Notes under the pieces: generated by a model | Told to the model about the DNA's origin: nothing | The model's database searches: none | The model's input: only the letters and a program-made list of their open reading frames with translations | NCBI GenBank assembly: GCA_037137755.1 | Contig: JBAXJR010000010.1 | Coordinates: forward strand, 1 to 60,919 | Length of the DNA stretch: 60,919 bases | Origin: Methanomicrobiales archaeon | GTDB taxonomy: Archaea > Halobacteriota > Methanomicrobia > Methanomicrobiales > Methanospirillaceae | Direction: 5' to 3' | In this document: positions 1 to 60,919 of the stretch, piece by piece | Position numbering within the stretch: the stretch's first letter is position 1 | Layout: the number at the start of each line of letters is the position of its first letter | Position numbers and translations under genes: made by a program

Positions 1-644
1 TGAAAAAACTGAATGCTGACAATACCCCGGATAGTATCACGCTTGTCCTTGAACGGATCATTGATGAAAATAACGACCGTAATTTTGAGTTTCTCCGTGG
101 AATAGAAGCACACGGGGACAGCATCAGCAAGTCATTGATCGAGGAAAAAATGGGCCGGCAACAGATCGCCCGTGACATCTACAATATGAAGCATATCCTG
201 ATCAATTACCTGAATGTCCTCTGGGCAACGAAGGACGTAACAGAATCGCTCCGTTACGGCGATTCGGACCTTATCACCGACGACGAACACCTCCTTGGAA
301 GGATTGGAATACTTTCGAACAGCATCGACCGCCATATCGAACTGTCCGAGCAGATGTCAAATGTACTCGCATCCGGCCTCGAAGTGATGCAGAGTATTTA
401 CAATAACCAGCTACAGAGCCTTAATAACCGGTTTGCCCTGGTGACTGCCTACTTAACGGTGCTCGGTACGGCATTCCTTGTCCCGAATACCATAGCGACA
501 ATTGCAGGCAGTGGGGTAATGGAAGGCACGATGGCAGAACAGTGGTGGTATATACCCCTGCTTGGCCTCTCGACAATCGTAGCAACGTTGGCTTCGTTCC
601 TCTGGGTGCTCTATGTCTGGAAACGCCGGAAAGACGATGTATAA
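1..644 (+). CDS. CorA/ZntB-like divalent cation transporter, 5'-truncated by the window edge
   Basis: The frame of ORF 135..644 stays open back to position 3 (KKLNADNTPDSITLVLERIIDENNDRNFEFLRGIE...). A long stalk helix (...SIYNNQLQSLNNRF) is followed by two C-terminal TM helices, as in CorA. The GMN motif is absent. Confidence 0.75.
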   Translation, partial: KKLNADNTPDSITLVLERIIDENNDRNFEFLRGIEAHGDSISKSLIEEKMGRQQIARDIYNMKHILINYLNVLWATKDVTESLRYGDSDLITDDEHLLGRIGILSNSIDRHIELSEQMSNVLASGLEVMQSIYNNQLQSLNNRFALVTAYLTVLGTAFLVPNTIATIAGSGVMEGTMAEQWWYIPLLGLSTIVATLASFLWVLYVWKRRKDDV

Positions 645-669
645 CAAAAGGACCATATTTTGAATGGTG

Positions 670-705
670 AGGTGGTGGACCGTTTGTCCAACACCTATTT
701 TTTTT
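670..705 (+). terminator. Hairpin plus T-tract between convergent corA and fdhB
   Basis: AGGTGGTGGAC-cgttt-GTCCAACACCT followed by T8. Confidence 0.5.
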
Positions 706-756
706 ATGCTGTTTTAAAAAGAATCGCCTGAATTCCTAAGATTTTCCATAAAAAAA

Positions 757-2007
757 TTAGTTTTTTCCGGGGTTGAACACATTATCAAAGATCTGGTCCG
801 ACCCGGTATTAGCCAGCCTTTCACGTTCTGTCGGTTCTTCTGCAAATCCAAGTACTGGTAACTCCATGCTGACCCCTGGAACGTGGTTAAACATCTTCTC
901 CATTTCAACCTGCTGGGAGTGCATGAAGAGGGCATTCGGTATTTCCATGGGACAGTTCTCTTCACACTGCCCGCAATTGACACAGGAATCTGATATATGG
1001 GCGAACCGGATCATGTGGAACATGAAATTGACGGGGAGTTCTCCCGGTGCCACAAGGTACGGTTTCTTTGTACTGCATTCCACACAGTAACAAATCGGAC
1101 AGTTTTCAATACAGGCGTAACACTTGATACACCGCGAGGTTTCTTTCACGATCTTCGTAAGGCGCACCTTGCCCTCCCCAAGTGCTGTGAAGTCATGTTT
1201 TCGCCACTTGTCCCCGAGCTTGAACATAGCACCTTCTACTTTTGCCCTGATTTCGATGCCTTTCGGGTTTGCCTGCTCGGTTGCGACTGCACCGGCTTTT
1301 ACCGCCGCACTCAACAGTTTAGCTCCCTTTTCACTGCAAACTTCAACAAACGTTGCTTTTCCTGCCTTATCACCAATGATACCCCAGTTACCGCAGGCGA
1401 GATCTGCCTGGCGGGGGATTTTCATCTTGCAGCGACGGCAATTGGAGCGACGGCCAAAACCGGCTTCCTCGAGCTCATCGATGGAAATGCCTTTGTGCCC
1501 ACCTTCGTATTCGATGATAAACTGCCCTTTGTCGATCTCCTCCTTGTGTACAATTTCGGGGTCAACATCGAACTTCTCCCGTATCATTTTCCTTGCAAGG
1601 ACAGGGCTTACAGTCCCACCACAATTTACCCCGATCATGATAATATTATCAAGATCTATCTGCTGGCGTTTTGCAAGCTCGTACATCCCCATTGCATCGC
1701 AGCCCTTTACCGTGACTGCAATCTTCTTGCCCCATGCCCCGTTCAGATATTTCTTGATCAGTTTCGACATCAGGAGCGTACCACAGTGTAGTGATCCAGC
1801 AGTCTGGTCGATATCCTTCGGGTCAGTGATAATTACAGGGACTGCATCATAGACATCAACGCCCCGCTTAACGGCAAGGACCGCGTCAACGGTCTTGCTC
1901 TCAAGGGCATACTTGAGGAGTGCAGAAACGGCCCCTCCACATTCCGCCTTCTTTGCGAGGTCGGCATTCGTGGTCCACGCATAGACCATGTCACCTTTTG
2001 CGGCCAT
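757..2007 (-). CDS. fdhB: F420-dependent formate dehydrogenase beta subunit (FrhB/FdhB family)
   Basis: ECGGAVSALL, GSLHCG, GVNCGG and NCRRC motifs plus C-terminal 2x[4Fe-4S] (CIKCYACIENCP, CVNCGQCEENCP). Directly downstream of fdhA. Confidence 0.95.
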   Translation of the reverse strand: MAAKGDMVYAWTTNADLAKKAECGGAVSALLKYALESKTVDAVLAVKRGVDVYDAVPVIITDPKDIDQTAGSLHCGTLLMSKLIKKYLNGAWGKKIAVTVKGCDAMGMYELAKRQQIDLDNIIMIGVNCGGTVSPVLARKMIREKFDVDPEIVHKEEIDKGQFIIEYEGGHKGISIDELEEAGFGRRSNCRRCKMKIPRQADLACGNWGIIGDKAGKATFVEVCSEKGAKLLSAAVKAGAVATEQANPKGIEIRAKVEGAMFKLGDKWRKHDFTALGEGKVRLTKIVKETSRCIKCYACIENCPICYCVECSTKKPYLVAPGELPVNFMFHMIRFAHISDSCVNCGQCEENCPMEIPNALFMHSQQVEMEKMFNHVPGVSMELPVLGFAEEPTERERLANTGSDQIFDNVFNPGKN

Positions 2008-2008
2008 G

Positions 2009-4078
2009 TTATTTTACCACCTGGATCTTTTCAATAGCAACGGCACAGTGCTTGAGTTCCGGCATCTTGGATAGTGGGTCAAGGGCCGTATTGGTGAGGG
2101 TGTTTGCCCCCTTATGGAAGTGCATTGGCATGTACAGCACCTTTGGAGCGAGACCAGTACTCACCCGTGCAATGGTCTCGATTTCACCTCGGCGGCTGCG
2201 TACTTTGATCTTCTCGTGTTGTTTGATACCGAGTTCCTTTGCATCCTCCGCGTTCATCTCGATGAAGGACTCGGGCACTTCGTAGTGCAACACCTTGCAT
2301 CGATCGGTCTGTGTCCTCGTATGGTAGTGGAAGATCACACGACCGGTCATGAGCGTGTATGGATATTCGGCATCCGCAACTTCCGCGGGTGGACGATACT
2401 CCAGGCCAAAAAATGTCCCAAGACCATCGGCTGCTGCGAACTTCTCCCGATGGAGGATTGGTGTCCCGGGGTGCTCGATGGTCGGGCAGGGCCAGTGGAC
2501 TGATTCAGGCTTCTCCATCTTCTCATAGGTTACACCGAACTGGCCGGGAGTGCACGCCCGCATGTCGTCCCAGACGTCCTTTCCGGTCTTCCAGTCAAAG
2601 CCCTTGAGGCCCATCTTCTTGGCAAGGAGACCAATTATCTCCCAGTCAAGCTTCGACTCTCCGGGGCCATCGACCGCCTTCCGGACGCGATTGACCCGCC
2701 TCTCACCGCTGGTAAAAGTCCCGTCCTTTTCTGCAAAACAGGAACCTGGAAGGACCACATCCGCATACTCACAAGTCTCATTCCAGAAAATATCCTGTAC
2801 TACACAGAAATCGAGTTTGTCAAGCTGTCTCATCACATGGTTGGAATCCGGGTAGGAGACTACGGGGTTTAAACCCATGAAATACAGCGCCTTGATCGGG
2901 TCGCCGCACTGGTTGATCTGCTCGGTTAAGGTCACGCCGTACCAGTCGGGCAGGGAACCTTCCTTCAGGAACCATAGCTTCTCCATCTTTTCACGGTTGG
3001 CGGGAAGTGCAACAGGCTGGTACCCGGAGAAGACGTTCGGGTATGCACCCATGTCGCATGCGCCCTGTACATTGTTCTGGCCACGGAGCGGGTTCACACC
3101 TACACCAGGGCGACCTATGTTACCGGTGAGCATCGATAAGTTACCCATCGAACGGACGTTATCGGTACCGGTAGTCAGTTCGGTGATGCCGAGGCAGTAG
3201 ATGATGACCGCATTCTTTGCATTTGCATACTTGCGGGCAAAATCCTTGACCTTCTCGAGCGGGACACCATGGATTGATTCGACATCGGCATAATTCTCGA
3301 CAGTCTTCTTCAGGTCCTCGTAGCCCTTGGTACGGTTCTTGATGAACTCCTTGTCCTCAAGGCCTTCCTTGATGATCCAGTACATCATGGAGTTGGCGAG
3401 CGCAATGTGGGTAGATGGATTGAACTGGATCCACTCGTCCGCAAGCCGTGCCGTTGCACTGTAGCGCGGGTCAACGACAATGATCGGTGTCCCCTTCATT
3501 TTTGCCTGCGTAATACGACGACCGGCAAGCGGATGTGCTTCGACCGCATTCGAGCCCCATACGACGATCAGGTCGGAGTTAAGGACATCCTCGAACGGGT
3601 TGGTCGCTGCACCGGAACCAAACGAGAGTGATAGCCCTGCGACCGAAGGTCCGTGGCAGATGCGGGCGCAGTTGTCGACGTTGTTCGTCAGGAACCCGGC
3701 TCGGGCCCACTTCTGCAGTGCGTAGCAGTCCTCGTTGATAGTACGGCACGAGCTCTGGAAACCAAGCGCCTTCGGTCCGAGCTTATCGGAGATCTCCGTA
3801 AACTTCCTGACAATCAGGTCCAGGGCCTCGTCCCACGTGGCCTCCTCGAATTTGCCGTTTTTCTTGATCAACGGTTTTGTAAGGCGGTCCGGGTTGTGAA
3901 CGGGTTCCCAGCAGGTCATCCCTTTCGGGCACAGTTTACCTTCGTTGACCGGTGAACGCTTGTATGGTTCGACCCCAACACATTTCCCATCAACGACGAC
4001 GAGGTTCAGGCCACAACCAACACCACAATAGGGGCAGGTCGTCGCCACGTATTTCATATTCTGTTTAACTTCACTCAT
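2009..4078 (-). CDS. fdhA: Formate dehydrogenase alpha subunit (Mo/W-bis-PGD), Cys form
   Basis: TTCPYCGVGC...LCPKG Fe-S motif, active-site DNCARICH, LRGQNNVQGACDMG, and a C-terminal molydop-binding domain. Confidence 0.97.
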   Translation of the reverse strand: MSEVKQNMKYVATTCPYCGVGCGLNLVVVDGKCVGVEPYKRSPVNEGKLCPKGMTCWEPVHNPDRLTKPLIKKNGKFEEATWDEALDLIVRKFTEISDKLGPKALGFQSSCRTINEDCYALQKWARAGFLTNNVDNCARICHGPSVAGLSLSFGSGAATNPFEDVLNSDLIVVWGSNAVEAHPLAGRRITQAKMKGTPIIVVDPRYSATARLADEWIQFNPSTHIALANSMMYWIIKEGLEDKEFIKNRTKGYEDLKKTVENYADVESIHGVPLEKVKDFARKYANAKNAVIIYCLGITELTTGTDNVRSMGNLSMLTGNIGRPGVGVNPLRGQNNVQGACDMGAYPNVFSGYQPVALPANREKMEKLWFLKEGSLPDWYGVTLTEQINQCGDPIKALYFMGLNPVVSYPDSNHVMRQLDKLDFCVVQDIFWNETCEYADVVLPGSCFAEKDGTFTSGERRVNRVRKAVDGPGESKLDWEIIGLLAKKMGLKGFDWKTGKDVWDDMRACTPGQFGVTYEKMEKPESVHWPCPTIEHPGTPILHREKFAAADGLGTFFGLEYRPPAEVADAEYPYTLMTGRVIFHYHTRTQTDRCKVLHYEVPESFIEMNAEDAKELGIKQHEKIKVRSRRGEIETIARVSTGLAPKVLYMPMHFHKGANTLTNTALDPLSKMPELKHCAVAIEKIQVVK

Positions 4079-4474
4079 CCAAAATCTCCTGGTTTGTCAC
4101 TTGTTTGTTAACATTAATAGGTTAATTTTTTTCTATTAAAACTTCTAACCTAACTTTCTTGTCCCGGAGCTTATATAATATTTCTGAATTTTTCTTAATA
4201 ATTGATGATTAGTGGTGGGTGATGTAAACTATATTTACTTTACACCCTTGACAGGTGCTAGGGACCATGCCAACTACCTGTTGAGAAAAACAATTCGTTT
4301 CGGAAGGAGAATTGTTCTGATTCAACCATTTTCCGAGTTGTACCGGCCACCGGTGTTTCTGAATTTATACTGGGGCATCAAAACCGGTTGAATGGATTAG
4401 TTGCATTAATAAGTTCAGTTTAACCTTAAACCACCATTAATAACATTACAAAATAGTACCTTATACTGATACGA

Positions 4475-5113
4475 ATGACGGCCCATACAGATAATTCCAG
4501 TAATCTGGCAGCAATAATGGATAAGGCGAGAATAAATTCAAAATTACAAAGTTATGTCCAGGGCACCGTTACCCTCCATAGTTACCCTGCACCGGGAGTG
4601 CTCATTGGAGCGATAATGGTGGATTACGCACTTGAACTCCTCGGGACGACACCGGACGAGAAATTATTCGCAGTCTGTGAAACACCAAAATGTCTCCCCG
4701 ATGCCATTCAGGCGATCGCCCACTGCACAACCGGGAACAAGCGGCTCCAGGTACTACCCATCGGTAAGTTTGCAATTACCATGAATATCAGTTCAAAAGA
4801 GGCCGCTATTGATGCGGTACGTGTTTTTGTTGATTCGCAAAAACTGGAGGACTATAAAACAATCAATACCTGGTTTATTAATTCACCCGTGTATGACAGG
4901 CATACCATGGCTGAACTACTCCAGGAAGAAATTTTCACGGCCGGCAGGAATATCCTCTCTTTCGAGCGGGTAATCGTAAAAACGTCGCAGAAACAAAAAT
5001 GGAATTCCGTTACCTGTCCTGAATGCGGAGATATGGTCCCGGATTACATGCTTGAGAATAACAAATGTGCGGCCTGTGGATCAAAGGGATATTACGATAA
5101 AATAAAAGGATGA
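4475..5113 (+). CDS. FmdE-family protein with C-terminal Zn ribbon
   Basis: HSYPAPGVLIG, ETPKCLPDAIQAIAHCTTGN and GKFAIT are FmdE-like. C-terminal CPECGD...CAAC. Confidence 0.85.
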   Translation: MTAHTDNSSNLAAIMDKARINSKLQSYVQGTVTLHSYPAPGVLIGAIMVDYALELLGTTPDEKLFAVCETPKCLPDAIQAIAHCTTGNKRLQVLPIGKFAITMNISSKEAAIDAVRVFVDSQKLEDYKTINTWFINSPVYDRHTMAELLQEEIFTAGRNILSFERVIVKTSQKQKWNSVTCPECGDMVPDYMLENNKCAACGSKGYYDKIKG

Positions 5114-5120
5114 TTCTTTT

Positions 5121-5951
5121 TCACTGGTAGAGCGATTCAGGAATGTTTATCCGGTCCGGGGCACTGTAGATCATCATTCTCGGGGGCCTTGCAAACCCTG
5201 CAAGCGTCATATTCACCTGGCGTGCAAGGCAGATCCCCGTTGAAAATGGCGATGTATTGCTCACCAATATGGGAATACCTGCCCGGTATGCCTTTGCCAC
5301 CATCCCGGCAGGTAATCTCCCTGTAACTACCATGAAACACCGTGAAAGGTCTATACCATCGAGTAATGCCCTTCCCACCGCTTTATCAACCGAATTATGC
5401 CGCCCCATATCTTCCATCGCAGATTTGATCTCGCCATGTTCATCCAGGATCACCGAACAGTGTGTACCCCCGGTAATTCTCCATGTCTTTGAAAGGTGGC
5501 GGATCTTTTCCATCGCATCAAATATCGTTTGTAAATCTACACAAAGGCCATCGGGAAGTGGCTCAGTCAACAATTCCCAGGTAGTTTTTACACCGACACA
5601 TCCCGAGCTCCGGATTTCGGTATTTCCTGACGACGGATCATATGCAGGATTGGAAACGGTTACTGAGATATTTGGAGGGTCTATTGTGATACCCGTGATA
5701 TCATTGATAGAGGTGACGAGACCCTCACAGATACAATAGCCATAGGCATAGGCCTCAAGGTCTTTTGATGTCAGTGTCAGACTTGCAACTCTTATACCAT
5801 TCAGTAACAGGTTGACACTATCCTCAACCGATACCTCAACCCAGGTTTTTTCAACACCATGTTCGGTGATATCAACGATTTCATATTCACGTGTCACGGT
5901 GTCCATCGTTTGCCCGGTAAGGTTTGAGGATTGAATAGGAGAATTCTGCAT
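5121..5951 (-). CDS. fdhD: Formate dehydrogenase accessory sulfurtransferase FdhD
   Basis: TGGTH, EDMGRHNSVDKAVG, TGRLPAGMVAK and GFAR motifs. Next to fdhAB. The start may be 5906. Confidence 0.93.
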   Translation of the reverse strand: MQNSPIQSSNLTGQTMDTVTREYEIVDITEHGVEKTWVEVSVEDSVNLLLNGIRVASLTLTSKDLEAYAYGYCICEGLVTSINDITGITIDPPNISVTVSNPAYDPSSGNTEIRSSGCVGVKTTWELLTEPLPDGLCVDLQTIFDAMEKIRHLSKTWRITGGTHCSVILDEHGEIKSAMEDMGRHNSVDKAVGRALLDGIDLSRCFMVVTGRLPAGMVAKAYRAGIPILVSNTSPFSTGICLARQVNMTLAGFARPPRMMIYSAPDRINIPESLYQ

Positions 5952-6396
5952 ATTATACCTCTAACAGGTGAATACAGCAGTTGAATGCTGATTTTAACAC
6001 ATAACGGATTCTATTCCGTCAGACAATCTGTATTGCATACTATGTGTACTTTTAATAAAAATTAAATCTATTCACAGACCCAGCGGTTTTTCCCGCTTCA
6101 TAATATTGAGTTAAACTAACTGGAGAGTGTTGTAAATTAATAATTGTGAATAATAGAAATATATTTAATATAATAGGTTAACATTTGTACCGGGCACTCA
6201 CTTGTGAACTGCAATGTCATGAGAAGTACGATCACACACATCATCGAAAACGAAATCACGAATGAGAATTGATCTGGTCGGATTTGATCATATCACGCCC
6301 AAAATATTCAGCTCAACATATAAGAAGAAAAATTTATTTTGGCCTCGGTAAGCCCGTATCTCCAGGTTTGTGGAGTCCACAGGGAAAGATCTTTTC

Positions 6397-6422
6397 AGTG
6401 GGGTACTTCCCCACTAAAAAAG
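6397..6422 (-). terminator. Perfect 7-bp hairpin with adjacent T-tract downstream of mop
   Basis: AGTGGGG-tactt-CCCCACT followed by A7 (T7 on the minus strand). Confidence 0.4.
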
Positions 6423-6505
6423 ATTACAAATGCCATTATTACGGTTTCGTTCTAACCCGGTTTAATTAAGACCAGATGTCCGTTAAAATCAAACAATGAC
6501 AAGTT

Positions 6506-6724
6506 TTAGTCGATCCCAACCATCACTTCTGAGGCTTTCATGACAGCATAGACCTTAGACCCTTCTTTCAGATTCATTGTTTCTGCGGAGTGGGTAGTAA
6601 TGGAAGAAACGATCTCGTTGCCGCCGGCAATTGAAATAACTACTTCCGTGCTGACCGGACCTTTCTTGATCATCTTCACGGTTCCTGGGATTTGATTTCG
6701 TGCACTAATTTTCATGGTTTTCAC
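6506..6724 (-). CDS. Molbindin / Mop TOBE-domain molybdate-binding protein
   Basis: MKISARNQIPG...SITTHSAETMNLKEG...AVMKASEVM is the Mop signature. Divergent from modA. Confidence 0.93.
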   Translation of the reverse strand: MKTMKISARNQIPGTVKMIKKGPVSTEVVISIAGGNEIVSSITTHSAETMNLKEGSKVYAVMKASEVMVGID

Positions 6725-6951
6725 TATGCATACTTAATGAAGGCCATATTTAAACGTATCAATCGAGGAATAAGAAATATAGTTCTGTTCTTTTAAGATG
6801 CAACTACTAGATTTTAGTGATCAGCCGATTGTTCAGATAACGCGATCCCCAGTTGTCATGGTACCAGATTGATGAAAAATGTCAACTATATATTATAAAC
6901 AATTAGAAGAGTAAATCAATAATGTTTTAATATACTCTGACACATGGATTA

Positions 6952-7866
6952 ATGAAAGCTATGACCATTAAAAATGACAAACTACTTGCCGGCACAATTC
7001 TTTGCGTCGTACTCTGCATCGCTCTTGCATTTGCAGGATGTACCTCAGGCACACCTCCACAGGTCACAACAACACCCACACCAACAACCGGGGTCACAAC
7101 CCCGCCACCCACACAGGTCGTAACCGTCAAACCTACGACTCCGGCAATCCAAAAAACACTGATATCATTTACAGCTGCATCATTATCTGGTGCTTCCGAT
7201 AAAATAGGACCCACATTCTATAATACATCCGGAAATACCGTGAAATTTAATCTCGACGGAACACAGGTCCTGAAACAGCAGATTGAACAGGGTGCCAATG
7301 CAGATCTTTTCATCTCCGCCAGCAACACCTACACAAACGGCCTGAAAAGCGAAGGGTACCTCATTAACAGTACGGTCAAAAACCTCACATCCAATTATAT
7401 TATCGTAATTATTCCCGCAGGGAACCCGGGGAACATTAAATCACTGGCTGATCTCGGCATACCCGGGAAGCGTATTGCAATGGGGACCCCCGAAGTCCCG
7501 GTTGGCGTGAATACCCGGCAGATCATTAATAAACTCGCCAACAGCACCTACAATAAAACATGGCAGGAGAACCTTAACAAGAACGTGAAGACCCTGGAAA
7601 CTACTGAACCGGGTGTAGTCACCAAAGTAGCACTGGGAGAGGTTGACGCTGGATTTGTTTATGAATCATCATATAAGGCTGCAAAAGGAGGGACACTGAG
7701 TCCAATAAATATTCCCGTAAAGGATAATATACTCCAGATCTATACCATCGGTATTCTCAATTCGACCGCAGATAAGGCAGCTGCCCAGAATTTTGAGGAT
7801 TTCATGCTCTCAACCGATGGCCAGAAGATCCTTTCTGATTTCGGATTCCGTCCATACGGGACCTAA
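6952..7866 (+). CDS. modA: Molybdate ABC transporter substrate-binding lipoprotein
   Basis: Signal peptide with AGC, Thr/Pro linker, AASLS, QIEQGANADLFISA, VPVG and DAGFVY. Confidence 0.92.
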   Translation: MKAMTIKNDKLLAGTILCVVLCIALAFAGCTSGTPPQVTTTPTPTTGVTTPPPTQVVTVKPTTPAIQKTLISFTAASLSGASDKIGPTFYNTSGNTVKFNLDGTQVLKQQIEQGANADLFISASNTYTNGLKSEGYLINSTVKNLTSNYIIVIIPAGNPGNIKSLADLGIPGKRIAMGTPEVPVGVNTRQIINKLANSTYNKTWQENLNKNVKTLETTEPGVVTKVALGEVDAGFVYESSYKAAKGGTLSPINIPVKDNILQIYTIGILNSTADKAAAQNFEDFMLSTDGQKILSDFGFRPYGT

Positions 7867-7934
7867 ACGGGATAATATTTTCAATTAATTTTTAACATAT
7901 ATTAACTCTTTAGTTATGGGGTACGAAAGCATCC

Positions 7935-8744
7935 ATGGCAACTCACCTCAGGATATCAAAATCACTGGCCCTGATAGTAGCCGTTACCAGTATCGGATTG
8001 GTGGTAGCGTATCTTGCACTCCCTATTATTGCCCTGTTCTTTCATTCCAGTCCTGAACAGTTTATCTCATCACTTACAGAGCCAAAAGTGATCGATGCAC
8101 TGGTACTAAGCCTGGTAACCTCAACAATTGCCATGGGAGTCATTGTTATTGTAGGAACACCCGCTGCCTATTTCCACTCCCGGATGGATTACCCGGGGAA
8201 AAATATTGTGGATATCCTGATCGACCTACCACTTGTCCTCCCCCCGGCAGTTGCCGGGTTGGCGTTGCTCCTGCTGTACGGACGAATGGGTATGTTCGGG
8301 CAATACCTCCATATGTTTGGGATAGATATCGCATTCACCATAATCGCCGTTATTATGGCCCAGATCTTCGTTGCCTCGCCGTTTTACCTCAGGCAGGCGA
8401 AAGCTCTCTTCGGACAACTGGACCCTTCATATGAACAGACGGCCAGGTCTCTGGGCGCCTCGCCACTCTTTGTGTTCGCAACGATTGTCCTCCCCCTCAC
8501 GTTTGAAGGCCTCCTTTCCGGATTAGTTATGACATTTGCACGTGCTCTTGGAGAATTCGGGGCTACCATCATGGTTGCAGGCAACCTGCCCGGGGTAACC
8601 CAGACGATGCCTCTTGCCATTTACGGTGCGATGCAGGGAGATTTCAATACCGCAATCACCATCTCAATACTTCTCGTGATAATATCATTCGGAATTATGG
8701 TCATAATCAGTATCCTCACAAAAAGGCGGGGTTTACTTGCTTGA
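7935..8744 (+). CDS. modB: Molybdate ABC transporter permease
   Basis: DLPLVLPPAVAG, EQTARSLGAS, FARALGEFGAT and TQTMPLAIY. Confidence 0.93.
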   Translation: MATHLRISKSLALIVAVTSIGLVVAYLALPIIALFFHSSPEQFISSLTEPKVIDALVLSLVTSTIAMGVIVIVGTPAAYFHSRMDYPGKNIVDILIDLPLVLPPAVAGLALLLLYGRMGMFGQYLHMFGIDIAFTIIAVIMAQIFVASPFYLRQAKALFGQLDPSYEQTARSLGASPLFVFATIVLPLTFEGLLSGLVMTFARALGEFGATIMVAGNLPGVTQTMPLAIYGAMQGDFNTAITISILLVIISFGIMVIISILTKRRGLLA

Positions 8745-9411
8745 GATTTCAGTGTCACGGCAATTGCGTGATTATGAACTTTCAGTAAACCTTACCGTAA
8801 AACCGGGGGAGTTCCTCATCCTCACCGGGAATAACGGGGCAGGTAAATCTACCATATTAAACATAGTGGCCGGCTTTATGATCCCGGATCACGGGTATAT
8901 CAGGGCAGATGGAAAAACAATGTTCGATTCAGCCAACGGTACAACGATTCCTCCGGAAGAACGCCAGATAGGCTATGTTTTTCAGAACTCTGCTGTTTTT
9001 CCCCACCTTACCGTATCTGAAAACATTGCATACGGATTACGGGCCAAGGGAATGGACAAGTCAGTCCGTGATAGAAAAGTGGCCGGATTAATCGAACGGT
9101 TGAAGCTTGATCAACTCCTTGATTACAAGGCGGACAAGCTTTCAGGTGGGCAGATGCAGCTTGTTGCCCTGGGAAGAGCAATTGCTATTGATCCTGTCCT
9201 CCTCCTTCTTGATGAACCATACCAGGCCCTGGACAGTACGGTATACCCGATTGTAAAGGACTGCATACAGGATATTGTGCAGTCATTGGAGATCCCCTGT
9301 ATTCTTGTGACACACCAGGATTCTGACCAGGAACCCGCAAATTGCAGGACCTGCAGAATACACGAAGGCAAAATTGTTGACCCTTTTACTTTTGTTGATA
9401 AACAAGGTTAA
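8737..9411 (+). CDS. modC: Molybdate ABC transporter ATPase (short, no TOBE domain)
   Basis: Walker A GNNGAGKS, LSGGQ signature, LLLDEP and VTH. Overlaps modB. Confidence 0.9.
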   Translation: MLEISVSRQLRDYELSVNLTVKPGEFLILTGNNGAGKSTILNIVAGFMIPDHGYIRADGKTMFDSANGTTIPPEERQIGYVFQNSAVFPHLTVSENIAYGLRAKGMDKSVRDRKVAGLIERLKLDQLLDYKADKLSGGQMQLVALGRAIAIDPVLLLLDEPYQALDSTVYPIVKDCIQDIVQSLEIPCILVTHQDSDQEPANCRTCRIHEGKIVDPFTFVDKQG

Positions 9412-9539
9412 CCGAAGTAGTAATATTAATCATTATGATTAATGGGTCCTGAAAGAATCTGTTTTTAAATTAATCACATATAGTTAATAAAATTGAAAAA
9501 AGAAACATATTTAATTTAATTACGCCAATAAAATTATGG

Positions 9540-9558
9540 CCACATTATAGATATGTGG
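9540..9558. promoter_or_regulatory. Inverted repeat CCACAT-N7-ATGTGG, candidate operator upstream of mobB
   Basis: Perfect 6-bp inverted repeat in an AT-rich intergenic region. Confidence 0.3.
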
Positions 9559-9741
9559 TTAAGGGTAATCTTTGGAAAATGTAGCGTGATGGGTTCTTTC
9601 CTAGCTTATCACGCAACATTTTCCAACAGCACCAGCTGGGAATTTGAGATTACACATCAGCTTCCTTGTTTTGACATTATATAGGTAATAATTCCTAAAA
9701 GACCAGATTTTACTACATGATTATACTATAATAAAGTAAGG

Positions 9742-10545
9742 ATGGTCGGGAGACAGCAACCGATGAAAGTAATCAATATTATCGGACATTCATGTTCAGG
9801 AAAGACAACCTTCATCTCGAAACTTGTAGTGAAACTGAAGGACCTGGGCAGGGTTGCAACTATCAAGCATCTGGGCCATCACAATTTCAATCTTGAAAAA
9901 GGAAAAGATACTACGATTTTTTACGAGAGTGGTGTCACTCTCTCTGCAGGAATCGATTCTGAAAAAACCGTCATCACTATCAGGAATAACGACTTGACTT
10001 CGATACTCGATCTTCTTGCAGACCAGGGCATTGAATTCACAGTTATCGAGGGATTTAAAACGTTGGGTCTGCCTGCAATTGTTATTGGCGATCTTGAGTC
10101 AGACAAGGTACTATTCAGGAACCCGACCCTTGACGATATAATGAACGGGCTGGAACAATTTCCGGAATATTGTACTTTGAATAGTGTCGAAACTGAGTTA
10201 AGGAAGGCCGGGTCTTACCCGGAGGGTTTCAGTAAAACCTGCCTTTCGAAGCCGGATCAATCACCCAATGGTCTTCTTATGACTGTTTCAGTTCCCGCGA
10301 ATTTTTCCGAAACACAATTCGCTGCCGGATATACAGCATTCAGGAAGATCGCTGAGGAGGTATCCGGGGAAATATCCCATGAATATCATCCAGTTCTGGT
10401 ATATGTGGGGCTACGGAACTGCTGGAATTTTTCTCTACACGCTGAGTTTTTAATTGCAGTAATCGCAGAAGATTTTGAGACCGCCTCCTTCGTTTTTTCG
10501 GCGGTTCATGAACGAATAAAGAGAAAAACTGCAATAGTGGGTTGA
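9742..10545 (+). CDS. mobB: MobB fused to a degenerate MoaE-like domain
   Basis: GHSCSGKTT P-loop, VATIKH, GKDT and IEGFK are MobB motifs. The C-terminal about 110 aa are MoaE-like in pattern but lack HR and PIWKKE. The start is probably 9763. Confidence 0.85.
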   Translation: MVGRQQPMKVINIIGHSCSGKTTFISKLVVKLKDLGRVATIKHLGHHNFNLEKGKDTTIFYESGVTLSAGIDSEKTVITIRNNDLTSILDLLADQGIEFTVIEGFKTLGLPAIVIGDLESDKVLFRNPTLDDIMNGLEQFPEYCTLNSVETELRKAGSYPEGFSKTCLSKPDQSPNGLLMTVSVPANFSETQFAAGYTAFRKIAEEVSGEISHEYHPVLVYVGLRNCWNFSLHAEFLIAVIAEDFETASFVFSAVHERIKRKTAIVG

Positions 10546-10886
10546 TGATCGGCCAGAAATTCTGACATCTATCAAATTACGAGTTTTTTCCATTTTATGG
10601 CGCGTCATATCATTCGAGCAAGCTGCCATTCATGTAGTATTACCCGGTTATCGGGAAAATTCTGAATTTTAAATTTTTTTTGCAGGATTTATACCCCATG
10701 ATTTTTCCTAATACCCAACCATTCCATAATTTAGATCAAGTTTGATCCTGCTATAAGCAGCGTTAAATGCTCGTGAAAAAATGAAAATTGAAGTTAACCG
10801 AATAATATTGATTTTTTTATATTAAATACTAAAATTTAAGTACATTTCAGATCGACAACTGATCTATATGATTTCTGTGTGATATC

Positions 10887-11150
10887 ATGGCTTTTGCAGT
10901 ACATGTGAATATTGAGCGTTGTACCGGATGCGGTAACTGTGTGGTTGCATGTCCGGTCGATGCACTCGAGCTTTTTGTGCTCGACCCTGCCACCAAGGAG
11001 AAGATCTACCAGGTGCAGGATGGTGTCTCAGTCAGCATCGATTTCAAGTCTGAACTTTGTGCCGGTTGCGGTGTATGCGTCGAAGCGTGCCCGACCCAGG
11101 TAATATCCCTCACAGGGAGGGGCGACAGCCGCTATATGGCCCATACATGA
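10887..11150 (+). CDS. fwdG: 2x[4Fe-4S] ferredoxin, FwdG-like
   Basis: CTGCGNCVVACP and CAGCGVCVEACP. First gene of the fwd operon. Confidence 0.8.
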   Translation: MAFAVHVNIERCTGCGNCVVACPVDALELFVLDPATKEKIYQVQDGVSVSIDFKSELCAGCGVCVEACPTQVISLTGRGDSRYMAHT

Positions 11151-11215
11151 ACCAGCCCTGGTTTTGGAATCAATACCAAAAGGGTTGAAACGATTAATTT
11201 CCTGAGGAGATACAA

Positions 11216-11623
11216 TTGACAAACAAAGTTACACTCAACATGATCACATGCCGTACCATCCAGCAGGGTGTCGGCATGGAAGCAGGCAAGACGTCCCAGA
11301 AGTACTTCGACGCCTGCACCATCGTCCATATGCACCCCGAAGACATGAAGAAGCTCGGGATATGGAAGAACACGAATGTCCGGGTCACCAGCTCGGTCGG
11401 CAGCGTTATTGTAAAGGCAGTCGAAACCCGTGAAGACCTCGTCCCCGGACTTGCCCATATACCAATGGGCCCCTGGGCGAACCGAATCGTCCCAGCCTAT
11501 ACGTATTCAACCGGAGAACCGTGTTTCAAGGGATTCCCGGTTGAGATCGAAGTCGCCATGAACGAACGGATCATGGGTGCAGTCGAGATAGTACAGGACG
11601 CCTGTGGCCTGATAAGGAAGTGA
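11216..11623 (+). CDS. fwdD: Formylmethanofuran dehydrogenase subunit D
   Basis: ITCRTIQQG, HIPMGPWAN and TGEPCFKG. TTG start with GAGGAG RBS. Confidence 0.93.
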   Translation: MTNKVTLNMITCRTIQQGVGMEAGKTSQKYFDACTIVHMHPEDMKKLGIWKNTNVRVTSSVGSVIVKAVETREDLVPGLAHIPMGPWANRIVPAYTYSTGEPCFKGFPVEIEVAMNERIMGAVEIVQDACGLIRK

Positions 11624-11629
11624 GGAGCT

Positions 11630-12955
11630 ATGCCAAAAGAAGTAACTGATGTTATCTGCCCGTTCTGCGGTACCCTGTGTGATGACCTCATCGTCACCGT
11701 GTCCGATGACAACAAGACAATCCTTGGTGTCAAGAACGCCTGCGCTATCGGCGCCGAAAAATTCAACCACCAGCGGCTCCCTGGCCGGGTCAAGCGCCCA
11801 AGGATGCGACAGGCTGATGGTACCTATAAAGAAATCACCTACGATGAGGCGATCGACTGGACGGCAAATATGCTGGTCAAGTCAAGAAAGACCCTGATGT
11901 ACGGCTGGGCATCCACCAGCTGCCAGGCCATGAGCGTCGGCCACGAGATCGCTGAAAAGGTCGGCGGTATCGTCGACAACTGTGCAACGGTCTGCCACGG
12001 CTCGTCCCTTATCGCAATCGAAGATGTAGGTGTTCCGAGCTGTACGCTCGGTGAGGTCAAGAACCGTGCCGACCGCGTTATTTTCTGGGGCTGTAACCCG
12101 GCTCACGCCCACCCAAGGCATATGTCCCGGTACTCGATCTTCCCCCGCGGCTTTTTCACGGTAAAGGGTCATAAGGGAAGGAAGATCTATTGTGTTGACT
12201 GCCGGTACACGGACACAGCAAAGTGCGCCGACGAATTCATCCAGGTCCAGCAGGGCTACGATTACGAGCTCCTGAATGCATTCCGGACTGCAGCACGTGG
12301 GGAGGTACTCCCTGACACGGTAGGCGGTGTCCCGAAAGAGAAGATCATCGAGATCGTTGAAGACCTGAAATCAGCCCGCTTCGGTATCATCTTCTTCGGT
12401 ATGGGCCTGACCCACACCATGGGCAGGAACCACAATATCGATATTGCCATCAACCTGACCCGTGACATGAACGACTATACTAAATTCGCGATCATGGCCA
12501 TGCGGGGTCACTGGAACGTTACCGGCTCCGGACAGGTACTTGGCTGGCAGTACGGGTTCCCGTACGCGGTTGACCTCTCCCGGAGAGACCAGGCCCGCCA
12601 CCAGACCGGGGAAACGACATCAGTCGACCTCTTAAACCGCAACGAAGTTGAGGCATGTTTCTATATCGCCACTGACCCCGGGGCACACTTCCCAATCGAC
12701 TCGATGATCAGCAGTTCGAAGAAACCGACTGTCACCGTCGATCCTCACATCAACTGCACGACTGAGATCTCGGATATCCACATACCGGTCGCGATGGTTG
12801 GTGTCGAAGTAGGGGGATGTGCCTATCGTATGGATAACGTCCCTATCGAGACCCGCAAGGTCGTTGACCCCCCTGAGGGTATGCTCACGGACGAGGAACT
12901 CTTAACAAAGATCAACCACCGTGTTGACGAACTCCTTGCCAAGGGAGGGGCGTAA
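11630..12955 (+). CDS. fwdB: Formylmethanofuran dehydrogenase subunit B (Cys form)
   Basis: CPFCGTLCDD, DNCATVCHG, WGCNPAHAHPRHMSRY and MRGHWNV. Confidence 0.96.
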   Translation: MPKEVTDVICPFCGTLCDDLIVTVSDDNKTILGVKNACAIGAEKFNHQRLPGRVKRPRMRQADGTYKEITYDEAIDWTANMLVKSRKTLMYGWASTSCQAMSVGHEIAEKVGGIVDNCATVCHGSSLIAIEDVGVPSCTLGEVKNRADRVIFWGCNPAHAHPRHMSRYSIFPRGFFTVKGHKGRKIYCVDCRYTDTAKCADEFIQVQQGYDYELLNAFRTAARGEVLPDTVGGVPKEKIIEIVEDLKSARFGIIFFGMGLTHTMGRNHNIDIAINLTRDMNDYTKFAIMAMRGHWNVTGSGQVLGWQYGFPYAVDLSRRDQARHQTGETTSVDLLNRNEVEACFYIATDPGAHFPIDSMISSSKKPTVTVDPHINCTTEISDIHIPVAMVGVEVGGCAYRMDNVPIETRKVVDPPEGMLTDEELLTKINHRVDELLAKGGA

Positions 12956-12956
12956 A

Positions 12957-14666
12957 ATGTCTGAATATATCATTAAGAACGGTCACGTCTTTGACCCGGT
13001 ACAGGGAATCAAAGGCGACAGGAAAGACATCTTTGTTAAGGACAACAAGATTGTCGATAAGGTCGGGTCCGGTGCAAAGGTCATCGATGCATCAGGCAAG
13101 ACCGTTATGGCAGGTGCCCTTGAGATCCACGCCCATGTCGCAGGTCCCAAGGTCAACGCCGGTCGCTGGTACCGCCCAGAAGACAAGCATTTTGACTCCC
13201 ACAAGACAGCCGGCATCACCAGGATCGAAGGCGGCAAGTCAATCCCGACGGTCTTCAAGACAGGGTACGAGTACGCCCGTATGGGGTTCACGTTTGCCAT
13301 GGAAGCGGCAATGCCCCCACTCTATGCCCGCCATGTTCACGAGGAGATCCACGACACCCCAATCATCGATGAAGCAGCCCTGCCGGTGTTCGGCAACAAC
13401 TGGTTTATCCTCGAGTACCTCAAGAATCAGGAAATCGAGAACACTGCAGCATATATCGCCTGGGTTCTCAACCAGACCAAGGGATATGGGGTCAAGGTTG
13501 TAAACCCCGGCGGCACCGAAGCCTGGGCATGGGGACTGAACTGTCTTTCCATCCACGACCCGGTCCCGTACTTCGATATCACGCCGGCAGAGATTATCAC
13601 CGGCCTGATGGCGGCAAATGAGTATCTCGGTCTGCCGCACTCGATGCACCTTCACCAGAATAACCTCGGCAACCCGGGAAATTACACCACCACGCTCGAT
13701 TCCTTAAAGCTTGCAGAGGGCGTCAAAGCAAAGAATAACTTCGGCCGCGAACAGGTTCTGCACTCGACGCACCTCCAGTTCCATTCCTACAAGGGTACAA
13801 ACTGGGGAGACTTCGAGTCCGGTGCAAAGGAAGTCATGGACTACGTCAACCGACAGAAGAACCTCACCATCGACACCGGTAACGTCACCCTTGACGAGAC
13901 CACGACGATGACTGCGGATGGTCCGTTCGAGCACCACCTCAACAGTCTCAACCACTTAAAGTGGATCAACGTAGACGTCGAACTTGAAACAGCAGCAGGT
14001 GTAGTACCCTTCATTTATGACCCGGACAACGCCGTCTTCGCCAGCCAGTGGGCAGTCGGGCTTGAACTGGCACTCTATGCAAAAGACCCGATGCGCTGCT
14101 TCATCACCACCGACCACCCGAATGCAGGACCATTCACCCGGTACCCGCGTGTCTACGCGTGGCTCATGAGCGAGAAGTACCGCAACGAGCGGCTCAATTC
14201 CTTCAAAAAAGCCGACAAGGTCATCAGTGCAACCACCCTCGCAAACATCGACCGCGAGATCACGCTCTACGAGCTGGCAGCCATGACCCGTGCCGGTCCG
14301 GCCAAGTCCCTTGGACTCTCAAAGGACTACGGTGGCTTAAAGGTAGGGATGAACGCCGATATCGCCATCTACAACATCAACCCGGACAAATTCCCATCAG
14401 ACGGGGCAGCAATCGAAAAGGCATTCGGCAAAGTTGCCTACCTCTTCAAGGACGGGAAGATCTGCGTCGAAGAAGGCAAGGTCGTCGATATGGGCAAGAA
14501 GCACACCTTCTGGGTGGATGCAAAAGTCAAGGAGAACAAGCAGGTCATGCATGATGTCAGGGAAAAATTCCTCCGCTATTACAGTGTGAACGAGAACAAC
14601 TACTCGGTCCCGGAGAGCTATGCACCGCACCAGCACATTATCAGCGTGGATGCAACCCAGGCGTAG
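12957..14666 (+). CDS. fwdA: Formylmethanofuran dehydrogenase subunit A (amidohydrolase fold)
   Basis: IHAHVAG, KVVNPGG and TTDHPNAGPF. ATG at 12957 lies right after the fwdB stop. Confidence 0.96.
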   Translation: MSEYIIKNGHVFDPVQGIKGDRKDIFVKDNKIVDKVGSGAKVIDASGKTVMAGALEIHAHVAGPKVNAGRWYRPEDKHFDSHKTAGITRIEGGKSIPTVFKTGYEYARMGFTFAMEAAMPPLYARHVHEEIHDTPIIDEAALPVFGNNWFILEYLKNQEIENTAAYIAWVLNQTKGYGVKVVNPGGTEAWAWGLNCLSIHDPVPYFDITPAEIITGLMAANEYLGLPHSMHLHQNNLGNPGNYTTTLDSLKLAEGVKAKNNFGREQVLHSTHLQFHSYKGTNWGDFESGAKEVMDYVNRQKNLTIDTGNVTLDETTTMTADGPFEHHLNSLNHLKWINVDVELETAAGVVPFIYDPDNAVFASQWAVGLELALYAKDPMRCFITTDHPNAGPFTRYPRVYAWLMSEKYRNERLNSFKKADKVISATTLANIDREITLYELAAMTRAGPAKSLGLSKDYGGLKVGMNADIAIYNINPDKFPSDGAAIEKAFGKVAYLFKDGKICVEEGKVVDMGKKHTFWVDAKVKENKQVMHDVREKFLRYYSVNENNYSVPESYAPHQHIISVDATQA

Positions 14667-14676
14667 GTGAAAAGAC

Positions 14677-15477
14677 ATGAAAACGGTTACACTCACAGTA
14701 AAAAACGTACCGGAACTCTATCTGGAATGCGAGAACGTCAACCCGGACGCCTTTGCAGGTAAGACCACCGACGAGATCGCAAAGCTTGGCGGTTACCAGG
14801 GCAAGGAAATCTCAACGCTGGGCGATTACTTCACCATTGCCGGTGAAGCAGGTGCAACGGCAGCAGATACGAAAATCGTTGTCAACGGTGACTGCACGAA
14901 GATGAAGTACCTCGGCGCCAAGATGAGTGCCGGTGAAATGGTCATAAACTCGACGACCGATATGTACACCGGCAGCTGGATGACGGGCGGGAATCTGCTC
15001 GTCAAGGGCAACGTCCATTCCTTCTGTGGTCTCGCAATGAAAGGCGGGGAATTCACCATCGAAGGCGACGCAGGAAACTACCTCGGCGCTGCCTACCGTG
15101 GCGACTGGAGAGGCATGAGCGGGGGAGTCCTTCGCGTGAAAGGGAACGCCGGCTCTGATGTTGCAACATTTATGACCGGTGGCGAACTGATTGTCGAAGG
15201 GGATGTTGATATCCACATTGGCACCCACATGGAAGGTGGGAAGATCATCGTAAAGGGCAATGCCAACCGCCGTGTCGGTGGTCAGCTGGTGAAGGGCGAG
15301 ATCTATGTCTTTGGCAATATTAACGTCATGATGCCCGGTTTCAAACCCACGGGAGACGTTAACCTCGAGGTTGACGGAACGAACGCGAAGTTCACCGAGT
15401 ACATCGGCGACCTTGGCGAACGGCACCCCAAGAGGAAAGGCGAGACCGTTTACGGGAAAATATTCCTGAAAAAATAA
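14677..15477 (+). CDS. fwdC: Formylmethanofuran dehydrogenase subunit C
   Basis: GXGXG beta-helix repeats, AYRGDWRGMSGG and GDLGE. Confidence 0.95.
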   Translation: MKTVTLTVKNVPELYLECENVNPDAFAGKTTDEIAKLGGYQGKEISTLGDYFTIAGEAGATAADTKIVVNGDCTKMKYLGAKMSAGEMVINSTTDMYTGSWMTGGNLLVKGNVHSFCGLAMKGGEFTIEGDAGNYLGAAYRGDWRGMSGGVLRVKGNAGSDVATFMTGGELIVEGDVDIHIGTHMEGGKIIVKGNANRRVGGQLVKGEIYVFGNINVMMPGFKPTGDVNLEVDGTNAKFTEYIGDLGERHPKRKGETVYGKIFLKK

Positions 15478-15599
15478 TTTTTTCCGATACCATATGGAAT
15501 AGTCCGTATGGGGTCGAAAATTCCAGAATATGCTATTAAAGATAGAGAAATAACAGGTCAGTGTTACCTGGAACCAGGGAATCGAGGAGGTTATTACAA

Positions 15600-15869
15600 A
15601 TGGACAAATACGAATGCATGATGTGCGGTCATACCTATGACCCGGCAAAAGGAGAATCCAGGGAGTTTCGGACTATCCTGTGTAACTCATCCGAGATGGA
15701 GAGCTACCAGTGCAAACCAGGGGAGATCACAAACGCCTATATCAAGCCCGGTACTGACTTTTCAGCTCTTCCGGCAAGCTGGAAATGTCCCACCTGCGGC
15801 TACCCGAAATCCTATTACCGTAAGCAGGCGGTTGATACGCTTTCTTCCATGCGGACTATCAGCTACTAA
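15600..15869 (+). CDS. Rubredoxin with an internal insertion
   Basis: YECMMCGHTYDPAKG...IKPGTDFSALPASWKCPTCG. GAGGAGG RBS precedes ATG 15600. Confidence 0.85.
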   Translation: MDKYECMMCGHTYDPAKGESREFRTILCNSSEMESYQCKPGEITNAYIKPGTDFSALPASWKCPTCGYPKSYYRKQAVDTLSSMRTISY

Positions 15870-16045
15870 CGCGGGATCAACTATTCGTTCACAAAATTCT
15901 TTTTTTCTCAAAAAAAAAAAAAATCTCTAACTACCCAAACCTTTGACTTCTCATTAAAACGGTGTTACGGATCACCGGAAAAATTGGATCCATGGGTAGT
16001 GGAGAACCCCACCAGCTCGAGGACCATAGCGGAACCACCCTTTTT

Positions 16046-16264
16046 TTAGTACCCGCTTACTACGGGGATCTTTGCTTCAACCAGCTGCCGGTAATGCCGC
16101 TCGGGAAATGTTGAATTATGGATCGATGCATAGAGTGGATAGGATACCGGTGAATGGTATTTCAGGGTTTTATTTGAAAATACCACTGCCATCGTCCTTG
16201 TTGTTGCATCATATCCCAGTTCACGGATGCCGCGGGATACGTACCTGTCCCAGACCATATTCAT
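16046..16264 (-). CDS. KTSC-domain-like small protein
   Basis: SRGIRELGYDATTRTMAVVF...Y.SPV...Y matches the KTSC pattern (S..I..+GYD....L.V.F). GGAG RBS. Confidence 0.7.
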   Translation of the reverse strand: MNMVWDRYVSRGIRELGYDATTRTMAVVFSNKTLKYHSPVSYPLYASIHNSTFPERHYRQLVEAKIPVVSGY

Positions 16265-16383
16265 TTTTTATTCTCCAGGGCACCACCGGGTGCCTTACGC
16301 GGCAATGAGATGTGAGTGGCAATAAGGCTTACCCCGAAACAAAGAGTTCCATGGAAAAAGTATAGCGCCCCCAACCGGGGGAT

Positions 16384-17268
16384 CTAGCCGTTGATCATCT
16401 GTATTATCGTCTTCTTGAACTCATCGTATTCCAGTTCATCCAGCTGCTCGGGTAACATCAGGCCGGTCGAGGCCTGCCGGTATATCCAGTAAATGATTTT
16501 GTCAACGACCCGGATCACATCTTCCTGCGTTTTTACGGTTATCAGATGCCGCCCAATCTTCGGGTGACGGCCACGATGGCCGCCCACGGTGATCCGGTAC
16601 TCCGGGTCAGCGCCACGAATAAGGTGGAACGGGCAGGGCATGATACAGAACCCACACTCCATGCACAGGTCTGCCGAGAGAACAATAATACCATCGTGGA
16701 CTTCGATCGCCTTCTCGCGGCAGTAATTGGTACAGGTACCGCAACCGGTGCACAATCCGGGATCACGTATCGGTTTCTGGATACCCGTGATTCCGATCTC
16801 GTTGAGCCGCTCACTTTCGCACCCGTTTGGGCAGGATGAGATGGCAATCCGGACTTTCACCGGGAGCTCTTTACCGAAAAATTTCTTATCGATCTCTTCT
16901 GCGAGTCCGACACTGTCAATGATCCCGAACTTGCAGTTACGGGTGCCGAGGCAGGCCGTAATATTCACGACTTCTTCCCGCTCGGCCCCAAGGGGAGTGC
17001 CGTTTGATTCAAGTTCACCAAGCAGTCCTTCAAGACAGGATGGATCTATATGCGGGAACTCCATGGTCTGGCGGGTGGTGAGGTGGATCTTCTCAACGCC
17101 ATACCTGGCGGCAATCTCCCCCACTTCTTTCATCTGGGCAGGCGTGATCATTCCGGCCGGCATCCGGAGGCGGACAATACAGAAATCAGGATCGCGTTCG
17201 GTGATAACCCCGCCGCGGGTGAAAAGGTCCTGGTTAACAGACCTTGGTGGACGTGCCATAACATTCAA
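16384..17268 (-). CDS. Siroheme sulfite/nitrite reductase-like protein (Dsr-LP type) with ferredoxin domain
   Basis: IHLTTRQ, CLGTRNC (CX5C), SCPNGC (CX3C), CTGCGTC and CMECGFC. Confidence 0.88.
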   Translation of the reverse strand: MNVMARPPRSVNQDLFTRGGVITERDPDFCIVRLRMPAGMITPAQMKEVGEIAARYGVEKIHLTTRQTMEFPHIDPSCLEGLLGELESNGTPLGAEREEVVNITACLGTRNCKFGIIDSVGLAEEIDKKFFGKELPVKVRIAISSCPNGCESERLNEIGITGIQKPIRDPGLCTGCGTCTNYCREKAIEVHDGIIVLSADLCMECGFCIMPCPFHLIRGADPEYRITVGGHRGRHPKIGRHLITVKTQEDVIRVVDKIIYWIYRQASTGLMLPEQLDELEYDEFKKTIIQMING

Positions 17269-17342
17269 TTATGGGATGTGTTAACTGATAGAGATTATCG
17301 CTATACTAACGATTATAGTATTCAGTTACCAATAGAGTACGT

Positions 17343-17912
17343 ATGACCAAGCAGTCCGAGTACATGGAGGCATTTTTCGGGGTTGAACTCAATGTTAAAT
17401 TCGAGGATATGATTAACGAGCTCAAGGATGCAGAGGAGAGCCTGAAAGATCTCTCAAGAGAGATCGGGAAACTGGGAACGAACCTTAGTCCCGAGGATGC
17501 AAAGGAGCACAATAAAGAGTGCCGGGCGGTCGCATACGAAAATGCCCAGCAGATCAAGGATGTCCGGACCTTCCTTGACTTCTACTTAAAATCTGACAAG
17601 ACTTCCACCCATATCATCCTCGAACGGGATGCGTACATGAAGATTTACCAGATCTTCAAGTGGGACGGCGCTGACGTACGGGACTTAAAACGCTGGTTAA
17701 AAGAACTTCGGGAACTCCTTGATAAGATCGGCCTGAACATAAAAGACCTGGTCAATTTCAAAAAACTCACATCACAGCCGGTCCCGGAGGACCTGGTAAA
17801 GTTCCCTGTCTATGCACTCGACCGCCAGGGATACTGCCTGATTGGTGCGGGATATGATGAAGTGTTACACATCAGCGAAGTCCGTGAACGTATTGCTGAA
17901 AATTCCTCGTGA
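17343..17912 (+). CDS. Hypothetical protein (coiled-coil N-terminus)
   Basis: 189-aa ORF with protein-like composition, divergent from the Dsr-LP gene. Confidence 0.75.
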   Translation: MTKQSEYMEAFFGVELNVKFEDMINELKDAEESLKDLSREIGKLGTNLSPEDAKEHNKECRAVAYENAQQIKDVRTFLDFYLKSDKTSTHIILERDAYMKIYQIFKWDGADVRDLKRWLKELRELLDKIGLNIKDLVNFKKLTSQPVPEDLVKFPVYALDRQGYCLIGAGYDEVLHISEVRERIAENSS

Positions 17913-18076
17913 AAAATCGTAGTTTAATTGAAATATCTCCAACCCCCATACCATTTTTCTCGTATTTTCGATAAAAATTCATCCTGGTCACTTTGATTAT
18001 AAGAGATACGACTCTCCTGAAAGGACTCGGTATTGCATGAAGGACGTGGGGAAATAATCAGATAAATGGTGAAACT

Positions 18077-18304
18077 ATGGTAACAAAGAACCTCGATATT
18101 ACCGGAAAAGTCTGCCCGTACTGCCTGCTCGTTGTGCAGAAACAGGTAAAAGTAATGAAACAGCCGGACGAACTGGTCATCAAATGTGACCATCCCCCTA
18201 CTGCAACCACCTCAATTCCCCAGTTTGCAAGAGATAATAACCTGAATTGTGAGGTAAGTAAGATCTCATCGGGTCTCTGGGAAATCCGGCTCAAAAAAAA
18301 TTAA
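18077..18304 (+). CDS. TusA/SirA-family sulfur carrier
   Basis: LDITGKVCPYC...LVIKCDHP...IPQF...WEIRLKK. Confidence 0.88.
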   Translation: MVTKNLDITGKVCPYCLLVVQKQVKVMKQPDELVIKCDHPPTATTSIPQFARDNNLNCEVSKISSGLWEIRLKKN

Positions 18305-18370
18305 CCAGATCCATTTAACTCAATCGATAAATAATTCAGTACAGGGAACGCTCTTAGTAAGAGCCACATC

Positions 18371-19615
18371 ATGACCTCACATTTTTTTCTTCTCGGCGAA
18401 AGGATCTCCCAGGAGCGGCTTACCTGGATCGAGGAAGTCCTGAAATTTTACTTTTTGAAATTGTATCCTGAAAACCTGCTGCACCATACAACACCAAAGG
18501 AAGTAGCCTTCACGTTCCTGATCACGGGTGATGCATTATACAGCCTGAACGAAGAAGACACACTCCCGGTCTGGGAAATCATTCTTTCCCTGCCTTCCGT
18601 AAAAATTGTCTGTGACCGTCAGGAACTTGATCTTCGGGGCATTTCAATCGAGCGCCTGAAAATGAAAAATCCCGAACAGCTGATCGATCATAACAGCATG
18701 AGCCTGAACGGAAAAACATCATTCTGGAAAGATGTCGTTAAAATTGCCCGGCAGACTGATGAGCCATTACCGAGTACGATAGGCTACCTGCAACTTGAAT
18801 CGCCCTATATGCACACATCAGGACTGAATGCTACCCAGTGCCTGGCTGCAGCAATTGAAGTCCGGGCATCAATAGAACTCTATACCTATCTTGACGGGGT
18901 TCATCTCAGCCATACCAATCAGAACCCGACTGAGTGCCAGAACATTGGTGCAACGCTTGAAGAAATGAATGATCGTGCCGAAAAACGTGGGTTGAAGTGC
19001 CAGATGCTCGCCTGTTCCCGTTGTGCCGCAGCCAGGGGATACAGTACCTGGGATGATGGTAAAGGGGTCGTTATATCTACCTGCACGATAAAGCCATTCA
19101 GGATCCGGAACCTGAAGGCTATTATCGACCGGTTTGAGTGCAACCATCTTATTCTTGGGCAAAATGCTGCATCAATCACGCAGAAAAAAGAAGGACCTAT
19201 ATCCCAGTATAACAACGTTGAGAAGAACGCTGCACCCCCGGTAACGATTCTGATTACGAAGACACCCTATGGAACCGAACATGCATTTGGTGCACTCTCA
19301 TTTGCCATAGCCTGTGCATACCAGGGAATCCGTACCCAGGTTGTTTTTATTGAAGATGGTGTCTATTCATTGACCGGAAACCACCGCCTGAATGAGGAAA
19401 CGCAATACTTCAACCTTCAGGAAGTGATTGAAGCGGTGTCAGAAAGTGAAAATCTCCATCTCTATGCCTACCTGCCTTCACTGCACCGCCGCAGGATCAC
19501 GAAAAATAAACAGATGACCTTCATTCTCGATATTGGTAAAACAGAACTTGCACAACTGTTATTCCATCCATCAAAGAGTTCCCAGGCGGGTCACCAGAGA
19601 GTACTATTCTTTTAG
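18371..19615 (+). CDS. Multi-domain DsrE/DsrF/DsrH(TusBCD)-like sulfur relay fusion
   Basis: Three DsrE-like units: ITGDALY...ELDLRGI; SPY...YLDGV...ACSRCAAARG; ITKTPYGTE...FIEDGVY...SLHRRRI. Confidence 0.8.
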   Translation: MTSHFFLLGERISQERLTWIEEVLKFYFLKLYPENLLHHTTPKEVAFTFLITGDALYSLNEEDTLPVWEIILSLPSVKIVCDRQELDLRGISIERLKMKNPEQLIDHNSMSLNGKTSFWKDVVKIARQTDEPLPSTIGYLQLESPYMHTSGLNATQCLAAAIEVRASIELYTYLDGVHLSHTNQNPTECQNIGATLEEMNDRAEKRGLKCQMLACSRCAAARGYSTWDDGKGVVISTCTIKPFRIRNLKAIIDRFECNHLILGQNAASITQKKEGPISQYNNVEKNAAPPVTILITKTPYGTEHAFGALSFAIACAYQGIRTQVVFIEDGVYSLTGNHRLNEETQYFNLQEVIEAVSESENLHLYAYLPSLHRRRITKNKQMTFILDIGKTELAQLLFHPSKSSQAGHQRVLFF

Positions 19616-19645
19616 AGGCCGGGTAAGGCTGGGAGAAGAAGGACA

Positions 19646-20482
19646 ATGGGTGGAATTATTCTGAAGAATGCAGGGCCTTTGTGCCAGCTCCAAGCCATTG
19701 ATCCCGGAGTTGTTGCCGGTGTTGACCTTGGATCAACCCGGATCAAGGTCGTAATCTATAACGGGACTGAATATATCGCAAGGATGCGGGACGCGACATG
19801 TGATCCGGAGAAAACCGCCCTGGCACTCCTCAGGGAGACCTGCACGGAGGCCGGGCTTGTTTCAATGCCAACGGTCATCGCAACTACGGGTTATGGGCGC
19901 CGATGCCTGAAGACCGCTACTCTCACCTTCACAGAAATTGCAACCCATGCAAAAGGTGCATTCAACCTGGTGCCAGGTTGCAGGTTCGTGGTGGACATCG
20001 GAGGGCAGGATGCCAAAGGTATCAGTCTTTCAGCCGATGGCAGTGTGGAGGATTTTGTAATGAACGACAAGTGTGCCGCCGGGACAGGAAGGTTCCTTTC
20101 GACCATGGGACTGGCACTCGGAATCCCCGTAGATAGTCTCGGTGCCAGCGCTACTGGTGGAGAACCACACCGGATCAACGCGATGTGTACTGTCTTTGCA
20201 GAATCTGAAGTGATTAGCCTGATCCACCAGGGAATACCCCGGAATGCAATCATCGCCGGTCTTCATGCCTCGGTTGCCCGCCGTACGGCATCGATGGTCG
20301 CATCTCTCCATCCGGTACCACCTATCGCCTTCACCGGAGGAGTATCGCAGAACGCGGATATTGTGCGGAGACTTTCAGGGGAACTTGGCCATCCCGTCAT
20401 CGTCCCCCATGACGCTATCTATGCCGGGGCATTTGGAGCGGCGCTTCTTGCATGGGAGCACCAGGAGAATATCCATAAATAG
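19646..20482 (+). CDS. ATP-dependent electron-transfer activase (HgdC/BadF/DCCP-R family)
   Basis: GVDLGST, TTGYGR, TEIATH, DIGGQDAK, MNDKCAAGTGRFL and CTVFAESEVIS. Confidence 0.93.
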   Translation: MGGIILKNAGPLCQLQAIDPGVVAGVDLGSTRIKVVIYNGTEYIARMRDATCDPEKTALALLRETCTEAGLVSMPTVIATTGYGRRCLKTATLTFTEIATHAKGAFNLVPGCRFVVDIGGQDAKGISLSADGSVEDFVMNDKCAAGTGRFLSTMGLALGIPVDSLGASATGGEPHRINAMCTVFAESEVISLIHQGIPRNAIIAGLHASVARRTASMVASLHPVPPIAFTGGVSQNADIVRRLSGELGHPVIVPHDAIYAGAFGAALLAWEHQENIHK

Positions 20483-20538
20483 AAAAAATAGCGTACTTTT
20501 CAATTCAGCCGGCCAGGATTGACAGAGGACAGGTCGTT

Positions 20539-20844
20539 CTAATTAAACCGGGTCGCCATCAGTGCATCCAGGTATTCGGACGAATAAGACTCTTTTTTCG
20601 GATCGTACCATACTTCGATCTCAATTTCCCCGGGTATGCAATGAATTTCAAGAAGACCATATTTATGAATGATATGTACCGCACCGGATGGCGTATCACG
20701 CGTATAAAGGTCTTCGTTTCCTAAAAATGCCTGGGCATCAGCACCTGATAGTGGACGGGAAAGCCGGTATAAGCGACGTTCCCAGCCTGGATACGGCGAA
20801 ACGGAGTTCTGGAAAACTGATGACATTATCATTATAGGTTTCAC
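20539..20844 (-). CDS. Hypothetical protein
   Basis: 101-aa ORF with a GTG start and GGAG RBS, downstream of the DCCP-like gene. Confidence 0.55.
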   Translation of the reverse strand: MKPIMIMSSVFQNSVSPYPGWERRLYRLSRPLSGADAQAFLGNEDLYTRDTPSGAVHIIHKYGLLEIHCIPGEIEIEVWYDPKKESYSSEYLDALMATRFN

Positions 20845-20892
20845 GACTCCAGCCGATAATACGATCGCTACTTTTCCCTGGCGAAAGAAGGA

Positions 20893-22044
20893 TTAGTGTT
20901 TTTTAGTCATCTCAAGGAATGCCTCAACCCGGGTCTTGATCTGGGCGTTATCTCCCTGAGAATAATCGGTCTCAACCTGGAGGAGTGGCACGTTCCCATG
21001 TTGGGAAAGATACTCCTTGAGCAGCCGGGACTCGACGTTGTAGGTATGACAGCCAACCCAGGTGATATCCACGACACCGTCTGCACGGTATTCCTTTGCG
21101 AGTTTTGCCAGCAGTTCAAGCCGGCCGGTGTTGGGGCTCATGCAGGAGCAGGGTGTGAGGAGGTACTTATCGGCAATTGCATCAAGGGGAGAACCGCTGG
21201 TTGCAACGTCATGCAGGTACTGTTTCATGCCGGCACAGTTTTCAAGGTATACCACATCCGCACCGGATTCCTCGATGATCTTAATAACTTTCTCTGAACC
21301 GATACCTGTGGGGACACCGGTGACGATGATCCGCTGGGCGGTCTTTCCTGAGGCCCCTTCACCCCTGGACTTCATCATTTTGAGCTCGGCAATCAGTTCT
21401 TTAACATGCTGGTTGAATTCGACCCGGTCGAAGACAAAGTTCCGTGCCCACATCACCTTAAGCAGGTCCTGGCCTGAAAGGGGCACCGGACTTGCGGTGT
21501 TCATGGATGCCAGTTCCCGCATAAGAGCCCGCTGGTCATTCAGGTCTCTGATTGCGGCCTTCATCATCTCATCGCTGATGGTAACACCGAGACGTTGTTC
21601 AATCTCCTTTTTGCAACGTGCTACTTCCGATCGCCAGTACTGTTTCTGGGACTCGCCCTTTGCACTCTGGGGGACTTCTAGGACGACCAGTGGTTTGAAC
21701 TTCTCCATGAGTTCAAACATCTTCTTCTTGCCATCGCAGGTGGTCTCACCGATGATAAATTCGGAGTTGTTGAAAAACGCACACTTTTCCGTGATAGCAA
21801 ACCCGTAGGAGGACTTGATCAACGGGCAGAAGTTACGGGGCAGGTATTTCTCCCCGTCTGCAATCGGTTCTTCCTTGGTGGCACAAAGAGTAACCGGCAC
21901 CGCACCGGCGGCTACGATAAGTTCCTGTGGTGCAAACACACAATAGAACCCAACGAACTTTTTTCCCTGGTCCCGGACATTCTTGATCGCTGCTGATGCA
22001 TTCGGTATTACCGAATCGAAATAGGTCATGTTTTCTGCTCTCAT
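20893..22044 (-). CDS. Double-cubane-cluster-type reductase (2-hydroxyacyl-CoA dehydratase/YjiM family)
   Basis: GFYCVFAPQELI, LC, LPRNFCPLIKSSYG, GETTCDGKKK, ENC, CSCMSPN, CHTYNVE and ETDYS. ATG 22044 has a GAGGA RBS. Confidence 0.88.
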   Translation of the reverse strand: MRAENMTYFDSVIPNASAAIKNVRDQGKKFVGFYCVFAPQELIVAAGAVPVTLCATKEEPIADGEKYLPRNFCPLIKSSYGFAITEKCAFFNNSEFIIGETTCDGKKKMFELMEKFKPLVVLEVPQSAKGESQKQYWRSEVARCKKEIEQRLGVTISDEMMKAAIRDLNDQRALMRELASMNTASPVPLSGQDLLKVMWARNFVFDRVEFNQHVKELIAELKMMKSRGEGASGKTAQRIIVTGVPTGIGSEKVIKIIEESGADVVYLENCAGMKQYLHDVATSGSPLDAIADKYLLTPCSCMSPNTGRLELLAKLAKEYRADGVVDITWVGCHTYNVESRLLKEYLSQHGNVPLLQVETDYSQGDNAQIKTRVEAFLEMTKKH

Positions 22045-22081
22045 GTTTTTTCCTCGTATAAAATCGTTGTTTGAAAAATCC

Positions 22082-22555
22082 TTACTGGTTCTCCGGGTAT
22101 GTACCTGTTTCCCGGAGAATGATCTTTGCGGCCTCTTCTGCGACTTCCCCGGTGAATCCAACACATTGAGAAACGTGTTCTGGGGATTTCAGTACCATGC
22201 CGTGGGTAAGAGTACGACAGCAGAGACAGCCGTGCTGGCGGGTGAAGAATGCGTGCAATTCCCGGGAAAGGGCAAGGCACCGGTCTATGCTGGGGTCACC
22301 AGGTACTTTACGCCCGAAAACCATCCCAAGCGCCATAACTCCCCCTGTAACGGCACCGCATGCACAACCTGCACTACCGATACCTATGGGAAATCCTGAT
22401 GCAAGACGGACGATTTCGTCTGGATAACCAAGCCCGAATTCGTCATTGATGGTCTTGACGATCGCTTCAGAACAGTAGAACTGTCCTGACTGGTAATATG
22501 ACTCGGCTATTTTCCGGACCCGGGCTGGATCCGGCTTTTCTGGCAACTTCTGCAT
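22082..22555 (-). CDS. C_GCAxxG_C_C-family putative redox protein
   Basis: FYCSEA...GIGSAGCACGAVTGG...CCRTL...QCV. Confidence 0.9.
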   Translation of the reverse strand: MQKLPEKPDPARVRKIAESYYQSGQFYCSEAIVKTINDEFGLGYPDEIVRLASGFPIGIGSAGCACGAVTGGVMALGMVFGRKVPGDPSIDRCLALSRELHAFFTRQHGCLCCRTLTHGMVLKSPEHVSQCVGFTGEVAEEAAKIILRETGTYPENQ

Positions 22556-22584
22556 GCAGGTACTCCTTATCCCGGATTTCTTCT

Positions 22585-23109
22585 CTACCGGACGAGCCGT
22601 ACGTCAGCCTTGAGCGGGATGGCATGCTTTATAGTAAACATACCCATACACCGTCCAAGGGCGTACTCCTTAAGGTCCTGTACCTGTGCATCGGTAACAT
22701 CGCCTGATACTTCCATAACTACACGGTATTCATTAATGAGAGGATTGTCCCCAAGATCGAACTGTTCGGTATAATCAAGGTCCGCCTCTACTTTGGTCTT
22801 CACGGACGTGAGCCGGATGTTCCGCAGCGATGCCTCGGTGACAAATGTGCTCGAGTAGCACGCGGCAAACCAGAAAAGACCGAATGCCATCGGCCCGGGG
22901 CAGATCCCGGGACCAGCAAAATTCGGGTGACTTGCCTCCATGCTATATGTTCTGTCTTTTACCTTGACGGTGGACCGGAACTGGGGTCCACCTTCCACAA
23001 AGAGCCAGTCCCCCTCAATCTTCGCGGTGAACCTTGCTTCATTTGGATCTTTTTTAATGACTTCTTTGTAGTCCCTGACCTGTTTGACATCGATGTTATT
23101 CAGACTCAT
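22585..23109 (-). CDS. OsmC-family protein
   Basis: P.PM...AACYSST and a second Cys in RCMG give OsmC/Ohr-like spacing. Confidence 0.75.
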   Translation of the reverse strand: MSLNNIDVKQVRDYKEVIKKDPNEARFTAKIEGDWLFVEGGPQFRSTVKVKDRTYSMEASHPNFAGPGICPGPMAFGLFWFAACYSSTFVTEASLRNIRLTSVKTKVEADLDYTEQFDLGDNPLINEYRVVMEVSGDVTDAQVQDLKEYALGRCMGMFTIKHAIPLKADVRLVR

Positions 23110-23297
23110 AAAGTTAACACTCCTTTAATCTTGCTAGTGAATGTAAATATATTTTATTAAATTAGTGCAGATAAGAGTAATAGTGTGATTAACATAGGGT
23201 TAAATGTGTTTACAAAAATAAAACAAAAATGATGTAAGGATCATCTCCGCACGTCCTATACTAGTACCTGAAAAATTCAATGATACAGAAGGTTACC

Positions 23298-24509
23298 ATG
23301 CCAAAAATCTCCCTCGGCCTGCAGGAAGCCCTACGTCTGACCCTGAAAGAAATAAAGCAGCTCCCCACTGAGAATGTTTCCCTGGTTGACAGCGTTGACC
23401 GTATAGCTGCTGCAGATCTCTATGCCCTCGTAGATTCCCCCACTATGGATTCTTCCCGGAAAGACGGGTATGCGGTTATAGCCCATGAAATTGCCGGTGC
23501 CACGGTTGAAAATCCCGTTCGGTTGCGGCTTCTGGGTTCTATGGCCGCGGGGGGAGAGAAAGATATACCGGTCACTCCTGGAACAACGGTGAGGGTATTG
23601 ACAGGAGCCCGCATCCCAACCGGCGCTGATGCGGTGCTGGCTGAAGAATACGTAAAATCGTGGGACTCGGAGATGCTGGCACAGAGCTTTGCCGAACCCA
23701 AGAATATTCTGAGGCGTGGTAGCGATGTGGCCCTGGGGAAATGCATCCTCCGGACAGGCCAACAAATATCGCCTATGATGGCCGGTCTCCTGGCTGCTGC
23801 AGGGCATAGCATTGTCCCGGTCTTTAGGAACCCAGTTGTGGGAATTATCGGTACCGGCGATGAAATCATCGAACCGGGTAAACCCCTTGCTGACGGAATG
23901 CTCTACGCAAGCAATATCACGACTCTGGCAGGATGGTGCACCCGGTATAAAATAAAGACCTGCATGGCCATTGTCAGGGATGATCAGGCAGCCCTCCTAC
24001 ATGCCATAAAGGACCTGGCCAATAAAACGGATGCCCTGATAACCAGCGGAGGGGCCTGGACCGGAGATCACGACCTGGTGGCTCGTGTCCTCGAAGAGCT
24101 CGGATGGCAGCAGGTGTTTCACCGCATCCGGATGGGACCCGGTAAGGCGGTCGGTTTTGGTTTAATGGTTAAAAAACCCGTATTCATCCTGGCTGGCGGA
24201 CCTTCTTCCAACCTGATGGGTTTCCTGCAGATCACGTTGCCAGGCCTCCGTGCCCTTTCCGGCCACCCTGACCCGGGCCTGCCCAGGATTACAGCAAGGC
24301 TCGCTTCCGGAATCGGGGAAGGTGAACCAGACTGGACGGATTTTTTCTTCGGTAACCTGGAATGGAATGATGGGTTACCGGATTTTTATCCTATGTCGAA
24401 ACGAAACAGCTTATCCTCACTGGCCGAAGCTACCGCAGTGGCTTGCATACCTGAAGGACAGGATTCTCTTCCGATGGGATCGATCATTTCTGTTCAATGG
24501 TTGAAATAG
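23298..24509 (+). CDS. moeA: Molybdopterin molybdotransferase MoeA
   Basis: SRKDGYA, LTGARIPTGADAV, GTGDEI, ITSGG and MGPGK. The start may be 23280. Confidence 0.93.
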   Translation: MPKISLGLQEALRLTLKEIKQLPTENVSLVDSVDRIAAADLYALVDSPTMDSSRKDGYAVIAHEIAGATVENPVRLRLLGSMAAGGEKDIPVTPGTTVRVLTGARIPTGADAVLAEEYVKSWDSEMLAQSFAEPKNILRRGSDVALGKCILRTGQQISPMMAGLLAAAGHSIVPVFRNPVVGIIGTGDEIIEPGKPLADGMLYASNITTLAGWCTRYKIKTCMAIVRDDQAALLHAIKDLANKTDALITSGGAWTGDHDLVARVLEELGWQQVFHRIRMGPGKAVGFGLMVKKPVFILAGGPSSNLMGFLQITLPGLRALSGHPDPGLPRITARLASGIGEGEPDWTDFFFGNLEWNDGLPDFYPMSKRNSLSSLAEATAVACIPEGQDSLPMGSIISVQWLK

Positions 24510-25003
24510 GGCATTCGTGGCTGATTTCAATGTAACCCGTAAAGAGTAAAAAAATTCAGGGATCCAACCTGGTGAATCAACCCTGATTGGCAGGTTTTTG
24601 CTAAATTGTAGAGTGTTGGAAAAAGAAGATTTTAGAAAATCTGTTGTTCGCTTAATTGGATTAACTAAGATGTAACTACAATGGTTTTTATTTACACACA
24701 ACTAATACTGTTGATTAAGATTTCCTGAATTGAAAGCGGAGCCAAATTTACGATGAAAGGGATGAGGGATATCGAATCCGTTAATAAGAAAAAAAGTATC
24801 ACCCGTTTTCAAGCGGCCCTTTTTCAGATTTATACCCCGGTCCGGTTATCAATACCCCGGATCCCGGGCATACGGACGATTTTTTTTATAATATACATTA
24901 AAGGACGACTGGTAACCTCAACCATGTCACCAGGAGAAAATCAGCGGGAGTTATCAGATAGATTCTCTGATTTGAAATCCGGGAGTTTTAGAGGTGTTGC
25001 CAC

Positions 25004-26917
25004 ATGGTAAAACGATATCTAAACCTGATCTCTCTTGAACGGGCGATCGATCTTACCCTTACATCATTTGAGAACCCTGACAAGAAAATTTCGATCCCCG
25101 TAATCAATTCTGCCGGGCGGGTTTCAGCTGCTCCTGTATATGCGAAATATTCCGTTCCTGAAGTGAATCTTTCCGCAATGGATGGATTTGCTGTCAGAAG
25201 CAGGGATACCGTGGGCGCAAGCGACCAGACACCGGTAACTATCGAGGATTTCACGCAGGTAAATACCGGTAATATCGTCCCTCCCGAGTTTGATGCGGTC
25301 ATTATGATCGAAGACACCTGGAATAAAGGAGATGGTTTTCAGATCAGGAAATCCGCATCACTCTGGCAGCATATCCGCCCTGCTGGTGAAGATGTCCGGG
25401 AAGGACAACTCGTGCTTCCCGAAGGACACCGGATCCGTCCGTTCGACATCGGTGCCCTGGCCACGTATGGTATTGTCCGTCTCGATGTCAGGGAGGTGAA
25501 TGTCGGGCTGGTACCAACAGGCAGTGAACTGGTTAATCTTGGCATCCGACCCGCACCCGGACAGGTTGTTGAAAGTAATACCATTATGGCAGAGGTTTTT
25601 CTCAGTGAAATGGGCGCGAACTGTACCCGGTATCCCATAGCCCGTGATAATCCAAAGATCATCGAAGAAAGCCTTTGTAAGGCGGTCGATGAAAACGATC
25701 TCGTGCTTATTTCTGCCGGATCATCTGCAGGTACCCGTGACTATACTGCTGAAGTCATCGAATCTGTGGGTGAACTGCTTTTCCATGGTGTTGCAATGAA
25801 ACCTGGAAAACCTGCCATGCTCGGGAAAATTGATGATAAACCCGTGATTGGGTTACCAGGGTATCCACTTGCAGCACAAACGGCACTCAGGGAATTTGCC
25901 GGACCCTTACTTGAATCATGGGGGTTACCCGCACCCCTCTATCACACATTCCGGGTGCAATTATCAGGGAGCCTGGTATCAGACCTCGGGTTTGACGAGT
26001 TCATCCCGGTTTCTGTCGGACATGTTGGGAATAAATTCTTCGCAATTCCCCATTCCCGTGGCTCAGGGATCCAGATGGCAACGGTCAAAGCCAATGGATT
26101 CGTCCATATACCTGCATTCACGGAAGGGTGTGATTCGGAAACCGAGATGGACGCAGTATTGACGACAGATCCGGGTAATATTGAACGGACGATCCTTCTT
26201 TCAGGGGCATACGACCCTGCACTTGATGAACTGGCGCATCTTGTCAGAGATAATGGTATCTTCATGCAGGTCAGGAGTGCAGGTAATATAGGGGCCGTAC
26301 TTTCCCTTCGGCACAATTCCTGCCATGCAGCGCCATTAAGTCTGCCTGATTTTTCGCTATTGCCTAATTGTAGGGAAATTATGCAATTACTACCATTGTC
26401 AGACCTGAGGTTTGTCCATATCGCAACAACCTCTCTCGGTATTGCATCATTGGAGGGGTACAGTTTCGAGGACCTTATTACTACGAGGTTCATTAACAGG
26501 CGGAAAGGGGCCTCGGCCCGGATGATATTTGACACAATTATCCAAGCCAGGGGAATTGATCCGGCACAAATTGATGGGTACGGGCATGAAGTAGAGACGC
26601 ATAAGGCAGTTGCTGAAGCTATTCGAAACGGGTTTGCTGATGCCGGAATATGCAGTTCCGGGGTTGCGGAGGAAAACGGACTTTTATTTGTTCCTCTCGT
26701 GGGCGAACAACTGGAACTGGCAATACGAACTGATCTCATGAAAGAACCAAATATATCGGCACTGGTCTCGACAATTCGGTCAAAATCCTTTAAATTATCC
26801 CTTGCAAATAAAGGAGGATATAATTTGTCACAAACCGGATTAATCCGGTGTCTTTCTGAAGACTTCTCTGTAAAAGAACACCACTCTCCTGAAAGTGCCA
26901 CTGAATCCTTATTTTGA
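25004..26917 (+). CDS. moeA: MoeA fused to a C-terminal periplasmic-binding-protein-like domain
   Basis: SAMDGFAV, NTGN, SAGSSAGTRDY, KPGKP and GLPGYP, then the PBP-like tail FINRRKGASAR...IDGY...THKAVA...ADAG. Confidence 0.92.
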   Translation: MVKRYLNLISLERAIDLTLTSFENPDKKISIPVINSAGRVSAAPVYAKYSVPEVNLSAMDGFAVRSRDTVGASDQTPVTIEDFTQVNTGNIVPPEFDAVIMIEDTWNKGDGFQIRKSASLWQHIRPAGEDVREGQLVLPEGHRIRPFDIGALATYGIVRLDVREVNVGLVPTGSELVNLGIRPAPGQVVESNTIMAEVFLSEMGANCTRYPIARDNPKIIEESLCKAVDENDLVLISAGSSAGTRDYTAEVIESVGELLFHGVAMKPGKPAMLGKIDDKPVIGLPGYPLAAQTALREFAGPLLESWGLPAPLYHTFRVQLSGSLVSDLGFDEFIPVSVGHVGNKFFAIPHSRGSGIQMATVKANGFVHIPAFTEGCDSETEMDAVLTTDPGNIERTILLSGAYDPALDELAHLVRDNGIFMQVRSAGNIGAVLSLRHNSCHAAPLSLPDFSLLPNCREIMQLLPLSDLRFVHIATTSLGIASLEGYSFEDLITTRFINRRKGASARMIFDTIIQARGIDPAQIDGYGHEVETHKAVAEAIRNGFADAGICSSGVAEENGLLFVPLVGEQLELAIRTDLMKEPNISALVSTIRSKSFKLSLANKGGYNLSQTGLIRCLSEDFSVKEHHSPESATESLF

Positions 26918-26973
26918 ATTGGAAATGAAGGATGCCTTTCATATTGCAATACCGGAGATTATTGCAATAAAAT

Positions 26974-27153
26974 TTAATCCGGGTTATCGAAACGCTCGAA
27001 GTAACATTCGCCGGAGGTCAGTTTTTCCCCAGGTTTCAGGTCAATAACGAACCTGTCGGCATGATCCAGGCATACATATACCGCACAGCACCCGTATCCC
27101 TGGTAACCGATGGCGTCTTTTTCACAGTACTCGCATTTCTTTTTTTCGACCAT
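26974..27153 (-). CDS. Small Cys-rich (putative Zn-binding) protein, 59 aa, missing from the ORF track
   Basis: Manual translation: MVEKKKCEYCEKDAIGYQGYGCCAVYVCLDHADRFVIDLKPGEKLTSGECYFERFDNPD*. Confidence 0.7.
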   Translation of the reverse strand: MVEKKKCEYCEKDAIGYQGYGCCAVYVCLDHADRFVIDLKPGEKLTSGECYFERFDNPD

Positions 27154-27229
27154 TGTAGTTCACTTCGGTAGATATTCAGTACTACTCGAAAAAAAAGAGC
27201 TGGTATTAATCCGGGTTTATCCCTGCACA

Positions 27230-27982
27230 TCAATCGGTCTTCGAGAACGATGACCAATGGATATCCTCCTGGATGTTGAACCGGCCGTTGGCCATGAGAT
27301 TCTTACCGATAGAGTTCACGTAACCGAGCTCAGTAGTCGTACCAATCCCGGCCAGGCTCCTCGAACCGAATCTCATCGATCCCATTCCCGAACCTGAACC
27401 AATAGCAGCGAAGGTAAACGTATCCGGGATCTCTAAATCCGCCTGGACAACAGACCCAACAGACCGATAGGTAAGATCATCAGCCATGAACAGCGATCTC
27501 GTGATCACCGTCTCACAATACGGTATTGCGGTGAAGTTCGCTCCGTATGCATCGAGCGATTCCACACCACACGTCACACCGGAAGCAGCAGCACCGGCAG
27601 AGTGGAGCATCATGCTCTCCTCGAAAAGTCCTGGCCCGGAAGACTGTGCCTGGCTTATCGTATCGAAGTGGACAATATCTGAATTGTTCAATATCTGCGA
27701 GCTCTCATACTGCGAAGGACCGGTGAGGATGTACCCGTCCTGGTATCCTCCACTCAGTACTTCCTGCCCGATGGCGAGCGGGGGTGTCTTCGCAAGGTCG
27801 CCGTTTGACACAGTCCACGATATATCAGACGAGCCGACGAGCGACTGGTCAGCGTTTCCCATGAAAGAAACACCAACCGCTGCAGCCTGGGCAGGGGCTG
27901 AGGTTATCGCCAGTCCTGCTACAATTGCTGCGAAAATACAGCCGCCGATGACTAATTTCCTCCTTTTCGTCAGGCGATTCAT
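27230..27982 (-). CDS. Secreted/surface hypothetical protein
   Basis: Basic N-terminus plus hydrophobic signal (KRRKLVIGGCIFAAIVAGLAITSAPAQA), Ser/Gly-rich beta character. ATGA overlap with the upstream gene. Confidence 0.8.
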   Translation of the reverse strand: MNRLTKRRKLVIGGCIFAAIVAGLAITSAPAQAAAVGVSFMGNADQSLVGSSDISWTVSNGDLAKTPPLAIGQEVLSGGYQDGYILTGPSQYESSQILNNSDIVHFDTISQAQSSGPGLFEESMMLHSAGAAASGVTCGVESLDAYGANFTAIPYCETVITRSLFMADDLTYRSVGSVVQADLEIPDTFTFAAIGSGSGMGSMRFGSRSLAGIGTTTELGYVNSIGKNLMANGRFNIQEDIHWSSFSKTD

Positions 27983-28371
27983 TTCGCCTCCGTCTTTCCC
28001 GAGCCCTTAATGAGCCCGTATTCAATGTCATACCAGGCAGACGGAACCGAGATAGTGTATGTGTCAAGTCTCTCAGCTTCAGCCTCGGCTACCTGCCGGA
28101 GCAGGCTTTCCCGTTCAACCGGTGAATGGTCAAACGTGAGCCAACGCTTCGTGCTGTCGGCCATCCTGTACGACCGGCCCTGCACCTCCGGTGGAGCGAC
28201 GCTGACCGAGTCGTCGGTCGCATCGAAGTAGCTCAGTACCTGTCCGGTCTTTTGCTGTGCCGCCTCTGTTTCAGCGATCGCGTTCGTTGCTCTCCGGTGC
28301 TGGATATACGCAAACCCGGCAGCGGCGAATGCAAAAAGCAATTCAATTACATTCGTTAATTCTGGATCCAT
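27979..28371 (-). CDS. Hypothetical protein with N-terminal TM helix
   Basis: VIELLFAFAAAGFAYI anchor. Overlaps both neighbours. Confidence 0.75.
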   Translation of the reverse strand: MDPELTNVIELLFAFAAAGFAYIQHRRATNAIAETEAAQQKTGQVLSYFDATDDSVSVAPPEVQGRSYRMADSTKRWLTFDHSPVERESLLRQVAEAEAERLDTYTISVPSAWYDIEYGLIKGSGKTEAK

Positions 28372-28522
28372 AATTTGCCTCTTTTAATTTCTGTTCCTCA
28401 CGGTGGGCCTCGAATTCTGCACAAAAAACCTCGTATTTTCCGATCTTCTCATAGATCACGAACAGCGAGGGATACAGCGGAAGCACTACCGCAAGAACAA
28501 TGACGAGAAGTTCAACATCCAT
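28343..28522 (-). CDS. Small single-TM protein (59 aa)
   Basis: MDVELLVIVLAVVLPLYPSLFVIYEKIGK... with a GAGGTGG RBS before ATG 28522. Confidence 0.65.
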   Translation of the reverse strand: MDVELLVIVLAVVLPLYPSLFVIYEKIGKYEVFCAEFEAHREEQKLKEANYGSRINECN

Positions 28523-28534
28523 CCTTACCACCTC

Positions 28535-28606
28535 AAAAATGCAGGGGTTTTTTGGATTGGTCCAAAGATAGAGAAGGGTTGGTCCTCTACCACCCCTGCC
28601 ATTTTT
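28535..28606 (-). other. Predicted three-way-junction RNA structure in an intergenic region
   Basis: Outer stem AAAAATG(G)CAGGGG/CCCCTGCATTTTT encloses the hairpins TAGAGGA-ccaaccc-TTCTCTA and TTGGA-ccaa-TCCAA. Confidence 0.45.
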
Positions 28607-28616
28607 CACACCCTGT

Positions 28617-29123
28617 TTATGCAAGGGCGGGCTTCGTGTTCGCCCAGGTGTTCACGCGGGCGACAATCGCATTGTCCTCGTACGAGGAAACGGTGATAGT
28701 CTTCCTGGCAAACGTGACGGTATAGTCTTCGCCGTTCGCATCGTGACAATTCAGCGAGATGGAATACCCTTCGCCTTCAGTGTCCTGGATGGGGTCCCCT
28801 CCGATTGCGGTCGCAAGTGCGGCATTTCCGACGAGTGCGGTTGAAGCTGCGGTATAGCCGGCAACGGTTGATGCCTTTGCAGTTGCCGTACCCATGTTCT
28901 TCAGGGTTGTCGGGTTCTCATAGACCACACGGATGCCGAATGACTGTGTTGCACGGCTTGTCCCGGGGTGAGTCTCACCGGCAACAACGTGGTCCACACA
29001 CTGGAATGCGTTCGTATCGATAACTCCCTGGACAAGGGTGTTCAGTGTCGCTACATCAGCAATTTTGGTCGTAATGGTACGGACCGATCGCTTTACATTT
29101 GCCTTCTGGACAAAATCTGACAT
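28617..29123 (-). CDS. Hypothetical Thr/Ala/Val-rich protein, first gene of the element's left operon
   Basis: 168 aa from ATG 29123 (MSDFVQKANVK...) with a GGAGAG RBS. Confidence 0.8.
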   Translation of the reverse strand: MSDFVQKANVKRSVRTITTKIADVATLNTLVQGVIDTNAFQCVDHVVAGETHPGTSRATQSFGIRVVYENPTTLKNMGTATAKASTVAGYTAASTALVGNAALATAIGGDPIQDTEGEGYSISLNCHDANGEDYTVTFARKTITVSSYEDNAIVARVNTWANTKPALA

Positions 29124-29180
29124 TTCTTTTCTCTCCTGCCCAAAATCTTTGGGCGTATGGCTGTACACGGAGAACTAAGA

Positions 29181-29225
29181 AATATTTTGAGGGCGGGAGG
29201 TAAACCGACAATATTTGAGGGCTGG
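29181..29225. repeat. Imperfect direct repeat in the divergent region before orc1/cdc6
   Basis: AATATTTTGAGGGCGG (29181) and AATATTTGAGGGCTGG (29210). Confidence 0.5.
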
Positions 29226-29352
29226 TTAAAAGAAATACGGCTAATTGATTGTTATTGGAGTGACAAGTACGATGTATCCGGATCGTAACACCGTTCACTT
29301 TCAACACGCCTGGTTCAGCTCTATATCCTCACCGGTGCGATGTTCCTATTCT

Positions 29353-30486
29353 ATGAAGTACTACCATGATACAGGAGCGTCACTGTTCCGTAATCCTGAT
29401 GCCTTCGAAATTGCGTATATCCCCGAGGTGTTCAATTTCCGGGACTCACAGATGAAAGACCTTGCCGATGCACTGCGGCCAGGGCTTACCGGTAAATCCC
29501 CTTTCAACATGGTGCTCCGGGGCCTTCCGGGCACGGGAAAAAGCACCGCAGTCCTCCGGGTCTTTTCGGAACTCGAAGAGACGACATCACGGATCGTTCC
29601 AGTATACGTGAACTGCCAGTCAGAAAACTCTAAGTTCGCGGTATTTGCAAAAATCTACGGGAAACTGCATGGCCATCAGCCGCCACCCTCCGGAAAGCCA
29701 ATCCGGCAGGTCATATACGATATCGGAAAGATCCTCAACGAGAGGAAGTTGGTGCTCCTGGTCTGCTTTGACGATGCCAATTACCTGCTCCCGGGGAAGG
29801 TACTCAACAGTGTCCTGTACATCCTGCTCAGGCTGCACCAGGAGTACCCCGATGCACGGGCAGGAGTCATCCTCCCGATGAGCGATATGGATATGGATCT
29901 CCGTGCAGTCCTCGACCCAAACGTTATTTCCGTCCTGCTGCCCGATACGATTCACTTCCCGCCGTATAACGAAGTGGAAATCAGCACGATCCTGCGGGAC
30001 CGGATCAGGGTCGGTCTCAATCCCGGTGTCATCACCCCCGACATCTTTGACTGCATCATCAGCCATACCATGCGGACCGGGGACATGCGGGTCGGTCTCG
30101 ACCTGGTGAGACGCAGCGTAACGGCAGCCGAACGGGCCGGAATGGACGTGGTCACGAGGGATCATGTCGAGGCCTCATACGATCCTGCAAAAAATGCACC
30201 CCTTGACGCAAGCATCCAGGCGCTTTGCACGGACGAGCGGAAACTCTATGGGCATATTGCGGACATGTCCCTTGGTACCGGTGAAAGCCTCACGAGCGGG
30301 GCCGTGTTTGAGTCGGTGAAACGTTACATGCCGATTAGTTACACCGGGTTCTACGAGAAACTCAAGAAACTGGACGAGATGCGCCTCATTGAAATGACAT
30401 TTCTGAAAGGCAGGGGAACTACCAGGGAGATTGCGCTCCGGTACGATGCGGAAAAGGTGATGAAACTGACGAGGTACGGGGAGTGA
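29353..30486 (+). CDS. cdc6: Orc1/Cdc6-family replication initiator paralogue
   Basis: YIPEVFNFRDSQ, Walker A GLPGTGKS, YVNC, Walker B CFDDAN, FPPY, GDMRVGLD and a C-terminal wH with GRG.TREI. Confidence 0.92.
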   Translation: MKYYHDTGASLFRNPDAFEIAYIPEVFNFRDSQMKDLADALRPGLTGKSPFNMVLRGLPGTGKSTAVLRVFSELEETTSRIVPVYVNCQSENSKFAVFAKIYGKLHGHQPPPSGKPIRQVIYDIGKILNERKLVLLVCFDDANYLLPGKVLNSVLYILLRLHQEYPDARAGVILPMSDMDMDLRAVLDPNVISVLLPDTIHFPPYNEVEISTILRDRIRVGLNPGVITPDIFDCIISHTMRTGDMRVGLDLVRRSVTAAERAGMDVVTRDHVEASYDPAKNAPLDASIQALCTDERKLYGHIADMSLGTGESLTSGAVFESVKRYMPISYTGFYEKLKKLDEMRLIEMTFLKGRGTTREIALRYDAEKVMKLTRYGE

Positions 30487-31005
30487 ATTGAGGTTTATTC
30501 AATTTTTTATTTGTACATTATACAACCCGGAGCGTTGACGGAAAGATTAATTGGACTATCACTGAAGGCTTACCACAGCCAATTACCGTCCTGTCGTAAA
30601 TCAGTCTCAATGTAAGTGAAATTGTAATCCCGGAAAATGGGTTGGTCATACAGGGGGGAGGACCGGACAGTGCGAACATGCCTGGCAGGTTGATTGTCAA
30701 ATTTGGGAAATCGCAGTGAGTGATTAGTATCTCCCCACAGATTTGTGTACCCTGTTCATCTCAACCTGGCATAAAATTCCGTTTAATCAGGGTTTGTGTC
30801 CCAATTTGGTACGGAAAAGAAAGTCGCGTACCATATCTTGGTCATGATGGTACGCAAATCATCAGACCCGGTTGCCATGATATCGAATGGTTAACATGGG
30901 TATATGAGCCAGCGCCGGGTGGGAGGTGACCAGTGTTTTGCAATTGCAAACTTTCAACCGGGTTATCTGTTTTACTTGAAATACATCTTGTCAAAAAAAG
31001 AGAAA

Positions 31006-31461
31006 TCAATTGGTTTGCCGGGTGAGGTGAATGACAAGGGCTTTTGTATCGTTACCTTCCTCGAGATAATTCAGTTCCAGGGAGTTGGGAGTGATCAACT
31101 TTCCGAATGAAAAGCCTCCGATGCTATCGGCTTCATAGAACTCCCCGTTCGTTGTGATAATCCCCGAGAAGTTCTCGTAGTATGTTTTTCCATCGATTCT
31201 TGGATACTCCTTCTTCCCAATAAATACCTGCCCTTTTTGTGTAGTGATGTTGAAGGTTGCTGCAGGATAATGAGTGAACCCGTCATTCGTTGTATACCCA
31301 TCGCCGGTCCCTTGCCATACACCCGTCATAGTGGGGATGTTCACATTCGTTGATACGGTTGGCGATGCGGTCACCTGAGTGATAGTAGGGGCCTGGGTTG
31401 TACATCCACATGCAAGCACAGCAACGATGAATATGATAAGGATAGCTACTATGAATTTCAT
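31006..31461 (-). CDS. Secreted lipoprotein-like hypothetical protein (probable beta-barrel)
   Basis: Signal peptide ending ACGC, Thr/Pro linker, then MTGVWQG beta strands. Confidence 0.75.
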   Translation of the reverse strand: MKFIVAILIIFIVAVLACGCTTQAPTITQVTASPTVSTNVNIPTMTGVWQGTGDGYTTNDGFTHYPAATFNITTQKGQVFIGKKEYPRIDGKTYYENFSGIITTNGEFYEADSIGGFSFGKLITPNSLELNYLEEGNDTKALVIHLTRQTN

Positions 31462-31713
31462 GATTCAAGTATGGTCACGAAAATTTAATAAAATCTAGCT
31501 TGATGTTTCAACCTGGTATACTATTGGTTCTGTATTTCCGGGCATATGTTGAATCCATTTTCCGGATGTGATGGCAGTGTGATCTGTTCCAGGCTGACTG
31601 GAGTGCGCAGTGGGATAATCGTGTCCTATTTCATTGCTGTGCATACGTAGGATATTTTTTAATGGAATCGGGAGGAGTAAAACCGCCCGGATTCCGCTAA
31701 ATTTTGAACTCCA

Positions 31714-31845
31714 TCACTTCCCCACGAACACCGCCGCTTTCCTGTTTCTCCCGTCCAGCACCACCAGCACCGACCACATGGGGACCGTGTAATACACCGC
31801 CCCGATTGAGAGATTCAATGCTTTTCCCGATGCAGAAAGCAGGGC
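31714..31845 (-). pseudogene. 3' fragment of a homologue of the 34320..34775 gene
   Basis: 132 bp with 20 mismatches to 34320..34451. Encodes ALLSASGKALNLSIGAVYYTVPMWSVLVVLDGRNRKAAVFVGK*. No in-frame ATG before the upstream stop. Confidence 0.85.
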
Positions 31846-32237
31846 GGAACCGGCCAGGTGCCTGGAAATAATAGCCTGCCTTCGGAAATAATTTCATATT
31901 TCTATAGCCATGTCATGGCATAGCAAGGATTAAGTATCCCGAAGTCAACAAAAGGATCAGGTAAGCTCATGTCTGTTATGATGTGTACGAGTGACACAGA
32001 TACGATTCAGGTAACAGACACCTTCTTTTTCTTCTTTAGATAGGGGACCCGTGCGATAGCCGGATCCCCTGTAATGTCGTTCCAGAGAGTTTACCGGATG
32101 GTTTTTATCATGTGTAAAATGTTTCTCAACCCACGTCAGGAGGCAGTAAGGCGGAATATCAGCGTTCGCATAGGACACATTCTGCATGCCACCGAAGGTA
32201 TGACCGGAAGCAATCTTTCAGGCCAGAGGATGTCAAA

Positions 32238-33563
32238 ATGAGAGCAAGCACGATTATTCTGTTAGTATTAGCGGTTGGGCTCATCCTTGGCGGTGTTGCC
32301 ATTTCGGGGTGTACCCAGAAGGCCGCAGCATCGCCAACGGAATTAAAGATCGGGGTGGTTGCCTCGCTGACCGGCCCTTCAAGCGCGACCGGGAAAGACA
32401 TGTGGCAGTCGGCACAGATCGCTGCCGACGAAATAAATGCAAACGGAGGTGTCTACGTTACCGGACTCGGGCAGAAAATCCCGGTAAAAGTCATTGTCGG
32501 TGATGATGAATCCACCCGCGAAGGCGGGCAGAAAGCCGTTTCAAAACTCATTTCAGCTGATAATGTCGATGCCCTTGTCGGTGGTTTTTCAAGTGCCGTG
32601 ACAACGGCATCCCAGTCTGTTGTTGCAGAACGCAAGGTGCCGTACGTCATAACCGGTGCATCGAGCCCGACCATCACGAGGAGGACCGATATTGATACGT
32701 CCTACATGTATCACTTCTGCCCGACAACCGATGACTACGGAGGACAGACCACCCGGTTCATCAGCAATTTCATGAGGCCTGCAATCTACCAGAAATTTAG
32801 TCTTGATACTGCCCGGCCACTTCGGCTTGCAATTGTTTACCAGGACAGTCCTTATGGGAAAGGAGTTCTCACGGCGGTTGAAAACACGATAAAGAATGAG
32901 AACCTGCCCGTTAAAATTGTAAGCAACGAATCGTTCAAAATGGGTGAGACTGACTACCGGACATTGCTCACCAATGTCAGGGCGAGTCAGCCCGACGTGA
33001 TTTATTCTGCGGCCTTCCTCAATGAACAGGGCCCCATGATCACCCAGGCCCGGAGAGATGTAGGGCTGAATACCCTGTTCGTCGTGGTAGAGTGCAACGA
33101 CGATCCGGATTATTACAAGAGCCTCAGCAGGTATGGCGAAGGCTCGGTTATAGAAAGCCATTTCAGCCCCTACACGGTGCCGAAAGGTTCTACCTCCGAT
33201 GCGGCTGTTGCTTTCAAGAACAGCTACCAGAACAAATGGGGTGGACTCCCCAGTATGATGGGTGCGACCACGTATGAGGGAGTGAACATTGTCGCTAATG
33301 CAGTCGGGCAGGCAGGATCGCTTGATAAAGCGAAGATCAAGGATGCCCTTGCGGCCACAAATATGCCTGAATCAATAGAGGCCATGAAGGATGGAAAAAT
33401 CACCTTCTCAAAGGATGCCCGTGAGGCAAACTTCAACCTCTACATGGAACAGCTTGCATGGAACGAAACACTGAAGGAACTCCGGCCGACTATTGTTTAT
33501 CCAGCTGACCTGAGCCAGGGCAATTTTGTTCTCCCTGACTGGTACCAACCGGGAACAGCCTGA
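32238..33563 (+). CDS. Branched-chain amino acid (LivJ/K-type) ABC substrate-binding lipoprotein, orphan
   Basis: Signal peptide with SGC, KIGVVASLTG, EINANGG, GGFSS, DSPYG and TDYRTLL. No permease nearby. Confidence 0.9.
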   Translation: MRASTIILLVLAVGLILGGVAISGCTQKAAASPTELKIGVVASLTGPSSATGKDMWQSAQIAADEINANGGVYVTGLGQKIPVKVIVGDDESTREGGQKAVSKLISADNVDALVGGFSSAVTTASQSVVAERKVPYVITGASSPTITRRTDIDTSYMYHFCPTTDDYGGQTTRFISNFMRPAIYQKFSLDTARPLRLAIVYQDSPYGKGVLTAVENTIKNENLPVKIVSNESFKMGETDYRTLLTNVRASQPDVIYSAAFLNEQGPMITQARRDVGLNTLFVVVECNDDPDYYKSLSRYGEGSVIESHFSPYTVPKGSTSDAAVAFKNSYQNKWGGLPSMMGATTYEGVNIVANAVGQAGSLDKAKIKDALAATNMPESIEAMKDGKITFSKDAREANFNLYMEQLAWNETLKELRPTIVYPADLSQGNFVLPDWYQPGTA

Positions 33564-33630
33564 AAAATGGGTGAATGGGGTACCCGGGTCCCCCCAAACT
33601 ATACTTGTTTTTTTCTGCAGCACTTCCAAA

Positions 33631-34248
33631 TCATTCGTCTTCGTCTGATTCATTCCAGGTTTCATATCCTTCCCAAAACAAAAATATCGATATAATAAGG
33701 CCGGCAATTGGGTCTGCCTGCCAGAATCCGAAGAAGTAATTAGCTCCAAGGCCAATCAAAAGTGAAACCGACAAAAATGCACAGGTAATTGTTTCTTTAG
33801 AGTCCGCAATGAGAGCTTTGCTCCCTATCTGGTTACCAACTACATACTTCCTCCAGGCGAGAACCGGCATAATAATAAGTGAAAATACTGCAATAACCAT
33901 CCCGATTAAGGATGGCTGGGAGATCTCCTGGGTCACAAGTTTGCTAATGGATACAAACACAACGTAAATTCCCAGTACCAAAAATGTTATCGCAACTAAT
34001 TTTTTAGCCTTATTTTCCACAATCTCTTCTTCTTCCTCGGAAATGTGGCCATGATTACGAAGTCGCCAGATCAGGACAGACCCGGAAAGAGACTCAACAA
34101 CACTATCGAGACCGAAACTGATAAGCGAAATGCTTGAAGCCGCGTTGCCAAAAAATATCGATAAAATTGCCTCGATAATGTTATAACCGACTGTAAAATA
34201 TTCCAATAACAGGGCTGTCTGGAATAATGATTCGGATTTTTCTTTCAT
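33631..34248 (-). CDS. Cation-efflux (CDF-related, TM-domain-only) membrane protein
   Basis: YNIIEA, SISLISFGLDSVVE, ALIADS and WQADP. About 6 TM helices. AT-rich gene. Confidence 0.8.
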   Translation of the reverse strand: MKEKSESLFQTALLLEYFTVGYNIIEAILSIFFGNAASSISLISFGLDSVVESLSGSVLIWRLRNHGHISEEEEEIVENKAKKLVAITFLVLGIYVVFVSISKLVTQEISQPSLIGMVIAVFSLIIMPVLAWRKYVVGNQIGSKALIADSKETITCAFLSVSLLIGLGANYFFGFWQADPIAGLIISIFLFWEGYETWNESDEDE

Positions 34249-34319
34249 TGGATAGTAAAAGAATCAGTTTGAAGATTATATAACTGAATTGCCAGGTCAG
34301 GATTTTATTAATATTCATT

Positions 34320-34775
34320 TCATTTCCCCACAAACACCGCCGCCTTTCTATTCCTACCATCCAGCACCGCCAGCACCGATCGTAATGGAACCGTGTAATA
34401 CACAGCCCCGATTGAAATATTCAATGCCTTTCCCGATGCAGAAAGCCGGGCCTTACCGACGACCTTTCGTGGACTACCGAGCAACCTGATTTCCCGCGTA
34501 TCCCCATCAAGCACCGCATCAATATCCTCATTCAGCAGGAGAAATACCCGGCTGTCAAGGTCAGAGTAGATTGCAATCCCAGCCGGGCACATGATCAGCC
34601 TCCCTGCTTTTTCAAATGATGACCGGCTGGAGGGGTAGGTAACGAACTGAGTCGGCGGTTCTTCTGTAGCCTGCTCTTTTGCAACCGGAGGAATTTTAAC
34701 GGGTTCCTGCACACTTCTCCACCCGGACAGGACTTCCTTCAACCGATCAAAAAATTTCCGGAGGGTGGCAATCAT
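34320..34775 (-). CDS. Hypothetical protein of the element's replication operon
   Basis: ATG 34775 with a GAGGGTGA RBS. C-terminal tandem beta-beta-beta-alpha-like units. Confidence 0.7.
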   Translation of the reverse strand: MIATLRKFFDRLKEVLSGWRSVQEPVKIPPVAKEQATEEPPTQFVTYPSSRSSFEKAGRLIMCPAGIAIYSDLDSRVFLLLNEDIDAVLDGDTREIRLLGSPRKVVGKARLSASGKALNISIGAVYYTVPLRSVLAVLDGRNRKAAVFVGK

Positions 34776-34830
34776 GCGATCACCCTCACGAATTCCGGGC
34801 AGTAATCCAGACCCTTCAGCCACAATAACA

Positions 34831-37800
34831 TCATTGGCACATCCCCTCCTGCTCACTACCCCCTGATTGCCGGGAGATCTCCCGGTTGTAGCAGTAATCA
34901 CAGAGTTTCACCTTCGTGGCCTCGTCATACCAGGCAGCACTTCCAATGTCACAGACCGAACACCGGCCGAGGTCCCGGGTCAACCTTTTCATCGACCTCA
35001 CGGGGAGCACTCCCGGTAATGGTAACCCCGAAGCCTGTGCTTTCAACACGGCATCACCGTGACAGGTCCTGCACAATCTCCGGGCAGGGAGAGCGGGATT
35101 GCTGGCCCGTTCGGGGGTAAGCTTCTCGATAAACCACGAATCACCCCGCTTCCCACAACAGGTACAGGGTACCCTGTCGGGATAGTCTGCCTTCCGGTAG
35201 TCACCCGGATGTATCCCGGCAGGCGGAATCCGGTCATGTCCCTGTACATCGGGCGAAATCTTCCGCGTGGATATTCCAGGTTGTACATCAACGTTTTCAC
35301 AGATTGGGGGCAGGTTACAGGACTCCCTGTTTTGTCGTACGGAATTCTGTACTTCACAATGAGTAGGTACGTGTAGGTCACACGTGCCGTCGGGAGTCTC
35401 CGCGAGATCTGATTTTTCAGAATAGAGCTGATCATTAGTACAGCTATGGGTAGGAATGTCATCAATTCCTGAATCACGGGCATCCCGTGGGAATTGATCC
35501 ACGCGGAAACTTTCAGCTATTGTGCAGCTTGTTTCCGTAGTCTGCCCGTCTTTTCCGTACGGGTCATCCCGGAGCCAGACACTCCCGCCGCTGCACCAAA
35601 TCCTGAACAACACGTCATCAAAGGTATAGGCATTCGTCCTCCTTCGCATCGAAATCCCGGTATCATTCTCATCGCATACCACCGTCCTGTCGGTATAGGC
35701 AATCGCCGGGCACTTCTCGAGCAGGCCGGAATAGGCATACCCCCGGGTGATGTAGCCATGCATCGTCCGGTAGACCACCCCGTTTGAGAGGCCCGTCGCC
35801 TTCTGCAGCATCGAGGTCGTGAACTCAGTCCAGCTGTGCCGGGCGATGATGGTAAGGAGGTCTGATTCTTTCTTCGTCAGCTTCGTCGTCTGGCCACCCG
35901 CTGACCCGTTGAGCAGCTCGAACAGCCGGGCCGCAGCGTTAAAATCTTCAAGGGTTGCAGTAATGCAGCGTACATCTCCCACCTGCGTTACTTCGCGCTG
36001 CATGAACCGGAGGAGGGCATGGGCCTTGATCAGGTCGAGCAGCATCCCTGAATTCCGCCTGTTGCTCCTCGACTGGAACTCGATCTGTTCCGAAAACGGC
36101 ACCCGGACGTACAACCGCTGGCGTCCCAGCACCTCCCACATCGCCCGGCAGACCGCGAGTTCCGGCCGTTCAACCTCGTTGGCAACGGGAAAATCCGAGT
36201 CCTTCGCCAGGATACAGGCCAGAACGCGGTCGTCCTGGTCGGCCGTGTCATCGATCCAGCAGGTCAGCATCCGGTTGAACACCTGGTCGTCCCCGCTGCC
36301 TTCGACCTTCGCCACCCACCAGGTACACCGCTCCGGGATCGTGCAGACCTGGGGCTTTCTGTCCTTATTCACCGTCCGGTACTCGAACGGCTCTTTGAAC
36401 GAGGTGGTCACTCCCTTGAGGACCTCCTGCATTTCATCGGAAAGCGTGGTATCGTCGAGCACGATCACCATCCCCGGGACCAGGTTTTCGAGGTAGAACA
36501 GCGCCTTGTTGCTCATCCTGCCCGAGAGCCTGAACCTCCCGGGGACCTGCAGGAGCATTTTTGAAAATGCGTGGCTCTTCCCCTTCCCGCTCTCCCCCGT
36601 GACCGAGACATGAAGCCCGACCGTGTTGATCACCGACCGGCTCGCAAGCGACATGACCAGGCACGCTGCAACCGTCTCGTCCCCGACATGGTCGAGTGCA
36701 AACGTATTCAGCATCGCCTGGAGCGGATCGCCATACTGAAGTACTGCCATTGCTTCCTGCATCCCGGGAAGGTCATGAAGTCCCGGGACTGGTGAAGGGG
36801 GGAGAGGTGAGGGATGGTCAGGAGTGGCCTTTTTCCTCGCAACCTTCGGTTCAGCCATTTCCCGGAGTTCCGACCACCGCTGCTCCCCTCCACCGCAGGA
36901 CGCATGATGACACCCGGCATGGATGGCCCCGTTCCCGAACTGGATGGCAAATGCACCATCTTGGTGGTCGCATGAAAACGGGCACTGGTGAAAGGTGAAC
37001 AACGTCCCACCCTGGTAGGGCTTCCCGGTGGACACCTCAAAATTATGCTCATGTAACCAGGCCCCAAGGTCGGGCGGCCTACTGTATCCTCGTACACCGC
37101 TGGTCCCGCTACGGGAATTTGCAGTGGCTGCCGGCAGGCATTCCGCCAGTTTCATGAGCAATGTATCCCCGGCTTCATCTGCCTCAACCGGGTGAGAACG
37201 GACCAGGGCCCGGCGGTGCGGACGGTCGGATGTATTGTCACCCTTCCTGCACATCGTACCGTAGAGTTTCCAGATCCTTGACGGGTTGTGGACTGTCGTA
37301 TCGATGGTGCTCTCCGGACCGTCGAACATCGCCGCGAGCACCTCCAGGCACTTCTTCACCAGCTCCCGGGACGCCTCGTCATTCGGCAGGTCGATACGGT
37401 ACAACAGGTGGGCACCGTTCCCGCTGTCGGCAACAACCGGGGCCGGCCACCCGAGGTCACTGAGATAAACCGCGATCCGTTCCGCTTTCGCCATCGCGGC
37501 ATTATGCTCCGACTCTGTTGAAGATACCCCGGAAGGCCGTACGGGGTCGACATCAACCGGCAGCCAGCGACGACGGATGATATCGGCATCCGCCGTGGTC
37601 GCATCTTTTTTCGAAAGACGCATCTTGATCCTGTTTGCACGCCGTGAGAGGAGGGCCGGGTTCACCTCGTTCAGGGTCACATAAATCCCCTGGACCCCGG
37701 GCAGGGTATCCAGCGGACTAACCGCGTTTGCGAGCGCTGCCGGGTCATTGAAGTACCCCGAGGCCACCCCGTCGTCGGTGATAGCCCGGACTTCTACGAG

Positions 37801-37881
37801 CTGCCCGGGTTTGAAAAGCACCGAGAGGGCATCCGTCATCGCCTTCATTGCGGGAATACCTGGCTGACAGGGCTCATGCAT
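34831..37881 (-). CDS. Multidomain replication protein: AEP/RepB'-like primase, Zn finger, P-loop NTPase, wHTH and Cys-rich tail
   Basis: PVDVD, DSGNGAHL, IDTTVHNPSRIWKLYGT; CPFSCDH...CHHASC; GESGKGKS and IVLDD; C-terminal CTCC/CRTC/CSVC/CDYC. ATG 37881 overlaps the hjc-like stop. Confidence 0.85.
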   Translation of the reverse strand: MHEPCQPGIPAMKAMTDALSVLFKPGQLVEVRAITDDGVASGYFNDPAALANAVSPLDTLPGVQGIYVTLNEVNPALLSRRANRIKMRLSKKDATTADADIIRRRWLPVDVDPVRPSGVSSTESEHNAAMAKAERIAVYLSDLGWPAPVVADSGNGAHLLYRIDLPNDEASRELVKKCLEVLAAMFDGPESTIDTTVHNPSRIWKLYGTMCRKGDNTSDRPHRRALVRSHPVEADEAGDTLLMKLAECLPAATANSRSGTSGVRGYSRPPDLGAWLHEHNFEVSTGKPYQGGTLFTFHQCPFSCDHQDGAFAIQFGNGAIHAGCHHASCGGGEQRWSELREMAEPKVARKKATPDHPSPLPPSPVPGLHDLPGMQEAMAVLQYGDPLQAMLNTFALDHVGDETVAACLVMSLASRSVINTVGLHVSVTGESGKGKSHAFSKMLLQVPGRFRLSGRMSNKALFYLENLVPGMVIVLDDTTLSDEMQEVLKGVTTSFKEPFEYRTVNKDRKPQVCTIPERCTWWVAKVEGSGDDQVFNRMLTCWIDDTADQDDRVLACILAKDSDFPVANEVERPELAVCRAMWEVLGRQRLYVRVPFSEQIEFQSRSNRRNSGMLLDLIKAHALLRFMQREVTQVGDVRCITATLEDFNAAARLFELLNGSAGGQTTKLTKKESDLLTIIARHSWTEFTTSMLQKATGLSNGVVYRTMHGYITRGYAYSGLLEKCPAIAYTDRTVVCDENDTGISMRRRTNAYTFDDVLFRIWCSGGSVWLRDDPYGKDGQTTETSCTIAESFRVDQFPRDARDSGIDDIPTHSCTNDQLYSEKSDLAETPDGTCDLHVPTHCEVQNSVRQNRESCNLPPICENVDVQPGISTRKISPDVQGHDRIPPAGIHPGDYRKADYPDRVPCTCCGKRGDSWFIEKLTPERASNPALPARRLCRTCHGDAVLKAQASGLPLPGVLPVRSMKRLTRDLGRCSVCDIGSAAWYDEATKVKLCDYCYNREISRQSGGSEQEGMCQ

Positions 37882-38221
37882 GGCAACCGGCTCCCATAAT
37901 ACCCCCTGGTAATACATCGTACATGTGCCAGCCTTCGTGGTCGACATAGATCCAGAGCTGAACCTTGGTTCCAGGTGGAGCCGGAGTCCTCTGGAGGAGC
38001 CGGATTACACCCCCGAAATGAATCGTTACAGTCCGTGCCGACTCGATCTTCGACCGCCACCGGCGGGTCTTCACGAGGAGCACATGGTCAGGGGACCAGG
38101 CTACAAGGTCAACCGGTGTCTGGGAACCTGCGGAACGGACGACAAAATAGCCCTGCCTGAGCAGCAGGTTCCTCGCGATAAAATCTACTTCATGGGGCCT
38201 CGTATGCCCGGGCTCTGTCAT
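37874..38221 (-). CDS. Hjc-like (PD-(D/E)XK) Holliday junction resolvase homologue
   Basis: LLRQGYFVVRSAGSQTPVDLVAW...LLVKTR. Confidence 0.75.
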   Translation of the reverse strand: MTEPGHTRPHEVDFIARNLLLRQGYFVVRSAGSQTPVDLVAWSPDHVLLVKTRRWRSKIESARTVTIHFGGVIRLLQRTPAPPGTKVQLWIYVDHEGWHMYDVLPGGIMGAGCHA

Positions 38222-38538
38222 CGGTCCACCACCCCGGAGGACTCAGGTATCCGTGCCAGTTCTGCGACCGGCCGTAACCCCGTTGATACGTCAACGAATA
38301 CCCCTCGTGGGAGCAGCCAGCATGAAGGACCACAATGGAATTCTATTGCTTTCCCGGCCCGGTGAGGGGTGATGAAGGAGCCGGCATCAATAATGCCGCC
38401 CGGTAACCGGAGCGGGATGGTACTGCCCCAGAAGAGCAGGCTCCGGACCTCCTTCGGGGAGAGCGTGAAGGTGTTACCGCCAATTACTACGATAAGGCAC
38501 CCTTCGGTTGCGGTATGGACTGTGGCCGTGCAGGTCAT
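38218..38538 (-). CDS. Hypothetical protein, apparent paralogue of the 34320 gene
   Basis: ATGA overlap with the hjc-like gene. GGTGA RBS before ATG 38538 (alternative start 38559). AGKAIEF...LLP...V..G aligns with SGKALNI...TVP...VLDG. Confidence 0.65.
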   Translation of the reverse strand: MTCTATVHTATEGCLIVVIGGNTFTLSPKEVRSLLFWGSTIPLRLPGGIIDAGSFITPHRAGKAIEFHCGPSCWLLPRGVFVDVSTGLRPVAELARIPESSGVVDR

Positions 38539-38660
38539 GGAGATCACCCGGACCGGCATAAATAGGATGATAACCTGCCAGTTACCAGACTAGTAGTGCT
38601 CCCCTGTTTCATTGCCGTGGTTGGTTTATGTGCAGCGGGGGCACTCATTTTTTGTATCAA

Positions 38661-38774
38661 TTACCTGTCCTCCTGAGTTGCCGGGAATCGGATTTCCGTT
38701 ATAATTTTACTGTCAGACCTGCCCTGGTTTGCAAGTGCATTACGCACAGACCTCTGGATTGTTGTTTGTTGCAT
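38661..38774 (-). CDS. Possible 37-aa leader ORF of the element's right operon
   Basis: MQQTTIQRSVRNALANQGRSDSKIITEIRFPATQEDR* with leader CAGGAGAAAGAAATG. Confidence 0.35.
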   Translation of the reverse strand: MQQTTIQRSVRNALANQGRSDSKIITEIRFPATQEDR

Positions 38775-38948
38775 TTCTTTCTCCTGGCGGAACCGGGATG
38801 ACCCGTCTGCCGCCACAACATGGATGGTTTATTACCAATCTAAAGGTTGAGCAGAGCGATTGAAAGTAAACGAACAATCAGCAATAGTAATATCATGGAT
38901 TGAATATGAGCTGTTAGTTAAGTACATTAAGGGAATACAGGGGTTATT

Positions 38949-40091
38949 TTGGTGGAAGAAGAGGTTCACGGCGGATTAACGTTTAACCTGTCCGAGCTTG
39001 CCGGGGCATTGGGAGATTTCGGGACGATTCTCCCCCTGATGTTTGCTGTTGCCCTTGTATGCCATCTCAACCTTGGGATTATTCTTCTCTTCTTCGGCAT
39101 CTGGTTCGTTGTTACCGGGCTCTACTACCGCCTGCCAATCCCCATCGAGCCGATGAAGGTTATCGCGGTTGTAGCGATTTCAAGCGTTCTCGCCGGGCCG
39201 GAAATTGCAGCCGCAGGTATCCTCCTCGGCCTCCTCTTTTTCTTCCTCGGTTTTGGCAAGTGGATGTATTATATTGGAAAATATATCCCGAACGCGGTAA
39301 TCAGGGGTATCCAGGTCGGACTGGCCCTGTTACTCCTTAAATCAGCCGGGGTCTTTATGTTCCAGGCCCCGGGATTTTTTGCCTTCGGGATTGCCGTTAT
39401 CGTACTCGTATTCCTGCTTTCTTACCTTGGAAAGATCCCGGACCTCTCTGCACTAATCCTTCTTGCGCTGGCGGTTATCATTGGGATCTTCATACACGGA
39501 TTTCCTGATATGTACATCATCAATATCCCGGGACTGGTAATCCCATCGTTCGCCGACTATATTGCATCGATCCCCGAACTTGTCCTTCCCCAGGCTGTGA
39601 TCACTATTACGAATGCGATCCTGGCCACTTCTCTTCTTACCAGGGACATGTTTTCCCGCGAAATACCCCCGGAAAGACTTTCAAAGACCATCGGCGTCAT
39701 GAATATTATTTCCGCCCCGTTCGGTGGATTTCCCATGTGTCACGGGGCAGGGGGCCTTGCGGCCCAGTACCGGTTCGGGGCAAGAACCGGCGGTTCGAAT
39801 ATTTTTGCAGGGGTGATCCTCCTCGTCATTGCAGTACTTTTCGCCGGCCCAGGGATACAGGAACTCATCTCTCCGGGAATCTTCGGTGCACTCCTCGTCT
39901 TTGTCGCTATCGAAATGGGAAAGCACGGGTTAAAAACCGACTCCCTGCCAGTCACTATCGTTACCGGCGTCCTGGCATTACTTTCAGTAGTAGGGGGATT
40001 CATTGCCGGGATGGTCCTCGCGTACCTGATGAAATGGAACACGGAGAGGAAACAAAAGGGGAAAGATGTCACACCACCCCTGACCCCATAA
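38949..40091 (+). CDS. MOT1-family molybdate (sulfate-like) transporter
   Basis: ELAGALGDFGT, PIPIEPMK and FGGFPMCHGAGGLAAQYRFGAR are MOT1 signatures. Confidence 0.9.
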   Translation: MVEEEVHGGLTFNLSELAGALGDFGTILPLMFAVALVCHLNLGIILLFFGIWFVVTGLYYRLPIPIEPMKVIAVVAISSVLAGPEIAAAGILLGLLFFFLGFGKWMYYIGKYIPNAVIRGIQVGLALLLLKSAGVFMFQAPGFFAFGIAVIVLVFLLSYLGKIPDLSALILLALAVIIGIFIHGFPDMYIINIPGLVIPSFADYIASIPELVLPQAVITITNAILATSLLTRDMFSREIPPERLSKTIGVMNIISAPFGGFPMCHGAGGLAAQYRFGARTGGSNIFAGVILLVIAVLFAGPGIQELISPGIFGALLVFVAIEMGKHGLKTDSLPVTIVTGVLALLSVVGGFIAGMVLAYLMKWNTERKQKGKDVTPPLTP

Positions 40092-40160
40092 CAAAAATTG
40101 TTCGCTTAACATTTTTATCTGGTTAAGTAGTAGTATAGAGGAAGAACCGGACGTGACAAG

Positions 40161-41036
40161 ATGGATAATGAGCTACCAATCCAATCATCCAGCGACAGGT
40201 ATTTTGATACGATCGACTGGATTAACGTCTGGAAGGAGAGGAAACTCCGGCAACTCGCGACACCTCACTACCAGAACAGTATCGATTTCTGGTCTGACGA
40301 AGAAAATGTCAGGCGCCTGTATCTCTACGACAAGAAAGGGAGAGCAACCCTTGTCATGGAGCAACTGGGTGGCATAAAGATCTACCCGGGTGCAAAAGTC
40401 CTTGATATCGGTGCCGGGCCGGGTACTCTTGCGGTACCGCTCGCACGAAGGGGCTGCAAGGTCACGGTGGTTGAGCCTTCACCAACGATGGTGTCTGCAC
40501 TCAGGGATTACCAGGTCTCAGAGAAGGTGGAGGACATCCGCATTATTGAGAAAAAATGGGAAGATGTAACGATCGAAGAGCTGGGGGGCCCGTTTGATAG
40601 TGTCATTGCGTCATATTCGCTCTCGATGGTGGATATCGAAGAGGCAGTCCTTAAAATGGATAGCGTTTGTTCGGGTACAGTCTACCTTTTCTGGTTCTTG
40701 AAACCGTCACCATCTTCGGAGATCCTCCATTATCTCTGGCCAAAAGTCCATGGCGTCCCGTACTATTACGAGCCGAAGGCAGACTGTCTTTTTATGGCCC
40801 TACTCCAGATAGGGATATACCCGAATTTTGAAGTCTTAAAATCTGATCACCGGCATCGCTACCTGACGATCGGGGACGCAACTGCAGATTTTCACCGGCG
40901 GATGGACTGCACTGACGAACGCCAGGACAGAATTATCAGGGACTATCTCCGCACAAAGTTATCCATGATCGGAAGCGAATTTCAGCTCAGGGGTTCATCG
41001 TACGGGGCAAAGATCTGGTGGACAACAGACCATTAA
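40161..41036 (+). CDS. Class I SAM-dependent methyltransferase
   Basis: VLDIGAGPGTLAVPLA, VEPS and FDSVIAS. Confidence 0.9.
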   Translation: MDNELPIQSSSDRYFDTIDWINVWKERKLRQLATPHYQNSIDFWSDEENVRRLYLYDKKGRATLVMEQLGGIKIYPGAKVLDIGAGPGTLAVPLARRGCKVTVVEPSPTMVSALRDYQVSEKVEDIRIIEKKWEDVTIEELGGPFDSVIASYSLSMVDIEEAVLKMDSVCSGTVYLFWFLKPSPSSEILHYLWPKVHGVPYYYEPKADCLFMALLQIGIYPNFEVLKSDHRHRYLTIGDATADFHRRMDCTDERQDRIIRDYLRTKLSMIGSEFQLRGSSYGAKIWWTTDH

Positions 41037-41188
41037 TCACCGGAATGTCCTTTGCATCCAGGTCAGGAGACCGGGAATGTTCTTTCAAAACGGAATTCCA
41101 AAACTAAAACCCCGACTTCCAGATGGCAAAAAAACCGGAAATCATCTCGTTGGAGGATTGGAATCTACATAACACGTGATTTTTCTGA

Positions 41189-41692
41189 TTGACCATGAAA
41201 CAAACATTGAAACCGGAATCACTCACAATTATCGGCACAATCAGTTCACCATGGAAATCAGCTGAAGGTATGCCTATTCAGCCCACTGGAGCGACGGGCG
41301 TTAAGGGCCGTGTTGATATCTACGAAGAATACCGCCCAGGGCTCCAGGACCTTGCAGGGTTCTCACGCATCATTCTGATCTACCAGTTTCACCAGTCAAC
41401 CGGGTACGACCTGATGGTAACCCCGTTTCTTGATACCAGGCCCCACGGGGTATTTGCAACACGGGCTCCAAGACGTCCCAGCCAAATCGGGTTATCCGTG
41501 GTGAGGCTGCTCAGTGTTGATGAATCAGGGATAGAAATCGCAGACATTGACATCCTGGACGGGACTCCCGTCCTGGATATAAAACCATATATCCCGGAAA
41601 TTGATTCATACCCTGGTGAAAAAACAGGCTGGCTTCCGGAAACAGGTGGCATGGCTACGTCCCGGGCAGATCGCAGGTTTGCGGACCGTTGA
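41189..41692 (+). CDS. TrmO/TsaA-family SAM-binding protein
   Basis: IGTISSP, PIQP, YQFH, GVFATRAPRRP.QIGLS and DGTPVLDIKPY. Confidence 0.92.
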   Translation: MTMKQTLKPESLTIIGTISSPWKSAEGMPIQPTGATGVKGRVDIYEEYRPGLQDLAGFSRIILIYQFHQSTGYDLMVTPFLDTRPHGVFATRAPRRPSQIGLSVVRLLSVDESGIEIADIDILDGTPVLDIKPYIPEIDSYPGEKTGWLPETGGMATSRADRRFADR

Positions 41693-42063
41693 TAAAAAGG
41701 ACGCAATTGTTCTGTTAAGTCTTGTGGAGACCCGGCCAGGGATCCAGGGTTTCATCTTCCGGTATACCTGGCCTGAACCTTCCAAAACGTTATCAAAACT
41801 TAACAATTTCTTATTAAAACGATATTCCGGAAAAATCCATTGCGGATTTCTCCGGGAACCGAAAATACGAGCTGGAACGGGGATTAAGAAGATCACTGGC
41901 GGCCCTGGCTGTAGTGCCTGCCGGACCATGCTGACTGGATTACCCTGTGCCGCAAAAACCCCCCCGATGCGGCATAGTACTGTTACGACGGTTATGATAA
42001 AAATGTTTCTTATTGAATAATGTTAACTAATATTAATTAATATGAGGAGAGGACCAGGATGGA

Positions 42064-42873
42064 TCATTCGGCATGTATCACGGTCCCCACCTTTTCACCC
42101 TTCAGGAGCTTCGGAAGATTCCCGGGAACATGCCCGTTGATGATATGCACTTCTCTGACGTTCCTTGCATCAGGGAGAAGACTTACAATCATGGGTTCAA
42201 GGACCATGTCATCAAGGTCCATGGCAAGGAGTTCTTTTGCAGTAATATCGGCAATAAATTCTGCATCCGGGTTTTTGTTAGGATCCTCATTGTACAGGCC
42301 GTTTACATTCTTCAGTAAGATACAGCGTTTTGCACCCACGACTTCGGCAGCGAGGAACGCACCGGTATCAGTCCTGTGGGGTGGAATTGCTCCATGTTCA
42401 CCCGGGTGCTCGTATAACCCGTAGGGGGGGGTCCCGTGCATCACCGGTAATGCCCCAAGGAAGATCTGCGTCGGTAATTCGAGGAGGTCGCCTGTGTGGA
42501 TACGGACACCATGCCAGGGGGCCAGCAGGATCGAGACCATGATCGCGTTCTGTTCGGATATTTTACCCGCAAGTTCGGCGAGCACGCCGGTTGGCATCCC
42601 GAGGTCAAGACCGATATCCAGGATATGACGCGCCCTGACACCCCCGCCGGTGACAACCAGCATCTGGTTGTCCTTCGAAAGTCCCCCGATCTCATGTACC
42701 AGGGGAAGAAGGACCTCCCGGCCATAGTCGATGATACCATGCCCGCCAATTTTAACGACGTTGAGTTCAGGCATTAACCGAAGCCTCGGGCGGTCACGGT
42801 ACGCGGCCAGAAGGCTTCTTCTCGAGAGGGTCTCCCCTTCTAATTTATTGACAAGTTCAAATCTCCGGTGCAT
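42064..42873 (-). CDS. Molybdenum storage protein (MosA/B)-like amino-acid-kinase-fold protein
   Basis: VVKIGGHGIIDYG, TGGGVRARH..IGLDLGMPTGVLAELA..EQNA and IPPHRTDTGAFL match Azotobacter MosB-type motifs rather than the PyrH KLSGE motif. Confidence 0.8.
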   Translation of the reverse strand: MHRRFELVNKLEGETLSRRSLLAAYRDRPRLRLMPELNVVKIGGHGIIDYGREVLLPLVHEIGGLSKDNQMLVVTGGGVRARHILDIGLDLGMPTGVLAELAGKISEQNAIMVSILLAPWHGVRIHTGDLLELPTQIFLGALPVMHGTPPYGLYEHPGEHGAIPPHRTDTGAFLAAEVVGAKRCILLKNVNGLYNEDPNKNPDAEFIADITAKELLAMDLDDMVLEPMIVSLLPDARNVREVHIINGHVPGNLPKLLKGEKVGTVIHAE

Positions 42874-42952
42874 AGAATCACGATATGTTTATATGCTCAT
42901 GTAGTTAATAGTGTGAGTGATAAACCAGTTGGTATATCAGCAGGTGCAGAAC

Positions 42953-43165
42953 ATGTTAAAAATATATGTCAGGGAACGCCAGAAGGTTGGCGAAGGTGTA
43001 AAGCAGCCGAAATACCGGATTGTTGCGGTTACAGGTGGACAACTACAGATAGAGGCAACCCACTTCCGAAAGGTCGAGATCGAGCAGATTGCAACGGATA
43101 TGGGGGCCCAGGTCGTCTACATGGAACCGGTACCCGAAGAAGAGAAGCACAAATTCCAACACTAA
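42953..43165 (+). CDS. Small hypothetical protein
   Basis: 70 aa from ATG 42953 with an AGGTG RBS. Divergent from the mos-like gene. Confidence 0.65.
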   Translation: MLKIYVRERQKVGEGVKQPKYRIVAVTGGQLQIEATHFRKVEIEQIATDMGAQVVYMEPVPEEEKHKFQH

Positions 43166-43333
43166 TACTTTTTTCATCGCCGAAAACGCAATTGGCGCAG
43201 AACAGTGCCTGGTCAAGTACTGGTATTCTACATCGCCCGGCCCCTTTCGACCATGTCGTCATGGAGGTTCATGAGTCACATCCGGATATGCAAGTCTTAA
43301 TGGCAGGTAATCAGAATATATGATCAGAATACC

Positions 43334-43696
43334 ATGGCACAGGCGCTTTCTATCGAAATTCTTTTTGACGCGGCCATACGGATCCAGGTACTCCACGACC
43401 GGAATATTTCGATCTCGTTCTCGGAACTGCAAATCCAGGTCAAATTCCCGACCACACGGAGACTTGCCGAGTTCCTTGAAGTGCCACACTACTATGTCTT
43501 ACCATACTTTGCCATGATGGAACAGGAAGAGCTGGTCACACGGGCAGAACGGGTAGGGATTCTCACTACCATGAAAGGGACAAAAATTCTTGTCGGGCTT
43601 ATGACGACACATTATCGGCCGGAGGCTGAGAAAATCCTCGGACCTGAATTGTTCAATGATATTATCAATGCATTATCCCGCTACGGGGATCCATAG
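43334..43696 (+). CDS. GntR-like winged-helix protein without a recognisable effector domain
   Basis: FPTTRRLAEFLEV...MEQEELVTRAERVG resembles GntR LPS.R.LA..L.V...LE.EG.+.....G. Confidence 0.65.
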   Translation: MAQALSIEILFDAAIRIQVLHDRNISISFSELQIQVKFPTTRRLAEFLEVPHYYVLPYFAMMEQEELVTRAERVGILTTMKGTKILVGLMTTHYRPEAEKILGPELFNDIINALSRYGDP

Positions 43697-43868
43697 ATAC
43701 CCAAAAGCTCTGCAATCCCGAATTGTCAATACAGTTTAATGTACATCTCCGGAATTTACCAGAATATTCATTACAATCCAGAACAAATGCCAGATAGCAG
43801 GAATTGAGTATTTTTATTATTCCGGGTAATTCTCACGCATCATATCCGGACCAGGAGGGGTAATTGGC

Positions 43869-44564
43869 ATGAACGATATTATTGATGGATTTACCCAGGC
43901 AATCCAGCTGATCGTCACCATGAACCCCGAGGTAATGGAGATCGCGATGAGGACCCTCATGATATCCCTCACCGCCACGCTCCTTGCGTCGCTGGTTGCG
44001 ATCCCACTCGGGTGGTGGATCCATTTTCATGAATTTTCAGGCAAGCGCGTGGTCATCAACCTCATCCAGACCCTGTATGCCGTACCCACCGTGCTCGTGG
44101 GTCTCTTTGTCTACCTGCTTATCTCAAGTTCAGGCCCGCTTGGTATGCTCGGGCTCCTCTTCACGCCTGCAGGGATGATAATAGCCCAGATGCTCCTCGT
44201 CATCCCGATGATGATCGGTCTTACCATTACCGCGTTTTCCGGTGTCGACCGGACCGTTGTAGATACCATCACGTCACTTGGCGCAACCGGGTACCAGTCC
44301 ATGATTGCGATCATCAAGGAGGTCCGGTTTGCCGTTTTTGCAGCAGTCATCCTCGGGTTCGGACGGGCAATATCCGAAGTCGGGGCAGCAATGATGATAG
44401 GTGGCAATATCAGGGGATACACCCGCGTGCTTACGACCAGCATCGCTCTTGAGACCTCGATGGGCAACCTCCCACTCTCAATCGCACTCGGCCTCATTCT
44501 CCTCTTTATAGCCCTCGTCATCACGGTGATGTTAAACGTCGTCCAGCAGAGGAGCAGGACATGA
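43869..44564 (+). CDS. tupB: Tungstate ABC transporter permease
   Basis: VPTVLVGL..YLLIS.SGPLG and FGRAISEVGAAMMIGGNI...TRVLTT.IALET. Confidence 0.9.
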   Translation: MNDIIDGFTQAIQLIVTMNPEVMEIAMRTLMISLTATLLASLVAIPLGWWIHFHEFSGKRVVINLIQTLYAVPTVLVGLFVYLLISSSGPLGMLGLLFTPAGMIIAQMLLVIPMMIGLTITAFSGVDRTVVDTITSLGATGYQSMIAIIKEVRFAVFAAVILGFGRAISEVGAAMMIGGNIRGYTRVLTTSIALETSMGNLPLSIALGLILLFIALVITVMLNVVQQRSRT

Positions 44565-45643
44565 TCGAGATCACCGGGCTTTGCAGACAGGTCGGCGAGC
44601 GGGTACTGGTAAAGAACATCAATGTCACCATCCCCGACGGGATGATATTCGGGATCATCGGGCCGAGCGGGTCCGGGAAGACCACGCTGATGAGAATGAT
44701 CGACCTGTTGGATAATCCCACAAGTGGGACGATCGTAATCAACGGTACGACAGCAACCAGGGACAAGAAACAACAGCTTGAACTCAGGCGGAAGATGGGG
44801 ATGGTCTTCCAGAAACCGATAGTCCTCTCCACCACGGTATTTGAGAATGTCTCGTACGGGCTCCGGTTCCGGGGGGTAAAAGGGGACGAACTGAAGTCAA
44901 GGGTATATGAAGCGATTGACCTGGTCGGTTTGTCCGGCTACGAGGACCGTTATGCTCCAACCCTTTCCGGTGGGGAGATGCAACGGGTCGCAATTGCGCG
45001 GTCCATGGTCACCCGCCCGGAGGTGCTCCTCCTTGACGAACCGACTGCAAACCTTGACCCGGCCTCGACCGAAAAGATCGAGGAGCTGATCAAGGCGATC
45101 AATTCCCGGTTTGGGACCACGATCATTATCTCGACCCATGACCTTGACCAGGGCCAGCATATCGCCCACCGGATTGCCGTGGTAATTGGTGGCATGATCA
45201 CCCAGGCAGGGTCCCCGGAGGAGGTCTTTCACAAGCCGTTGAACAGCGAGATCGCGAAGTTTGTCGGTCTTGAAAATGTTATCGGGGGGGTGGTAACAAA
45301 AACCGAGGACGGTCTGGCAGCAATTTCCATTCACGGGACTGATGTCGAGGCTGTGACAAAAGAGGAGGTTGGAAAGCGGGTGTTTATCAGTATTCATCCG
45401 GATGACATCACGCTTCACAGCAGCCAGGGTATTGAGAAAAATACAACCAGTGCCAGGAACTGTATGATGGGGACGGTCACCGTTACCACGCTGAGCGGAC
45501 CTTTTGTCCTCGTTACCCTGGACTGCGGGTTCCCGCTGAAGGTCATCGTCACCAGGAGGTCGGTGGAAGACCTCAGGATCCAGCCAGGAAAGGAGATGCA
45601 GGCCTGTTTCAAGGCGTCAGCCGTGCATGTAATGAAAAGTTGA
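44561..45643 (+). CDS. tupC: Tungstate ABC transporter ATPase with TOBE domain
   Basis: GPSGSGKT, LSGGE, LLDEPTANLD and C-terminal SARN...FKASAV TOBE. Confidence 0.88.
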   Translation: MIEITGLCRQVGERVLVKNINVTIPDGMIFGIIGPSGSGKTTLMRMIDLLDNPTSGTIVINGTTATRDKKQQLELRRKMGMVFQKPIVLSTTVFENVSYGLRFRGVKGDELKSRVYEAIDLVGLSGYEDRYAPTLSGGEMQRVAIARSMVTRPEVLLLDEPTANLDPASTEKIEELIKAINSRFGTTIIISTHDLDQGQHIAHRIAVVIGGMITQAGSPEEVFHKPLNSEIAKFVGLENVIGGVVTKTEDGLAAISIHGTDVEAVTKEEVGKRVFISIHPDDITLHSSQGIEKNTTSARNCMMGTVTVTTLSGPFVLVTLDCGFPLKVIVTRRSVEDLRIQPGKEMQACFKASAVHVMKS

Positions 45644-45740
45644 TGCAATTTCCTGTTTCCACCCCCGTTTCACGCGGCCCCAACCCTTCCCTGCACCAAT
45701 CAAATCCTATTAATGGGGCTGGCAACGAAGATTATCCAGT

Positions 45741-46529
45741 ATGCGGTGTATCACTCTCGCGAGCGGCAGCAAGGGCAATTGTACGTACATCGAAGGTGAG
45801 AGCGGCGCCATTCTCATCGATGCAGGACTTTCAATAAAAGAAACACTCCGGAGGCTCACCGAAGCCGGTGGGAGCCAGGACCTGATCAGGGCAATCCTCG
45901 TCACCCACGAACACGGCGACCATATGAAAGGGCTTTCCCCGCTTGCGAGGAGACTGGATGTGCCGGTGTATGCAACCGAAGGGACGCTCTACTCGTTTCT
46001 GACGAGTAAAATCCCGGAGAGGAAACCGGTTCGTTACACCACGGTCAGTTATAGTTCACCTTTTTCCTTGGACGAATTTACCATCGAGGCATTCCCGACA
46101 TCCCACGATGCCCGGGAGCCGTGTGGTTACCTGGTCACTTCCGGGGATGCCAGGCTCGGGTACTGCACCGATACCGGGATCATCACGGACAGGATGATGG
46201 GATACCTGAAACGTTCGGATGCAATCGTTCTCGAGAGCAACCACTGCCCTGAAATGCTCCGCACCGGGCCCTACCCGGAAATGCTGAAACGGAGGATCCG
46301 GTCGAAAAACGGCCACCTTTCGAATGCCCAGGCATCAGAATGTATCCAGGCACTTGGACAGGACGTAACCCACATCCGGCTTGCCCATTTAAGCGAGGTC
46401 AATAATACACCAGATATTGCCTTAAAAAGCGGGAAAACAGGCCTTGGATTATTCATCAGCGATACCAGGCTTACCGTGGCGTCAGAGGTCGGGCCTTCCC
46501 CCTGCTGGGGGGACGAAATAACACTCTGA
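45741..46529 (+). CDS. Metallo-beta-lactamase-fold hydrolase (YycJ/WalJ-like)
   Basis: LASGSKGN, THEHGDH, SHDA, TDTG, ESNH, GHLSN and HLSE.NN. Confidence 0.9.
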   Translation: MRCITLASGSKGNCTYIEGESGAILIDAGLSIKETLRRLTEAGGSQDLIRAILVTHEHGDHMKGLSPLARRLDVPVYATEGTLYSFLTSKIPERKPVRYTTVSYSSPFSLDEFTIEAFPTSHDAREPCGYLVTSGDARLGYCTDTGIITDRMMGYLKRSDAIVLESNHCPEMLRTGPYPEMLKRRIRSKNGHLSNAQASECIQALGQDVTHIRLAHLSEVNNTPDIALKSGKTGLGLFISDTRLTVASEVGPSPCWGDEITL

Positions 46530-46578
46530 TAATCAGATCCGACTGCCTGGATACCAATAACCGGGTGATGCGGGATTT

Positions 46579-47775
46579 TCAATCAGTTTTCATCTTCAGA
46601 ATTTTCATGAAGTAGAGGTCAAGAGAATCAAGGAGAGCTTTTCTTGCAGCCTTTGCACGTTTTTCTTCGCCTGAAAAGGCATCTTCCGTGGCATATTCTA
46701 TCAGGATGAGGTAATGGCTTTTCGGGAGGGCCCGGTTCCTGATCTCCTCAAGACATGCATAGGTCTCGTTCTTTTTTCCAGCGACGAGTTCAAATTCAAA
46801 ATCAAGAAGTGCGAGAACATTGGGGGGCATTTTTTTCCCGGCAGCAATCTTCCGGAAACTGCTGTACGCAGAGTTCTGCGAGGAGATTATCGAGAGCTGC
46901 ATCCCGTAATAGACAGGTTCCAGTTCATCCGGGTGCTGCTGCATCATCTGCCTTACTACCGCCGTGGCACCACTTGCATCACGGATCTCAATTTTATAGT
47001 GATACAGGTCACGGAGGAAGAACATATCACTGAAGTACCGTTCTGATGCGATCTTCAGGAGTTCCCCCCTCATATCTCTGTTGCCATCTTTCCTGGCCTT
47101 ATCAAGGCCGATTTTTAAGAACTCCACCTCCGTGGGGAACCAGTCTACTGAAAGCCGGAGCATGTACCAGAAAATTTTGTTGATTTTCAGCTCCTGGAGC
47201 ACGTGGGGGAATTTCAGCCGGTTCACCGGGGGACGGAGACGTACCATCTCGATCATCTGTTCCCTTGCAGCGAGTGCTTTTTCACTGGGCCGCCGGTTGT
47301 GGGCTGGTACACCTTCTTCTTTGAGGTGCTCTTCAGAGAGGGCGTAATAACAGTAGGAGATCGCGGTACAGATGATCGCGTCGGTTGTCCGGTACTTGGT
47401 AAGGACCTCCGCAGCCTGGTTATACTTTCCAAGATCGATCAATTTGAAACCAAGAATGATATCAAAAATCATCCGGCCGGTCTGCCGTTTCCTCATCCGG
47501 ACTGCGTGGGAAAAAAGACGCTCGACATACTCGATCTCACCCGAACGCTTACTCACTTCCAGCACTTTCATCGTTACATCATCGATCAGGCGGTCGTGTG
47601 CTTCGTCGCTGATACCCCTGAACGAATTCTCTATGATCGACATGACGTGCCCGTAAAAAACCGGGAGGTTCGAATCTATCTTGTCGGCATTCTTCTCGAC
47701 ATATTCAGATAATTCCTTCTTGACCTGGGCAATTCTGACGTCGAGAACCGCATCAGGCTGCCACTCTTCTTCCAT
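46579..47775 (-). CDS. Hypothetical helical-repeat (TPR-like) protein
   Basis: 398-aa all-alpha-looking ORF with TPR-like segments. Confidence 0.7.
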   Translation of the reverse strand: MEEEWQPDAVLDVRIAQVKKELSEYVEKNADKIDSNLPVFYGHVMSIIENSFRGISDEAHDRLIDDVTMKVLEVSKRSGEIEYVERLFSHAVRMRKRQTGRMIFDIILGFKLIDLGKYNQAAEVLTKYRTTDAIICTAISYCYYALSEEHLKEEGVPAHNRRPSEKALAAREQMIEMVRLRPPVNRLKFPHVLQELKINKIFWYMLRLSVDWFPTEVEFLKIGLDKARKDGNRDMRGELLKIASERYFSDMFFLRDLYHYKIEIRDASGATAVVRQMMQQHPDELEPVYYGMQLSIISSQNSAYSSFRKIAAGKKMPPNVLALLDFEFELVAGKKNETYACLEEIRNRALPKSHYLILIEYATEDAFSGEEKRAKAARKALLDSLDLYFMKILKMKTD

Positions 47776-47931
47776 AGGGTACCTTTTAACATTTCAGACT
47801 ATAATAATTTTTAGAAGAGGGCCGGGATTTAACAAACAGGCAGAGATTGCACCATATTATTCCACCACGGAACGGTGGGAACTCTTATCCGGGACAAGCG
47901 ACAATTATTTGTCAGACAAACGGGTCTTTCC

Positions 47932-49566
47932 ATGCTCTTCCGGGAATTTTCTGCCATCTGTGAACAACTTGAGGGAATTTCGGGTCGTCTCGAGATGATC
48001 GACCTGATCAGCCGGCGGCTCCCGTCACTTTCAGACGAGGAACTGCCGGTCTTCGTGCGGTTCATCATGGGCCGCATATTCCCGGACTGGAGCCCGCTGA
48101 AGCTTGGTATTGGTCCGAACCTCCTCTACGAAGGGGTCGCGTATGTTGTTGGTACAAAGAAGGAATCGGTTATTGAGACCATCAACAGGACAGGCGAAGC
48201 AGGAAAGGCAGTAGAGCTCCTCCTCGCGGGGAAAGAGCAGACGTCCTTTTTTTCCGAAGAACTCGATCTTGTCACGGTCTATTATGAGTTCGAAAAGATC
48301 GCGGATACCGGGGGCAAGAAATCGCAACGGGAAAAACTGCTGGGCGTCCGGAAGCTCCTTGCAAATGCCACGCCCCTTGAGGGTCGTTACCTGGCCCGGA
48401 TCATGCTTGAAGACCTGCGGATTGGTGTCGGGGAGGGAAATATCAGGGAGGCTGTTGCCAGGGCATTCGGGATTGATTCCGCGATTGTTGAACATGCGGT
48501 GCAGGCCTTAAACGACCTTGGGTATGTGGCGCAACTCGCAAGGACCGGGGAGGCAGCCCTCCGGGACGTCCATATATCCCCGTTCCACCCGGTGAAGATG
48601 ATGCTCGCCCAGCAGGGGTCAATCGTATCAGCAATCGTGGAAAACGGGACAATCGCAGCAGAATATAAATATGACGGGAGCAGGTTCCAGTTTCACCGGC
48701 AGGGCGGGATATCAAAATTATATTCCCGGAAGCTTGAGGATGTGACAAATGCCCTTCCAGATGTGATCGCCATCCTCAACGGGTCAACGACCGGTGATAT
48801 CATCCTCGACGGGGAGGTAATTGCAATAAAGGATGGAAAACCTCTCCCGTTCCAGGCAGTCCTCCGCCGTTTCCGCAGGAAACACGGGATTTCAGAAATG
48901 CAGGAGGAGGTAAAGCTCATCCCGAATGTATTCGATATCCTCTATCTGGACGGTGAGACCCTGATCGACCTCCCGTTATCAGAACGGAGGAAACGGCTTG
49001 AAACGGCGGTCACCCTGCATGTGGCACCGCAGCTCGTAAGCGATGACCCGGTGGTTGTTGAAGAGTTCTACCATGCGGCCCTGGACGCGGGACACGAGGG
49101 GATTATGATCAAGGCACCGGGATCCCCGTATACTCCAGGGATGAGGGGGAAGAACTGGCTGAAGGTCAAGCCTGAAGTGGACACCCTTGACCTTGCCGTG
49201 GTCGGTGCCGAATGGGGGGAGGGAAAACGGGCCCATTATTTTGGTTCCTTCCTCCTCGCATGCCAGGAGAATGGTGAGCTCATCACCCTCTCGAAAGTAG
49301 CTACCGGTTTTTCTGAGGAGCAGCTTGCAGAGGTATATGACCTCCTCCATGACCGGATCATCACCCAGTCCGGAAAAGAGGTGCGTTTTGAACCTGAACT
49401 TGTCTTTGAGGTCGGGTATTCAGAGCTCCAGCTCAGCCCCAACTACCCGGCGGGATTTGCACTGCGTTTCCCCCGGTTTGTCCGGATCAGGGACGACAAA
49501 GACATCACGGAAATAGAATCACTTGGAAGTATAAGGGAACGGTACCAGCGGCAGCCAAACAGTTAA
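47932..49566 (+). CDS. lig: ATP-dependent DNA ligase
   Basis: EYKYDGSR (motif I), ILDGE, EGIMIK, WLKVK and LRFPRF. Confidence 0.97.
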
Positions 49567-49625
49567 AGGATGGGTTTTTTTATATCGGGGAGGGCACGGA
49601 ATTTCCGTGGGGTAAAGGATCCATT

Positions 49626-50774
49626 TCAGGGCCTGAAATCAAACAATGTCCTCTGGTTACGTATTTCTGGTAGAAGGGTGCTGTAGCCTTCCCAACCTCT
49701 AAACCCTGATGCCATTCCCGCCATCATTACCGCCTGGCCGACGGTCTCACAGAGAATGCCCGGGTGCTTCATGGCACCCCTCGTTGCTTCCCTGATCACC
49801 CAGGTCCCAAGCGGTGCCCAGTACTCAGCTGAAACACTCCTGATAACGATAACTCTCGCACACTGCCTGGTCGCTTCCAGGTACTCGGTTACGGCGAGCC
49901 TTGCAGAATAATAGGCACCACTTATCGGGGAATATCCCTTCTTCTTCATCCCTTCCCGGTCAACGGTGATACTGTCCGACTCCCCTGACCAGAGGCTCTG
50001 CGGTTCCCACCGTTCAATCATCTCGTAACGCCAGTCACCCGGCAGTAACACCACGACGATCCGGTTGGCATAGAGTTCATGCGAGAATACACGGATATGA
50101 TCAATTGGCGTGTAACGCGCGATCTTTTGTTTCAGTGCAGACGAGACAGAGTCGTCAACCGCTGTGATCGACCATCGCGTCGGGACGACCTTCCGTCGCC
50201 TGCCGATTAATCCCCCGGACATCAGGTGGCTGATCTGGTACACATCTATCCCTGACTGGTGGAGTTCGGAGCAGGCACCATTCGCCCCGAGGTCAGTATC
50301 AGAGGTGACCCGGTCAACGGAAGGATCGACTTTCGGGTTATCAATCACCTTCATCTTCTCAAGACTGCCGGACAGCCCGACCGGAGCAACCGTGCCGTCA
50401 AACGTCAGGTCAAATGAGACCGGGCGGGTAAACCGGACTTCAACATCAAGCGGGACACTAGAAATCGCCAGTTCCTGGAGAGCCGGAAGGTAAGAGATAA
50501 CCGGGGATATTCCCCTGATTGTACGGGCCCTGATATCCACGATATCATCAATCCCAAGCCCTGATGCTACCCATGACGGGGGGTTATCCGCATCGTTTAT
50601 CATGAGAGGACCCCCGGTAACCCTCGGGTACCCGTGCGACCCGATGAAAAGTGAAGGTGAAGACCCCATGAACTCCTGCCGGGGAGCGGTCCGGACCTGG
50701 GCATGGAACCGTTTCATAACCGGACACTGGGGGAGACCACACATCCCCTTACCCTTACAGGTCGCGCACATCAT
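49626..50774 (-). CDS. nreA: Nre-family archaeal DNA repair protein
   Basis: CATCKG..CG...CP, VPTRWSITAVD, GAYYSARLAV, PLGTWVIRE and C-terminal PIP box QRTLFDF. Confidence 0.92.
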   Translation of the reverse strand: MMCATCKGKGMCGLPQCPVMKRFHAQVRTAPRQEFMGSSPSLFIGSHGYPRVTGGPLMINDADNPPSWVASGLGIDDIVDIRARTIRGISPVISYLPALQELAISSVPLDVEVRFTRPVSFDLTFDGTVAPVGLSGSLEKMKVIDNPKVDPSVDRVTSDTDLGANGACSELHQSGIDVYQISHLMSGGLIGRRRKVVPTRWSITAVDDSVSSALKQKIARYTPIDHIRVFSHELYANRIVVVLLPGDWRYEMIERWEPQSLWSGESDSITVDREGMKKKGYSPISGAYYSARLAVTEYLEATRQCARVIVIRSVSAEYWAPLGTWVIREATRGAMKHPGILCETVGQAVMMAGMASGFRGWEGYSTLLPEIRNQRTLFDFRP

Positions 50775-51820
50775 CGGGGGTAGTCCTCCGGGTACACAAC
50801 AGTCCCGCGGTCACCAATCGCAGATACCTGGGCTTTGACCCATGTATCCCATTGAATGGGTCCCATAGGAATGTTTTTGGCTAGTTCACGGCCAAGATCA
50901 TCATCACTGCCGGACTTCACCATTACCACGACTGAGCCCGGCGCAAATAGTGGGGTTATTATCCCGTCTGCATCACCATCGACAATCCCGAACACCGGGA
51001 CACCCCGGTGCACACAGATATGCCCGCAGACCGAGGTGGTGTCGTCACCAATGGCGAGCACGCCCACGACGTCGTCATGCAGGTCCTGGTACAGTCCATG
51101 ACCGCAATGGTCTATTACAATCACGCGGCCTTTCGCCATACATCTTTGTATCTCAAACAGGTCACCAGGATTCCGGTGCCTGACGACACCGCTCTTACAC
51201 CATGCCCTGGCAGGTGACACCGGTCCGAGACGGGCAAGTTTCTCAAATCCATGGGGTTTCGGACGCAACCCGGATACCGGTTCGATTCCGCCTTCCCTCC
51301 CCCGGATTACGACCGTAGCGGCGGTGGCAGTCCCGATTACGAGCCCGTTCACAAAGACCGGTTCTCCGGGGATGCACCCGCGTATCTCCCGCAGACCTGC
51401 CACCTCCATGTCCGGGATAGCATTGCACCGCTCGACCGGAAAGCCGGTTGCACGGGATAAAAAACCTGCCAGCAGAAGGTCTGCATTATTCCATGCATAG
51501 ATCGTCCGGTCACTACATTCGAGATGGACCAGTCCTGCCGGGAGGAGTCGCCCCGCAATAATCCGGCCAAAAATACTCCCGGATTCCCGGGTCTTGCCAC
51601 AGTTTGCAAGAAATGCAGGACACTCCAGGTCACGGAGGACATATGAAGGCGGCAGCCCGGCGAATTCAAGGGGGAGACCAGATTCCTCGGCGGCAGTCCG
51701 GGCCATGATCCCTGAAACAATTGTCCTTGCGGGCCTGACGTTCTCTATCAGCCACCGGACGTAGCCGAGGTCAAAAATGTCAGGGCCGTGTACGACCATC
51801 ACAGGGGGAATTGTCAGCAC
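50771..51820 (-). CDS. DUF2117-family methanogen protein
   Basis: VVHGP.IFD.G, GIMARTAA, GEPVFVNG and IGDDTT...GIVDGD.D. Confidence 0.75.
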   Translation of the reverse strand: MLTIPPVMVVHGPDIFDLGYVRWLIENVRPARTIVSGIMARTAAEESGLPLEFAGLPPSYVLRDLECPAFLANCGKTRESGSIFGRIIAGRLLPAGLVHLECSDRTIYAWNNADLLLAGFLSRATGFPVERCNAIPDMEVAGLREIRGCIPGEPVFVNGLVIGTATAATVVIRGREGGIEPVSGLRPKPHGFEKLARLGPVSPARAWCKSGVVRHRNPGDLFEIQRCMAKGRVIVIDHCGHGLYQDLHDDVVGVLAIGDDTTSVCGHICVHRGVPVFGIVDGDADGIITPLFAPGSVVVMVKSGSDDDLGRELAKNIPMGPIQWDTWVKAQVSAIGDRGTVVYPEDYPR

Positions 51821-51988
51821 TGCGGTTCACCACCAGGTGACGTTGTACAGGTATTCGTTTCCCTGTATCATTACCCTCCCGGATCAGCCGCAAGGGTCAG
51901 GGGGGGAAGTACTATTCCCGACAACAAAAGCAATAATCACATGCAGGTCAACCTACTATAGTAATTTATTCCCAGGTTTTGCGAGACT

Positions 51989-53221
51989 ATGATGACAGAA
52001 TGGAACGATCGAAGGGTACTGATCACCGGGGCAGGAGGGTTTGCAGGCCCGTACCTCGCCCGCTTCCTCCTCGACCAGGGTGCCCTTGTCCATGGTCTGG
52101 TGAGAAAACCCATTAACGATGACCTCCGCCCGGATACGGCAGGGTCAATTGGTGCCTCCGGGATGATACAGGTCGTTGGTGACCTTGGTAATCCCGGGAG
52201 CCTGGAACATGCAATTGAAACAGCGGACCCGGAAGTAGTCTTTCACCTTGCTGCACAGTCCTCTGTAGCGAAGTCGTTTACCGATCCACTCGGAACGATG
52301 CAGACCAATTGTATCGGGACCAATAACCTCCTTGAAGCGGTCAGGAACGGTGATGGTGACCCGGTTGTTGTGTTTGCCGGCTCTTCAGATGAATACGGGC
52401 TGGTGGTGAGTTCATCACAACAATATGAGCAACTGAAGAAGCACTATGGAATAATCTTCCCGGAACCAAAAATCCCCGAAGTTCCAATTTCGGAAACAAA
52501 CCCGCTCAGGCCAATGTCCCCCTACGCGGTAAGCAAGGTCTTCGGGGACCACCTGACAAGGAACTATTTTCACAGTTATGGCGTTAAAACGGTTGTTTCA
52601 CGTACATTCAACCACGAAGGTGCAGGCCGCGGGGTAATGTTTGTGACCGCAGTTATCGCACGACAGGTCGCGAGACTGGTGGCAGGAGAAACCGGTTCAC
52701 TCTCGATTGGCAATGTCAACGCCTTCCGTGACTGGTCCCATATCGACGACGTCATCCGTGGTTACTGTATTCTTGCAGGAAAAGGAGCATATGGTGATGT
52801 CTATAACCTCGGTACAATGCGGACGACATCGGTGTTTTCGTACCTTCTCATGAGTCTCGAGGCTGCAGGATTTCAGGTGCAACAGGTCGAAACATCGAAT
52901 GGCGGTAAGGTGATTACAGACCCGACAAAAAACGATACCACATCCATGTTTGGTATCCCGTTCCGGAAGACAAAACTAGACAGGATGCTCCTTTCCGGGG
53001 AGGTGGAATACCTGCTTGAAGATGGCGGGATCACGATCCGGACCGCAAAAGGGACCATCCCTGTTGTGTTCGACCCGGCGAAATTCCGGCCCGCAGAAGT
53101 GCCGATCCTACTTGCGGATACCCGGAAAATTGAAAAGATTGGGTTTGGAGCATCCTGCACGGTCGAGGATATTATCAGGGACCAGCTCGCATTTTTTTCA
53201 GACCCTGCATACAGGGAATGA
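51989..53221 (+). CDS. GDP-mannose 4,6-dehydratase-like extended SDR
   Basis: ITGAGGFAG, HLAAQSSV, GSSDEYG, SPYAVSK, FNHEG, RDWS and RPAEV. Confidence 0.85.
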   Translation: MMTEWNDRRVLITGAGGFAGPYLARFLLDQGALVHGLVRKPINDDLRPDTAGSIGASGMIQVVGDLGNPGSLEHAIETADPEVVFHLAAQSSVAKSFTDPLGTMQTNCIGTNNLLEAVRNGDGDPVVVFAGSSDEYGLVVSSSQQYEQLKKHYGIIFPEPKIPEVPISETNPLRPMSPYAVSKVFGDHLTRNYFHSYGVKTVVSRTFNHEGAGRGVMFVTAVIARQVARLVAGETGSLSIGNVNAFRDWSHIDDVIRGYCILAGKGAYGDVYNLGTMRTTSVFSYLLMSLEAAGFQVQQVETSNGGKVITDPTKNDTTSMFGIPFRKTKLDRMLLSGEVEYLLEDGGITIRTAKGTIPVVFDPAKFRPAEVPILLADTRKIEKIGFGASCTVEDIIRDQLAFFSDPAYRE

Positions 53222-53223
53222 CG

Positions 53224-54594
53224 TCACGACCGCAGGTAGCGGTCATTGAACCGGATGATATCGTCTTCCTCGAGGTACTCACCGATCTGGACTTCGATCA
53301 CCTCGAGGGGGATCTTTCCTGAATTTCCCAACCGGTGTTTCGTTCCTTCTGATACATAGGTGCTCTCCCCCCGTTTGAACTGGTACTCCTTCCCGTCAAG
53401 ATGGACATCGGCCATCCCGCTCACGACAATCCAGTGCTCGCTCCGGTGGAGGTGTTTCTGGAGGGATAGTTGTTCACCGGGCTTCACGGTGAGCCGTTTG
53501 ATCCGGAAAAACCGGGACCGTTCAAGCTCGATATACGACCCCCATGGCCGTTGTACCTGCAGGGGGTAATCAACTACCGGGTCACCTTTATCCCGAAGGC
53601 GCCGAACCATCTCGTTGACCCTGCCACTCTGTACTGTATCCGCAACGAGGAGGGCATCCCCCGTATCAACGACAACGAGGTCCTTCACCCCGATGAGTGC
53701 GACTTTCCTTCCCGGAGCAGAGACAAAATTACCCGTTGCGTCGAGGTATTCAGCCTCACCGGTATTCCCGCAGGCATCATGATCACGGTACTCGTACCAT
53801 GCCTGGAATGTCCCGAGGTCAGTCCATGGTGCCCTGAGCGGTACTACTGCCACCTGCCCGGATTTTTCAAGAAGGCCATAATCAATGGAGAGGGAGGGAA
53901 GTCCCTGGTAATCAGGGGTGTCATGTTCAAATGCCGTGAGAAATTCAGGCTGGTACCTCGCAAGCTCCTGGAAGAACAGGTTCGTCGAAAATAAGAACAT
54001 CCCGCTATTCCAGAGATACCCTGATGCCAGGTACTGTTCAGCAGTAGGGAGGTCCGGTTTTTCTTTGAATTCTAAAACCCGGGAGCCTGCGGAAAGAGGG
54101 GTACCTTGTGCGATGTAACCGTACCCGGTATTCGGGTGGGTGGGGGGAATACCAAAGAGGACCAGGTAGTCACTTGCAATTCCTGCTGCCTCTTTTATCT
54201 CATCCGTTGCAGAATCCCCGAGTTTGTGGTCGCTTGGAAAAATGACCACATCTGACTCGCCAAACCGCTTCCGGATCTCGGACATCGCCCAGGTAATCGC
54301 CGGAAGGGTATTCTTACCAACCGGTTCTTTGAGGACCTGGTCTTCCGAAAGGACATGGCCAAGCTCCTCGATCTGGTTCCGGACGAGGAACTGGTGGACC
54401 TCGTTGGTGACGATTATGATATCACCGGGGGCAGATAAGCGGAGGGCACGGAGAAACGTCTCCTGGAACAGGGAATACCCTTCAATTTTAAGGAATTGCT
54501 TGGGCTGGTACGTCCGCGAAAGAGGCCACAGCCTTGTACCGACTCCTCCTGCAAGTATCACGGATTTGAGAGAACTCATCGTTATTCGTGCCAA
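53224..54594 (-). CDS. manC: Mannose-1-phosphate guanylyltransferase / mannose-6-phosphate isomerase
   Basis: LAGGVGTRLWPLSR, PKQFL, EPVGKNT, WNSGMF and cupin RPWG...SLQKH.HRSEHW. Confidence 0.95.
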   Translation of the reverse strand: MARITMSSLKSVILAGGVGTRLWPLSRTYQPKQFLKIEGYSLFQETFLRALRLSAPGDIIIVTNEVHQFLVRNQIEELGHVLSEDQVLKEPVGKNTLPAITWAMSEIRKRFGESDVVIFPSDHKLGDSATDEIKEAAGIASDYLVLFGIPPTHPNTGYGYIAQGTPLSAGSRVLEFKEKPDLPTAEQYLASGYLWNSGMFLFSTNLFFQELARYQPEFLTAFEHDTPDYQGLPSLSIDYGLLEKSGQVAVVPLRAPWTDLGTFQAWYEYRDHDACGNTGEAEYLDATGNFVSAPGRKVALIGVKDLVVVDTGDALLVADTVQSGRVNEMVRRLRDKGDPVVDYPLQVQRPWGSYIELERSRFFRIKRLTVKPGEQLSLQKHLHRSEHWIVVSGMADVHLDGKEYQFKRGESTYVSEGTKHRLGNSGKIPLEVIEVQIGEYLEEDDIIRFNDRYLRS

Positions 54595-54724
54595 GTGTTA
54601 GAGATTATTCTCTCTTATCTGTTCCTGTCCTTTCCGGCTGATTAAAAAAAGCGATTGGACGGGTAGCATGATACTCCGGTTCATAATCACGCACGGGGAA
54701 GGGGTTAGAGACCGTGCCTGGTTA

Positions 54725-57151
54725 TTACGGGGAGTCGGCTTTCTGCACCGCTTTTAAGGTAAATATCATCACCGCACCCTCTGAAGGTTCGTTTGCCACA
54801 CGGTCGTTCACCTTGATCTTTCCACCGTAGCGGTCAAGGAGCATCTTTACAATATACAGGCCCAGCCCCTTCGCATTTCCCCTCGAGGAGCCTTTTGACG
54901 AATTGATAAATAATTTCGGCTTCAGCAGGTCAGGGATCCCCGGGCCATTATCTGCAACCGTTACCGTTATCGTTTCCCCCGTTTGCTTTGCCTGGACCCA
55001 TATCGTGACAAACGGCCCCCCGAATGTCACCGAATTGCTGATAAGGTTCGCAAAAATTTCCGACAGGAGGTCATCTGCCATGACCAGGATGCCGGTTTTT
55101 TCATAAAACAGGGCAACACCCCTGTTTCTGAGCGATTCCGTCCTTATTATGGCATCAAGGTCTACCGGGGCAAGTTCAGTCGTTTTTTCCCTGATTCGCC
55201 GGATCAGTGTTACTTTCCGGATTATCTCGATACTCTCTTCTATCCCTTTCCGGGTGGTAATCGCATATTCTTTCAGTTTCCCGTTGAGCATCTCGGTCAG
55301 GATATCAATATACCCGAACGAGCGTGTATTCGCATCGTTGATATCATGGACAAGGATATCGAGGTACAGGTTGGCTTCTTCGTGGAGCCGTTTCAGCTCC
55401 GCGTGGAGTGTGGCCTCTTCAATTACCCTCCCGATTTTTTCCCCGAGCGCTTCAAGGATTGCCTTATCGGTTTCATCGAGGGTATCGTTCTGCATCCGTC
55501 CCACAAAAATAATGCCTGCAACCTTCGAATCGGTCCGAATCGGCACGGCAGCCGCAGATTTCAACCCGGTGTCCACCAGGTCATGCAGCATACCGGGTCC
55601 TTCAAAATAGAGGGCACGACGATGGAATAACAGTGGTGCGAAATCCTCGTTATCTATTCGGATCGAATGGAATTGTGTGGAAAACAATTCATGAACGGGT
55701 TTTCCGCAACTATACCGGCATTCAAATTCCCTCCTGTGGGGATCGTACACGAATACGGCTGCGAGATCGAACCCGAGGTGCTTCAAAAGACGGTCCATGC
55801 TCTTCCGGAAAATAACCGGGAACGGCTGCGTGGGCGAAATAATGGTAACGATATCATTAATCACGGCAAGCTGGTGGGCTTGCTGTTTGATCTCAGATTC
55901 ACGCAGTTTTCGTTCGGTCGTATCAATGATAAACCCTTCAAGCGCGAGAAAATTATCTTCCGTATCGAAAACACCACAACCCTGCTCCCATACCCACTTT
56001 TCGCTACCATCGGCGCATATAATACGATAGGTAAGTGTAAAGGGGCGTTTCAGCTCAATTGCCTTCTGAACGCTGCTCCAGACCATATCACGGTCTTCCG
56101 GGTGGATCAGGTCTCCACTGAAACTGTTGCACCCGGTTAACTCCTCAGGGTTATATCCGGTCAGTAAGAAGCACCCATCGCTGACAAATTCCATCGGCCA
56201 GTCAGACCTGTTCTGGCACCGGTATGCCATACCGGGAAGATTGGAGAGGAGGGTTGCCAGCATTCTACGGCTCTCCTCAAGGGCTTTCTCTGTTTTTTTC
56301 CGTTCGGTAATCTCTTCCTGGAGGTTCCTCGTGCGGTCATCCACGCGGGCCTCGAGTTCCTCGTTAAGCCGCTTTAATGCTTCTTCCGCCCGTTTCCTGA
56401 TAGTGATATCACGGGTAATTGAAAGGACTGCCGGCTGACCCTCGTACTGGATAAGCCGGCTGGACAACTCAATAGGAATGACAGACCCGTCCCTGCGGAT
56501 ATGGGCTCCCTCAAAAAAGAGGTGTTTCTCAATAAGAAGTTCCTGGATTTTTCCTTTCACCATTGCTGCATAATCCGGGGATTCAATGTCCATCAGGGAC
56601 ATCTGCAGGAGTTCGTCACGTGAATACCCGAGCCGTTCAGAGGTCACCCGGTTTACCTCGAGGATCCGGGCATCAAGGTCATGGATGATGATGCCGTCGC
56701 TTGCATTGTCAAAAAGAGTCCTGAATTTTTCTTCAGACAGTATCAGCGATGCTTCCGTCTGCCGTTTTTCCTCCCTCAGCCGCTTTTCTTCGATTGCATG
56801 GGAAACTGCAATCCCAAGGCGGGCCATCCGGTCTTTCAGGAGGTAATCGGATGCACCCTGTTTCATGCATTCGATCGCAGTTTCATCACCGATAGCCCCG
56901 GTTACTACGATAAACGGAATATCAAACCCTTTCTCCTGGAGAAGGGCCAGTGCAAGGAGCGCATCGAACTGGGGCATCGAGTAATCTGCCAGGATTACCT
57001 CGAGTGATGGATCGAGATAGGCAAGGAAATCTTCTCTTGTCTCCACGCGCCGGAAGATCGGGTCATAGTCAGCCTTCTTTAGTTCATGGAGCATCAGTTC
57101 TGCATCGGATGGCCGGTCTTCGAGGATTAACATTCTCAGAGGGATTGACAT
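54725..57151 (-). CDS. Hybrid REC-PAS-PAS-GAF-histidine kinase
   Basis: N-terminal receiver (LEDRPSD, LADYSMP, GASDYLLK), two PAS domains, GAF, H-box VHDIND, NLISNS, DNGPGI and GLGL. Confidence 0.92.
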   Translation of the reverse strand: MSIPLRMLILEDRPSDAELMLHELKKADYDPIFRRVETREDFLAYLDPSLEVILADYSMPQFDALLALALLQEKGFDIPFIVVTGAIGDETAIECMKQGASDYLLKDRMARLGIAVSHAIEEKRLREEKRQTEASLILSEEKFRTLFDNASDGIIIHDLDARILEVNRVTSERLGYSRDELLQMSLMDIESPDYAAMVKGKIQELLIEKHLFFEGAHIRRDGSVIPIELSSRLIQYEGQPAVLSITRDITIRKRAEEALKRLNEELEARVDDRTRNLQEEITERKKTEKALEESRRMLATLLSNLPGMAYRCQNRSDWPMEFVSDGCFLLTGYNPEELTGCNSFSGDLIHPEDRDMVWSSVQKAIELKRPFTLTYRIICADGSEKWVWEQGCGVFDTEDNFLALEGFIIDTTERKLRESEIKQQAHQLAVINDIVTIISPTQPFPVIFRKSMDRLLKHLGFDLAAVFVYDPHRREFECRYSCGKPVHELFSTQFHSIRIDNEDFAPLLFHRRALYFEGPGMLHDLVDTGLKSAAAVPIRTDSKVAGIIFVGRMQNDTLDETDKAILEALGEKIGRVIEEATLHAELKRLHEEANLYLDILVHDINDANTRSFGYIDILTEMLNGKLKEYAITTRKGIEESIEIIRKVTLIRRIREKTTELAPVDLDAIIRTESLRNRGVALFYEKTGILVMADDLLSEIFANLISNSVTFGGPFVTIWVQAKQTGETITVTVADNGPGIPDLLKPKLFINSSKGSSRGNAKGLGLYIVKMLLDRYGGKIKVNDRVANEPSEGAVMIFTLKAVQKADSP

Positions 57152-57319
57152 GGCAGCGTACCTGGTATGGATGGTGCGAATAGGCTGGTGAAATTTGATA
57201 GCTCATGGAGTCCGGGATCACATAAACCTGTGAGCAAACGTAAGGCGGCTTTCGGTATGATGCGAATGGCAGGCATTTCCGTTGACCACATCATGGTCCC
57301 ACACAGGTACCGGGGGAGA

Positions 57320-60064
57320 TCATGCTTCGTCACCGGTACCTCCGTCAATTGTGAAGAAAAATGTTGCGCCCCGGTCAATTTCTGCCTCTGCCCAGACATC
57401 CCCTCCATGACGGTGAATGATCCGCTGTACAATGGCGAGGCCGAGGCCTGTACCTTCATATTCTTTTGCCGGGTGAAGGCGCTGGAATACAACGAATAAC
57501 TTTGGACTGTACCGCATATCAAACCCGATACCGTTGTCCCGGACAACGTATACGTTGTGCCCGTCTTTTCTTAAGGAGCCGATTATTATCCGTGCTTCCG
57601 GGCATTTACGGGTAAATTTAAGGGCATTGGAGATAAGGTTGAGATAGACCAGTTTGAGCATTTCCGGATCTGCCCTGCAGGTGGGAAGGTCTTCGATAAC
57701 GATTTCAATCTCTCTTCCCGCCTGCTCATTGCGGAGTTCTTCAAATGCTTCGCGGGCAATGTCAGCGGGATGAACAATACTAGTATTAAGCGATTTCCGG
57801 CTCATATGCGAGAAATTGATCAGGTTATCAATGAGTCCTCTCATCTGCGATACATTTTCCCGGACCAGGCTAAGGTACCGTTTTCCCTCATCTGGTAGTC
57901 CTCTGGTATAGTCATCAAGGACGATGCGCGAAAATCCATCGATTGCACGAAGCGGGGCCCGGAGGTCATGGGACACCATGTAACTGAATGATTCCAACTC
58001 CTTGTTTATGGTCTCAAGCTGGGCGGTCCGGCTTGAGACCCGGGCTTCCAGGTCCTCATTGAGTTGCCGGAGCTCTTCTTCAACCTGTTTCCGGGCGGTA
58101 ATGTCCGTATGAATTCCAATCAGGCCGATGAGGTTCCCCGTATCATCCATGATCGCGTCTGCCCGCAATGCCACCGGGAACCGGCGGCCGTCTTTCGCAA
58201 CCATGGTAGTCTCCCCTTTCCAGGAGTAACCACCCATGATTGTTTCGAAAACCTCACGTCCGACACCCGTATCATCATACAAAATAACGGGGCCGCAGGG
58301 TGAATGTAATTCTTCAACATCGTATCCAAAGAGGCTGGTGAATGCATGGTTCTGGTACATATGATTTCCACAAGGGTCAGAGATACCAATTGCATCGCTG
58401 GCACTTTCCACGGCCTTAAGGATTCGGAATAGTTCATCCTCAGTGTGTTTCCGCCCGGTGATATCCTGTCCTGCGGCATAGAAACGGACAAGCCTCCCTT
58501 CATGTTCATCCCATTCAGGCTGAGTCCTGTGGTTTATCCAATGGACCTCACCGTTTTTGCTGATCACCCGGAATTCACTGGCATGACTCTTGTTTTCAGA
58601 TAATTTCCTGGGGTGCTCTTCCAGGATTTCAGTATCTTCCGGGTGGATGAATGAGCTCCATCCCCCTTCATTCTGGACTTCTTCTATTGTCGTCCCGAAA
58701 ATACTGCGAAAGGCACCGGTGGCCCATTCAAGCGTGATCGTTCCGGAGGGTTCGACCTTCATCGCATACGCATAATCAGATATCAGGTCGGAAATCATCT
58801 TGTACCGTTCTTCACTGACCCTGAGCTCTGATTCGACCTCCTTTTGTCTCCGGATAGTTCTTTCCAGGGTGGAGACCATCGAATTGATGCTTTTTTCAAG
58901 CTTCTGGAACTCTATTCCTGTCGAATGACGGATGGTATGGTCCAGGTCACCCTGTGCAATCCGGTCAACATCCTCCACGATCCCCCGAATTGGCCTGGTG
59001 AGGTATTCTGAAACCAGGAGCGCAGCACCGAGACCGACCATAAGGGCAATGAGGGCAATTAACAATCTCATGAGAAGGAGACGGGTTAACGCATCCTGGA
59101 TAAGCAGGTTATTATACGTTAATTCAACCACCAGGCTGGTATCAGACCCGTAATCAGGGTCTTTCAGGTCGATAAAAAGATATTTGACCGTGAAGCCGGT
59201 CGAAACATTGACATTTTTTATATCTTTACGATTCTGGAAGATCTTCTGAAATATAACTGCTTCTCCAGGGTCTGATATATCCGGGTAATTTCCTATCGGC
59301 TGTCCCTTTGAATTGAAAATCCTGATCTTTTCAATATAGGGGTTATGTGAAGCAATCCTGCTGATAATATCCTTATACTGAAGAGTGCCGCGTTCTTTTG
59401 TCAGTTCTTCCCCGGTTAGCCCCAGTTCAAGAATATAACGGTGGTCGGGAGTGGGCATATAGGCAAATTTTCGTAATTTTCCCGTTGCTGTTTCACGCAC
59501 TACCCGGTCAGGAAAGAAACCCCCGGAAAGCCTGATCCGGTTGAGATAATCAAAAAAGTAGGGCTCCGTCCTGAAATCCAGGCCGATTTCAGGTTTGTAT
59601 GTTGAAAACTGGATGACCCCTGACTCATTAATAATATAAAGGTCAATATTATCGCCCATCTCCTGTTGGATCCCTGCCAGGTCCATTTTTTGGGGGTCCA
59701 TCCCGGAACGGTTGTACTCCTCGATAAAGACCTGAAAATTTTCTTTCATCTGGCGGTTCAGGGTGTTATCATAGAGTTTAAAGCCTTCATCGACAAGTTG
59801 AAGGGCCTCAACGAGGTTCTCCTCTGTCTGGACCTGCAGAAGACCGGAATTTCGTTCGAAGGTGGCCTGTTCATTACTATAATCGATCGCGGTAATGCCA
59901 GCTACCACACCGATAATAAGGACAAGAACGACGAGGAGCAGGTACTGAGAGAATGGTCTCTTTTTAAGGAAATCGAGAATCCTGAATGACACCCTGACTG
60001 ACCCCCTGACACCCCGGACGGTGGCATAACCCCGGTTTATTCTAAATGGATCGTATGGCGGCAC
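57320..60064 (-). CDS. Membrane sensor histidine kinase (extracellular domain, HAMP, 2 PAS, HisKA, HATPase)
   Basis: Two TM helices, HAMP (TRPI..I...V.RIAQGDL), FSYMVSHDLRAPLR, NLISNALKF, DNGIGF and GTGLGL. The exact start is uncertain. Confidence 0.93.
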   Translation of the reverse strand: MPPYDPFRINRGYATVRGVRGSVRVSFRILDFLKKRPFSQYLLLVVLVLIIGVVAGITAIDYSNEQATFERNSGLLQVQTEENLVEALQLVDEGFKLYDNTLNRQMKENFQVFIEEYNRSGMDPQKMDLAGIQQEMGDNIDLYIINESGVIQFSTYKPEIGLDFRTEPYFFDYLNRIRLSGGFFPDRVVRETATGKLRKFAYMPTPDHRYILELGLTGEELTKERGTLQYKDIISRIASHNPYIEKIRIFNSKGQPIGNYPDISDPGEAVIFQKIFQNRKDIKNVNVSTGFTVKYLFIDLKDPDYGSDTSLVVELTYNNLLIQDALTRLLLMRLLIALIALMVGLGAALLVSEYLTRPIRGIVEDVDRIAQGDLDHTIRHSTGIEFQKLEKSINSMVSTLERTIRRQKEVESELRVSEERYKMISDLISDYAYAMKVEPSGTITLEWATGAFRSIFGTTIEEVQNEGGWSSFIHPEDTEILEEHPRKLSENKSHASEFRVISKNGEVHWINHRTQPEWDEHEGRLVRFYAAGQDITGRKHTEDELFRILKAVESASDAIGISDPCGNHMYQNHAFTSLFGYDVEELHSPCGPVILYDDTGVGREVFETIMGGYSWKGETTMVAKDGRRFPVALRADAIMDDTGNLIGLIGIHTDITARKQVEEELRQLNEDLEARVSSRTAQLETINKELESFSYMVSHDLRAPLRAIDGFSRIVLDDYTRGLPDEGKRYLSLVRENVSQMRGLIDNLINFSHMSRKSLNTSIVHPADIAREAFEELRNEQAGREIEIVIEDLPTCRADPEMLKLVYLNLISNALKFTRKCPEARIIIGSLRKDGHNVYVVRDNGIGFDMRYSPKLFVVFQRLHPAKEYEGTGLGLAIVQRIIHRHGGDVWAEAEIDRGATFFFTIDGGTGDEA

Positions 60065-60919
60065 CCTTGAAAATTTTTGTTATATCAATTTCCTTAAAAC
60101 ATCAAATCCGGCGGAAAATGAGGCATGGGAGGACCAGTATTTGCCTCTATTGCTTCCGGAAGATAACGGACAGGAAGCCTGTAATCATGAACGTCCTATA
60201 CCTACCAGTACCACCGGAACTCCCGGTAAACTGCCACCTGATGACCGGGGAACCGGATAGTTGGATTCCCGGTAGTTGAGCTTCCACCTGAATCAGAGGC
60301 CTCCCCACCCGCGCTACCCGGTGTTGACCCCCAGTTGGGTGTCGCTGGTACCCGGTACGCTAAACGCCGGACTGTCCCAACCAGAGTAAGGTTGACGGTA
60401 TCAAAAACACCCTACCCACGATGCACTCCTGCACATAGTGCAACCAGGAAAATACTCGCAATCATCCCTGTTATGATACCTGTACCAACACGGTGAAAAC
60501 TGGTACCTCATCCTCCTGCAGAAATCAACGTATTCTTCCAGCCACATTCACCTTTTGAAGCACGGAAAATCCATCCCCGGCATATAAACCACCGGTGAAT
60601 AAGCCCCAAATTTCAGGGAATAATAAGATAACAAAGATATGAGACGGGTAAGAGGATAGCGAAAAGCCGGAAAATTTGAGCGATCCCTAAAATAAACCAG
60701 TTTTCACTCATATTTTGTAATAAAACATGAGGGATACCAAGGAATTTATCAGACCCATGTCGTACATATGTCAGATAAAATACGATACCTTTTTAAGAAG
60801 AATAGAATATCACAATTAGGTGTACCGATCAACCGCCCCCGCAATAGGTTGCCTGCAATATCGCCTCTATTGATGCCACCTTGATCTTACGGCGATATTC
60901 AGGCAGGCGTCGCCTGCGG

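Follow-up and report, generated by a model that had tools for sequence, protein, structure and literature searches.

A Methanoregulaceae gene island that holds sulfur-trafficking genes and an ATP-driven double-cubane reductase

A gene island specific to the Methanoregulaceae, wedged between the fwd operon of a tungsten/molybdenum (W/Mo) enzyme and molybdopterin-insertion genes, joins two units, one for sulfur trafficking and the other an ATP-driven reductase. The first, which resembles the yedE-tusA-dsrEFH (YTD) cluster, consists of TusA, a chain with three DsrE folds, the divergent siroheme protein Dsr-LP and a conserved 189-residue protein (hyp189); its YedE importer has been deleted here. 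The second consists of a double-cubane cluster protein (DCCP), its activase, the thiol-redox protein C_GCAxxG_C_C and an OsmC-like protein. Tentatively, and at slightly less than even odds, we read the locus as the sulfur counterpart of the bacterial selenium-linked neighbourhood YedE-YedF-SelD-EF2568-type lyase-DCCP, probably feeding W/Mo cofactors; unlike that neighbourhood, the host here has no SelD. The side-by-side genes hint that DCCP, a reductase of unknown substrate, acts on carrier-bound sulfur.

Gene content and setting

The window (the whole 60,919-nucleotide stretch analysed) comes from a Methanoregulaceae MAG that is 90.6% complete. All nine ORFs between 16384 and 23109 lie where the first-pass annotation had placed them, and Pfam and NCBIfam agree with its gene labels (Table 1). 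Its description of the flanks, FdhD and MoeA included, was also borne out: Pfam identifies fdhAB, fmdE, fdhD, modABC, mobB and fer-fwdDBAC upstream, and MoeA_N, MoCF_biosynth, MoeA_C and PBP_like on the side of the two moeA genes. The subunit names fwdD, B, A and C are those that we take from established knowledge of Fwd/Fmd. Because the nine-gene arrangement recurs in relatives' genomes and on 14 metagenome contigs, we regard it as more than chance.

Table 1. Features of the island and its immediate flanks
Feature	Coordinates	Strand	Evidence
Ferredoxin (10887-11150) and fwdD, fwdB, fwdA, fwdC (formylmethanofuran dehydrogenase operon)	10887..15477	+	Pfam Fer4, Molydop_binding, Molybdopterin, Amidohydro_3, GXGXG
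Rubredoxin-like gene	15601..15869	+	Pfam Rubredoxin 2.1e-15
Dsr-LP	16384..17268	-	NIR_SIR 74 bits, NIR_SIR_ferr 63 bits, Fer4
hyp189, 189-aa conserved protein with invariant Cys165	17343..17912	+
Deletion junction	18012..18014	.	1,226 bp with split yedE/yeeE pair missing versus closest relative, L017
TusA-like sulfur carrier	18077..18304	+	Pfam TusA 47.7 bits versus cut-off 28.6
DsrE fusion, 414 aa, single chain, triple DsrE-fold	18371..19615	+	Pfam DsrE on middle and C-terminal thirds
BcrAD/BadFG activase, ATP-dependent, DCCP-R counterpart	19646..20482	+	TIGR00241 213 bits
hyp101, 101-aa, doubtful small ORF	20539..20844	-
DCCP	20893..22044	-	NF040772 490 bits versus cut-off 350
C_GCAxxG_C_C thiol-redox protein	22082..22555	-	PF09719 97.5 bits; TIGR01909 101 bits versus cut-off 47.4
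OsmC-like protein	22585..23109	-	PF02566 48.9 bits
moeA (23280-24509); small ORF (24753-25010); moeA with PBP_like domain (25004-26917)	23280..26917	+

A trimmed sulfur-trafficking unit

The sulfur half has the gene content of the published YTD cluster, in a trimmed and fused form. The operon in relatives runs hyp189, split yedE, tusA, fusion. In blastn, window positions 15403-18012 match 4980-7582 of L017 and 18014-19640 match 8809-10433, and L017 carries two Sulf_transp halves at 7778-8835. The sulfur unit behaves as a single module, as indicated by the conserved operon and the YTD gene content, and also by two sets of fusion paralogues: the most divergent (32-35% identity) have lost all other neighbours and keep an adjoining split yedE in 5/5 loci examined, and a second set still has TusA, Dsr-LP, MoeA and fwd close by.

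The sole TusA of the genome carries the motif GKVCPYC; of 14 aligned relatives, 11 conserve Cys13 and 12 conserve Cys16. The fusion holds the genome's only DsrE domains, with an unassigned N-terminal third followed by a DsrE-like middle domain (Cys215 and Cys218) and a DsrF-like C-terminal domain. Its predicted structure (AF2 pLDDT 84.7, pTM 0.88) gave TusD, DsrF, DsrE and YchN as best Foldseek matches, and single domains matched 2hy5_B (E 3.8e-4) and 2hy5_A (E 0.16); in the latter match, Cys215 falls opposite the DsrE cysteine. Two results speak against our reading: the fusion family lacks an invariant cysteine (of 25 sequences, 20 retain Cys215, 19 retain Cys218 and two retain neither), and a search of the 90.6%-complete genome turned up no DsrC/TusE acceptor.

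Dsr-LP is a small siroheme sulfite-reductase-like protein of the group III type with two ferredoxin-type clusters (CX5C...CX3C plus two CX2CX2CX3C motifs), and among solved structures it comes closest to the C-terminal half of Fsr (7np8_A, 126 bits). The first-pass annotation had grouped it with the sulfur run; the gene is present, but on the minus strand, divergent from hyp189-TusA-fusion-activase on the plus strand. Wherever relatives carry a near-full-length hyp189 (14 loci), it lies between Dsr-LP and yedE/tusA. It has no Pfam or NCBIfam match, falls into 177 protein clusters (the organism names among the 120 listed being Methanoregula, Methanoregulaceae or Methanomicrobiales throughout) and averages 83% column identity in a 13-sequence alignment.

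The double-cubane protein and its activase

DCCP is the genome's only HGD-D family gene. Its longest frame (GTG 22164) overlaps C_GCAxxG_C_C; the start is likely to be ATG 22044, because the family model begins at frame residue 49 and orthologues have 383 residues. Against the Carboxydothermus hydrogenoformans DCCP (7yyl_C/6eno_A, 271 bits), cysteines 35, 54, 73, 88, 103, 270, 299, 301 and 332 align with cysteines, whereas the tenth, Cys144, does not; eight are invariant across 14 DCCPs.

The activase matches MbdQ (163 bits), HadI (162 bits) and DCCP-R (7yyl_E, 145 bits) in the PDB, and is the sole free-standing one in the genome, since the copy on C7 is methanogenesis marker 15. It forms a pair with DCCP, which it adjoins in 20/20 other loci. 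As previously annotated, it follows the fusion by 31 bp on the same strand (start minus previous end), and the 30-nt spacer contains no T-run. No contig in the RNA libraries spans the junction, a point against our reading.

Linkage of the two units among relatives

Within 6 kb of the 40 fusion copies from 30 relatives, fwd is the commonest neighbour (28/40); Dsr-LP is near 20 and a MoeA2 homologue near 10, but DCCP and activase are each near just nine and are missing beside 31. A side remark of the first-pass annotation, that sulfur might go to the Mo, FdhD and MoeA machinery, fits this strongest conserved linkage, although the relatives are kin and block duplication could keep fwd adjacent without shared function. 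Its connection of the relay to DCCP held in that it recurs and faltered on these nine copies, DCCP and activase being dispensable to the sulfur genes. DCCP and activase are also missing from 7/16 window-type loci (one of the seven contigs ends 2.5 kb beyond the fusion). Contrary to our two-unit scheme, OsmC and C_GCAxxG_C_C remain with the fusion where DCCP has gone, and the OsmC-like gene still adjoins it in the DCCP-less loci L020, L022, L023, L045, L049 and L051.

These patterns would suit two unrelated modules in a crowded W/Mo island, brought together by island dynamics: TusA, fusion and Dsr-LP (with YedE) would assimilate or detoxify thiosulfate and sulfite, and DCCP and activase would reduce another small molecule. 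We consider this unlikely, though a serious contender. DCCP and activase come and go together while the sulfur genes stay, and the window shows a deletion and mosaic identity at 18013. Moreover, the sulfur-DCCP pairing occurs at 0/20 DCCP loci from the sample of other Halobacteriota genomes: at E <= 1e-6, none of the 117 neighbour ORFs scanned matched TusA, DsrE, OsmC, C_GCAxxG_C_C, NIR_SIR or Sulf_transp. Against unrelated modules, two distant DCCP lineages, which part at the midpoint root of a tree with 112 rows, occupy the same slot, and the activase stands 31 bp behind the fusion. Three metagenome contigs (L093, L095 and L099) repeat the complete cluster, OsmC-CGCAxxG-DCCP><activase-fusion-TusA-YedE-hyp189<>Dsr-LP.

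The idea that the relay builds or repairs the sulfide-bridged [8Fe-9S] cluster of DCCP, also put forward in the first-pass annotation, has physical adjacency in its favour and nothing more. It fits poorly with the patchy presence of DCCP, with relays that lack it beside 31/40 fusion copies and with DCCPs without TusA/DsrE neighbours in 20/20 Halobacteriota-sample loci; Dsr-LP, yedE and fwd are steadier partners of the relay. We judge it very improbable.

Sulfur and selenium genes beside DCCP elsewhere

Metagenomes yielded 24 unrelated, non-island DCCP loci with flanks of at least 2.5 kb, for which we scored neighbours within 3.5 kb. Eight carry sulfur/selenium-trafficking families, including YedF, YedE, Se_S_carrier, EF2568-type desulfurase, rhodanese, C_GCAxxG_C_C and sulfite-reductase-like NIR_SIR, and they spread over at least five separate DCCP clades, which again argues against unrelated modules. 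Examples are EF2568-type desulfurase / DCCP-activase-Se_S_carrier-C_GCAxxG_C_C-YedF-SelD in a bacterial operon (L134), DCCP-activase-YedF-desulfurase (L151) and YedE-YedF / DCCP (L145). TusA/YedF is adjacent in 3/24 loci, far above the expectation from one such gene per genome, as the family is rare (one copy in this genome). The other 16 loci have neighbours such as URO-D and B12 proteins, ABC transporters and methyltransferases, which favours unrelated modules over our reading. Given two DCCP lineages in the island, the 31-bp spacing and the 8/24 loci, the link between the sulfur unit and DCCP is not chance.

The first-pass annotation proposed a candidate undescribed pathway, but the pathway is not wholly undescribed, since the YTD cluster and a correlation of DCCP with selenium have both been published; its interpretation overall is partly supported. 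A preprint gives co-occurrence of DCCP with SelD in bacteria as 955/970 and places methanogens among the SelD-less exceptions. A selenium function, as proposed for bacterial YedE/YedF/DCCP, would agree with the bacterial figure and with relatives whose split YedE scores best to TIGR04112 seleno_YedE and whose nearby desulfurase scores best to the EF2568/SclA type. Yet no SelD above cut-off was found in this genome or in 5/5 near-complete island-bearing relatives, for which reason we favour sulfur, and the locus does have Dsr-LP and DsrE, partners specific to sulfur; selenium is the least probable reading that we weighed.

Proposed function

We propose that TusA Cys13 would bind non-sulfide sulfur (thiosulfate, polysulfide or sulfite) as a persulfide or thiosulfonate and hand it to Cys215 in the DsrE-like domain of the fusion, while Dsr-LP may reduce released sulfite. 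The activase, spending ATP, would charge DCCP, whose very low-potential electrons could free or process the carrier-bound sulfur, and the product would most likely provide sulfur for the W/Mo-pterin cofactors in Fwd and Fdh. This W/Mo destination is supported by fwd beside 28/40 fusion copies and by the gene orders of L070, L071 and L021 given below. While the gene identities, the neighbourhood statistics and the pairing of DCCP with activase are shown here, the substrates, the direction in which sulfur moves and its destination are inferred. Reduction of persulfide or S(0) has, by redox values, no obvious need for ATP-boosted electrons, which counts against this scheme.

Alternatively, the whole island, DCCP included, might mature W/Mo-pterin enzymes, with the relay providing dithiolene or terminal sulfido sulfur and DCCP acting on the metal, cofactor or thiometallates and not on free sulfur compounds. 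The genes are surrounded by fwd, moeA, mod/MOT1, TOBE and fdh/fmdE/fdhD, and four Methanomicrobiales DCCP lineages lie by Mo/W genes: the window type, the island paralogue, L021 (DCCP-activase-fmdE-fdhAB-moeA-fusion-fwd) and L071 (MOT1-activase-DCCP, with ThiF close by). MOT1 and a MOSC domain also occur in L151, 5-8 kb upstream of its DCCP cluster, and in L127 the DCCPs have ThiF and a molybdopterin oxidoreductase nearby. However, kinship inflates these counts, the most divergent fusion group retains yedE with no Mo/W neighbour, and DCCP loci outside the Methanoregulaceae (18 of the 20 fetched) have no Mo/W genes. We know of no biochemical precedent, and regard this alternative as improbable.

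Minor open reading frames

The doubtful ORF hyp101 has no family match, and tblastn found a homologue in L019 only (64%). The rubredoxin-like ORF was listed from GTG 15561, and ATG 15601 was read off the sequence. Its product is 71% identical to the L043 copy, RNA-library contigs cover 15585-15839, and in L070 the gene sits between fwdC and the DCCP orthologue (fwdDBAC-rubredoxin-DCCP><activase).

Organization of the island

Nine ORFs occupy 16384-23109, and family searches agree with the labels that a first-pass annotation had given to all of them (table of features). That annotation had also placed the activase immediately after the fusion (a single-chain protein with three DsrE folds) on the same strand, as we find, and had described two converging halves with Dsr-LP, a small siroheme sulfite-reductase-like protein, within the first. 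The convergence stands, but Dsr-LP lies on the opposite strand from this run and diverges from it. Its description of the flanks was borne out by a family scan: upstream are fdhAB, fmdE, fdhD, modABC, mobB, a ferredoxin gene and fwdDBAC, then a rubredoxin-like gene, and downstream are two moeA genes. Further Mo/W uptake genes occur elsewhere in the window. One ORF of the island, hyp101, has zero family matches and one tblastn homologue and is a doubtful, poorly supported ORF.

Features of the island and the rest of the window, and selected genes of related loci
Feature	Locus	Coordinates	Strand	Length (aa)	Remarks
Dsr-LP	Window		-	294	NIR_SIR/ferredoxin protein
hyp189	Window		+	189	First of the plus-strand run hyp189, TusA, fusion, activase
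TusA	Window		+	75	
DsrE-family fusion	Window		+	414	
BcrAD/BadFG activase	Window		+	278	Start 31 nt past fusion end
OsmC-like	Window		-		Converges on plus-strand run
C_GCAxxG_C_C	Window		-		Converges on plus-strand run
DCCP	Window	Most likely start ATG 22044, versus overlapping GTG 22164	-	383 (from ATG 22044)	Converges on plus-strand run
hyp101	Window		-	101	Converges on plus-strand run
Interval covered by RNA-library contigs	Window	16034-16259			Between rubredoxin-like gene and Dsr-LP
Four co-directional overlapping ORFs next to a Cdc6/Orc1-type gene	Window	27230-29168 (-) and 29245-30486 (+)			No Pfam match for the four ORFs
Large ORF	Window	34831-37947	-	1038	No Pfam match
Mo/W uptake genes	Window	38949-40091 and 43869-45643			MFS_MOT1 molybdate transporter; ABC permease and ATPase with TOBE domain
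Small TusA-like ORF	L043	10999-11247		82	After fusion
Small TusA-like ORF	L017	10422-10670		82	After fusion
DGC-domain gene (PF08859)	L030	1590-1958			
DGC-domain gene (PF08859)	L033	11696-12064			Followed by ArsM-like methyltransferase
DGC-domain gene (PF08859)	L086	9449-9997			
HcyBio gene	L081	5879-7165			Homocysteine biosynthesis, sulfur incorporation

A predicted double-cubane reductase

The double-cubane cluster protein (DCCP) scores 490.3 bits against NF040772 (cut-off 350; 490.5 bits in the genome search) and matches the solved Carboxydothermus hydrogenoformans DCCP (7yyl_C) over its full length with 271 bits. The published seven-cysteine spacing, written as a regular expression, has no exact match in the protein, as two of the six gaps differ, by 1 and 4 residues. 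A residue-by-residue alignment to 7yyl_C, used in its place, pairs Cys 35, 54, 73, 88, 103, 270, 299, 301 and 332 with cysteines of that structure; eight cysteines are invariant in a 14-member DCCP alignment. We predict from this similarity an ATP-dependent reductase with an [8Fe-9S] cluster. A 2-hydroxyacyl-CoA dehydratase or benzoyl-CoA reductase subunit was considered and rejected: those models reach at most 127 bits against cut-offs of at least 420, and no second HGD-D gene was found, DCCP being the sole member of that family in the 2.64-Mb, 90.6%-complete genome.

The activase reaches 213 bits against TIGR00241 (cut-off 125.4), and its NDKCAAGTGRF and CTVFAE stretches, whose cysteines are presumably the ligands of the bridging [4Fe-4S] cluster, align with MbdQ. 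The genome has two activase-like genes; the second is methanogenesis marker 15 (745 bits), which leaves that of the window as the only candidate partner of DCCP. The two gene ends lie 410 nt apart on opposite strands, and an activase adjoins DCCP in all 20 other loci retrieved from a sample of Halobacteriota genomes. The pair resembles DCCP and its activase DCCP-R of C. hydrogenoformans (PDB 6eno, 7yyl; PMC9351452) in the full-length match with aligned cluster cysteines and in the BcrAD/BadFG-family partner ATPase. Whereas the DCCP-R gene sits beside DCCP on the same strand, the window's partner is convergent, at the end of the sulfur-carrier operon, and its match to DCCP-R (145 bits) is no closer than those to MbdQ and HadI (about 163 bits).

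Sulfur carriers and Dsr-LP

The active-site cysteine of TusA sits in a CPxP motif. The TusA of the island matches PF01206 (47.7 bits; gathering cut-off 28.6) and reads CPYC, with Cys13 and Pro14 kept and Cys16 in place of the second proline. It falls under the curated cut-offs of the named equivalogs NF001423 (E. coli TusA; 32.1 versus 78), NF041048 (TsuB/YeeD; 38 versus 147.5) and TIGR03527 (YedF; 19.6 versus 110), scores that indicate a TusA-fold protein outside these three groups. Among 14 relatives, 11 keep Cys13 and 12 keep Cys16. TusA paralogues that accompany a second set of fusion paralogues (L048, L050 and L052) carry Ser13 at the canonical active-site position and retain Cys16; either this lineage works through Cys16, or sulfur is not carried by these copies.

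The AF2 model of the fusion (pLDDT 84.7, pTM 0.88) comprises three alpha/beta units. Pfam DsrE matches cover residues 143-237 and 291-394, and Foldseek returned TusD, DsrE, DsrF, DsrH and YchN at a TM-to-target of 0.64-0.75, the best being TusD, DsrF, DsrE and YchN. The middle domain aligns weakly with Allochromatium vinosum DsrE (2hy5_A; E 0.16), which puts Cys215 opposite the DsrE cysteine; for the C-terminal domain the match is DsrF (E 3.8e-4), and the N-terminal domain has zero sequence matches. Of 25 family members, 20 have Cys215, 19 have Cys218 and two have neither, and no cysteine is invariant. TusA and DsrE domains are single-copy in the genome, which is 90.6% complete and has no match to the DsrC/TusE acceptor (PF04358) at E <= 0.01. 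A complex prediction for the fusion and TusA gave scores of 0.01 and 0.00, where the mark is 0.32, and was counted neither for nor against an interaction.

The closest match of Dsr-LP is the sulfite-reductase half of Fsr (7np8_A, residues 342-591; 126 bits), with which its motifs CLGTRNC and CPNGC, followed by CTGCGTCTNYC and CMECGFCIMPC, are aligned. Basic residues of the protein align with Fsr where the four sulfite-binding Arg/Lys (sub-groups a-d) would be expected, and may correspond to them. By its motifs, the protein fits the group III Dsr-LP pattern of a siroheme-[4Fe-4S] motif with peripheral and additional [4Fe-4S] motifs (Susanti and Mukhopadhyay, PMC3448663). With group III and the C-terminal domain of Fsr it shares the siroheme-[4Fe-4S] motif and two extra ferredoxin-type motifs, but Fsr has an F420H2-oxidizing half and the window's Dsr-LP stands alone.

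Of the accessory proteins, C_GCAxxG_C_C matches PF09719 (97.5 bits versus 27) and TIGR01909 (101 versus 47.4). The OsmC-like protein matches PF02566 (48.9 versus 27.5), and its translation holds Cys70, Cys84 and Cys154, candidates for the two peroxidatic and resolving cysteines of OsmC. hyp189 has no usable match in the protein atlas and only coiled-coil noise in Pfam (AF2 pTM 0.50; best Foldseek match in the PDB, E 0.44).

Relation to the YTD cluster

The operon of relatives runs from hyp189 through two half-size Sulf_transp (YedE/YeeE) genes, tusA, the fusion, a small TusA-like ORF and a 117-aa ORF to the activase; upstream of it are a cysteine desulfurase of EF2568/SclA type and a DVU_1556-like methyltransferase. 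The published YTD cluster consists of yedE, tusA, one gene resembling dsrE, and two more genes now read as dsrEFH type II. Gene content and order are thus alike (a YedE-type transporter, TusA and three DsrE-fold units), as are the DsrE-type cysteine and the pairing with a siroheme sulfite-reductase-type enzyme. What YTD encodes as three separate DsrE-fold genes is one 414-aa chain in the island; YedE is split in two in relatives and deleted in the window. Unlike YTD, the island has a small Dsr-LP in place of DsrC and DsrAB, neither of which was found, and its host is a methanogen in which the cluster is embedded in W/Mo genes. On this comparison, the sulfur half is a known YTD-type cluster in a new, fused form. 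The parts of the island are drawn from known families, and published relatives exist for each half; the island does not amount to a new kind of system.

The full-length fusion is restricted to Methanomicrobiales among 401 sampled genomes of the phylum, the other lineages having single-domain matches, or tandem matches with stops, only. As far as the literature was searched, the single-chain DsrEFH-like protein of Methanomicrobiales is new. The main text of the YTD paper uses none of the words ‘fused’, ‘fusion’ and ‘methanogen’, and ‘Methanoregula’ is absent from the matches listed for DsrE/TusA. Another archaeal system that encodes a DsrE-family protein and TusA together, DsrE3A/TusA of Metallosphaera cuprina, carries thiosulfonate on cysteine (PMC4175335). 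It belongs to a sulfur oxidizer, lies beside an Hdr-like complex and consists of separate proteins with neither DCCP nor Dsr-LP.

The yedE pair is missing from the window: compared with L017, the locus of the closest relative, a clean deletion has removed 1,226 bp. The split halves are present in L017 and in L043, L093, L095 and L099, and the genome's one Sulf_transp pair is on another contig (C5), away from TusA and DsrE. Between 15403 and 19640, identity to L017 is 89.5% to the left of a junction at 18013 and 79% to its right; this drop points to a boundary of recombination or replacement where the yedE genes were lost. The 82-aa and 117-aa ORFs of relatives are likewise absent from the window. 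By eye, the product of the 82-aa ORF resembles a second TusA-fold protein, with a cysteine near its N terminus; it has no Pfam match. DGC-domain genes lie beside divergent yedE-fusion modules, and one also, at another place in the genome of a relative, beside a third DCCP-activase pair.

Conserved neighbours of the fusion

The window proteins were placed by tblastn on 40 loci of relatives, and genes lying up to 6 kb from 40 fusion copies in 30 genomes were then counted; the genomes are kin, so that the counts overstate independence. The most frequent neighbour is the fwd operon (28 of 40 copies), followed by Dsr-LP (20), hyp189 (15), TusA and OsmC (14 each), C_GCAxxG_C_C and MoeA2 (10 each), and DCCP and the activase (9 each). 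Block duplication could keep such adjacency without shared function. Set-2 fusion paralogues (52-56% identical) keep TusA, Dsr-LP, MoeA and a second fwd operon, and lack DCCP. In the most divergent set (32-35%) all of these neighbours are absent, but in each of the five loci examined the fusion directly abuts split yedE. Together, the paralogue neighbourhoods define a stable core of yedE/TusA/fusion and Dsr-LP, tied to Fwd and Mo/W genes.

The first-pass annotation had remarked on a possible link to the molybdopterin machinery, and gene neighbourhoods support it. In addition to the counts for the fusion, a family member that lacks the fusion (L070) has fer-fwdDBAC-rubredoxin-DCCP orthologue with a convergent activase; L071 has MOT1-activase-DCCP with ThiF close by; and L021, from another family, has DCCP-activase-fmdE-fdhAB-moeA-fusion-fwdDBAC. 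A TOBE gene follows the fusion operon in L017. Of two bacterial loci, L151 carries genes for MOT1 and a MOSC domain 5-8 kb upstream, and in L127 ThiF and a molybdopterin oxidoreductase occur close to the DCCPs. These associations are what one might expect if the whole island, DCCP included, worked on the cofactor or a metal; we regard that as improbable.

Instead we tentatively favour a single route, to which we give slightly less than even credence. The gene identities, the DCCP-activase pairing and the neighbourhood counts behind it are observed; its substrates, the direction of transfer and the destination we infer. Sulfur that is not yet sulfide would ride on Cys13 of TusA and Cys215 of the fusion, and Dsr-LP would reduce sulfite. 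DCCP, charged by its activase, would supply ATP-boosted electrons with which the carrier-bound sulfur may be processed reductively, and the product would serve the sulfur needs of W/Mo cofactors. To our knowledge, the source of sulfur for these cofactors in methanogens is unsettled, and a relay devoted to this supply would be relevant to how enzymes work at the first step of CO2-dependent methanogenesis.

The steady pairing of the fusion with Dsr-LP and Fwd operons is new within the literature searched, and provides a testable context for abundant methanogen proteins that have no assigned function. The search did not find TusA, DsrE and ‘formylmethanofuran dehydrogenase’ together in a relevant sense. 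In the available text of PMC3448663, the terms ‘neighbor’ and ‘molybd’ occur 0 times, and a pairing of Dsr-LP with TusA, the fusion or fwd is not mentioned.

Linkage of DCCP to the sulfur genes

The sulfur genes and the DCCP had been read as one system in the first-pass annotation, and co-occurrence of the two sustains this only in part. Nine of the 16 window-type loci have DCCP and an activase of some kind and seven do not, although one of those seven contigs ends 2.5 kb past the fusion. In the DCCP-less loci, OsmC and usually also C_GCAxxG_C_C still adjoin the fusion. This patchy presence counts against a link. Moreover, none of the 117 neighbour ORFs scanned at 20 DCCP loci of the Halobacteriota sample matches TusA, DsrE, OsmC, C_GCAxxG_C_C, NIR_SIR or Sulf_transp at E <= 1e-6. 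Such loci are compatible with two unrelated modules that share one island, an explanation that we consider unlikely but take seriously.

Other observations favour the link. The activase ends the carrier operon after a 30-nt spacer that has no T-run, and the entire cluster recurs in the metagenome contigs L093, L095 and L099 as OsmC-CGCAxxG-DCCP><activase-fusion-TusA-YedE-hyp189<>Dsr-LP (><, convergent; <>, divergent). Some islands carry the window-type DCCP with a convergent activase, others a co-directional DCCP-activase pair placed between OsmC and C_GCAxxG_C_C or the fusion, and some have both. In a FastTree phylogeny of 112 sequences, the midpoint root separates the two DCCP types. That inheritance alone put two distant DCCP lineages into one slot is hard to credit.

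Outside methanogens and the island, 24 metagenome DCCP loci have at least 2.5 kb on both sides; their 207 neighbour ORFs were scanned and named by NCBIfam. In 8 of the 24, a sulfur- or selenium-trafficking family lies within 3.5 kb of DCCP. L134 has an EF2568-type desulfurase and DCCP-activase-Se_S_carrier-C_GCAxxG_C_C-YedF-SelD, L145 has YedF-YedE and DCCP-activase, L151 has DCCP-activase-YedF-EF2568-type desulfurase, and L158 has rhodanese-desulfurase-DCCP-activase-Se_S_carrier; the neighbour is Se_S_carrier in L152, a rhodanese in L121, a desulfurase in L118 and NIR_SIR in L166. Two loci with shorter flanks are extra to the 24: in L146 the activase is followed by a YedF-like gene, and in L141 a YedE-TusA pair lies 6.6 kb off. 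The loci with such genes span at least five separate DCCP clades. The remaining 16 have corrinoid methyltransferase genes, ABC transporters, methyltransferases and unrelated genes. The first-pass annotation had also offered assembly of the [8Fe-9S] cluster as a role for the relay; the relay and DCCP do occur side by side, and, with the fusion operon present in DCCP-less loci, we think this role highly unlikely.

The bacterial DCCP loci L107, L109, L110 and L120 contain URO-D (MtaA-like) and B12-binding genes, the content of mlp clusters (PMC10418091), and L110 is among the nearest non-island kin of the window's DCCP. At a Methanosarcinales-type locus (L081), an HcyBio gene lies two genes from DCCP-activase.

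Sulfur versus selenium

The question of the DCCP substrate reportedly dates from the first DCCP paper, in 2018. As of 2022, the natural substrate of double-cubane reductases was generally unknown, according to a preprint by Haft and Gwadz (10.1101/2022.07.06.499078), in which 955 of 970 high-scoring DCCPs came from SelD-containing assemblies, with methanogens among the exceptions, and DCCP was tied to an SAO locus with a DsrE-like SaoD. DCCP has also been linked provisionally to selenium metabolism, in work that describes mlp clusters (PMC10418091). Like the island, the bacterial selenium-linked neighbourhoods have DCCP and an activase beside chalcogen-handling genes, and both have YedE, a TusA-fold carrier, C_GCAxxG_C_C and an EF2568-type desulfurase (in relatives of the window). 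The island adds a sulfur-specific DsrE fusion and Dsr-LP. The shared genes might speak for selenium handling here too, but SelD stays under the cut-off in the genome (best 68.6 bits versus 125) and in all five near-complete island-bearing relatives, and we judge that explanation barely credible. With no SelD over the cut-off in these six genomes, the island looks like a sulfur counterpart of the bacterial selenium neighbourhood.

This SelD-free, sulfur-type DCCP neighbourhood is new as far as we searched, as is the finding that DCCP-activase repeatedly adjoins genes for YedF, YedE, Se_S_carrier and EF2568-type desulfurases. In the literature searched, ‘double-cubane’ with ‘TusA’ returned the Haft preprint only, and because the words YedF, YedE, desulfurase, carrier and rhodanese are absent from the text of that preprint, supplementary tables aside, the DCCP-carrier adjacency is not described there. 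The locus and its relatives narrow the candidate substrates of DCCP to carrier-bound sulfur or selenium, and the island offers a selenium-free system in which the question becomes directly testable.

More broadly, DCCP and its activase might be an ATP-driven reductase of a carrier-held chalcogen, that is, sulfur on TusA/DsrE, or selenium on YedF/Se_S_carrier in bacteria. In Mo/W-pterin enzymes, formylmethanofuran and formate dehydrogenase among them, the chalcogenide product would be used for the dithiolene or for the terminal sulfido or selenido ligand. We put this forward as a speculation that is probably wrong as a whole; if true, it would explain the DCCP-SelD correlation, the SelD-less methanogen exceptions and the four DCCP lineages by Mo/W genes in Methanomicrobiales.

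RNA-library contigs and other features of the window

Short RNA contigs from four metatranscriptome runs of one freshwater study are at least 95%, and mostly at least 99%, identical to the window. They fall on the rubredoxin gene, the interval 16034-16259, Dsr-LP, hyp189 and the fusion, and, in one run each, on the activase, DCCP and OsmC. None bridges a gene junction, and DNA carry-over is possible. In two runs, contig depth at 16034-16259 is 10-14, above that of the neighbouring genes. Short unsupported ORFs are all that this interval contains, and Rfam has 0 matches there or anywhere else in the window; the interval may represent a UTR or a small RNA. Elsewhere in the window, overlapping ORFs accompany a Cdc6/Orc1-type gene, and G+C is raised in the stretch that holds the 1038-aa ORF (0.60 versus about 0.50).

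Follow-up and report, generated by a model that had tools for sequence, protein, structure and literature searches.

The segment at about 26946-38851 of the window, the 60,919-nucleotide stretch of Methanomicrobiales DNA analysed here, is in all likelihood an integrated mobile element; the hallmark of its family is a replicase of about 1000 residues that combines AEP primase-polymerase, NTPase, HTH and Zn-finger elements and is encoded beside an Hjc-type PD-(D/E)xK protein. The host is a freshwater methanogen in which 12 kb of foreign DNA lies between two molybdenum genes. The family is widespread yet almost unstudied, and the element is probably a new member of this known, uncharacterised family; judged from their sequences, the core genes of the window copy look intact. 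Its insertion into the spacer between moeA-PBP and MOT1 is demonstrated by three genomes of the same genus in which moeA-PBP directly adjoins MOT1, with gaps of 133 bp (G006:C417), 116 bp (G003:C77) and 69 bp (G002:C340), and at all three of these empty sites both arms of the element (the replicase genes on the right and an operon led by a 168-residue protein, L183, on the left) are absent together. The inserted DNA measures about 11.9 kb, with ends uncertain by about 20 bp: on the left, homology to the empty-site genomes breaks off at 26918-26929 and homology to other copies of the element begins at 26946-26951; on the right, element homology to G003:C162 extends up to 38851, where a CRISPR array follows in that contig, and host homology is back from 38899-38953, or when followed by eye from about 38868. 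Both junctions are bridged in the integrated form by contigs of run X1, a possible source run, and also by contigs of run X5 from another study. The GC content reaches 0.56-0.60 at 35-38 kb, over the replicase, versus about 0.46-0.52 in the flanks. A preliminary description of this DNA had proposed a mobile element inserted in a Mo/W island and built of two minus-strand operons with overlapping genes; the empty sites and the composition bear out the insertion, Pfam places moeA, moeA-PBP and MFS_MOT1 in the flanks, the ORF positions given earlier coincide with those recovered here, and the overlaps amount to 4-8 nt. An occupied orthologous site is present in G010, where 17.7 kb separate the flanks. 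Identity between the genome of the window (G000) and G010 is 89-92% in the flanks and 84-95% in parts of the element, and the sequence comparison shows that the element was already at this site in their common ancestor.

The right arm, read from the minus strand, is dominated by the replicase (34831-37947), which spans 1038 residues from the first ATG (1028 in its database representative), so that the primase-NTPase identity assigned earlier stands and the length of 1016 residues does not. Sequence motifs and a fold search establish it as an AEP primase-polymerase with a Zn motif, fused to a P-loop NTPase, an HTH and C-terminal Cys-rich Zn motifs, the Cys-rich tail being read from the sequence. 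The DxD and SGNGxH motifs and D216 are invariant in the family alignment, as are the G/G/K residues of Walker A; profile matches are limited to weak ones (AAA_22, AAA_16, RNA_helicase, HTH), with no match to Pfam Prim-Pol and none by sequence in the PDB. The AF2 model (pLDDT 90.6) finds as its top Foldseek matches the cyanophage S-2L PrimPol (E 1.2e-4) and RepB' (E 1.6e-4), followed by Prim-PolC, LigD, CAPP, PrimPol and PriS. IMG/VR contains 81 relatives of the N-domain; of the eight that were scanned, six join it to helicase modules of the D5_N/DUF5906, VapE or DUF3987 type. A 4.4-kb plasmid of Methanothermobacter marburgensis carries an ORF with 24% identity (E 3e-9) to the NTPase part. At least 2725 database proteins are homologous to the replicase at E <= 0.001 among 8000 candidates scored, and every named one among the matches scored is called "hypothetical".

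The neighbouring Hjc homologue (37874-38221, minus strand, 115 residues) has a PD-(D/E)xK fold with a degenerate active site. Its Pfam match to Hjc (E 0.006) misses the cut-off, and the family profile matches Pyrococcus furiosus Hjc (1gef) at E 1.3e-5, homology covering the N-terminal half. The first acidic residue and the D of the "VDLVA" strand are largely retained in the family, and one member has N in place of D38. Unlike archaeal Hjc, six aligned family members have K-x-R, R-x-K/L or M-x-R instead of the core catalytic E-x-K, and a nuclease role of this protein in integration is therefore doubtful. The Hjc part of its earlier label as an Hjc-like nuclease thus holds, the nuclease part is doubtful, and on these alignments the name "resolvase" appears unwarranted. 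Two small proteins frame this module: R113 (38218-38559, minus strand, 113 residues) and R193 (34320-34775, minus strand, 151 residues from an internal ATG, with an alternative upstream limit that extends the ORF to 34320-34901), whose homologues come after the primase on C59, C54, G010 and G036. They had been described as paralogues, which is correct at the level of profiles (hhalign probability 82.9%, E 9e-6 over 82 columns) and is not apparent by BLASTP (E 0.37). The right operon opens with a 37-residue ORF (38661-38774, minus strand), whose N-terminus has a counterpart in the G003:C162 copy and which lies behind a leader motif, CAGGAGA(N0-4)AAGAAATG. This motif has exactly two occurrences in the window (29121-29138 and 38772-38786, both on the minus strand), and two matches were obtained in none of 100 shuffles, in agreement with the near-identical leader reported for both lead ORFs.

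The left operon is likewise read from the minus strand. Its lead gene encodes L183 (28617-29123), the most conserved protein of the element, whose family members are 167-168 residues long, contain no Pfam domain and share invariant residues including R15, C42, C126, E132, R140 and Y148. Although L183 is modelled with confidence (AF2 pLDDT 90.1), its best TM-scores are 0.36 against the PDB and 0.37 against BFVD, with no match at E <= 0.001, and its homologues, which form 596 representative clusters, include none in IMG/VR or PLSDB. L183 is followed by L93 (28343-28522), a single-pass membrane protein of about 59 residues that likely starts at an internal ATG of the full ORF (28343-28624) and has copies on C54, C6 and C34; by L130 (27979-28371, 130 residues), with an N-terminal hydrophobic anchor, copies on C34, C6 and C54 at 76-89% identity and no match in Pfam, PHROG or NCBIfam; and by L250 (27230-27982, 250 residues), with a signal-peptide-like N-terminus. 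L250 likewise has no match in Pfam, PHROG or NCBIfam, nor any phage match, and its 131 homologues are all named "hypothetical" and carry only Methanomicrobiales names. No known family is represented in the operon, and the confident fold of L183 is without a match. Inspection of the sequences by eye gave the N-terminal hydrophobic segments and the signal-like N-terminus of L250, in agreement with the membrane half of the earlier designation of this arm as membrane/structural; the structural half is unproven, the proteins have no PHROG, BFVD or IMG/VR relatives, and the operon also occurs without the primase. The last gene, a 59-residue Cys-rich, Zn-ribbon-like ORF (26974-27153), was missing from the preliminary description. 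The 300-bp segment that contains it (26946-27250) recurs with 85-89% identity at five further positions within the genus and is missing from the G010 copy.

An extra Orc1/Cdc6 initiator (29245-30486, plus strand; Pfam Cdc6_lid and AAA_22; NCBIfam NF001624, 410.8 bits versus a cut-off of 354) diverges from L183 and is 95% identical in the G010 copy. Orc1/Cdc6 matches number six in G000 versus two in most relatives. Such an extra copy is found between the arms or beside the L183 gene in at least 11 other loci and is therefore part of the element, not cargo; its presence had been noted before, and only its lumping with unrelated cargo has to be revised. The divergent pairing with L183, often seen for element-borne Orc1/Cdc6, is found again in other genomes. 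The intergenic region (29124-29244) contains two 12-nt direct repeats (29186 and 29214) and is possibly a control or origin region.

Sulfolobus pRN1-type plasmids encode ORF904, a fusion of prim-pol, SF3 helicase and wHTH. Like these and the Thermococcus pTN2-type plasmids, the element resembles a small cryptic replicon able to integrate, with one large replicase that joins an N-terminal AEP primase-polymerase to a central P-loop NTPase and a DNA-binding domain. However, it shows no detectable sequence similarity to them, has the extra Zn motif, the C-terminal Cys-rich tail, the Orc1 gene and the membrane/secreted operon, and corresponds to a different arCOG as far as the published description goes (PMC4158269). 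Phage and plasmid primase-helicases with D5_N/DUF5906, VapE or DUF3987 share with the element the role of replicative primase of a mobile element and an N-domain (31-46% identity) whose invariant residues are the same; their helicase part differs from that of the element, which is not D5/VapE-like and has an NTPase related to the Methanothermobacter marburgensis plasmid ORF. The closest description is that of Makarova et al. 2014 (PMC4158269), whose main text presents putative small integrated elements with an arCOG07809 prim-pol and an arCOG09441 HJR nuclease, such as Mpal_2033 of Methanosphaerula palustris. The module described here fits that account in host order, in the order of primase, NTPase/helicase, HTH and Zn finger, in the neighbouring HJR/Hjc-type PD-(D/E)xK gene and in being small, integrated and devoid of recognisable capsid genes. 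It differs in that several of those islands carry integrases with mapped sites and the window copy carries none (PMC4158269), and the Orc1/Cdc6 partner and the conserved L183 operon are not mentioned in the main text on these elements (PMC4158269). The family had been called poorly described; it is indeed uncharacterised but, going by that main text, not undescribed.

The family is multi-copy and order-wide: of 61 related genomes, 41 have primase matches (up to 18 per genome) and 56 have L183 matches; G000 itself has four further replicase copies, full or partial. When the coordinates of both matches are compared, the primase arm lies upstream of the L183 operon on the same strand in 25 loci across the order, in six families, some with the arms only 1-3 kb apart, and a compact element of 7 kb is found in G036:C10, as expected of the mobile-element family with both modules that had been proposed. 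The usual order on one strand is small protein, Hjc homologue, replicase, small paralogue, variable cargo zone and L183 operon. In six loci, however, L183 lies upstream of the primase and divergent from it. The arms are also separable: L183 is present six times in G017, which has no relative of the replicase, and G001 has a cluster of Orc, L183, L130 and L250 without replicase. The L183 copies within G000 are 87-92% identical by tblastn (89-94% in a second search), versus 48-58% (51-63%) for the replicases, and the arms therefore lack one common history. The separate occurrence and unequal divergence of the arms, together with the wider occurrence of L183, the reversed arm order on G000:C54 and the contigs C58 and C59 that carry the right arm only, could also be explained by two independent units meeting at common insertion hot spots, a primase-type plasmid-like replicon and a separate Orc1/L183-operon island, the latter another element or an often-duplicated cellular envelope gene cluster. 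We regard this as unlikely, in view of the joint absence of both arms from the empty sites, of the order and strand kept in the 25 loci and of the leader motif common to both lead ORFs beyond chance; moreover, "arm-only" contigs are unreliable evidence, since short MAG contigs end within L183.

Slightly more doubtful is a provirus, in which the L183 operon would encode the virion module of a new family of methanogen viruses, enveloped or pleomorphic and probably non-lytic: L183 would serve as nucleoprotein or matrix, the secreted protein and both small membrane proteins would belong to the envelope, and the primase arm would be the replication module. The operon layout (a soluble protein that looks abundant, a pair of small membrane proteins and a signal-peptide protein), its close linkage to a viral-type replicase upstream in 25 loci, the conservation of L183 and the frequency of primase N-domain relatives on IMG/VR contigs would suit it, and the element resembles Pleolipoviridae and spindle-shaped (fusello-like) proviruses in its small integrated genome, its plasmid-type replication genes with few membrane proteins and an imaginable non-lytic life style. 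Yet PHROGs, Pfam and BFVD reveal no relative of a spike, VP3-type protein, MCP or SSV-type integrase, neither a packaging ATPase nor a known capsid or spike family turned up, no left-arm protein has a PHROG match, L183 lacks relatives in IMG/VR and PLSDB as well as structural matches in BFVD and the PDB, L250 lacks phage matches, and L183 islands exist without any replication gene. In the main text of Makarova et al. 2014 a (satellite) virus is suggested for the primase elements and apparent capsid proteins are said to be absent (PMC4158269). A reading without any mobile element, in which the region simply belongs to the Mo/W gene island and is inherited vertically with it, would account for the common site in G000 and G010 and for a divergence resembling that of the flanks, but it is contradicted by the empty sites of three congeners, and the multi-copy paralogues at unrelated sites, the GC anomaly and the viral/plasmid type of the replicase make it scarcely credible.

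As an integrated mobile element, it may replicate as an episome, the primase-NTPase making primers and unwinding or loading at the element origin and the Orc1/Cdc6 recruiting host MCM. As reported earlier, no integrase, tRNA target or att repeat was found: the window contains no tRNA, contigs C10, C54, C58, C59, C34 and C6 give no match to Phage_integrase (PF00589) or Resolvase (PF00239), the compact copies likewise have no neighbouring recombinase, terminal direct or inverted repeats were not found at the element ends, and junction comparisons define neither exact ends nor a target duplication or att site. Because the element has no recombinase, its entry into and exit from the chromosome might depend on help in trans, from host Xer or the integrase of a related element, or on recombination between copies. 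The L183 operon could act at the cell envelope, in transfer (by vesicle or pleomorphic particle) or exclusion; this is the least supported step of the scheme.

Between R193 and L183, the content differs between G000 and G010. Repeats of the R193 3' end delimit the cargo cassettes in this zone; such copies punctuate it in both genomes and all start at the stop codon. In the window, a fragment comprising the last 45 or so codons and the stop of an R193-type gene (repeat D1a, 31714-31852, minus strand, 139 nt) is 83% identical to the R193 3' end itself (repeat D1b, 34320-34458), with 81.6% amino-acid identity by tblastn. New cargo may thus be gained by recombination at the R193 3' end, which would leave repeats of about 140 nt. 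A periplasmic binding protein (Peripla_BP_6, 32238-33563, plus strand, Pfam E 1.9e-53) is common to the G010 copy, and a short 205-residue ORF of the Cation_efflux family (33631-34248, minus strand, Pfam E 6.3e-13) is missing there, with a P-type ATPase cassette in its place. A 151-residue lipoprotein-like ORF (31006-31461, minus strand), for which no family match was found, has paralogues on C52, C13 and C1.

In the window, the spacer between moeA-PBP on the left and MOT1 on the right, two host molybdenum/tungsten genes, holds a real integrated element. The empty site that this predicts is found in three genomes of the same genus, where moeA-PBP adjoins MOT1 at a distance of 133 bp (G006:C417, G and C numbers denoting genomes and their contigs), 116 bp (G003:C77) and 69 bp (G002:C340); their homology to the window ends at 26918-26920 and restarts at 38899-38953. 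Against other copies of the element, the match limit lies at 26946-26951 on the left and at 38851 on the right, beyond which the copy on G003:C162 enters a CRISPR array; the element thus spans about 26946-38851. Base composition agrees with an insertion, GC content being 0.56-0.60 over 35-38 kb as opposed to roughly 0.46-0.52 beside the element, and in the integrated form both junctions are bridged by contigs of two sequencing runs, X1 (possibly the source run) and X5 (from another study). In G010 (C21) an element occupies the same site, with flanks 17.7 kb apart; since identity to G010 is similar in the flanks (89-92%) and in the element (84-95%), the insertion is older than the split between G010 and the source genome, G000. 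Between congeners, the Mo island is rearranged at the very spacer holding the element: in G005 (C2, 4321-7451; locus L047), fdhA/fdhB-like genes lie between moeA-PBP and MOT1, and their window homologues are found at 757-4078, 20 kb leftward. G043 and G038, considered as a second presence/absence pair, were dropped for want of a clean empty site: where G043 has its element copy, G038 holds an IS ORF of 388 aa (C1, 2210-3376; locus L134), TnpB/OrfB-like with a C-terminal Zn-ribbon motif, a further sign that such spacers are insertion hot spots.

The ORF positions of the preliminary description agree with the ORF map of the window. The right arm, on the minus strand, consists of a 37-aa lead ORF (38661-38774), R113 (113 aa), an Hjc-like protein of 115 aa encoded directly upstream of the replicase gene and overlapping it, the replicase itself (P0001, 1038 aa) and the small protein R193 (34320-34775). 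The left arm, on the same strand, carries the L183 operon, that is L183 (168 aa, 28617-29123), L93 (about 59 aa) and L130 (130 aa), the latter two with one N-terminal hydrophobic segment each, and L250 (250 aa), whose N-terminus is signal-like; a Cys-rich ORF of 59 aa, absent from the preliminary description, also belongs to this arm. Between the arms lie Orc1/Cdc6, on the plus strand, a 151-aa lipoprotein-like ORF, a Peripla_BP_6 protein and a short Cation_efflux ORF. The element is flanked by moeA and moeA-PBP on the left and by MFS_MOT1, a methyltransferase and TrmO on the right. Of the leader motif said to be shared by the two arms, the window contains exactly two occurrences, at the heads of their lead ORFs (29123 and 38774), a count reached in 0 of 100 shuffles.

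The replication side of the element is well supported. Pfam, NCBIfam and the PDB returned nothing useful for P0001, whether searched with the whole protein or with profiles of its N-domain and NTPase parts; sequence-only signals comprise a weak match to phrog_19 (E 3e-4) and, in one homologue, a weak LigD_Prim-Pol match (E 1e-3), and the precomputed family assignment is PF27228. When the N-domain is aligned with 24 relatives (25 sequences, full-length numbering), the catalytic motifs of archaeo-eukaryotic primases (AEP), D132, S175-G-N-G-x-H180 and D216, are invariant, D134, the second aspartate of DxD, is kept in at least 90% of the sequences, and a Cys/His cluster is conserved. The AF2 model (pLDDT 90.6) matches 6zp9_A and 3h20 with a Foldseek probability of 1.00, and nearly all of the top 49 matches listed are AEP enzymes. 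The best PDB match is the AEP domain of the cyanophage S-2L PrimPol (E 1.2e-4, probability 1.00, TM 0.63 on target), the second is the primase RepB' (E 1.6e-4), and Prim-PolC, LigD polymerase domains, CAPP, human PrimPol and archaeal/eukaryotic PriS come next. Motifs and modelled fold together mark the N-domain as a PrimPol-like member of the AEP superfamily, for which primase/polymerase activity is predicted. IMG/VR holds 81 relatives of this domain; eight were scanned, six of which have a helicase module (D5_N/DUF5906, VapE or DUF3987) behind it, the other two being without a Pfam hit. The central part of P0001 has an invariant Walker A motif and a Walker-B-like aspartate, with weak domain matches to AAA_22 and AAA_16 (four of seven members each), to RNA_helicase (two of seven) and also to HTH, and its C-terminus reads as Cys-rich. 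The NTPase part is distantly related, at 24% identity (E 3e-9), to a hypothetical ORF (548-1624) of NC_014409.1, a 4.4-kb Methanothermobacter marburgensis plasmid, and this ties the element family to a plasmid that exists free in a methanogen of another order.

Orc1/Cdc6 is part of the element. The protein has the Pfam domains Cdc6_lid and AAA_22 and matches the curated ORC1-type model of NCBIfam, NF001624, over its full length (410.8 bits, cut-off 354). Six matches to it are found in G000 versus two in most relatives, and coordinate comparison places an extra Orc1 gene between replicase and L183, or divergent beside L183, on G010:C21, G001:C5, G052:C43, G022:C23 and G024:C19, and likewise in G048, G058:C17, G043, G053, G046:C9 and G002:C517. 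Extra archaeal Cdc6/Orc1 genes are described as often deriving from integrated elements (PMC3914693). The 120-bp spacer between L183 and orc contains two 12-nt direct repeats and is a putative origin or operator.

The Hjc-like gene, found upstream of the replicase in five further aligned copies (G010, G036 and three in G027) and also on C58 and C101 of G000, had been announced as a nuclease. The homology stands: a profile of six Hjc-like proteins matches Pyrococcus furiosus Hjc (1gef) at E 1.3e-5 and Sulfolobus Hjc at about 1e-3. The enzymatic label does not, as the E-x-K of the catalytic set E...D...E-x-K is replaced in all six aligned members, by K-x-R, R-x-K, R-x-L or M-x-R, and the catalytic aspartate D38 is Asn in one of them; we therefore speak of an Hjc homologue with a degenerate active site rather than of a resolvase. 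The two small proteins bracketing this region, R113 and R193, share no BLASTP similarity (E 0.37), but describing them as paralogues is reasonable, since their family profiles align (hhalign 82.9%, E 9e-6, 82 columns) and two homologues from other genomes match both.

These features place the element in known company. Makarova et al. (2014; PMC4158269) described the arCOG07809 protein of Methanosphaerula palustris (Mpal_2033) as combining primase, helicase/ATPase, HTH and Zn-finger domains, in association with an HJR-family nuclease, arCOG09441. The window replicase has the same domain order (primase, P-loop NTPase/helicase, HTH, Zn finger), and an HJR-family PD-(D/E)xK gene is likewise adjacent; the likeness is one of domain order and gene neighbourhood, as described in that source. 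The element is probably a further member of a family sketched in 2014 and never studied further: full-text search of the literature found arCOG07809/arCOG09441 only in that paper, and a search on Methanomicrobiales/Methanoregula elements found no later study of the family.

The left arm offers fewer footholds. L183, L93, L130 and L250 have no match in Pfam or PHROG, nor do L183, L130 and L250 in NCBIfam. The L183 family is uniformly 167-168 aa long, with invariant Arg, Cys, Glu and Tyr residues; its structure model is confident (pLDDT 90.1) and has no structural match at E <= 0.001, the best TM-scores being 0.36 in the PDB and 0.37 in BFVD. An L183 profile search of 1.84 billion representatives gave 596 clusters, and no relatives were found in IMG/VR or PLSDB. 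L250 has 131 relatives, no Pfam domain and no phage match, and the ESM Atlas yielded no usable match for either L183 or L250. On G001:C5 (locus L140), an archaeal type IV pilin gene (12843-13316; Pilin_N, E 7e-17) directly follows the L250 homologue, and in G036 the gene for a DUF7289 protein lies ahead of the element; these neighbours may be there by chance or may hint at a link with surface structures.

The family is widespread. G000 contains more replicase copies on C58, C59, C54 (with one TGA) and C101 (partial), and primase-less relatives on C30 and C45; 41 of the 61 related genomes have a replicase match, often many per genome, and L183 relatives occur in 56 of the 61. In the protein database, 2725 replicase relatives were obtained at E <= 0.001 among the 8000 candidates scored; among the 120 listed, every source-named one is called hypothetical and the organisms are Methanoregula, Methanolinea, Methanoregulaceae or Methanomicrobiales. 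Relatives are also present in organisms available in culture, namely Methanoregula formicica, Methanolinea mesophila and Methanosphaerula palustris. That the two arms never co-occur elsewhere, which would speak against a single element, does not hold: coordinate comparison found 25 loci in which replicase and L183 share contig and strand, with L183 1-23 kb downstream (G000:C10; G010:C21, C139 and C182; G003:C305; G036:C9, C10 and C13; G029:C26 and C50; G020:C50; G022:C23; three in G027; G025; G053; G043; G042; G052; G048; three in G058; G026:C30). Six more loci have L183 on the upstream side and in divergent orientation (G016, G044, G054, G026:C41, G032, G040), and on G000:C54 the order of the arms is reversed. 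A compact copy, on G036:C10, packs the Hjc homologue, replicase, R193 homologue, L183, L93, L130 and L250 into 7.3 kb, with no integrase nearby. Against strict unity of the arms stand G017, with six L183 matches in small islands of unknown ORFs among ordinary genes and no replicase relative; G001, where orc and L183 are accompanied by an ORF of L130 size and by a homologue of L250 (46% identity) but by no replicase; and unequal divergence within G000, where tblastn identity is 87-92% among L183 copies (89-94% in another search) versus 48-58% (51-63%) among the replicases. Among C54, C6, C61, C106 and C101 of G000, several contigs end inside L183 or replicase; the family is one cause of assembly breaks in the MAGs studied here, and contigs showing a single arm need care. 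In runs X1, X5 and X8, one contig each connects the 3' ends of L183 and R193 on opposite strands (window 28632 and 34357; 44 letters on the shorter side), which is probably another family copy in tail-to-tail arrangement.

Cargo is gathered in a zone marked by repeats. The sole long repeat in the element, 139 nt at 31714-31852 and 34320-34458 (83% identity), corresponds to the last ~45 codons and stop of R193. Three copies exist in G010; in all five, the stop codon is the exact starting point, and similarity fades at roughly one common inner position. The window cassette between such repeats holds PBP6 and a CDF fragment, and those of G010 hold PBP6, then bestrophin-like genes and a P-type ATPase, the latter being an 854-aa ORF rejected as a candidate primase-less replicase. 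G010 also has AbiEi/AbiEii, a toxin-antitoxin pair of abortive-infection type (C21, 6191-7734; locus L044) that the window copy lacks, and an R193 end to which part of a methylase is fused. We infer from these cassettes that recombination has occurred repeatedly at the R193 3' end.

How the element integrates is a separate matter. Unlike integrase-dependent integrative elements and proviruses, it shows no recombinase gene of its own, no flanking direct repeats and no tRNA target. Of the recombinase models, Phage_integrase (PF00589) matches G000 11 times and Resolvase (PF00239) once, in no case on C10 or on the contigs with full element copies; split integrases of SSV type could escape both models. 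The window contains no tRNA, no repeat pairs the two element ends, whose junction sequences were also compared by eye, and no att site or target duplication was seen in a spacer so diverged between genomes that only short words (TTGAAT, GCAATA) recur. Elsewhere in G000, contig C20 (locus L139; 4538-5035, 6401-7771) carries a truncated L183 and, about 1.4 kb away, a tyrosine integrase of 456 aa that ends in a zinc ribbon, and on C45 (10289-10816) a further integrase is found some 5 kb from the replicase relative without primase; this fits the 2014 remark on integrases in some islands. Over 24000-42000, no joint in the contigs of four runs skips the element or joins its ends, and since contigs drop rare variants this says nothing on the absence of excision or circles. 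Summed contig depth rises 4-10-fold over 27005-29408 and over 36020-36620, which is a sign of many near-identical copies in the community and no measure of copy number.

What kind of element this is can be weighed on these grounds. We favour a plasmid-like or satellite-like element of exchangeable modules. Makarova et al. (2014; PMC4158269) had described small integrated elements that lack apparent capsid genes and in some cases have integrases, and suggested that they might be those of a "satellite virus". That the element is a true virus is less likely; no hallmark virion protein of known archaeal virus families (Pleolipoviridae, Fuselloviridae and others) was found via PHROGs for four left-arm proteins, via BFVD for L183 only, or via IMG/VR for L183. 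A bolder reading starts from the L183 operon, with its confident unmatched fold, restriction to Methanomicrobiales, multiple copies and conservation exceeding that of the replicase: it would be the transfer apparatus of a new integrase-less archaeal element, perhaps making a pleomorphic particle or DNA-carrying vesicle, and the element would move and capture cargo by recombination at the R193 3' end, without classical integrase or att. We consider this unlikely.

The Methanomicrobiales rank among the main producers of methane in freshwater and wetlands, and to our knowledge almost nothing is known of their mobile elements. The family is abundant, with several copies per genome, and sits at breaks in MAG assemblies. 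It encodes a primase of its own and an additional Orc1/Cdc6, and the cargo that it moves serves metal transport and defence, the latter exemplified by AbiE of the G010 copy. Its anatomy is now clear: next to a replicase arm and Orc1 there are the L183 operon and a cargo zone with gene-end repeats at its borders. With this and with carriers in culture, integration without integrase, the role of the L183 proteins and the possible element origin of extra methanogen Orc1 genes become testable.

CRISPR arrays lie close to element ends in two places. In G000, the last repeat of an array on C54 (1-1297, with C42:19070-19769) ends about 70 bp from an R193 homologue (1366-1800), and on G003:C162 (locus L046) an array at 94-928, visible as ORFs derived from repeats, stops about 220 bp short of the right end of the element (1153); as different element ends abut the arrays, the pattern may be no more than a clustering of arrays and elements. 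When the 29 spacers of G000 were compared with the genome and the examined loci, one matched (33/34), not to the element itself: this spacer, on C54 at 99, hits C43:10284-10317, within a 404-aa decarboxylase-like ORF beside an L183 pseudogene (10864-11256, with one TAG).

Follow-up and report, generated by a model that had tools for sequence, protein, structure and literature searches.

The closest described counterparts of the locus analysed here are the arCOG07809 (Mpal_2033) elements, a family whose domain layout was described computationally in 2014, with members listed in Methanoregula and Methanoplanus (Makarova 2014; PMC4158269). According to the parts of that survey devoted to them, these elements share with our locus a primase, a helicase, an HTH and a Zn finger in one chain, a Hjc-family neighbour (arCOG09441) and a homologue of the ASV1 protein C674; several members also have integrases and integration sites, which the copy studied here lacks and some of its relatives possess. 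The survey text names the motor a 'Superfamily I helicase' and its table lists 'AAA DnaA-like', whereas the present protein models as MCM-like. The text available from that source mentions neither a Methanothermobacter plasmid link, nor an internal zinc ribbon, order-wide prevalence or intact copies without an integrase. Our search of the literature after 2014, which covered few subscription journals, found no later description of the family.

Comparable designs occur elsewhere. In the sections of PMC5862659 on the PrimPol-PV1 supergroup, PrimQH is laid out much like our protein: behind the AEP domain come a Zn-binding domain, then an ATPase of MCM or another type, then a winged helix. Compared by layout and fold neighbours, PrimQH and All3500 resemble it further in that S-2L PrimPol (PMC8065100, consulted in extract) and RepB' are the best fold matches of its AEP domain, and differ in lacking its extra four-CxxC tail. 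MCM-type AAA+ motors are also carried beside a recombinase on integrative elements by Cch of SCCmec and the MCM-like and t26-22p Reps of pT26-2 elements (PMC6972569, PMC2926602, the relevant sections), although Cch reaches a Z of only 10.5 against our ATPase model. Finally, grounded prophages, as portrayed in the relevant part of PMC6379469, have lost a recombinase or att site, are retained and turn over their cargo; the elements described here differ in keeping the replication module itself, in up to nine copies.

Here we analyse a 60,919-nucleotide stretch of a Methanomicrobiales archaeon contig (the window) that encodes a 1016-aa protein. With considerable confidence we identify it as the Rep of integrative, plasmid-like Methanomicrobiales elements of 12-40 kb, very probably those of arCOG07809, of which the window would carry a grounded copy. 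The identification draws on folds, motif conservation, gene order, att repeats, empty sites and dN/dS.

Domain architecture of the probable Rep protein

The gene occupies positions 34831-37881 of the reverse strand and is open to the stop at 34831. Its start codon is uncertain: an alternative at 37947 would give 1038 aa, and most homologues start near residues 11-15. Parts of the gene and the contigs of one sequencing run (X8), a run not flagged as a potential source, showed zero differing letters; an assembly artefact as the source of the gene was rejected.

The chain runs from an AEP primase through a zinc ribbon, an MCM-like AAA+ ATPase, a winged helix and a fast-evolving linker to a four-CxxC tail (Table 1). 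The initial annotation had proposed a single-chain primase-helicase from a set of motifs, all of which we recovered: the AEP residues D110-x-D112, S153-x-x-G156-x-H158, D194 and NPSRIWKLYGT; the zinc ligand candidates C300/H306/C324/H326/C329; Walker A GESGKGKS (429-436) and Walker B IVLDD (D476 D477); the wHTH-like segment FTTSMLQKATGLS; and eight tail cysteines. All 120 full-length homologues keep the AEP, Zn and Walker residues, 117-118 of them also have the tail cysteines, and the folds below likewise support the proposed chain, with its activities predicted. Against Pfam, NCBIfam and PDB sequences the whole protein had no real match, PHROGs gave one weak match (phrog_19, at residues 26-132), and no relative was found among IMG/VR contigs. 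The database tag of the protein is PF27228. Fold models cover residues 1-345 and 368-774.

The N-terminal model is confident (residues 1-345, pLDDT 92.6) and takes the AEP fold, as had been anticipated, with the best score to S-2L PrimPol (Z 16.2), followed by RepB' (14.1) and archaeal PriS (13.7); these matches, like those of the ATPase to MCM below, stand well clear of the background. Fold and motifs I (DxD), II (His) and III (Asp) together place it in the AEP superfamily. The earlier label 'RepB'-like' is only partly right: RepB' is a near structural neighbour, ranking first in Foldseek, but in that family, according to the part of PMC5862659 that treats it, Gln replaces the motif II His and a PriCT-1 helical domain follows the primase. 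Membership was rejected because H158 is present in 120 of 120 homologues and the domain after the primase is a beta-rich zinc ribbon. The ribbon itself resembles those of Twinkle (Z 6.0), DnaG (zinc-binding domain, 5.8) and the T4 primase (4.8), scores that are middling for a small domain. AEP and zinc ribbon recur together in gene 89 of the Bacteroides phage C3_41T2LP (OR296439; 35% identity, hhalign E 3e-53), where the primase module is instead fused to a DnaB-like helicase.

The P-loop region, predicted to be an NTPase, does model as one with confidence (ATPase-wHTH, residues 368-774, pLDDT 95.3). Its profile matched only P-loop and HTH fragments in the PDB, so the link to MCM has to come from fold comparison. 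There, MCMs fill ranks 1-11 of a wide search (Z 17.6-21.6; best match rmsd 3.0 over 242 aligned residues), and all 38 Foldseek matches shown are MCMs or MCM-containing complexes, bearing out the suggestion of an MCM-like motor. Of SF3 proteins, the matches listed include the SaPI5 primase-helicase, with Z 8.2 against 21.6 for MCM. Helicases of SF1 have two tandem RecA-like domains; the 2014 label was rejected because in the model a single AAA+ domain, capped by a helical lid, precedes the wHTH. We thus newly assign the motor, on its modelled fold, as MCM-like with a DD Walker B.

MCM helicases (SF6) carry an N-terminal helical/OB/zinc tier ahead of the AAA+ domain. Rep shares the MCM-type AAA+ fold but lacks this tier, its 345 N-terminal residues being the AEP domain and primase zinc ribbon. 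It differs as well in its Walker B, which reads DD in all 120 close relatives and in 118 of the 119 distant ones, in contrast to the DE, with the catalytic Glu, of cellular MCMs (DEMDKM in the host protein). Lacking that usual Glu, Rep may hydrolyse NTP weakly or by way of another residue. By position, the invariant R537 and R609 are presumably the arginine finger and sensor 2. The host MCM is a separate gene, 20% identical over 217 aa (E 0.002), and a host MCM paralogue was rejected as the identity of Rep. A predicted complex of three ATPase copies scored 0.33 against a mark of 0.42. In the 45 relatives scanned, the ATPase also has primases of four other kinds as fusion partners (Prim-Pol, NrS-1-like, AEP-TOTE and DnaG/Toprim), as expected for a replicative helicase.

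The winged helix (model residues 300-396) matches SarS (Z 8.9) and SarA (Z 8.2). The tail had no usable ESM Atlas match and no family match, only a weak one to DUF7685; a Defensin_4 match to it was judged to be chance. It travels with the ATPase in relatives in which the primase is exchanged. The initial annotation had offered this tail for origin recognition, a role for which one would more commonly look to the wHTH.

Relatives of the motor extend to other replicons. The ATPase is homologous to C674 of fusellovirus ASV1 (hhalign 97.7%, E 1.4e-12, 294 columns), and ATPase plus HTH to the longest reading frame of the 4.4-kb Methanothermobacter marburgensis plasmid pMTBMA4 (NC_014409; hhalign 99.8%, E 5e-29, 352 columns), which we take to be pME2001. 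That ORF keeps the DD Walker B but has no AEP domain, zinc ribbon or Cys tail, and the plasmid is autonomous, not integrated. The whole 4.4-kb plasmid serves as the replicon of the pMVS vectors (PMC8609365, vector description). The plasmid homology and the Bacteroides phage primase match, as judged from sequence comparison, are new here, as are the order-wide count of homologues and the att boundaries at tRNAs given below. Rep is very probably a member of the arCOG07809 family. AGB03477.1 (M. formicica) is a homologue with 56% identity and 97% coverage, and the 2014 list gives a member from that genome, GI 432331841 of Methanoregula formicicum, which may be the same protein.

The window element and its neighbourhood

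Table 1. Features of the proposed Rep element in the window (positions of the window; residues of the 1016-aa protein)
Feature	Positions	Strand	Basis and remarks
Whole ~12-kb insertion between moeA and molybdate transporter gene	26921..38890		Empty site in G002, G003, G006; same insertion in G010
113-aa element gene	38218..38559	-	Homologue upstream of paralogue on C54; no family match
Hjc-like PD-(D/E)xK nuclease gene overlapping Rep start	37874..38221	-	Pfam Hjc E 0.006, below cut-off; dN/dS 0.03
AEP primase/polymerase domain (residues ~11-250; DxD, SxNGxH, D194, R202)	37132..37851	-	Fold Z 16.2 to S-2L PrimPol; residues 120/120
Primase-type zinc ribbon (residues ~268-345; C-x5-H-x17-C-x-H-x2-C)	36847..37080	-	Fold match, middling Z
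MCM-like AAA+ ATPase (residues ~373-665; GESGKGKS, Walker B DD, invariant R537, R609)	35887..36765	-	Fold and conservation
Winged helix domain with long beta-hairpin (residues ~666-772)	35566..35886	-	Fold match and secondary structure
Variable linker (residues ~773-885)	35227..35565	-	Unalignable among homologues; dN/dS 0.66 vs G010
C-terminal module, four CxxC pairs (two predicted zinc fingers)	34873..35226	-	Cysteines 117-118/120; dN/dS 0.27
o193, conserved ~150-aa gene after Rep (longest ORF to 34901)	34320..34772	-	No family match
Cargo	32238..34248		ABC substrate-binding protein (32238-33563 +), cation-efflux gene (33631-34248 -); Pfam
Copy of o193 3' end, bracketing cargo	31714..31863	-	83% over 139 nt
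Orc1/Cdc6 paralogue	29245..30486	+	NCBIfam NF001624 over cut-off
Conserved four-gene module	27230..29123	-	168-aa gene (28617-29123) downstream of Rep in 16/42 loci

The Rep gene forms the core of an integrated element. The sister genome G010 shares this insertion and both of its junctions, with different genes in place of the efflux gene. Neither an integrase nor a tRNA was found in the insertion, and searches of the junctions revealed no att site, tRNA fragment, terminal repeat or target duplication. The gene order recurs in part: 40 of 64 loci have a Hjc-like gene upstream, no more than 1.3 kb from Rep, o193 lies at most 1.2 kb downstream in 25 of 54, and an Orc1/Cdc6 paralogue downstream in 5 of 42. 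The four-gene module encodes a soluble 168-aa protein (101 homologues, mostly 167-168 aa), a small membrane protein, a 130-aa protein with an N-terminal hydrophobic helix and a 250-aa protein with a signal-like N-terminus, none with a family, PDB or Atlas match. An ORF cluster labelled o113 mixes unrelated small ORFs. A promoter scan of the window gave nothing informative, and an ORB-like pattern occurred 13 times against 11.5 expected. The contigs of four sequencing runs contained no excision joint or circle, and the Rep contig had a depth similar to its flanks, observations that carry no weight since rare forms drop out of contigs.

In the single comparison of the window with G010, by a simple counting method with no significance test, dN/dS was 0.08-0.27 in the Rep domains (0.08, purifying selection, in the ATPase), 0.48-0.66 in its linkers and 0.04 in the 168-aa protein. 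Rep dS (0.38) falls inside the host-gene range (0.23-0.56), and we propose that the copy has been inherited at its present site since before the G010 split.

Proposed Rep elements across the Methanomicrobiales

Of 201 genomes of the order, 117 carry Rep homologues and the other 84 have no match; occurrence is patchy, a single genome having anything between 0 and 9 matches, and intact frames of ~1000 aa predominate. In 37 loci with at least 8 kb of upstream sequence, an integrase was present there in 15, a tRNA on the same strand in 13, and the two together, adjacent, in 10, as against neither downstream of Rep in any of 32 loci. Some elements are bounded by att sites at tRNAs. In three of four long views with tRNA and integrase the tRNA 3' end is repeated 21, 27 and 40 kb downstream (found in 0, 0 and 9 of 300 shuffles), the fourth (G031) having no att repeat of at least 11 nt; the wider att search took in 33 stretches, mostly without a tRNA or ending too early, and its few 11-nt matches were taken as chance. 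One genome (G200) has two tandem element copies of 14,956 bp with three att sites.

No upstream integrase was present in 22 of the 37 loci, a pattern not foreseen by a simple integrative-plasmid model. In the complete genome G219 all nine Reps are intact, and 20-kb views show neither an integrase nor a tRNA. The only long match to an element-type integrase in this genome is in pieces and lies more than 240 kb from any Rep copy, and no serine resolvase was found there. Many element copies, that of the window included, are intact after integrase loss.

Discussion

What Rep does, and why it is retained, is inferred. The wHTH, perhaps aided by the Cys tail, would bind the element origin; the MCM-like AAA+ domains would assemble into a DNA-unwinding ring; the tethered AEP domain and zinc ribbon would make primers for host polymerases; and the adjoining Hjc-like nuclease may resolve branched products. 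Complete elements would enter tRNA 3' ends via a tyrosine integrase, and the window copy would be 'grounded', having lost integrase and att with its genes still under purifying selection. Purifying selection on grounded prophages was reportedly noted by Bobay in 2014.

Grounded modules, often with an Orc1/Cdc6 paralogue, might instead have been domesticated by the host as accessory origins, repriming or repair enzymes, or interference against incoming relatives. The capture of replicons as archaeal origins is known, reportedly from Robinson and Bell in 2007, and the purifying selection across the genes of an element that stays at its site, the predominance of intact frames across the order and the Cdc6 inside the element fit this picture. 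Yet the genomes without a match mark the module as dispensable, the ORB-like pattern shows no excess in the window, and the selection may reflect nothing more than how costly broken multidomain proteins are, or gene conversion between paralogues; we consider domestication unlikely.

The 2014 survey hypothesised a satellite virus or provirus; packaging would fall to a helper, or to the 168-aa protein of the element together with the small membrane proteins. In favour are the size of the element, a gene order resembling that of phage-inducible islands, the ATPase homologue in a fusellovirus, and the near-fixed length and low dN/dS of the 168-aa protein. However, this protein has no PHROG, Atlas or significant PDB match, no packaging gene was recognised and IMG/VR offered no Rep relative, leaving the hypothesis rather unlikely.

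The loci without an integrase admit a bolder proposal, which we hold improbable: recombinase-free archaeal replicative elements, in which the chimeric primase-MCM protein would replicate the locus in place, the Hjc-like nuclease would resolve the products into tandem arrays or insertions elsewhere, and cargo would be captured at the o193 3' end. If true, a methanogen chromosome could contain as many as nine accessory replicons driven by Rep. A related reading, in which Rep and the Hjc-like nuclease by themselves spread the module through the chromosome, so that integrase-less copies are active rather than stranded, seems quite improbable. The situation in G219 speaks for it, as do the closest DNA relatives of one copy, which are its own paralogues (88%, 74-78%) and not four congeners, and the 3'-anchored o193 duplicates that recur in two genera. 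Against it, the window junctions lack terminal repeats and target duplication, its copy has stayed fixed at one site across a dS of ~0.35, the distance of the four congeners compared leaves room for horizontal gain, and integrase loss after insertion gives the same picture.

That the ATPase is no processive helicase but an initiator or loader, in the manner of DnaA or Cdc6, or else a DNA clamp of weak catalytic activity that recruits host MCM, is quite doubtful: the DD Walker B, the lack of an MCM N-terminal OB tier in both Rep models, the 'AAA DnaA-like' arCOG label in the 2014 table and the primase-less plasmid homologue favour it, but the model matches Cdc6/Orc1 only weakly, at Z 8.0-8.4 compared with 21.6 for MCM, the Walker A Lys and two Arg are invariant, and the ATPase is repeatedly fused to primases.

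As the Rep of integrative, plasmid-like elements, the protein would offer a minimal, testable MCM-like helicase, with no N-terminal tier and a DD Walker B, fused to a phage-type primase. The 'cryptic' Methanothermobacter vector replicon gains a candidate mechanism, the same motor being its main ORF, and the att-bounded 15-kb elements suggest themselves as raw material for Methanomicrobiales vectors. With the module in over half of the order's genomes, often in several intact integrase-less copies, the conservation of stranded replication genes becomes directly testable.

Domain architecture and folds of Rep

All the motifs listed in the initial annotation are present in the 1016-aa translation of Rep; an alternative in-frame ATG at 37947 lies within the upstream nuclease gene, and most homologues begin at approximately residues 11-15. 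Pfam and NCBIfam searches returned no curated family spanning the protein. We recovered 1772 relatives among 8000 scored candidates; for the best 120, all listed source names that give an organism are Methanomicrobiales. The AEP residues D110, D112, H158, D194 and R202 are invariant across these 120, as are the five zinc-motif residues, Walker A, D476/D477, R537 and N607-R608-R609-N610, with the eight tail cysteines kept in 117-118. By MCM motif positions, R537 would be the arginine finger and R609 sensor 2.

The proposed AEP fold of the N-terminus is borne out by a model of residues 1-345 (pLDDT 92.6), which in structure searches matches S-2L PrimPol (Z 16.2, rmsd 2.8, 176 residues aligned), RepB' (Z 14.1) and archaeal PriS (Z 13.7), and for residues 268-345 the matches are the zinc-binding domains of Twinkle, DnaG and T4 primase, with middling scores (Z 4.8-6.0). 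The assignment of the NTPase as AAA+/MCM-like also stands: for the model of residues 368-774 (pLDDT 95.3), MCM proteins occupy ranks 1-11 (top Z 21.6, rmsd 3.0, 242 aligned), above RavA (17.2), BchI (15.8), Cch (10.5), the SaPI5 primase-helicase (8.2) and Cdc6/Orc1 (8.0-8.4), and all 38 listed Foldseek rows are MCM or MCM-containing complexes. The final 100 residues of this model match the SarS/SarA winged helices. Because it lacks the N-terminal tier, has DD at Walker B and shares 20% identity across 217 aa with the MCM of its own host, the modeled motor is MCM-like rather than an MCM orthologue. The Cys tail drew no match in Atlas and family searches.

Exchange of modules among primase-helicases

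Its sequence relatives show Rep to be a chimera whose modules can be exchanged. In a scan of 45 relatives, the Rep-type ATPase was joined to a Prim-Pol, NrS-1-like, AEP-TOTE or DnaG/Toprim primase. The Cys tail accompanies the ATPase in long relatives with differing primases (e.g., P0141, P0149, P0151, P0154, P0158 and P0193). The genome containing the window (G000) itself encodes two relatives of this ATPase with different primases. Distant Rep relatives on its contigs C30 and C45 carry, respectively, an NrS-1-like primase and a Prim-Pol with a CHC2 finger; the latter has its own integrase and different neighbors, which suggests sister element families.

A Bacteroides phage protein has an AEP and zinc ribbon 35% identical to those of Rep but ends in a DnaB-like helicase, and the Methanomethylovorans plasmid pMETHO01 encodes a fusion of a Rep-type AEP and zinc ribbon with an RQC winged helix and HEAT repeats that, unlike Rep, has no helicase. 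The Rep ATPase and HTH have a homologue on the 4.4-kb plasmid of Methanothermobacter marburgensis, presumably pME2001, namely its 804-aa ORF (hhalign 99.8%, E 5e-29). According to PMC8609365, this whole plasmid serves the pMVS vectors as replicon.

Coordinates of Rep, its neighbors and related features
Feature	Location	Strand	Remark
Rep	window 34831-37881	-	1016 aa
Hjc-like nuclease gene	window 37874-38221	-	overlaps Rep start
o193	window 34320-34772	-	~150 aa, follows Rep
Orc1/Cdc6 paralogue	window 29245-30486	+	
168-aa gene	window 28617-29123	-	
168-aa module	window 27230-29123	-	paralogues on G000 C6, C20, C34, C43, C54
Cys-rich ORF	window 26974-27153	-	59 aa
Insertion	window 26921-38890		~12 kb
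3'-anchored, 5'-truncated o193 copies	window 31714-31863 and 34320-34458; G000 C34, C50, C42, C43, C27		
3'-anchored, 5'-truncated o193 copies, G219	L173, L175-L177		
Distant Rep relatives	G000 C30 22728-25064; C45 4291-6852		
pMETHO01 protein	L132 7959-10478		
Main 'hypothetical' ORF of Methanothermobacter vector replicon	L131 (NC_014409) 101-2515		homologue of MCM-like ATPase + wHTH
G200 tandem element	G200:C1 ~1,969,700-1,999,700 (L183-L184)		two complete copies
CRISPR arrays or cas-like operons beside Rep modules	L001 1-1300 (G000 C54); L010 1-730		

Rep loci and integrative elements

Gene neighborhoods indicate that Rep forms the core of integrative elements. We surveyed the best 80 of 319 Rep-related loci, of which 37 extend 8 kb or more upstream of Rep and 32 extend 8 kb or more downstream. 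Upstream of Rep, a tyrosine integrase occurs in 15 of the 37 (absent from 22), a same-strand tRNA in 13, a tRNA followed directly by an integrase in 10 and an opposite-strand tRNA in 2; neither integrase nor tRNA was found downstream in any of the 32. Among these best 80 loci, the Hjc-like gene precedes Rep in 40/64, and o193, the 168-aa gene and Cdc6 follow it in 25/54, 16/42 and 5/42. Among the cargo, labeled by inspection of sequences, are restriction-modification, CRISPR-Cas-like, toxin-antitoxin-like and histidine-kinase-like genes. Rep modules directly adjoin CRISPR arrays or cas-like operons at L001 and L010 (see table) and at L023, L032, L036, L038 and L056.

In three of four long tRNA-integrase views, the final 13-16 nt of the tRNA are repeated 21, 27 and 40 kb downstream, recurrences equaled in 0, 0 and 9 of 300 shuffles. 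The complete genome G200 carries two tandem 14,956-bp element copies, 99.99% identical, at a tRNA-Gly where there are three att sites; the pair, a good model for experiments, could stem from tandem integration or from an assembled episome. The Rep-type ATPase was detected in 117 of 201 Methanomicrobiales genomes, and distant versions (26-35%) in 16 of 247 genomes sampled outside that order.

The copy in the window

In genomes G002, G003 and G006, moeA adjoins a molybdate transporter gene; in the window, ~12 kb separates the two. This insert shares its gene order with att-bounded elements such as locus L018, and we found no integrase, tRNA, terminal repeat or att site in the insert and its junctions. 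Genome G010 shares this insertion at both of its junctions, though some of the cargo differs, and through the right junction its DNA aligns with the window without a break at 88.5% identity. For this pair, the dS of Rep is 0.38 and that of ten host genes spans 0.23-0.56 (median 0.34), an agreement that suggests vertical inheritance. By a simple counting method on this single genome pair, dN/dS is 0.12 for the AEP, 0.17 for the zinc ribbon, 0.08 for the ATPase, 0.14 for the wHTH, 0.27 for the tail and 0.48-0.66 for the linkers, with 0.03 for the Hjc-like gene and 0.04 for the 168-aa gene. Integrase help in trans would be possible in principle, since intact element-type integrases lie on other G000 contigs. 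A 59-aa Cys-rich ORF in the insert is flanked by a short TTAATCCGGGTT repeat, and this stretch is not matched in G010.

Copies without integrases and their associated modules

Rep copies lacking an integrase are common. In the complete genome G219 we counted nine Reps, 959-1068 aa long, each of which retains the primase motif II, zinc, Walker A, arginine and tail motifs; the search pattern for Walker B failed on copy 1 and, in copy 5, matched another DD. No integrase or tRNA was found in 20-kb views of any of the nine; the one long element-type integrase match in this genome is in pieces, more than 240 kb from any Rep copy, and a search for serine resolvases found none. In a comparison across five genomes of the genus, one of the copies was closest at the DNA level to its own paralogues. 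At loci L017 and L031, integrase-less modules adjoin, upstream of Hjc, the same pilin-like gene cluster in two genomes, apparently another fixed site.

The 3' end of the o193-family gene is repeated downstream in G000 and G219. All six partial matches in G000 fall on the C-terminal part of the profile, and the truncated copies lie downstream of Rep and beside signaling genes, with an end point nearly constant within each genome. The simple explanation for these repeats is decay of stacked elements, sparing the DNA beside useful cargo; a bolder one is end-anchored capture.

A module of small membrane and secreted-looking proteins, with ~11 near-complete copies in G219, begins with the 168-aa protein, whose length is nearly fixed. 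This protein had no family or fold match in family, PDB and Atlas searches; the module may have a structural or transfer role. G000 has six Orc1/Cdc6 homologues (in the window and on C5, C8, C25, C26 and C34), at least two of which adjoin the 168-aa module.

Relation to described elements

Makarova et al. (2014; PMC4158269) describe arCOG07809 elements, in which one chain combines primase, helicase, HTH and Zn finger, with an Hjc-type neighbor and, in several members, an integrase and integration site; they note a homologue in ASV1 C674 and propose a satellite virus. C674 aligned with our Rep ATPase profile (97.7%, E 1.4e-12), and a 56%-identical Rep homologue occurs in a host genome listed for arCOG07809. 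In the literature searched, arCOG07809 is named only in that paper; the AEP-Zn-MCM-WH layout is also described for PrimQH primases in PMC5862659. Rep very probably belongs to this known, thinly described arCOG07809 family, whose helicase, labeled Superfamily I or AAA DnaA-like in 2014, is here reclassified as MCM-like.

From fold, conservation and context, we predict that Rep would act as a self-loading replicative helicase-primase; it most likely serves an integrative plasmid-like element, here stranded yet conserved. That integrase-less copies replicate or spread without a recombinase seems unlikely. What is new for the family is that it is connected with a working methanogen replicon, and that its integrase-less copies persist.
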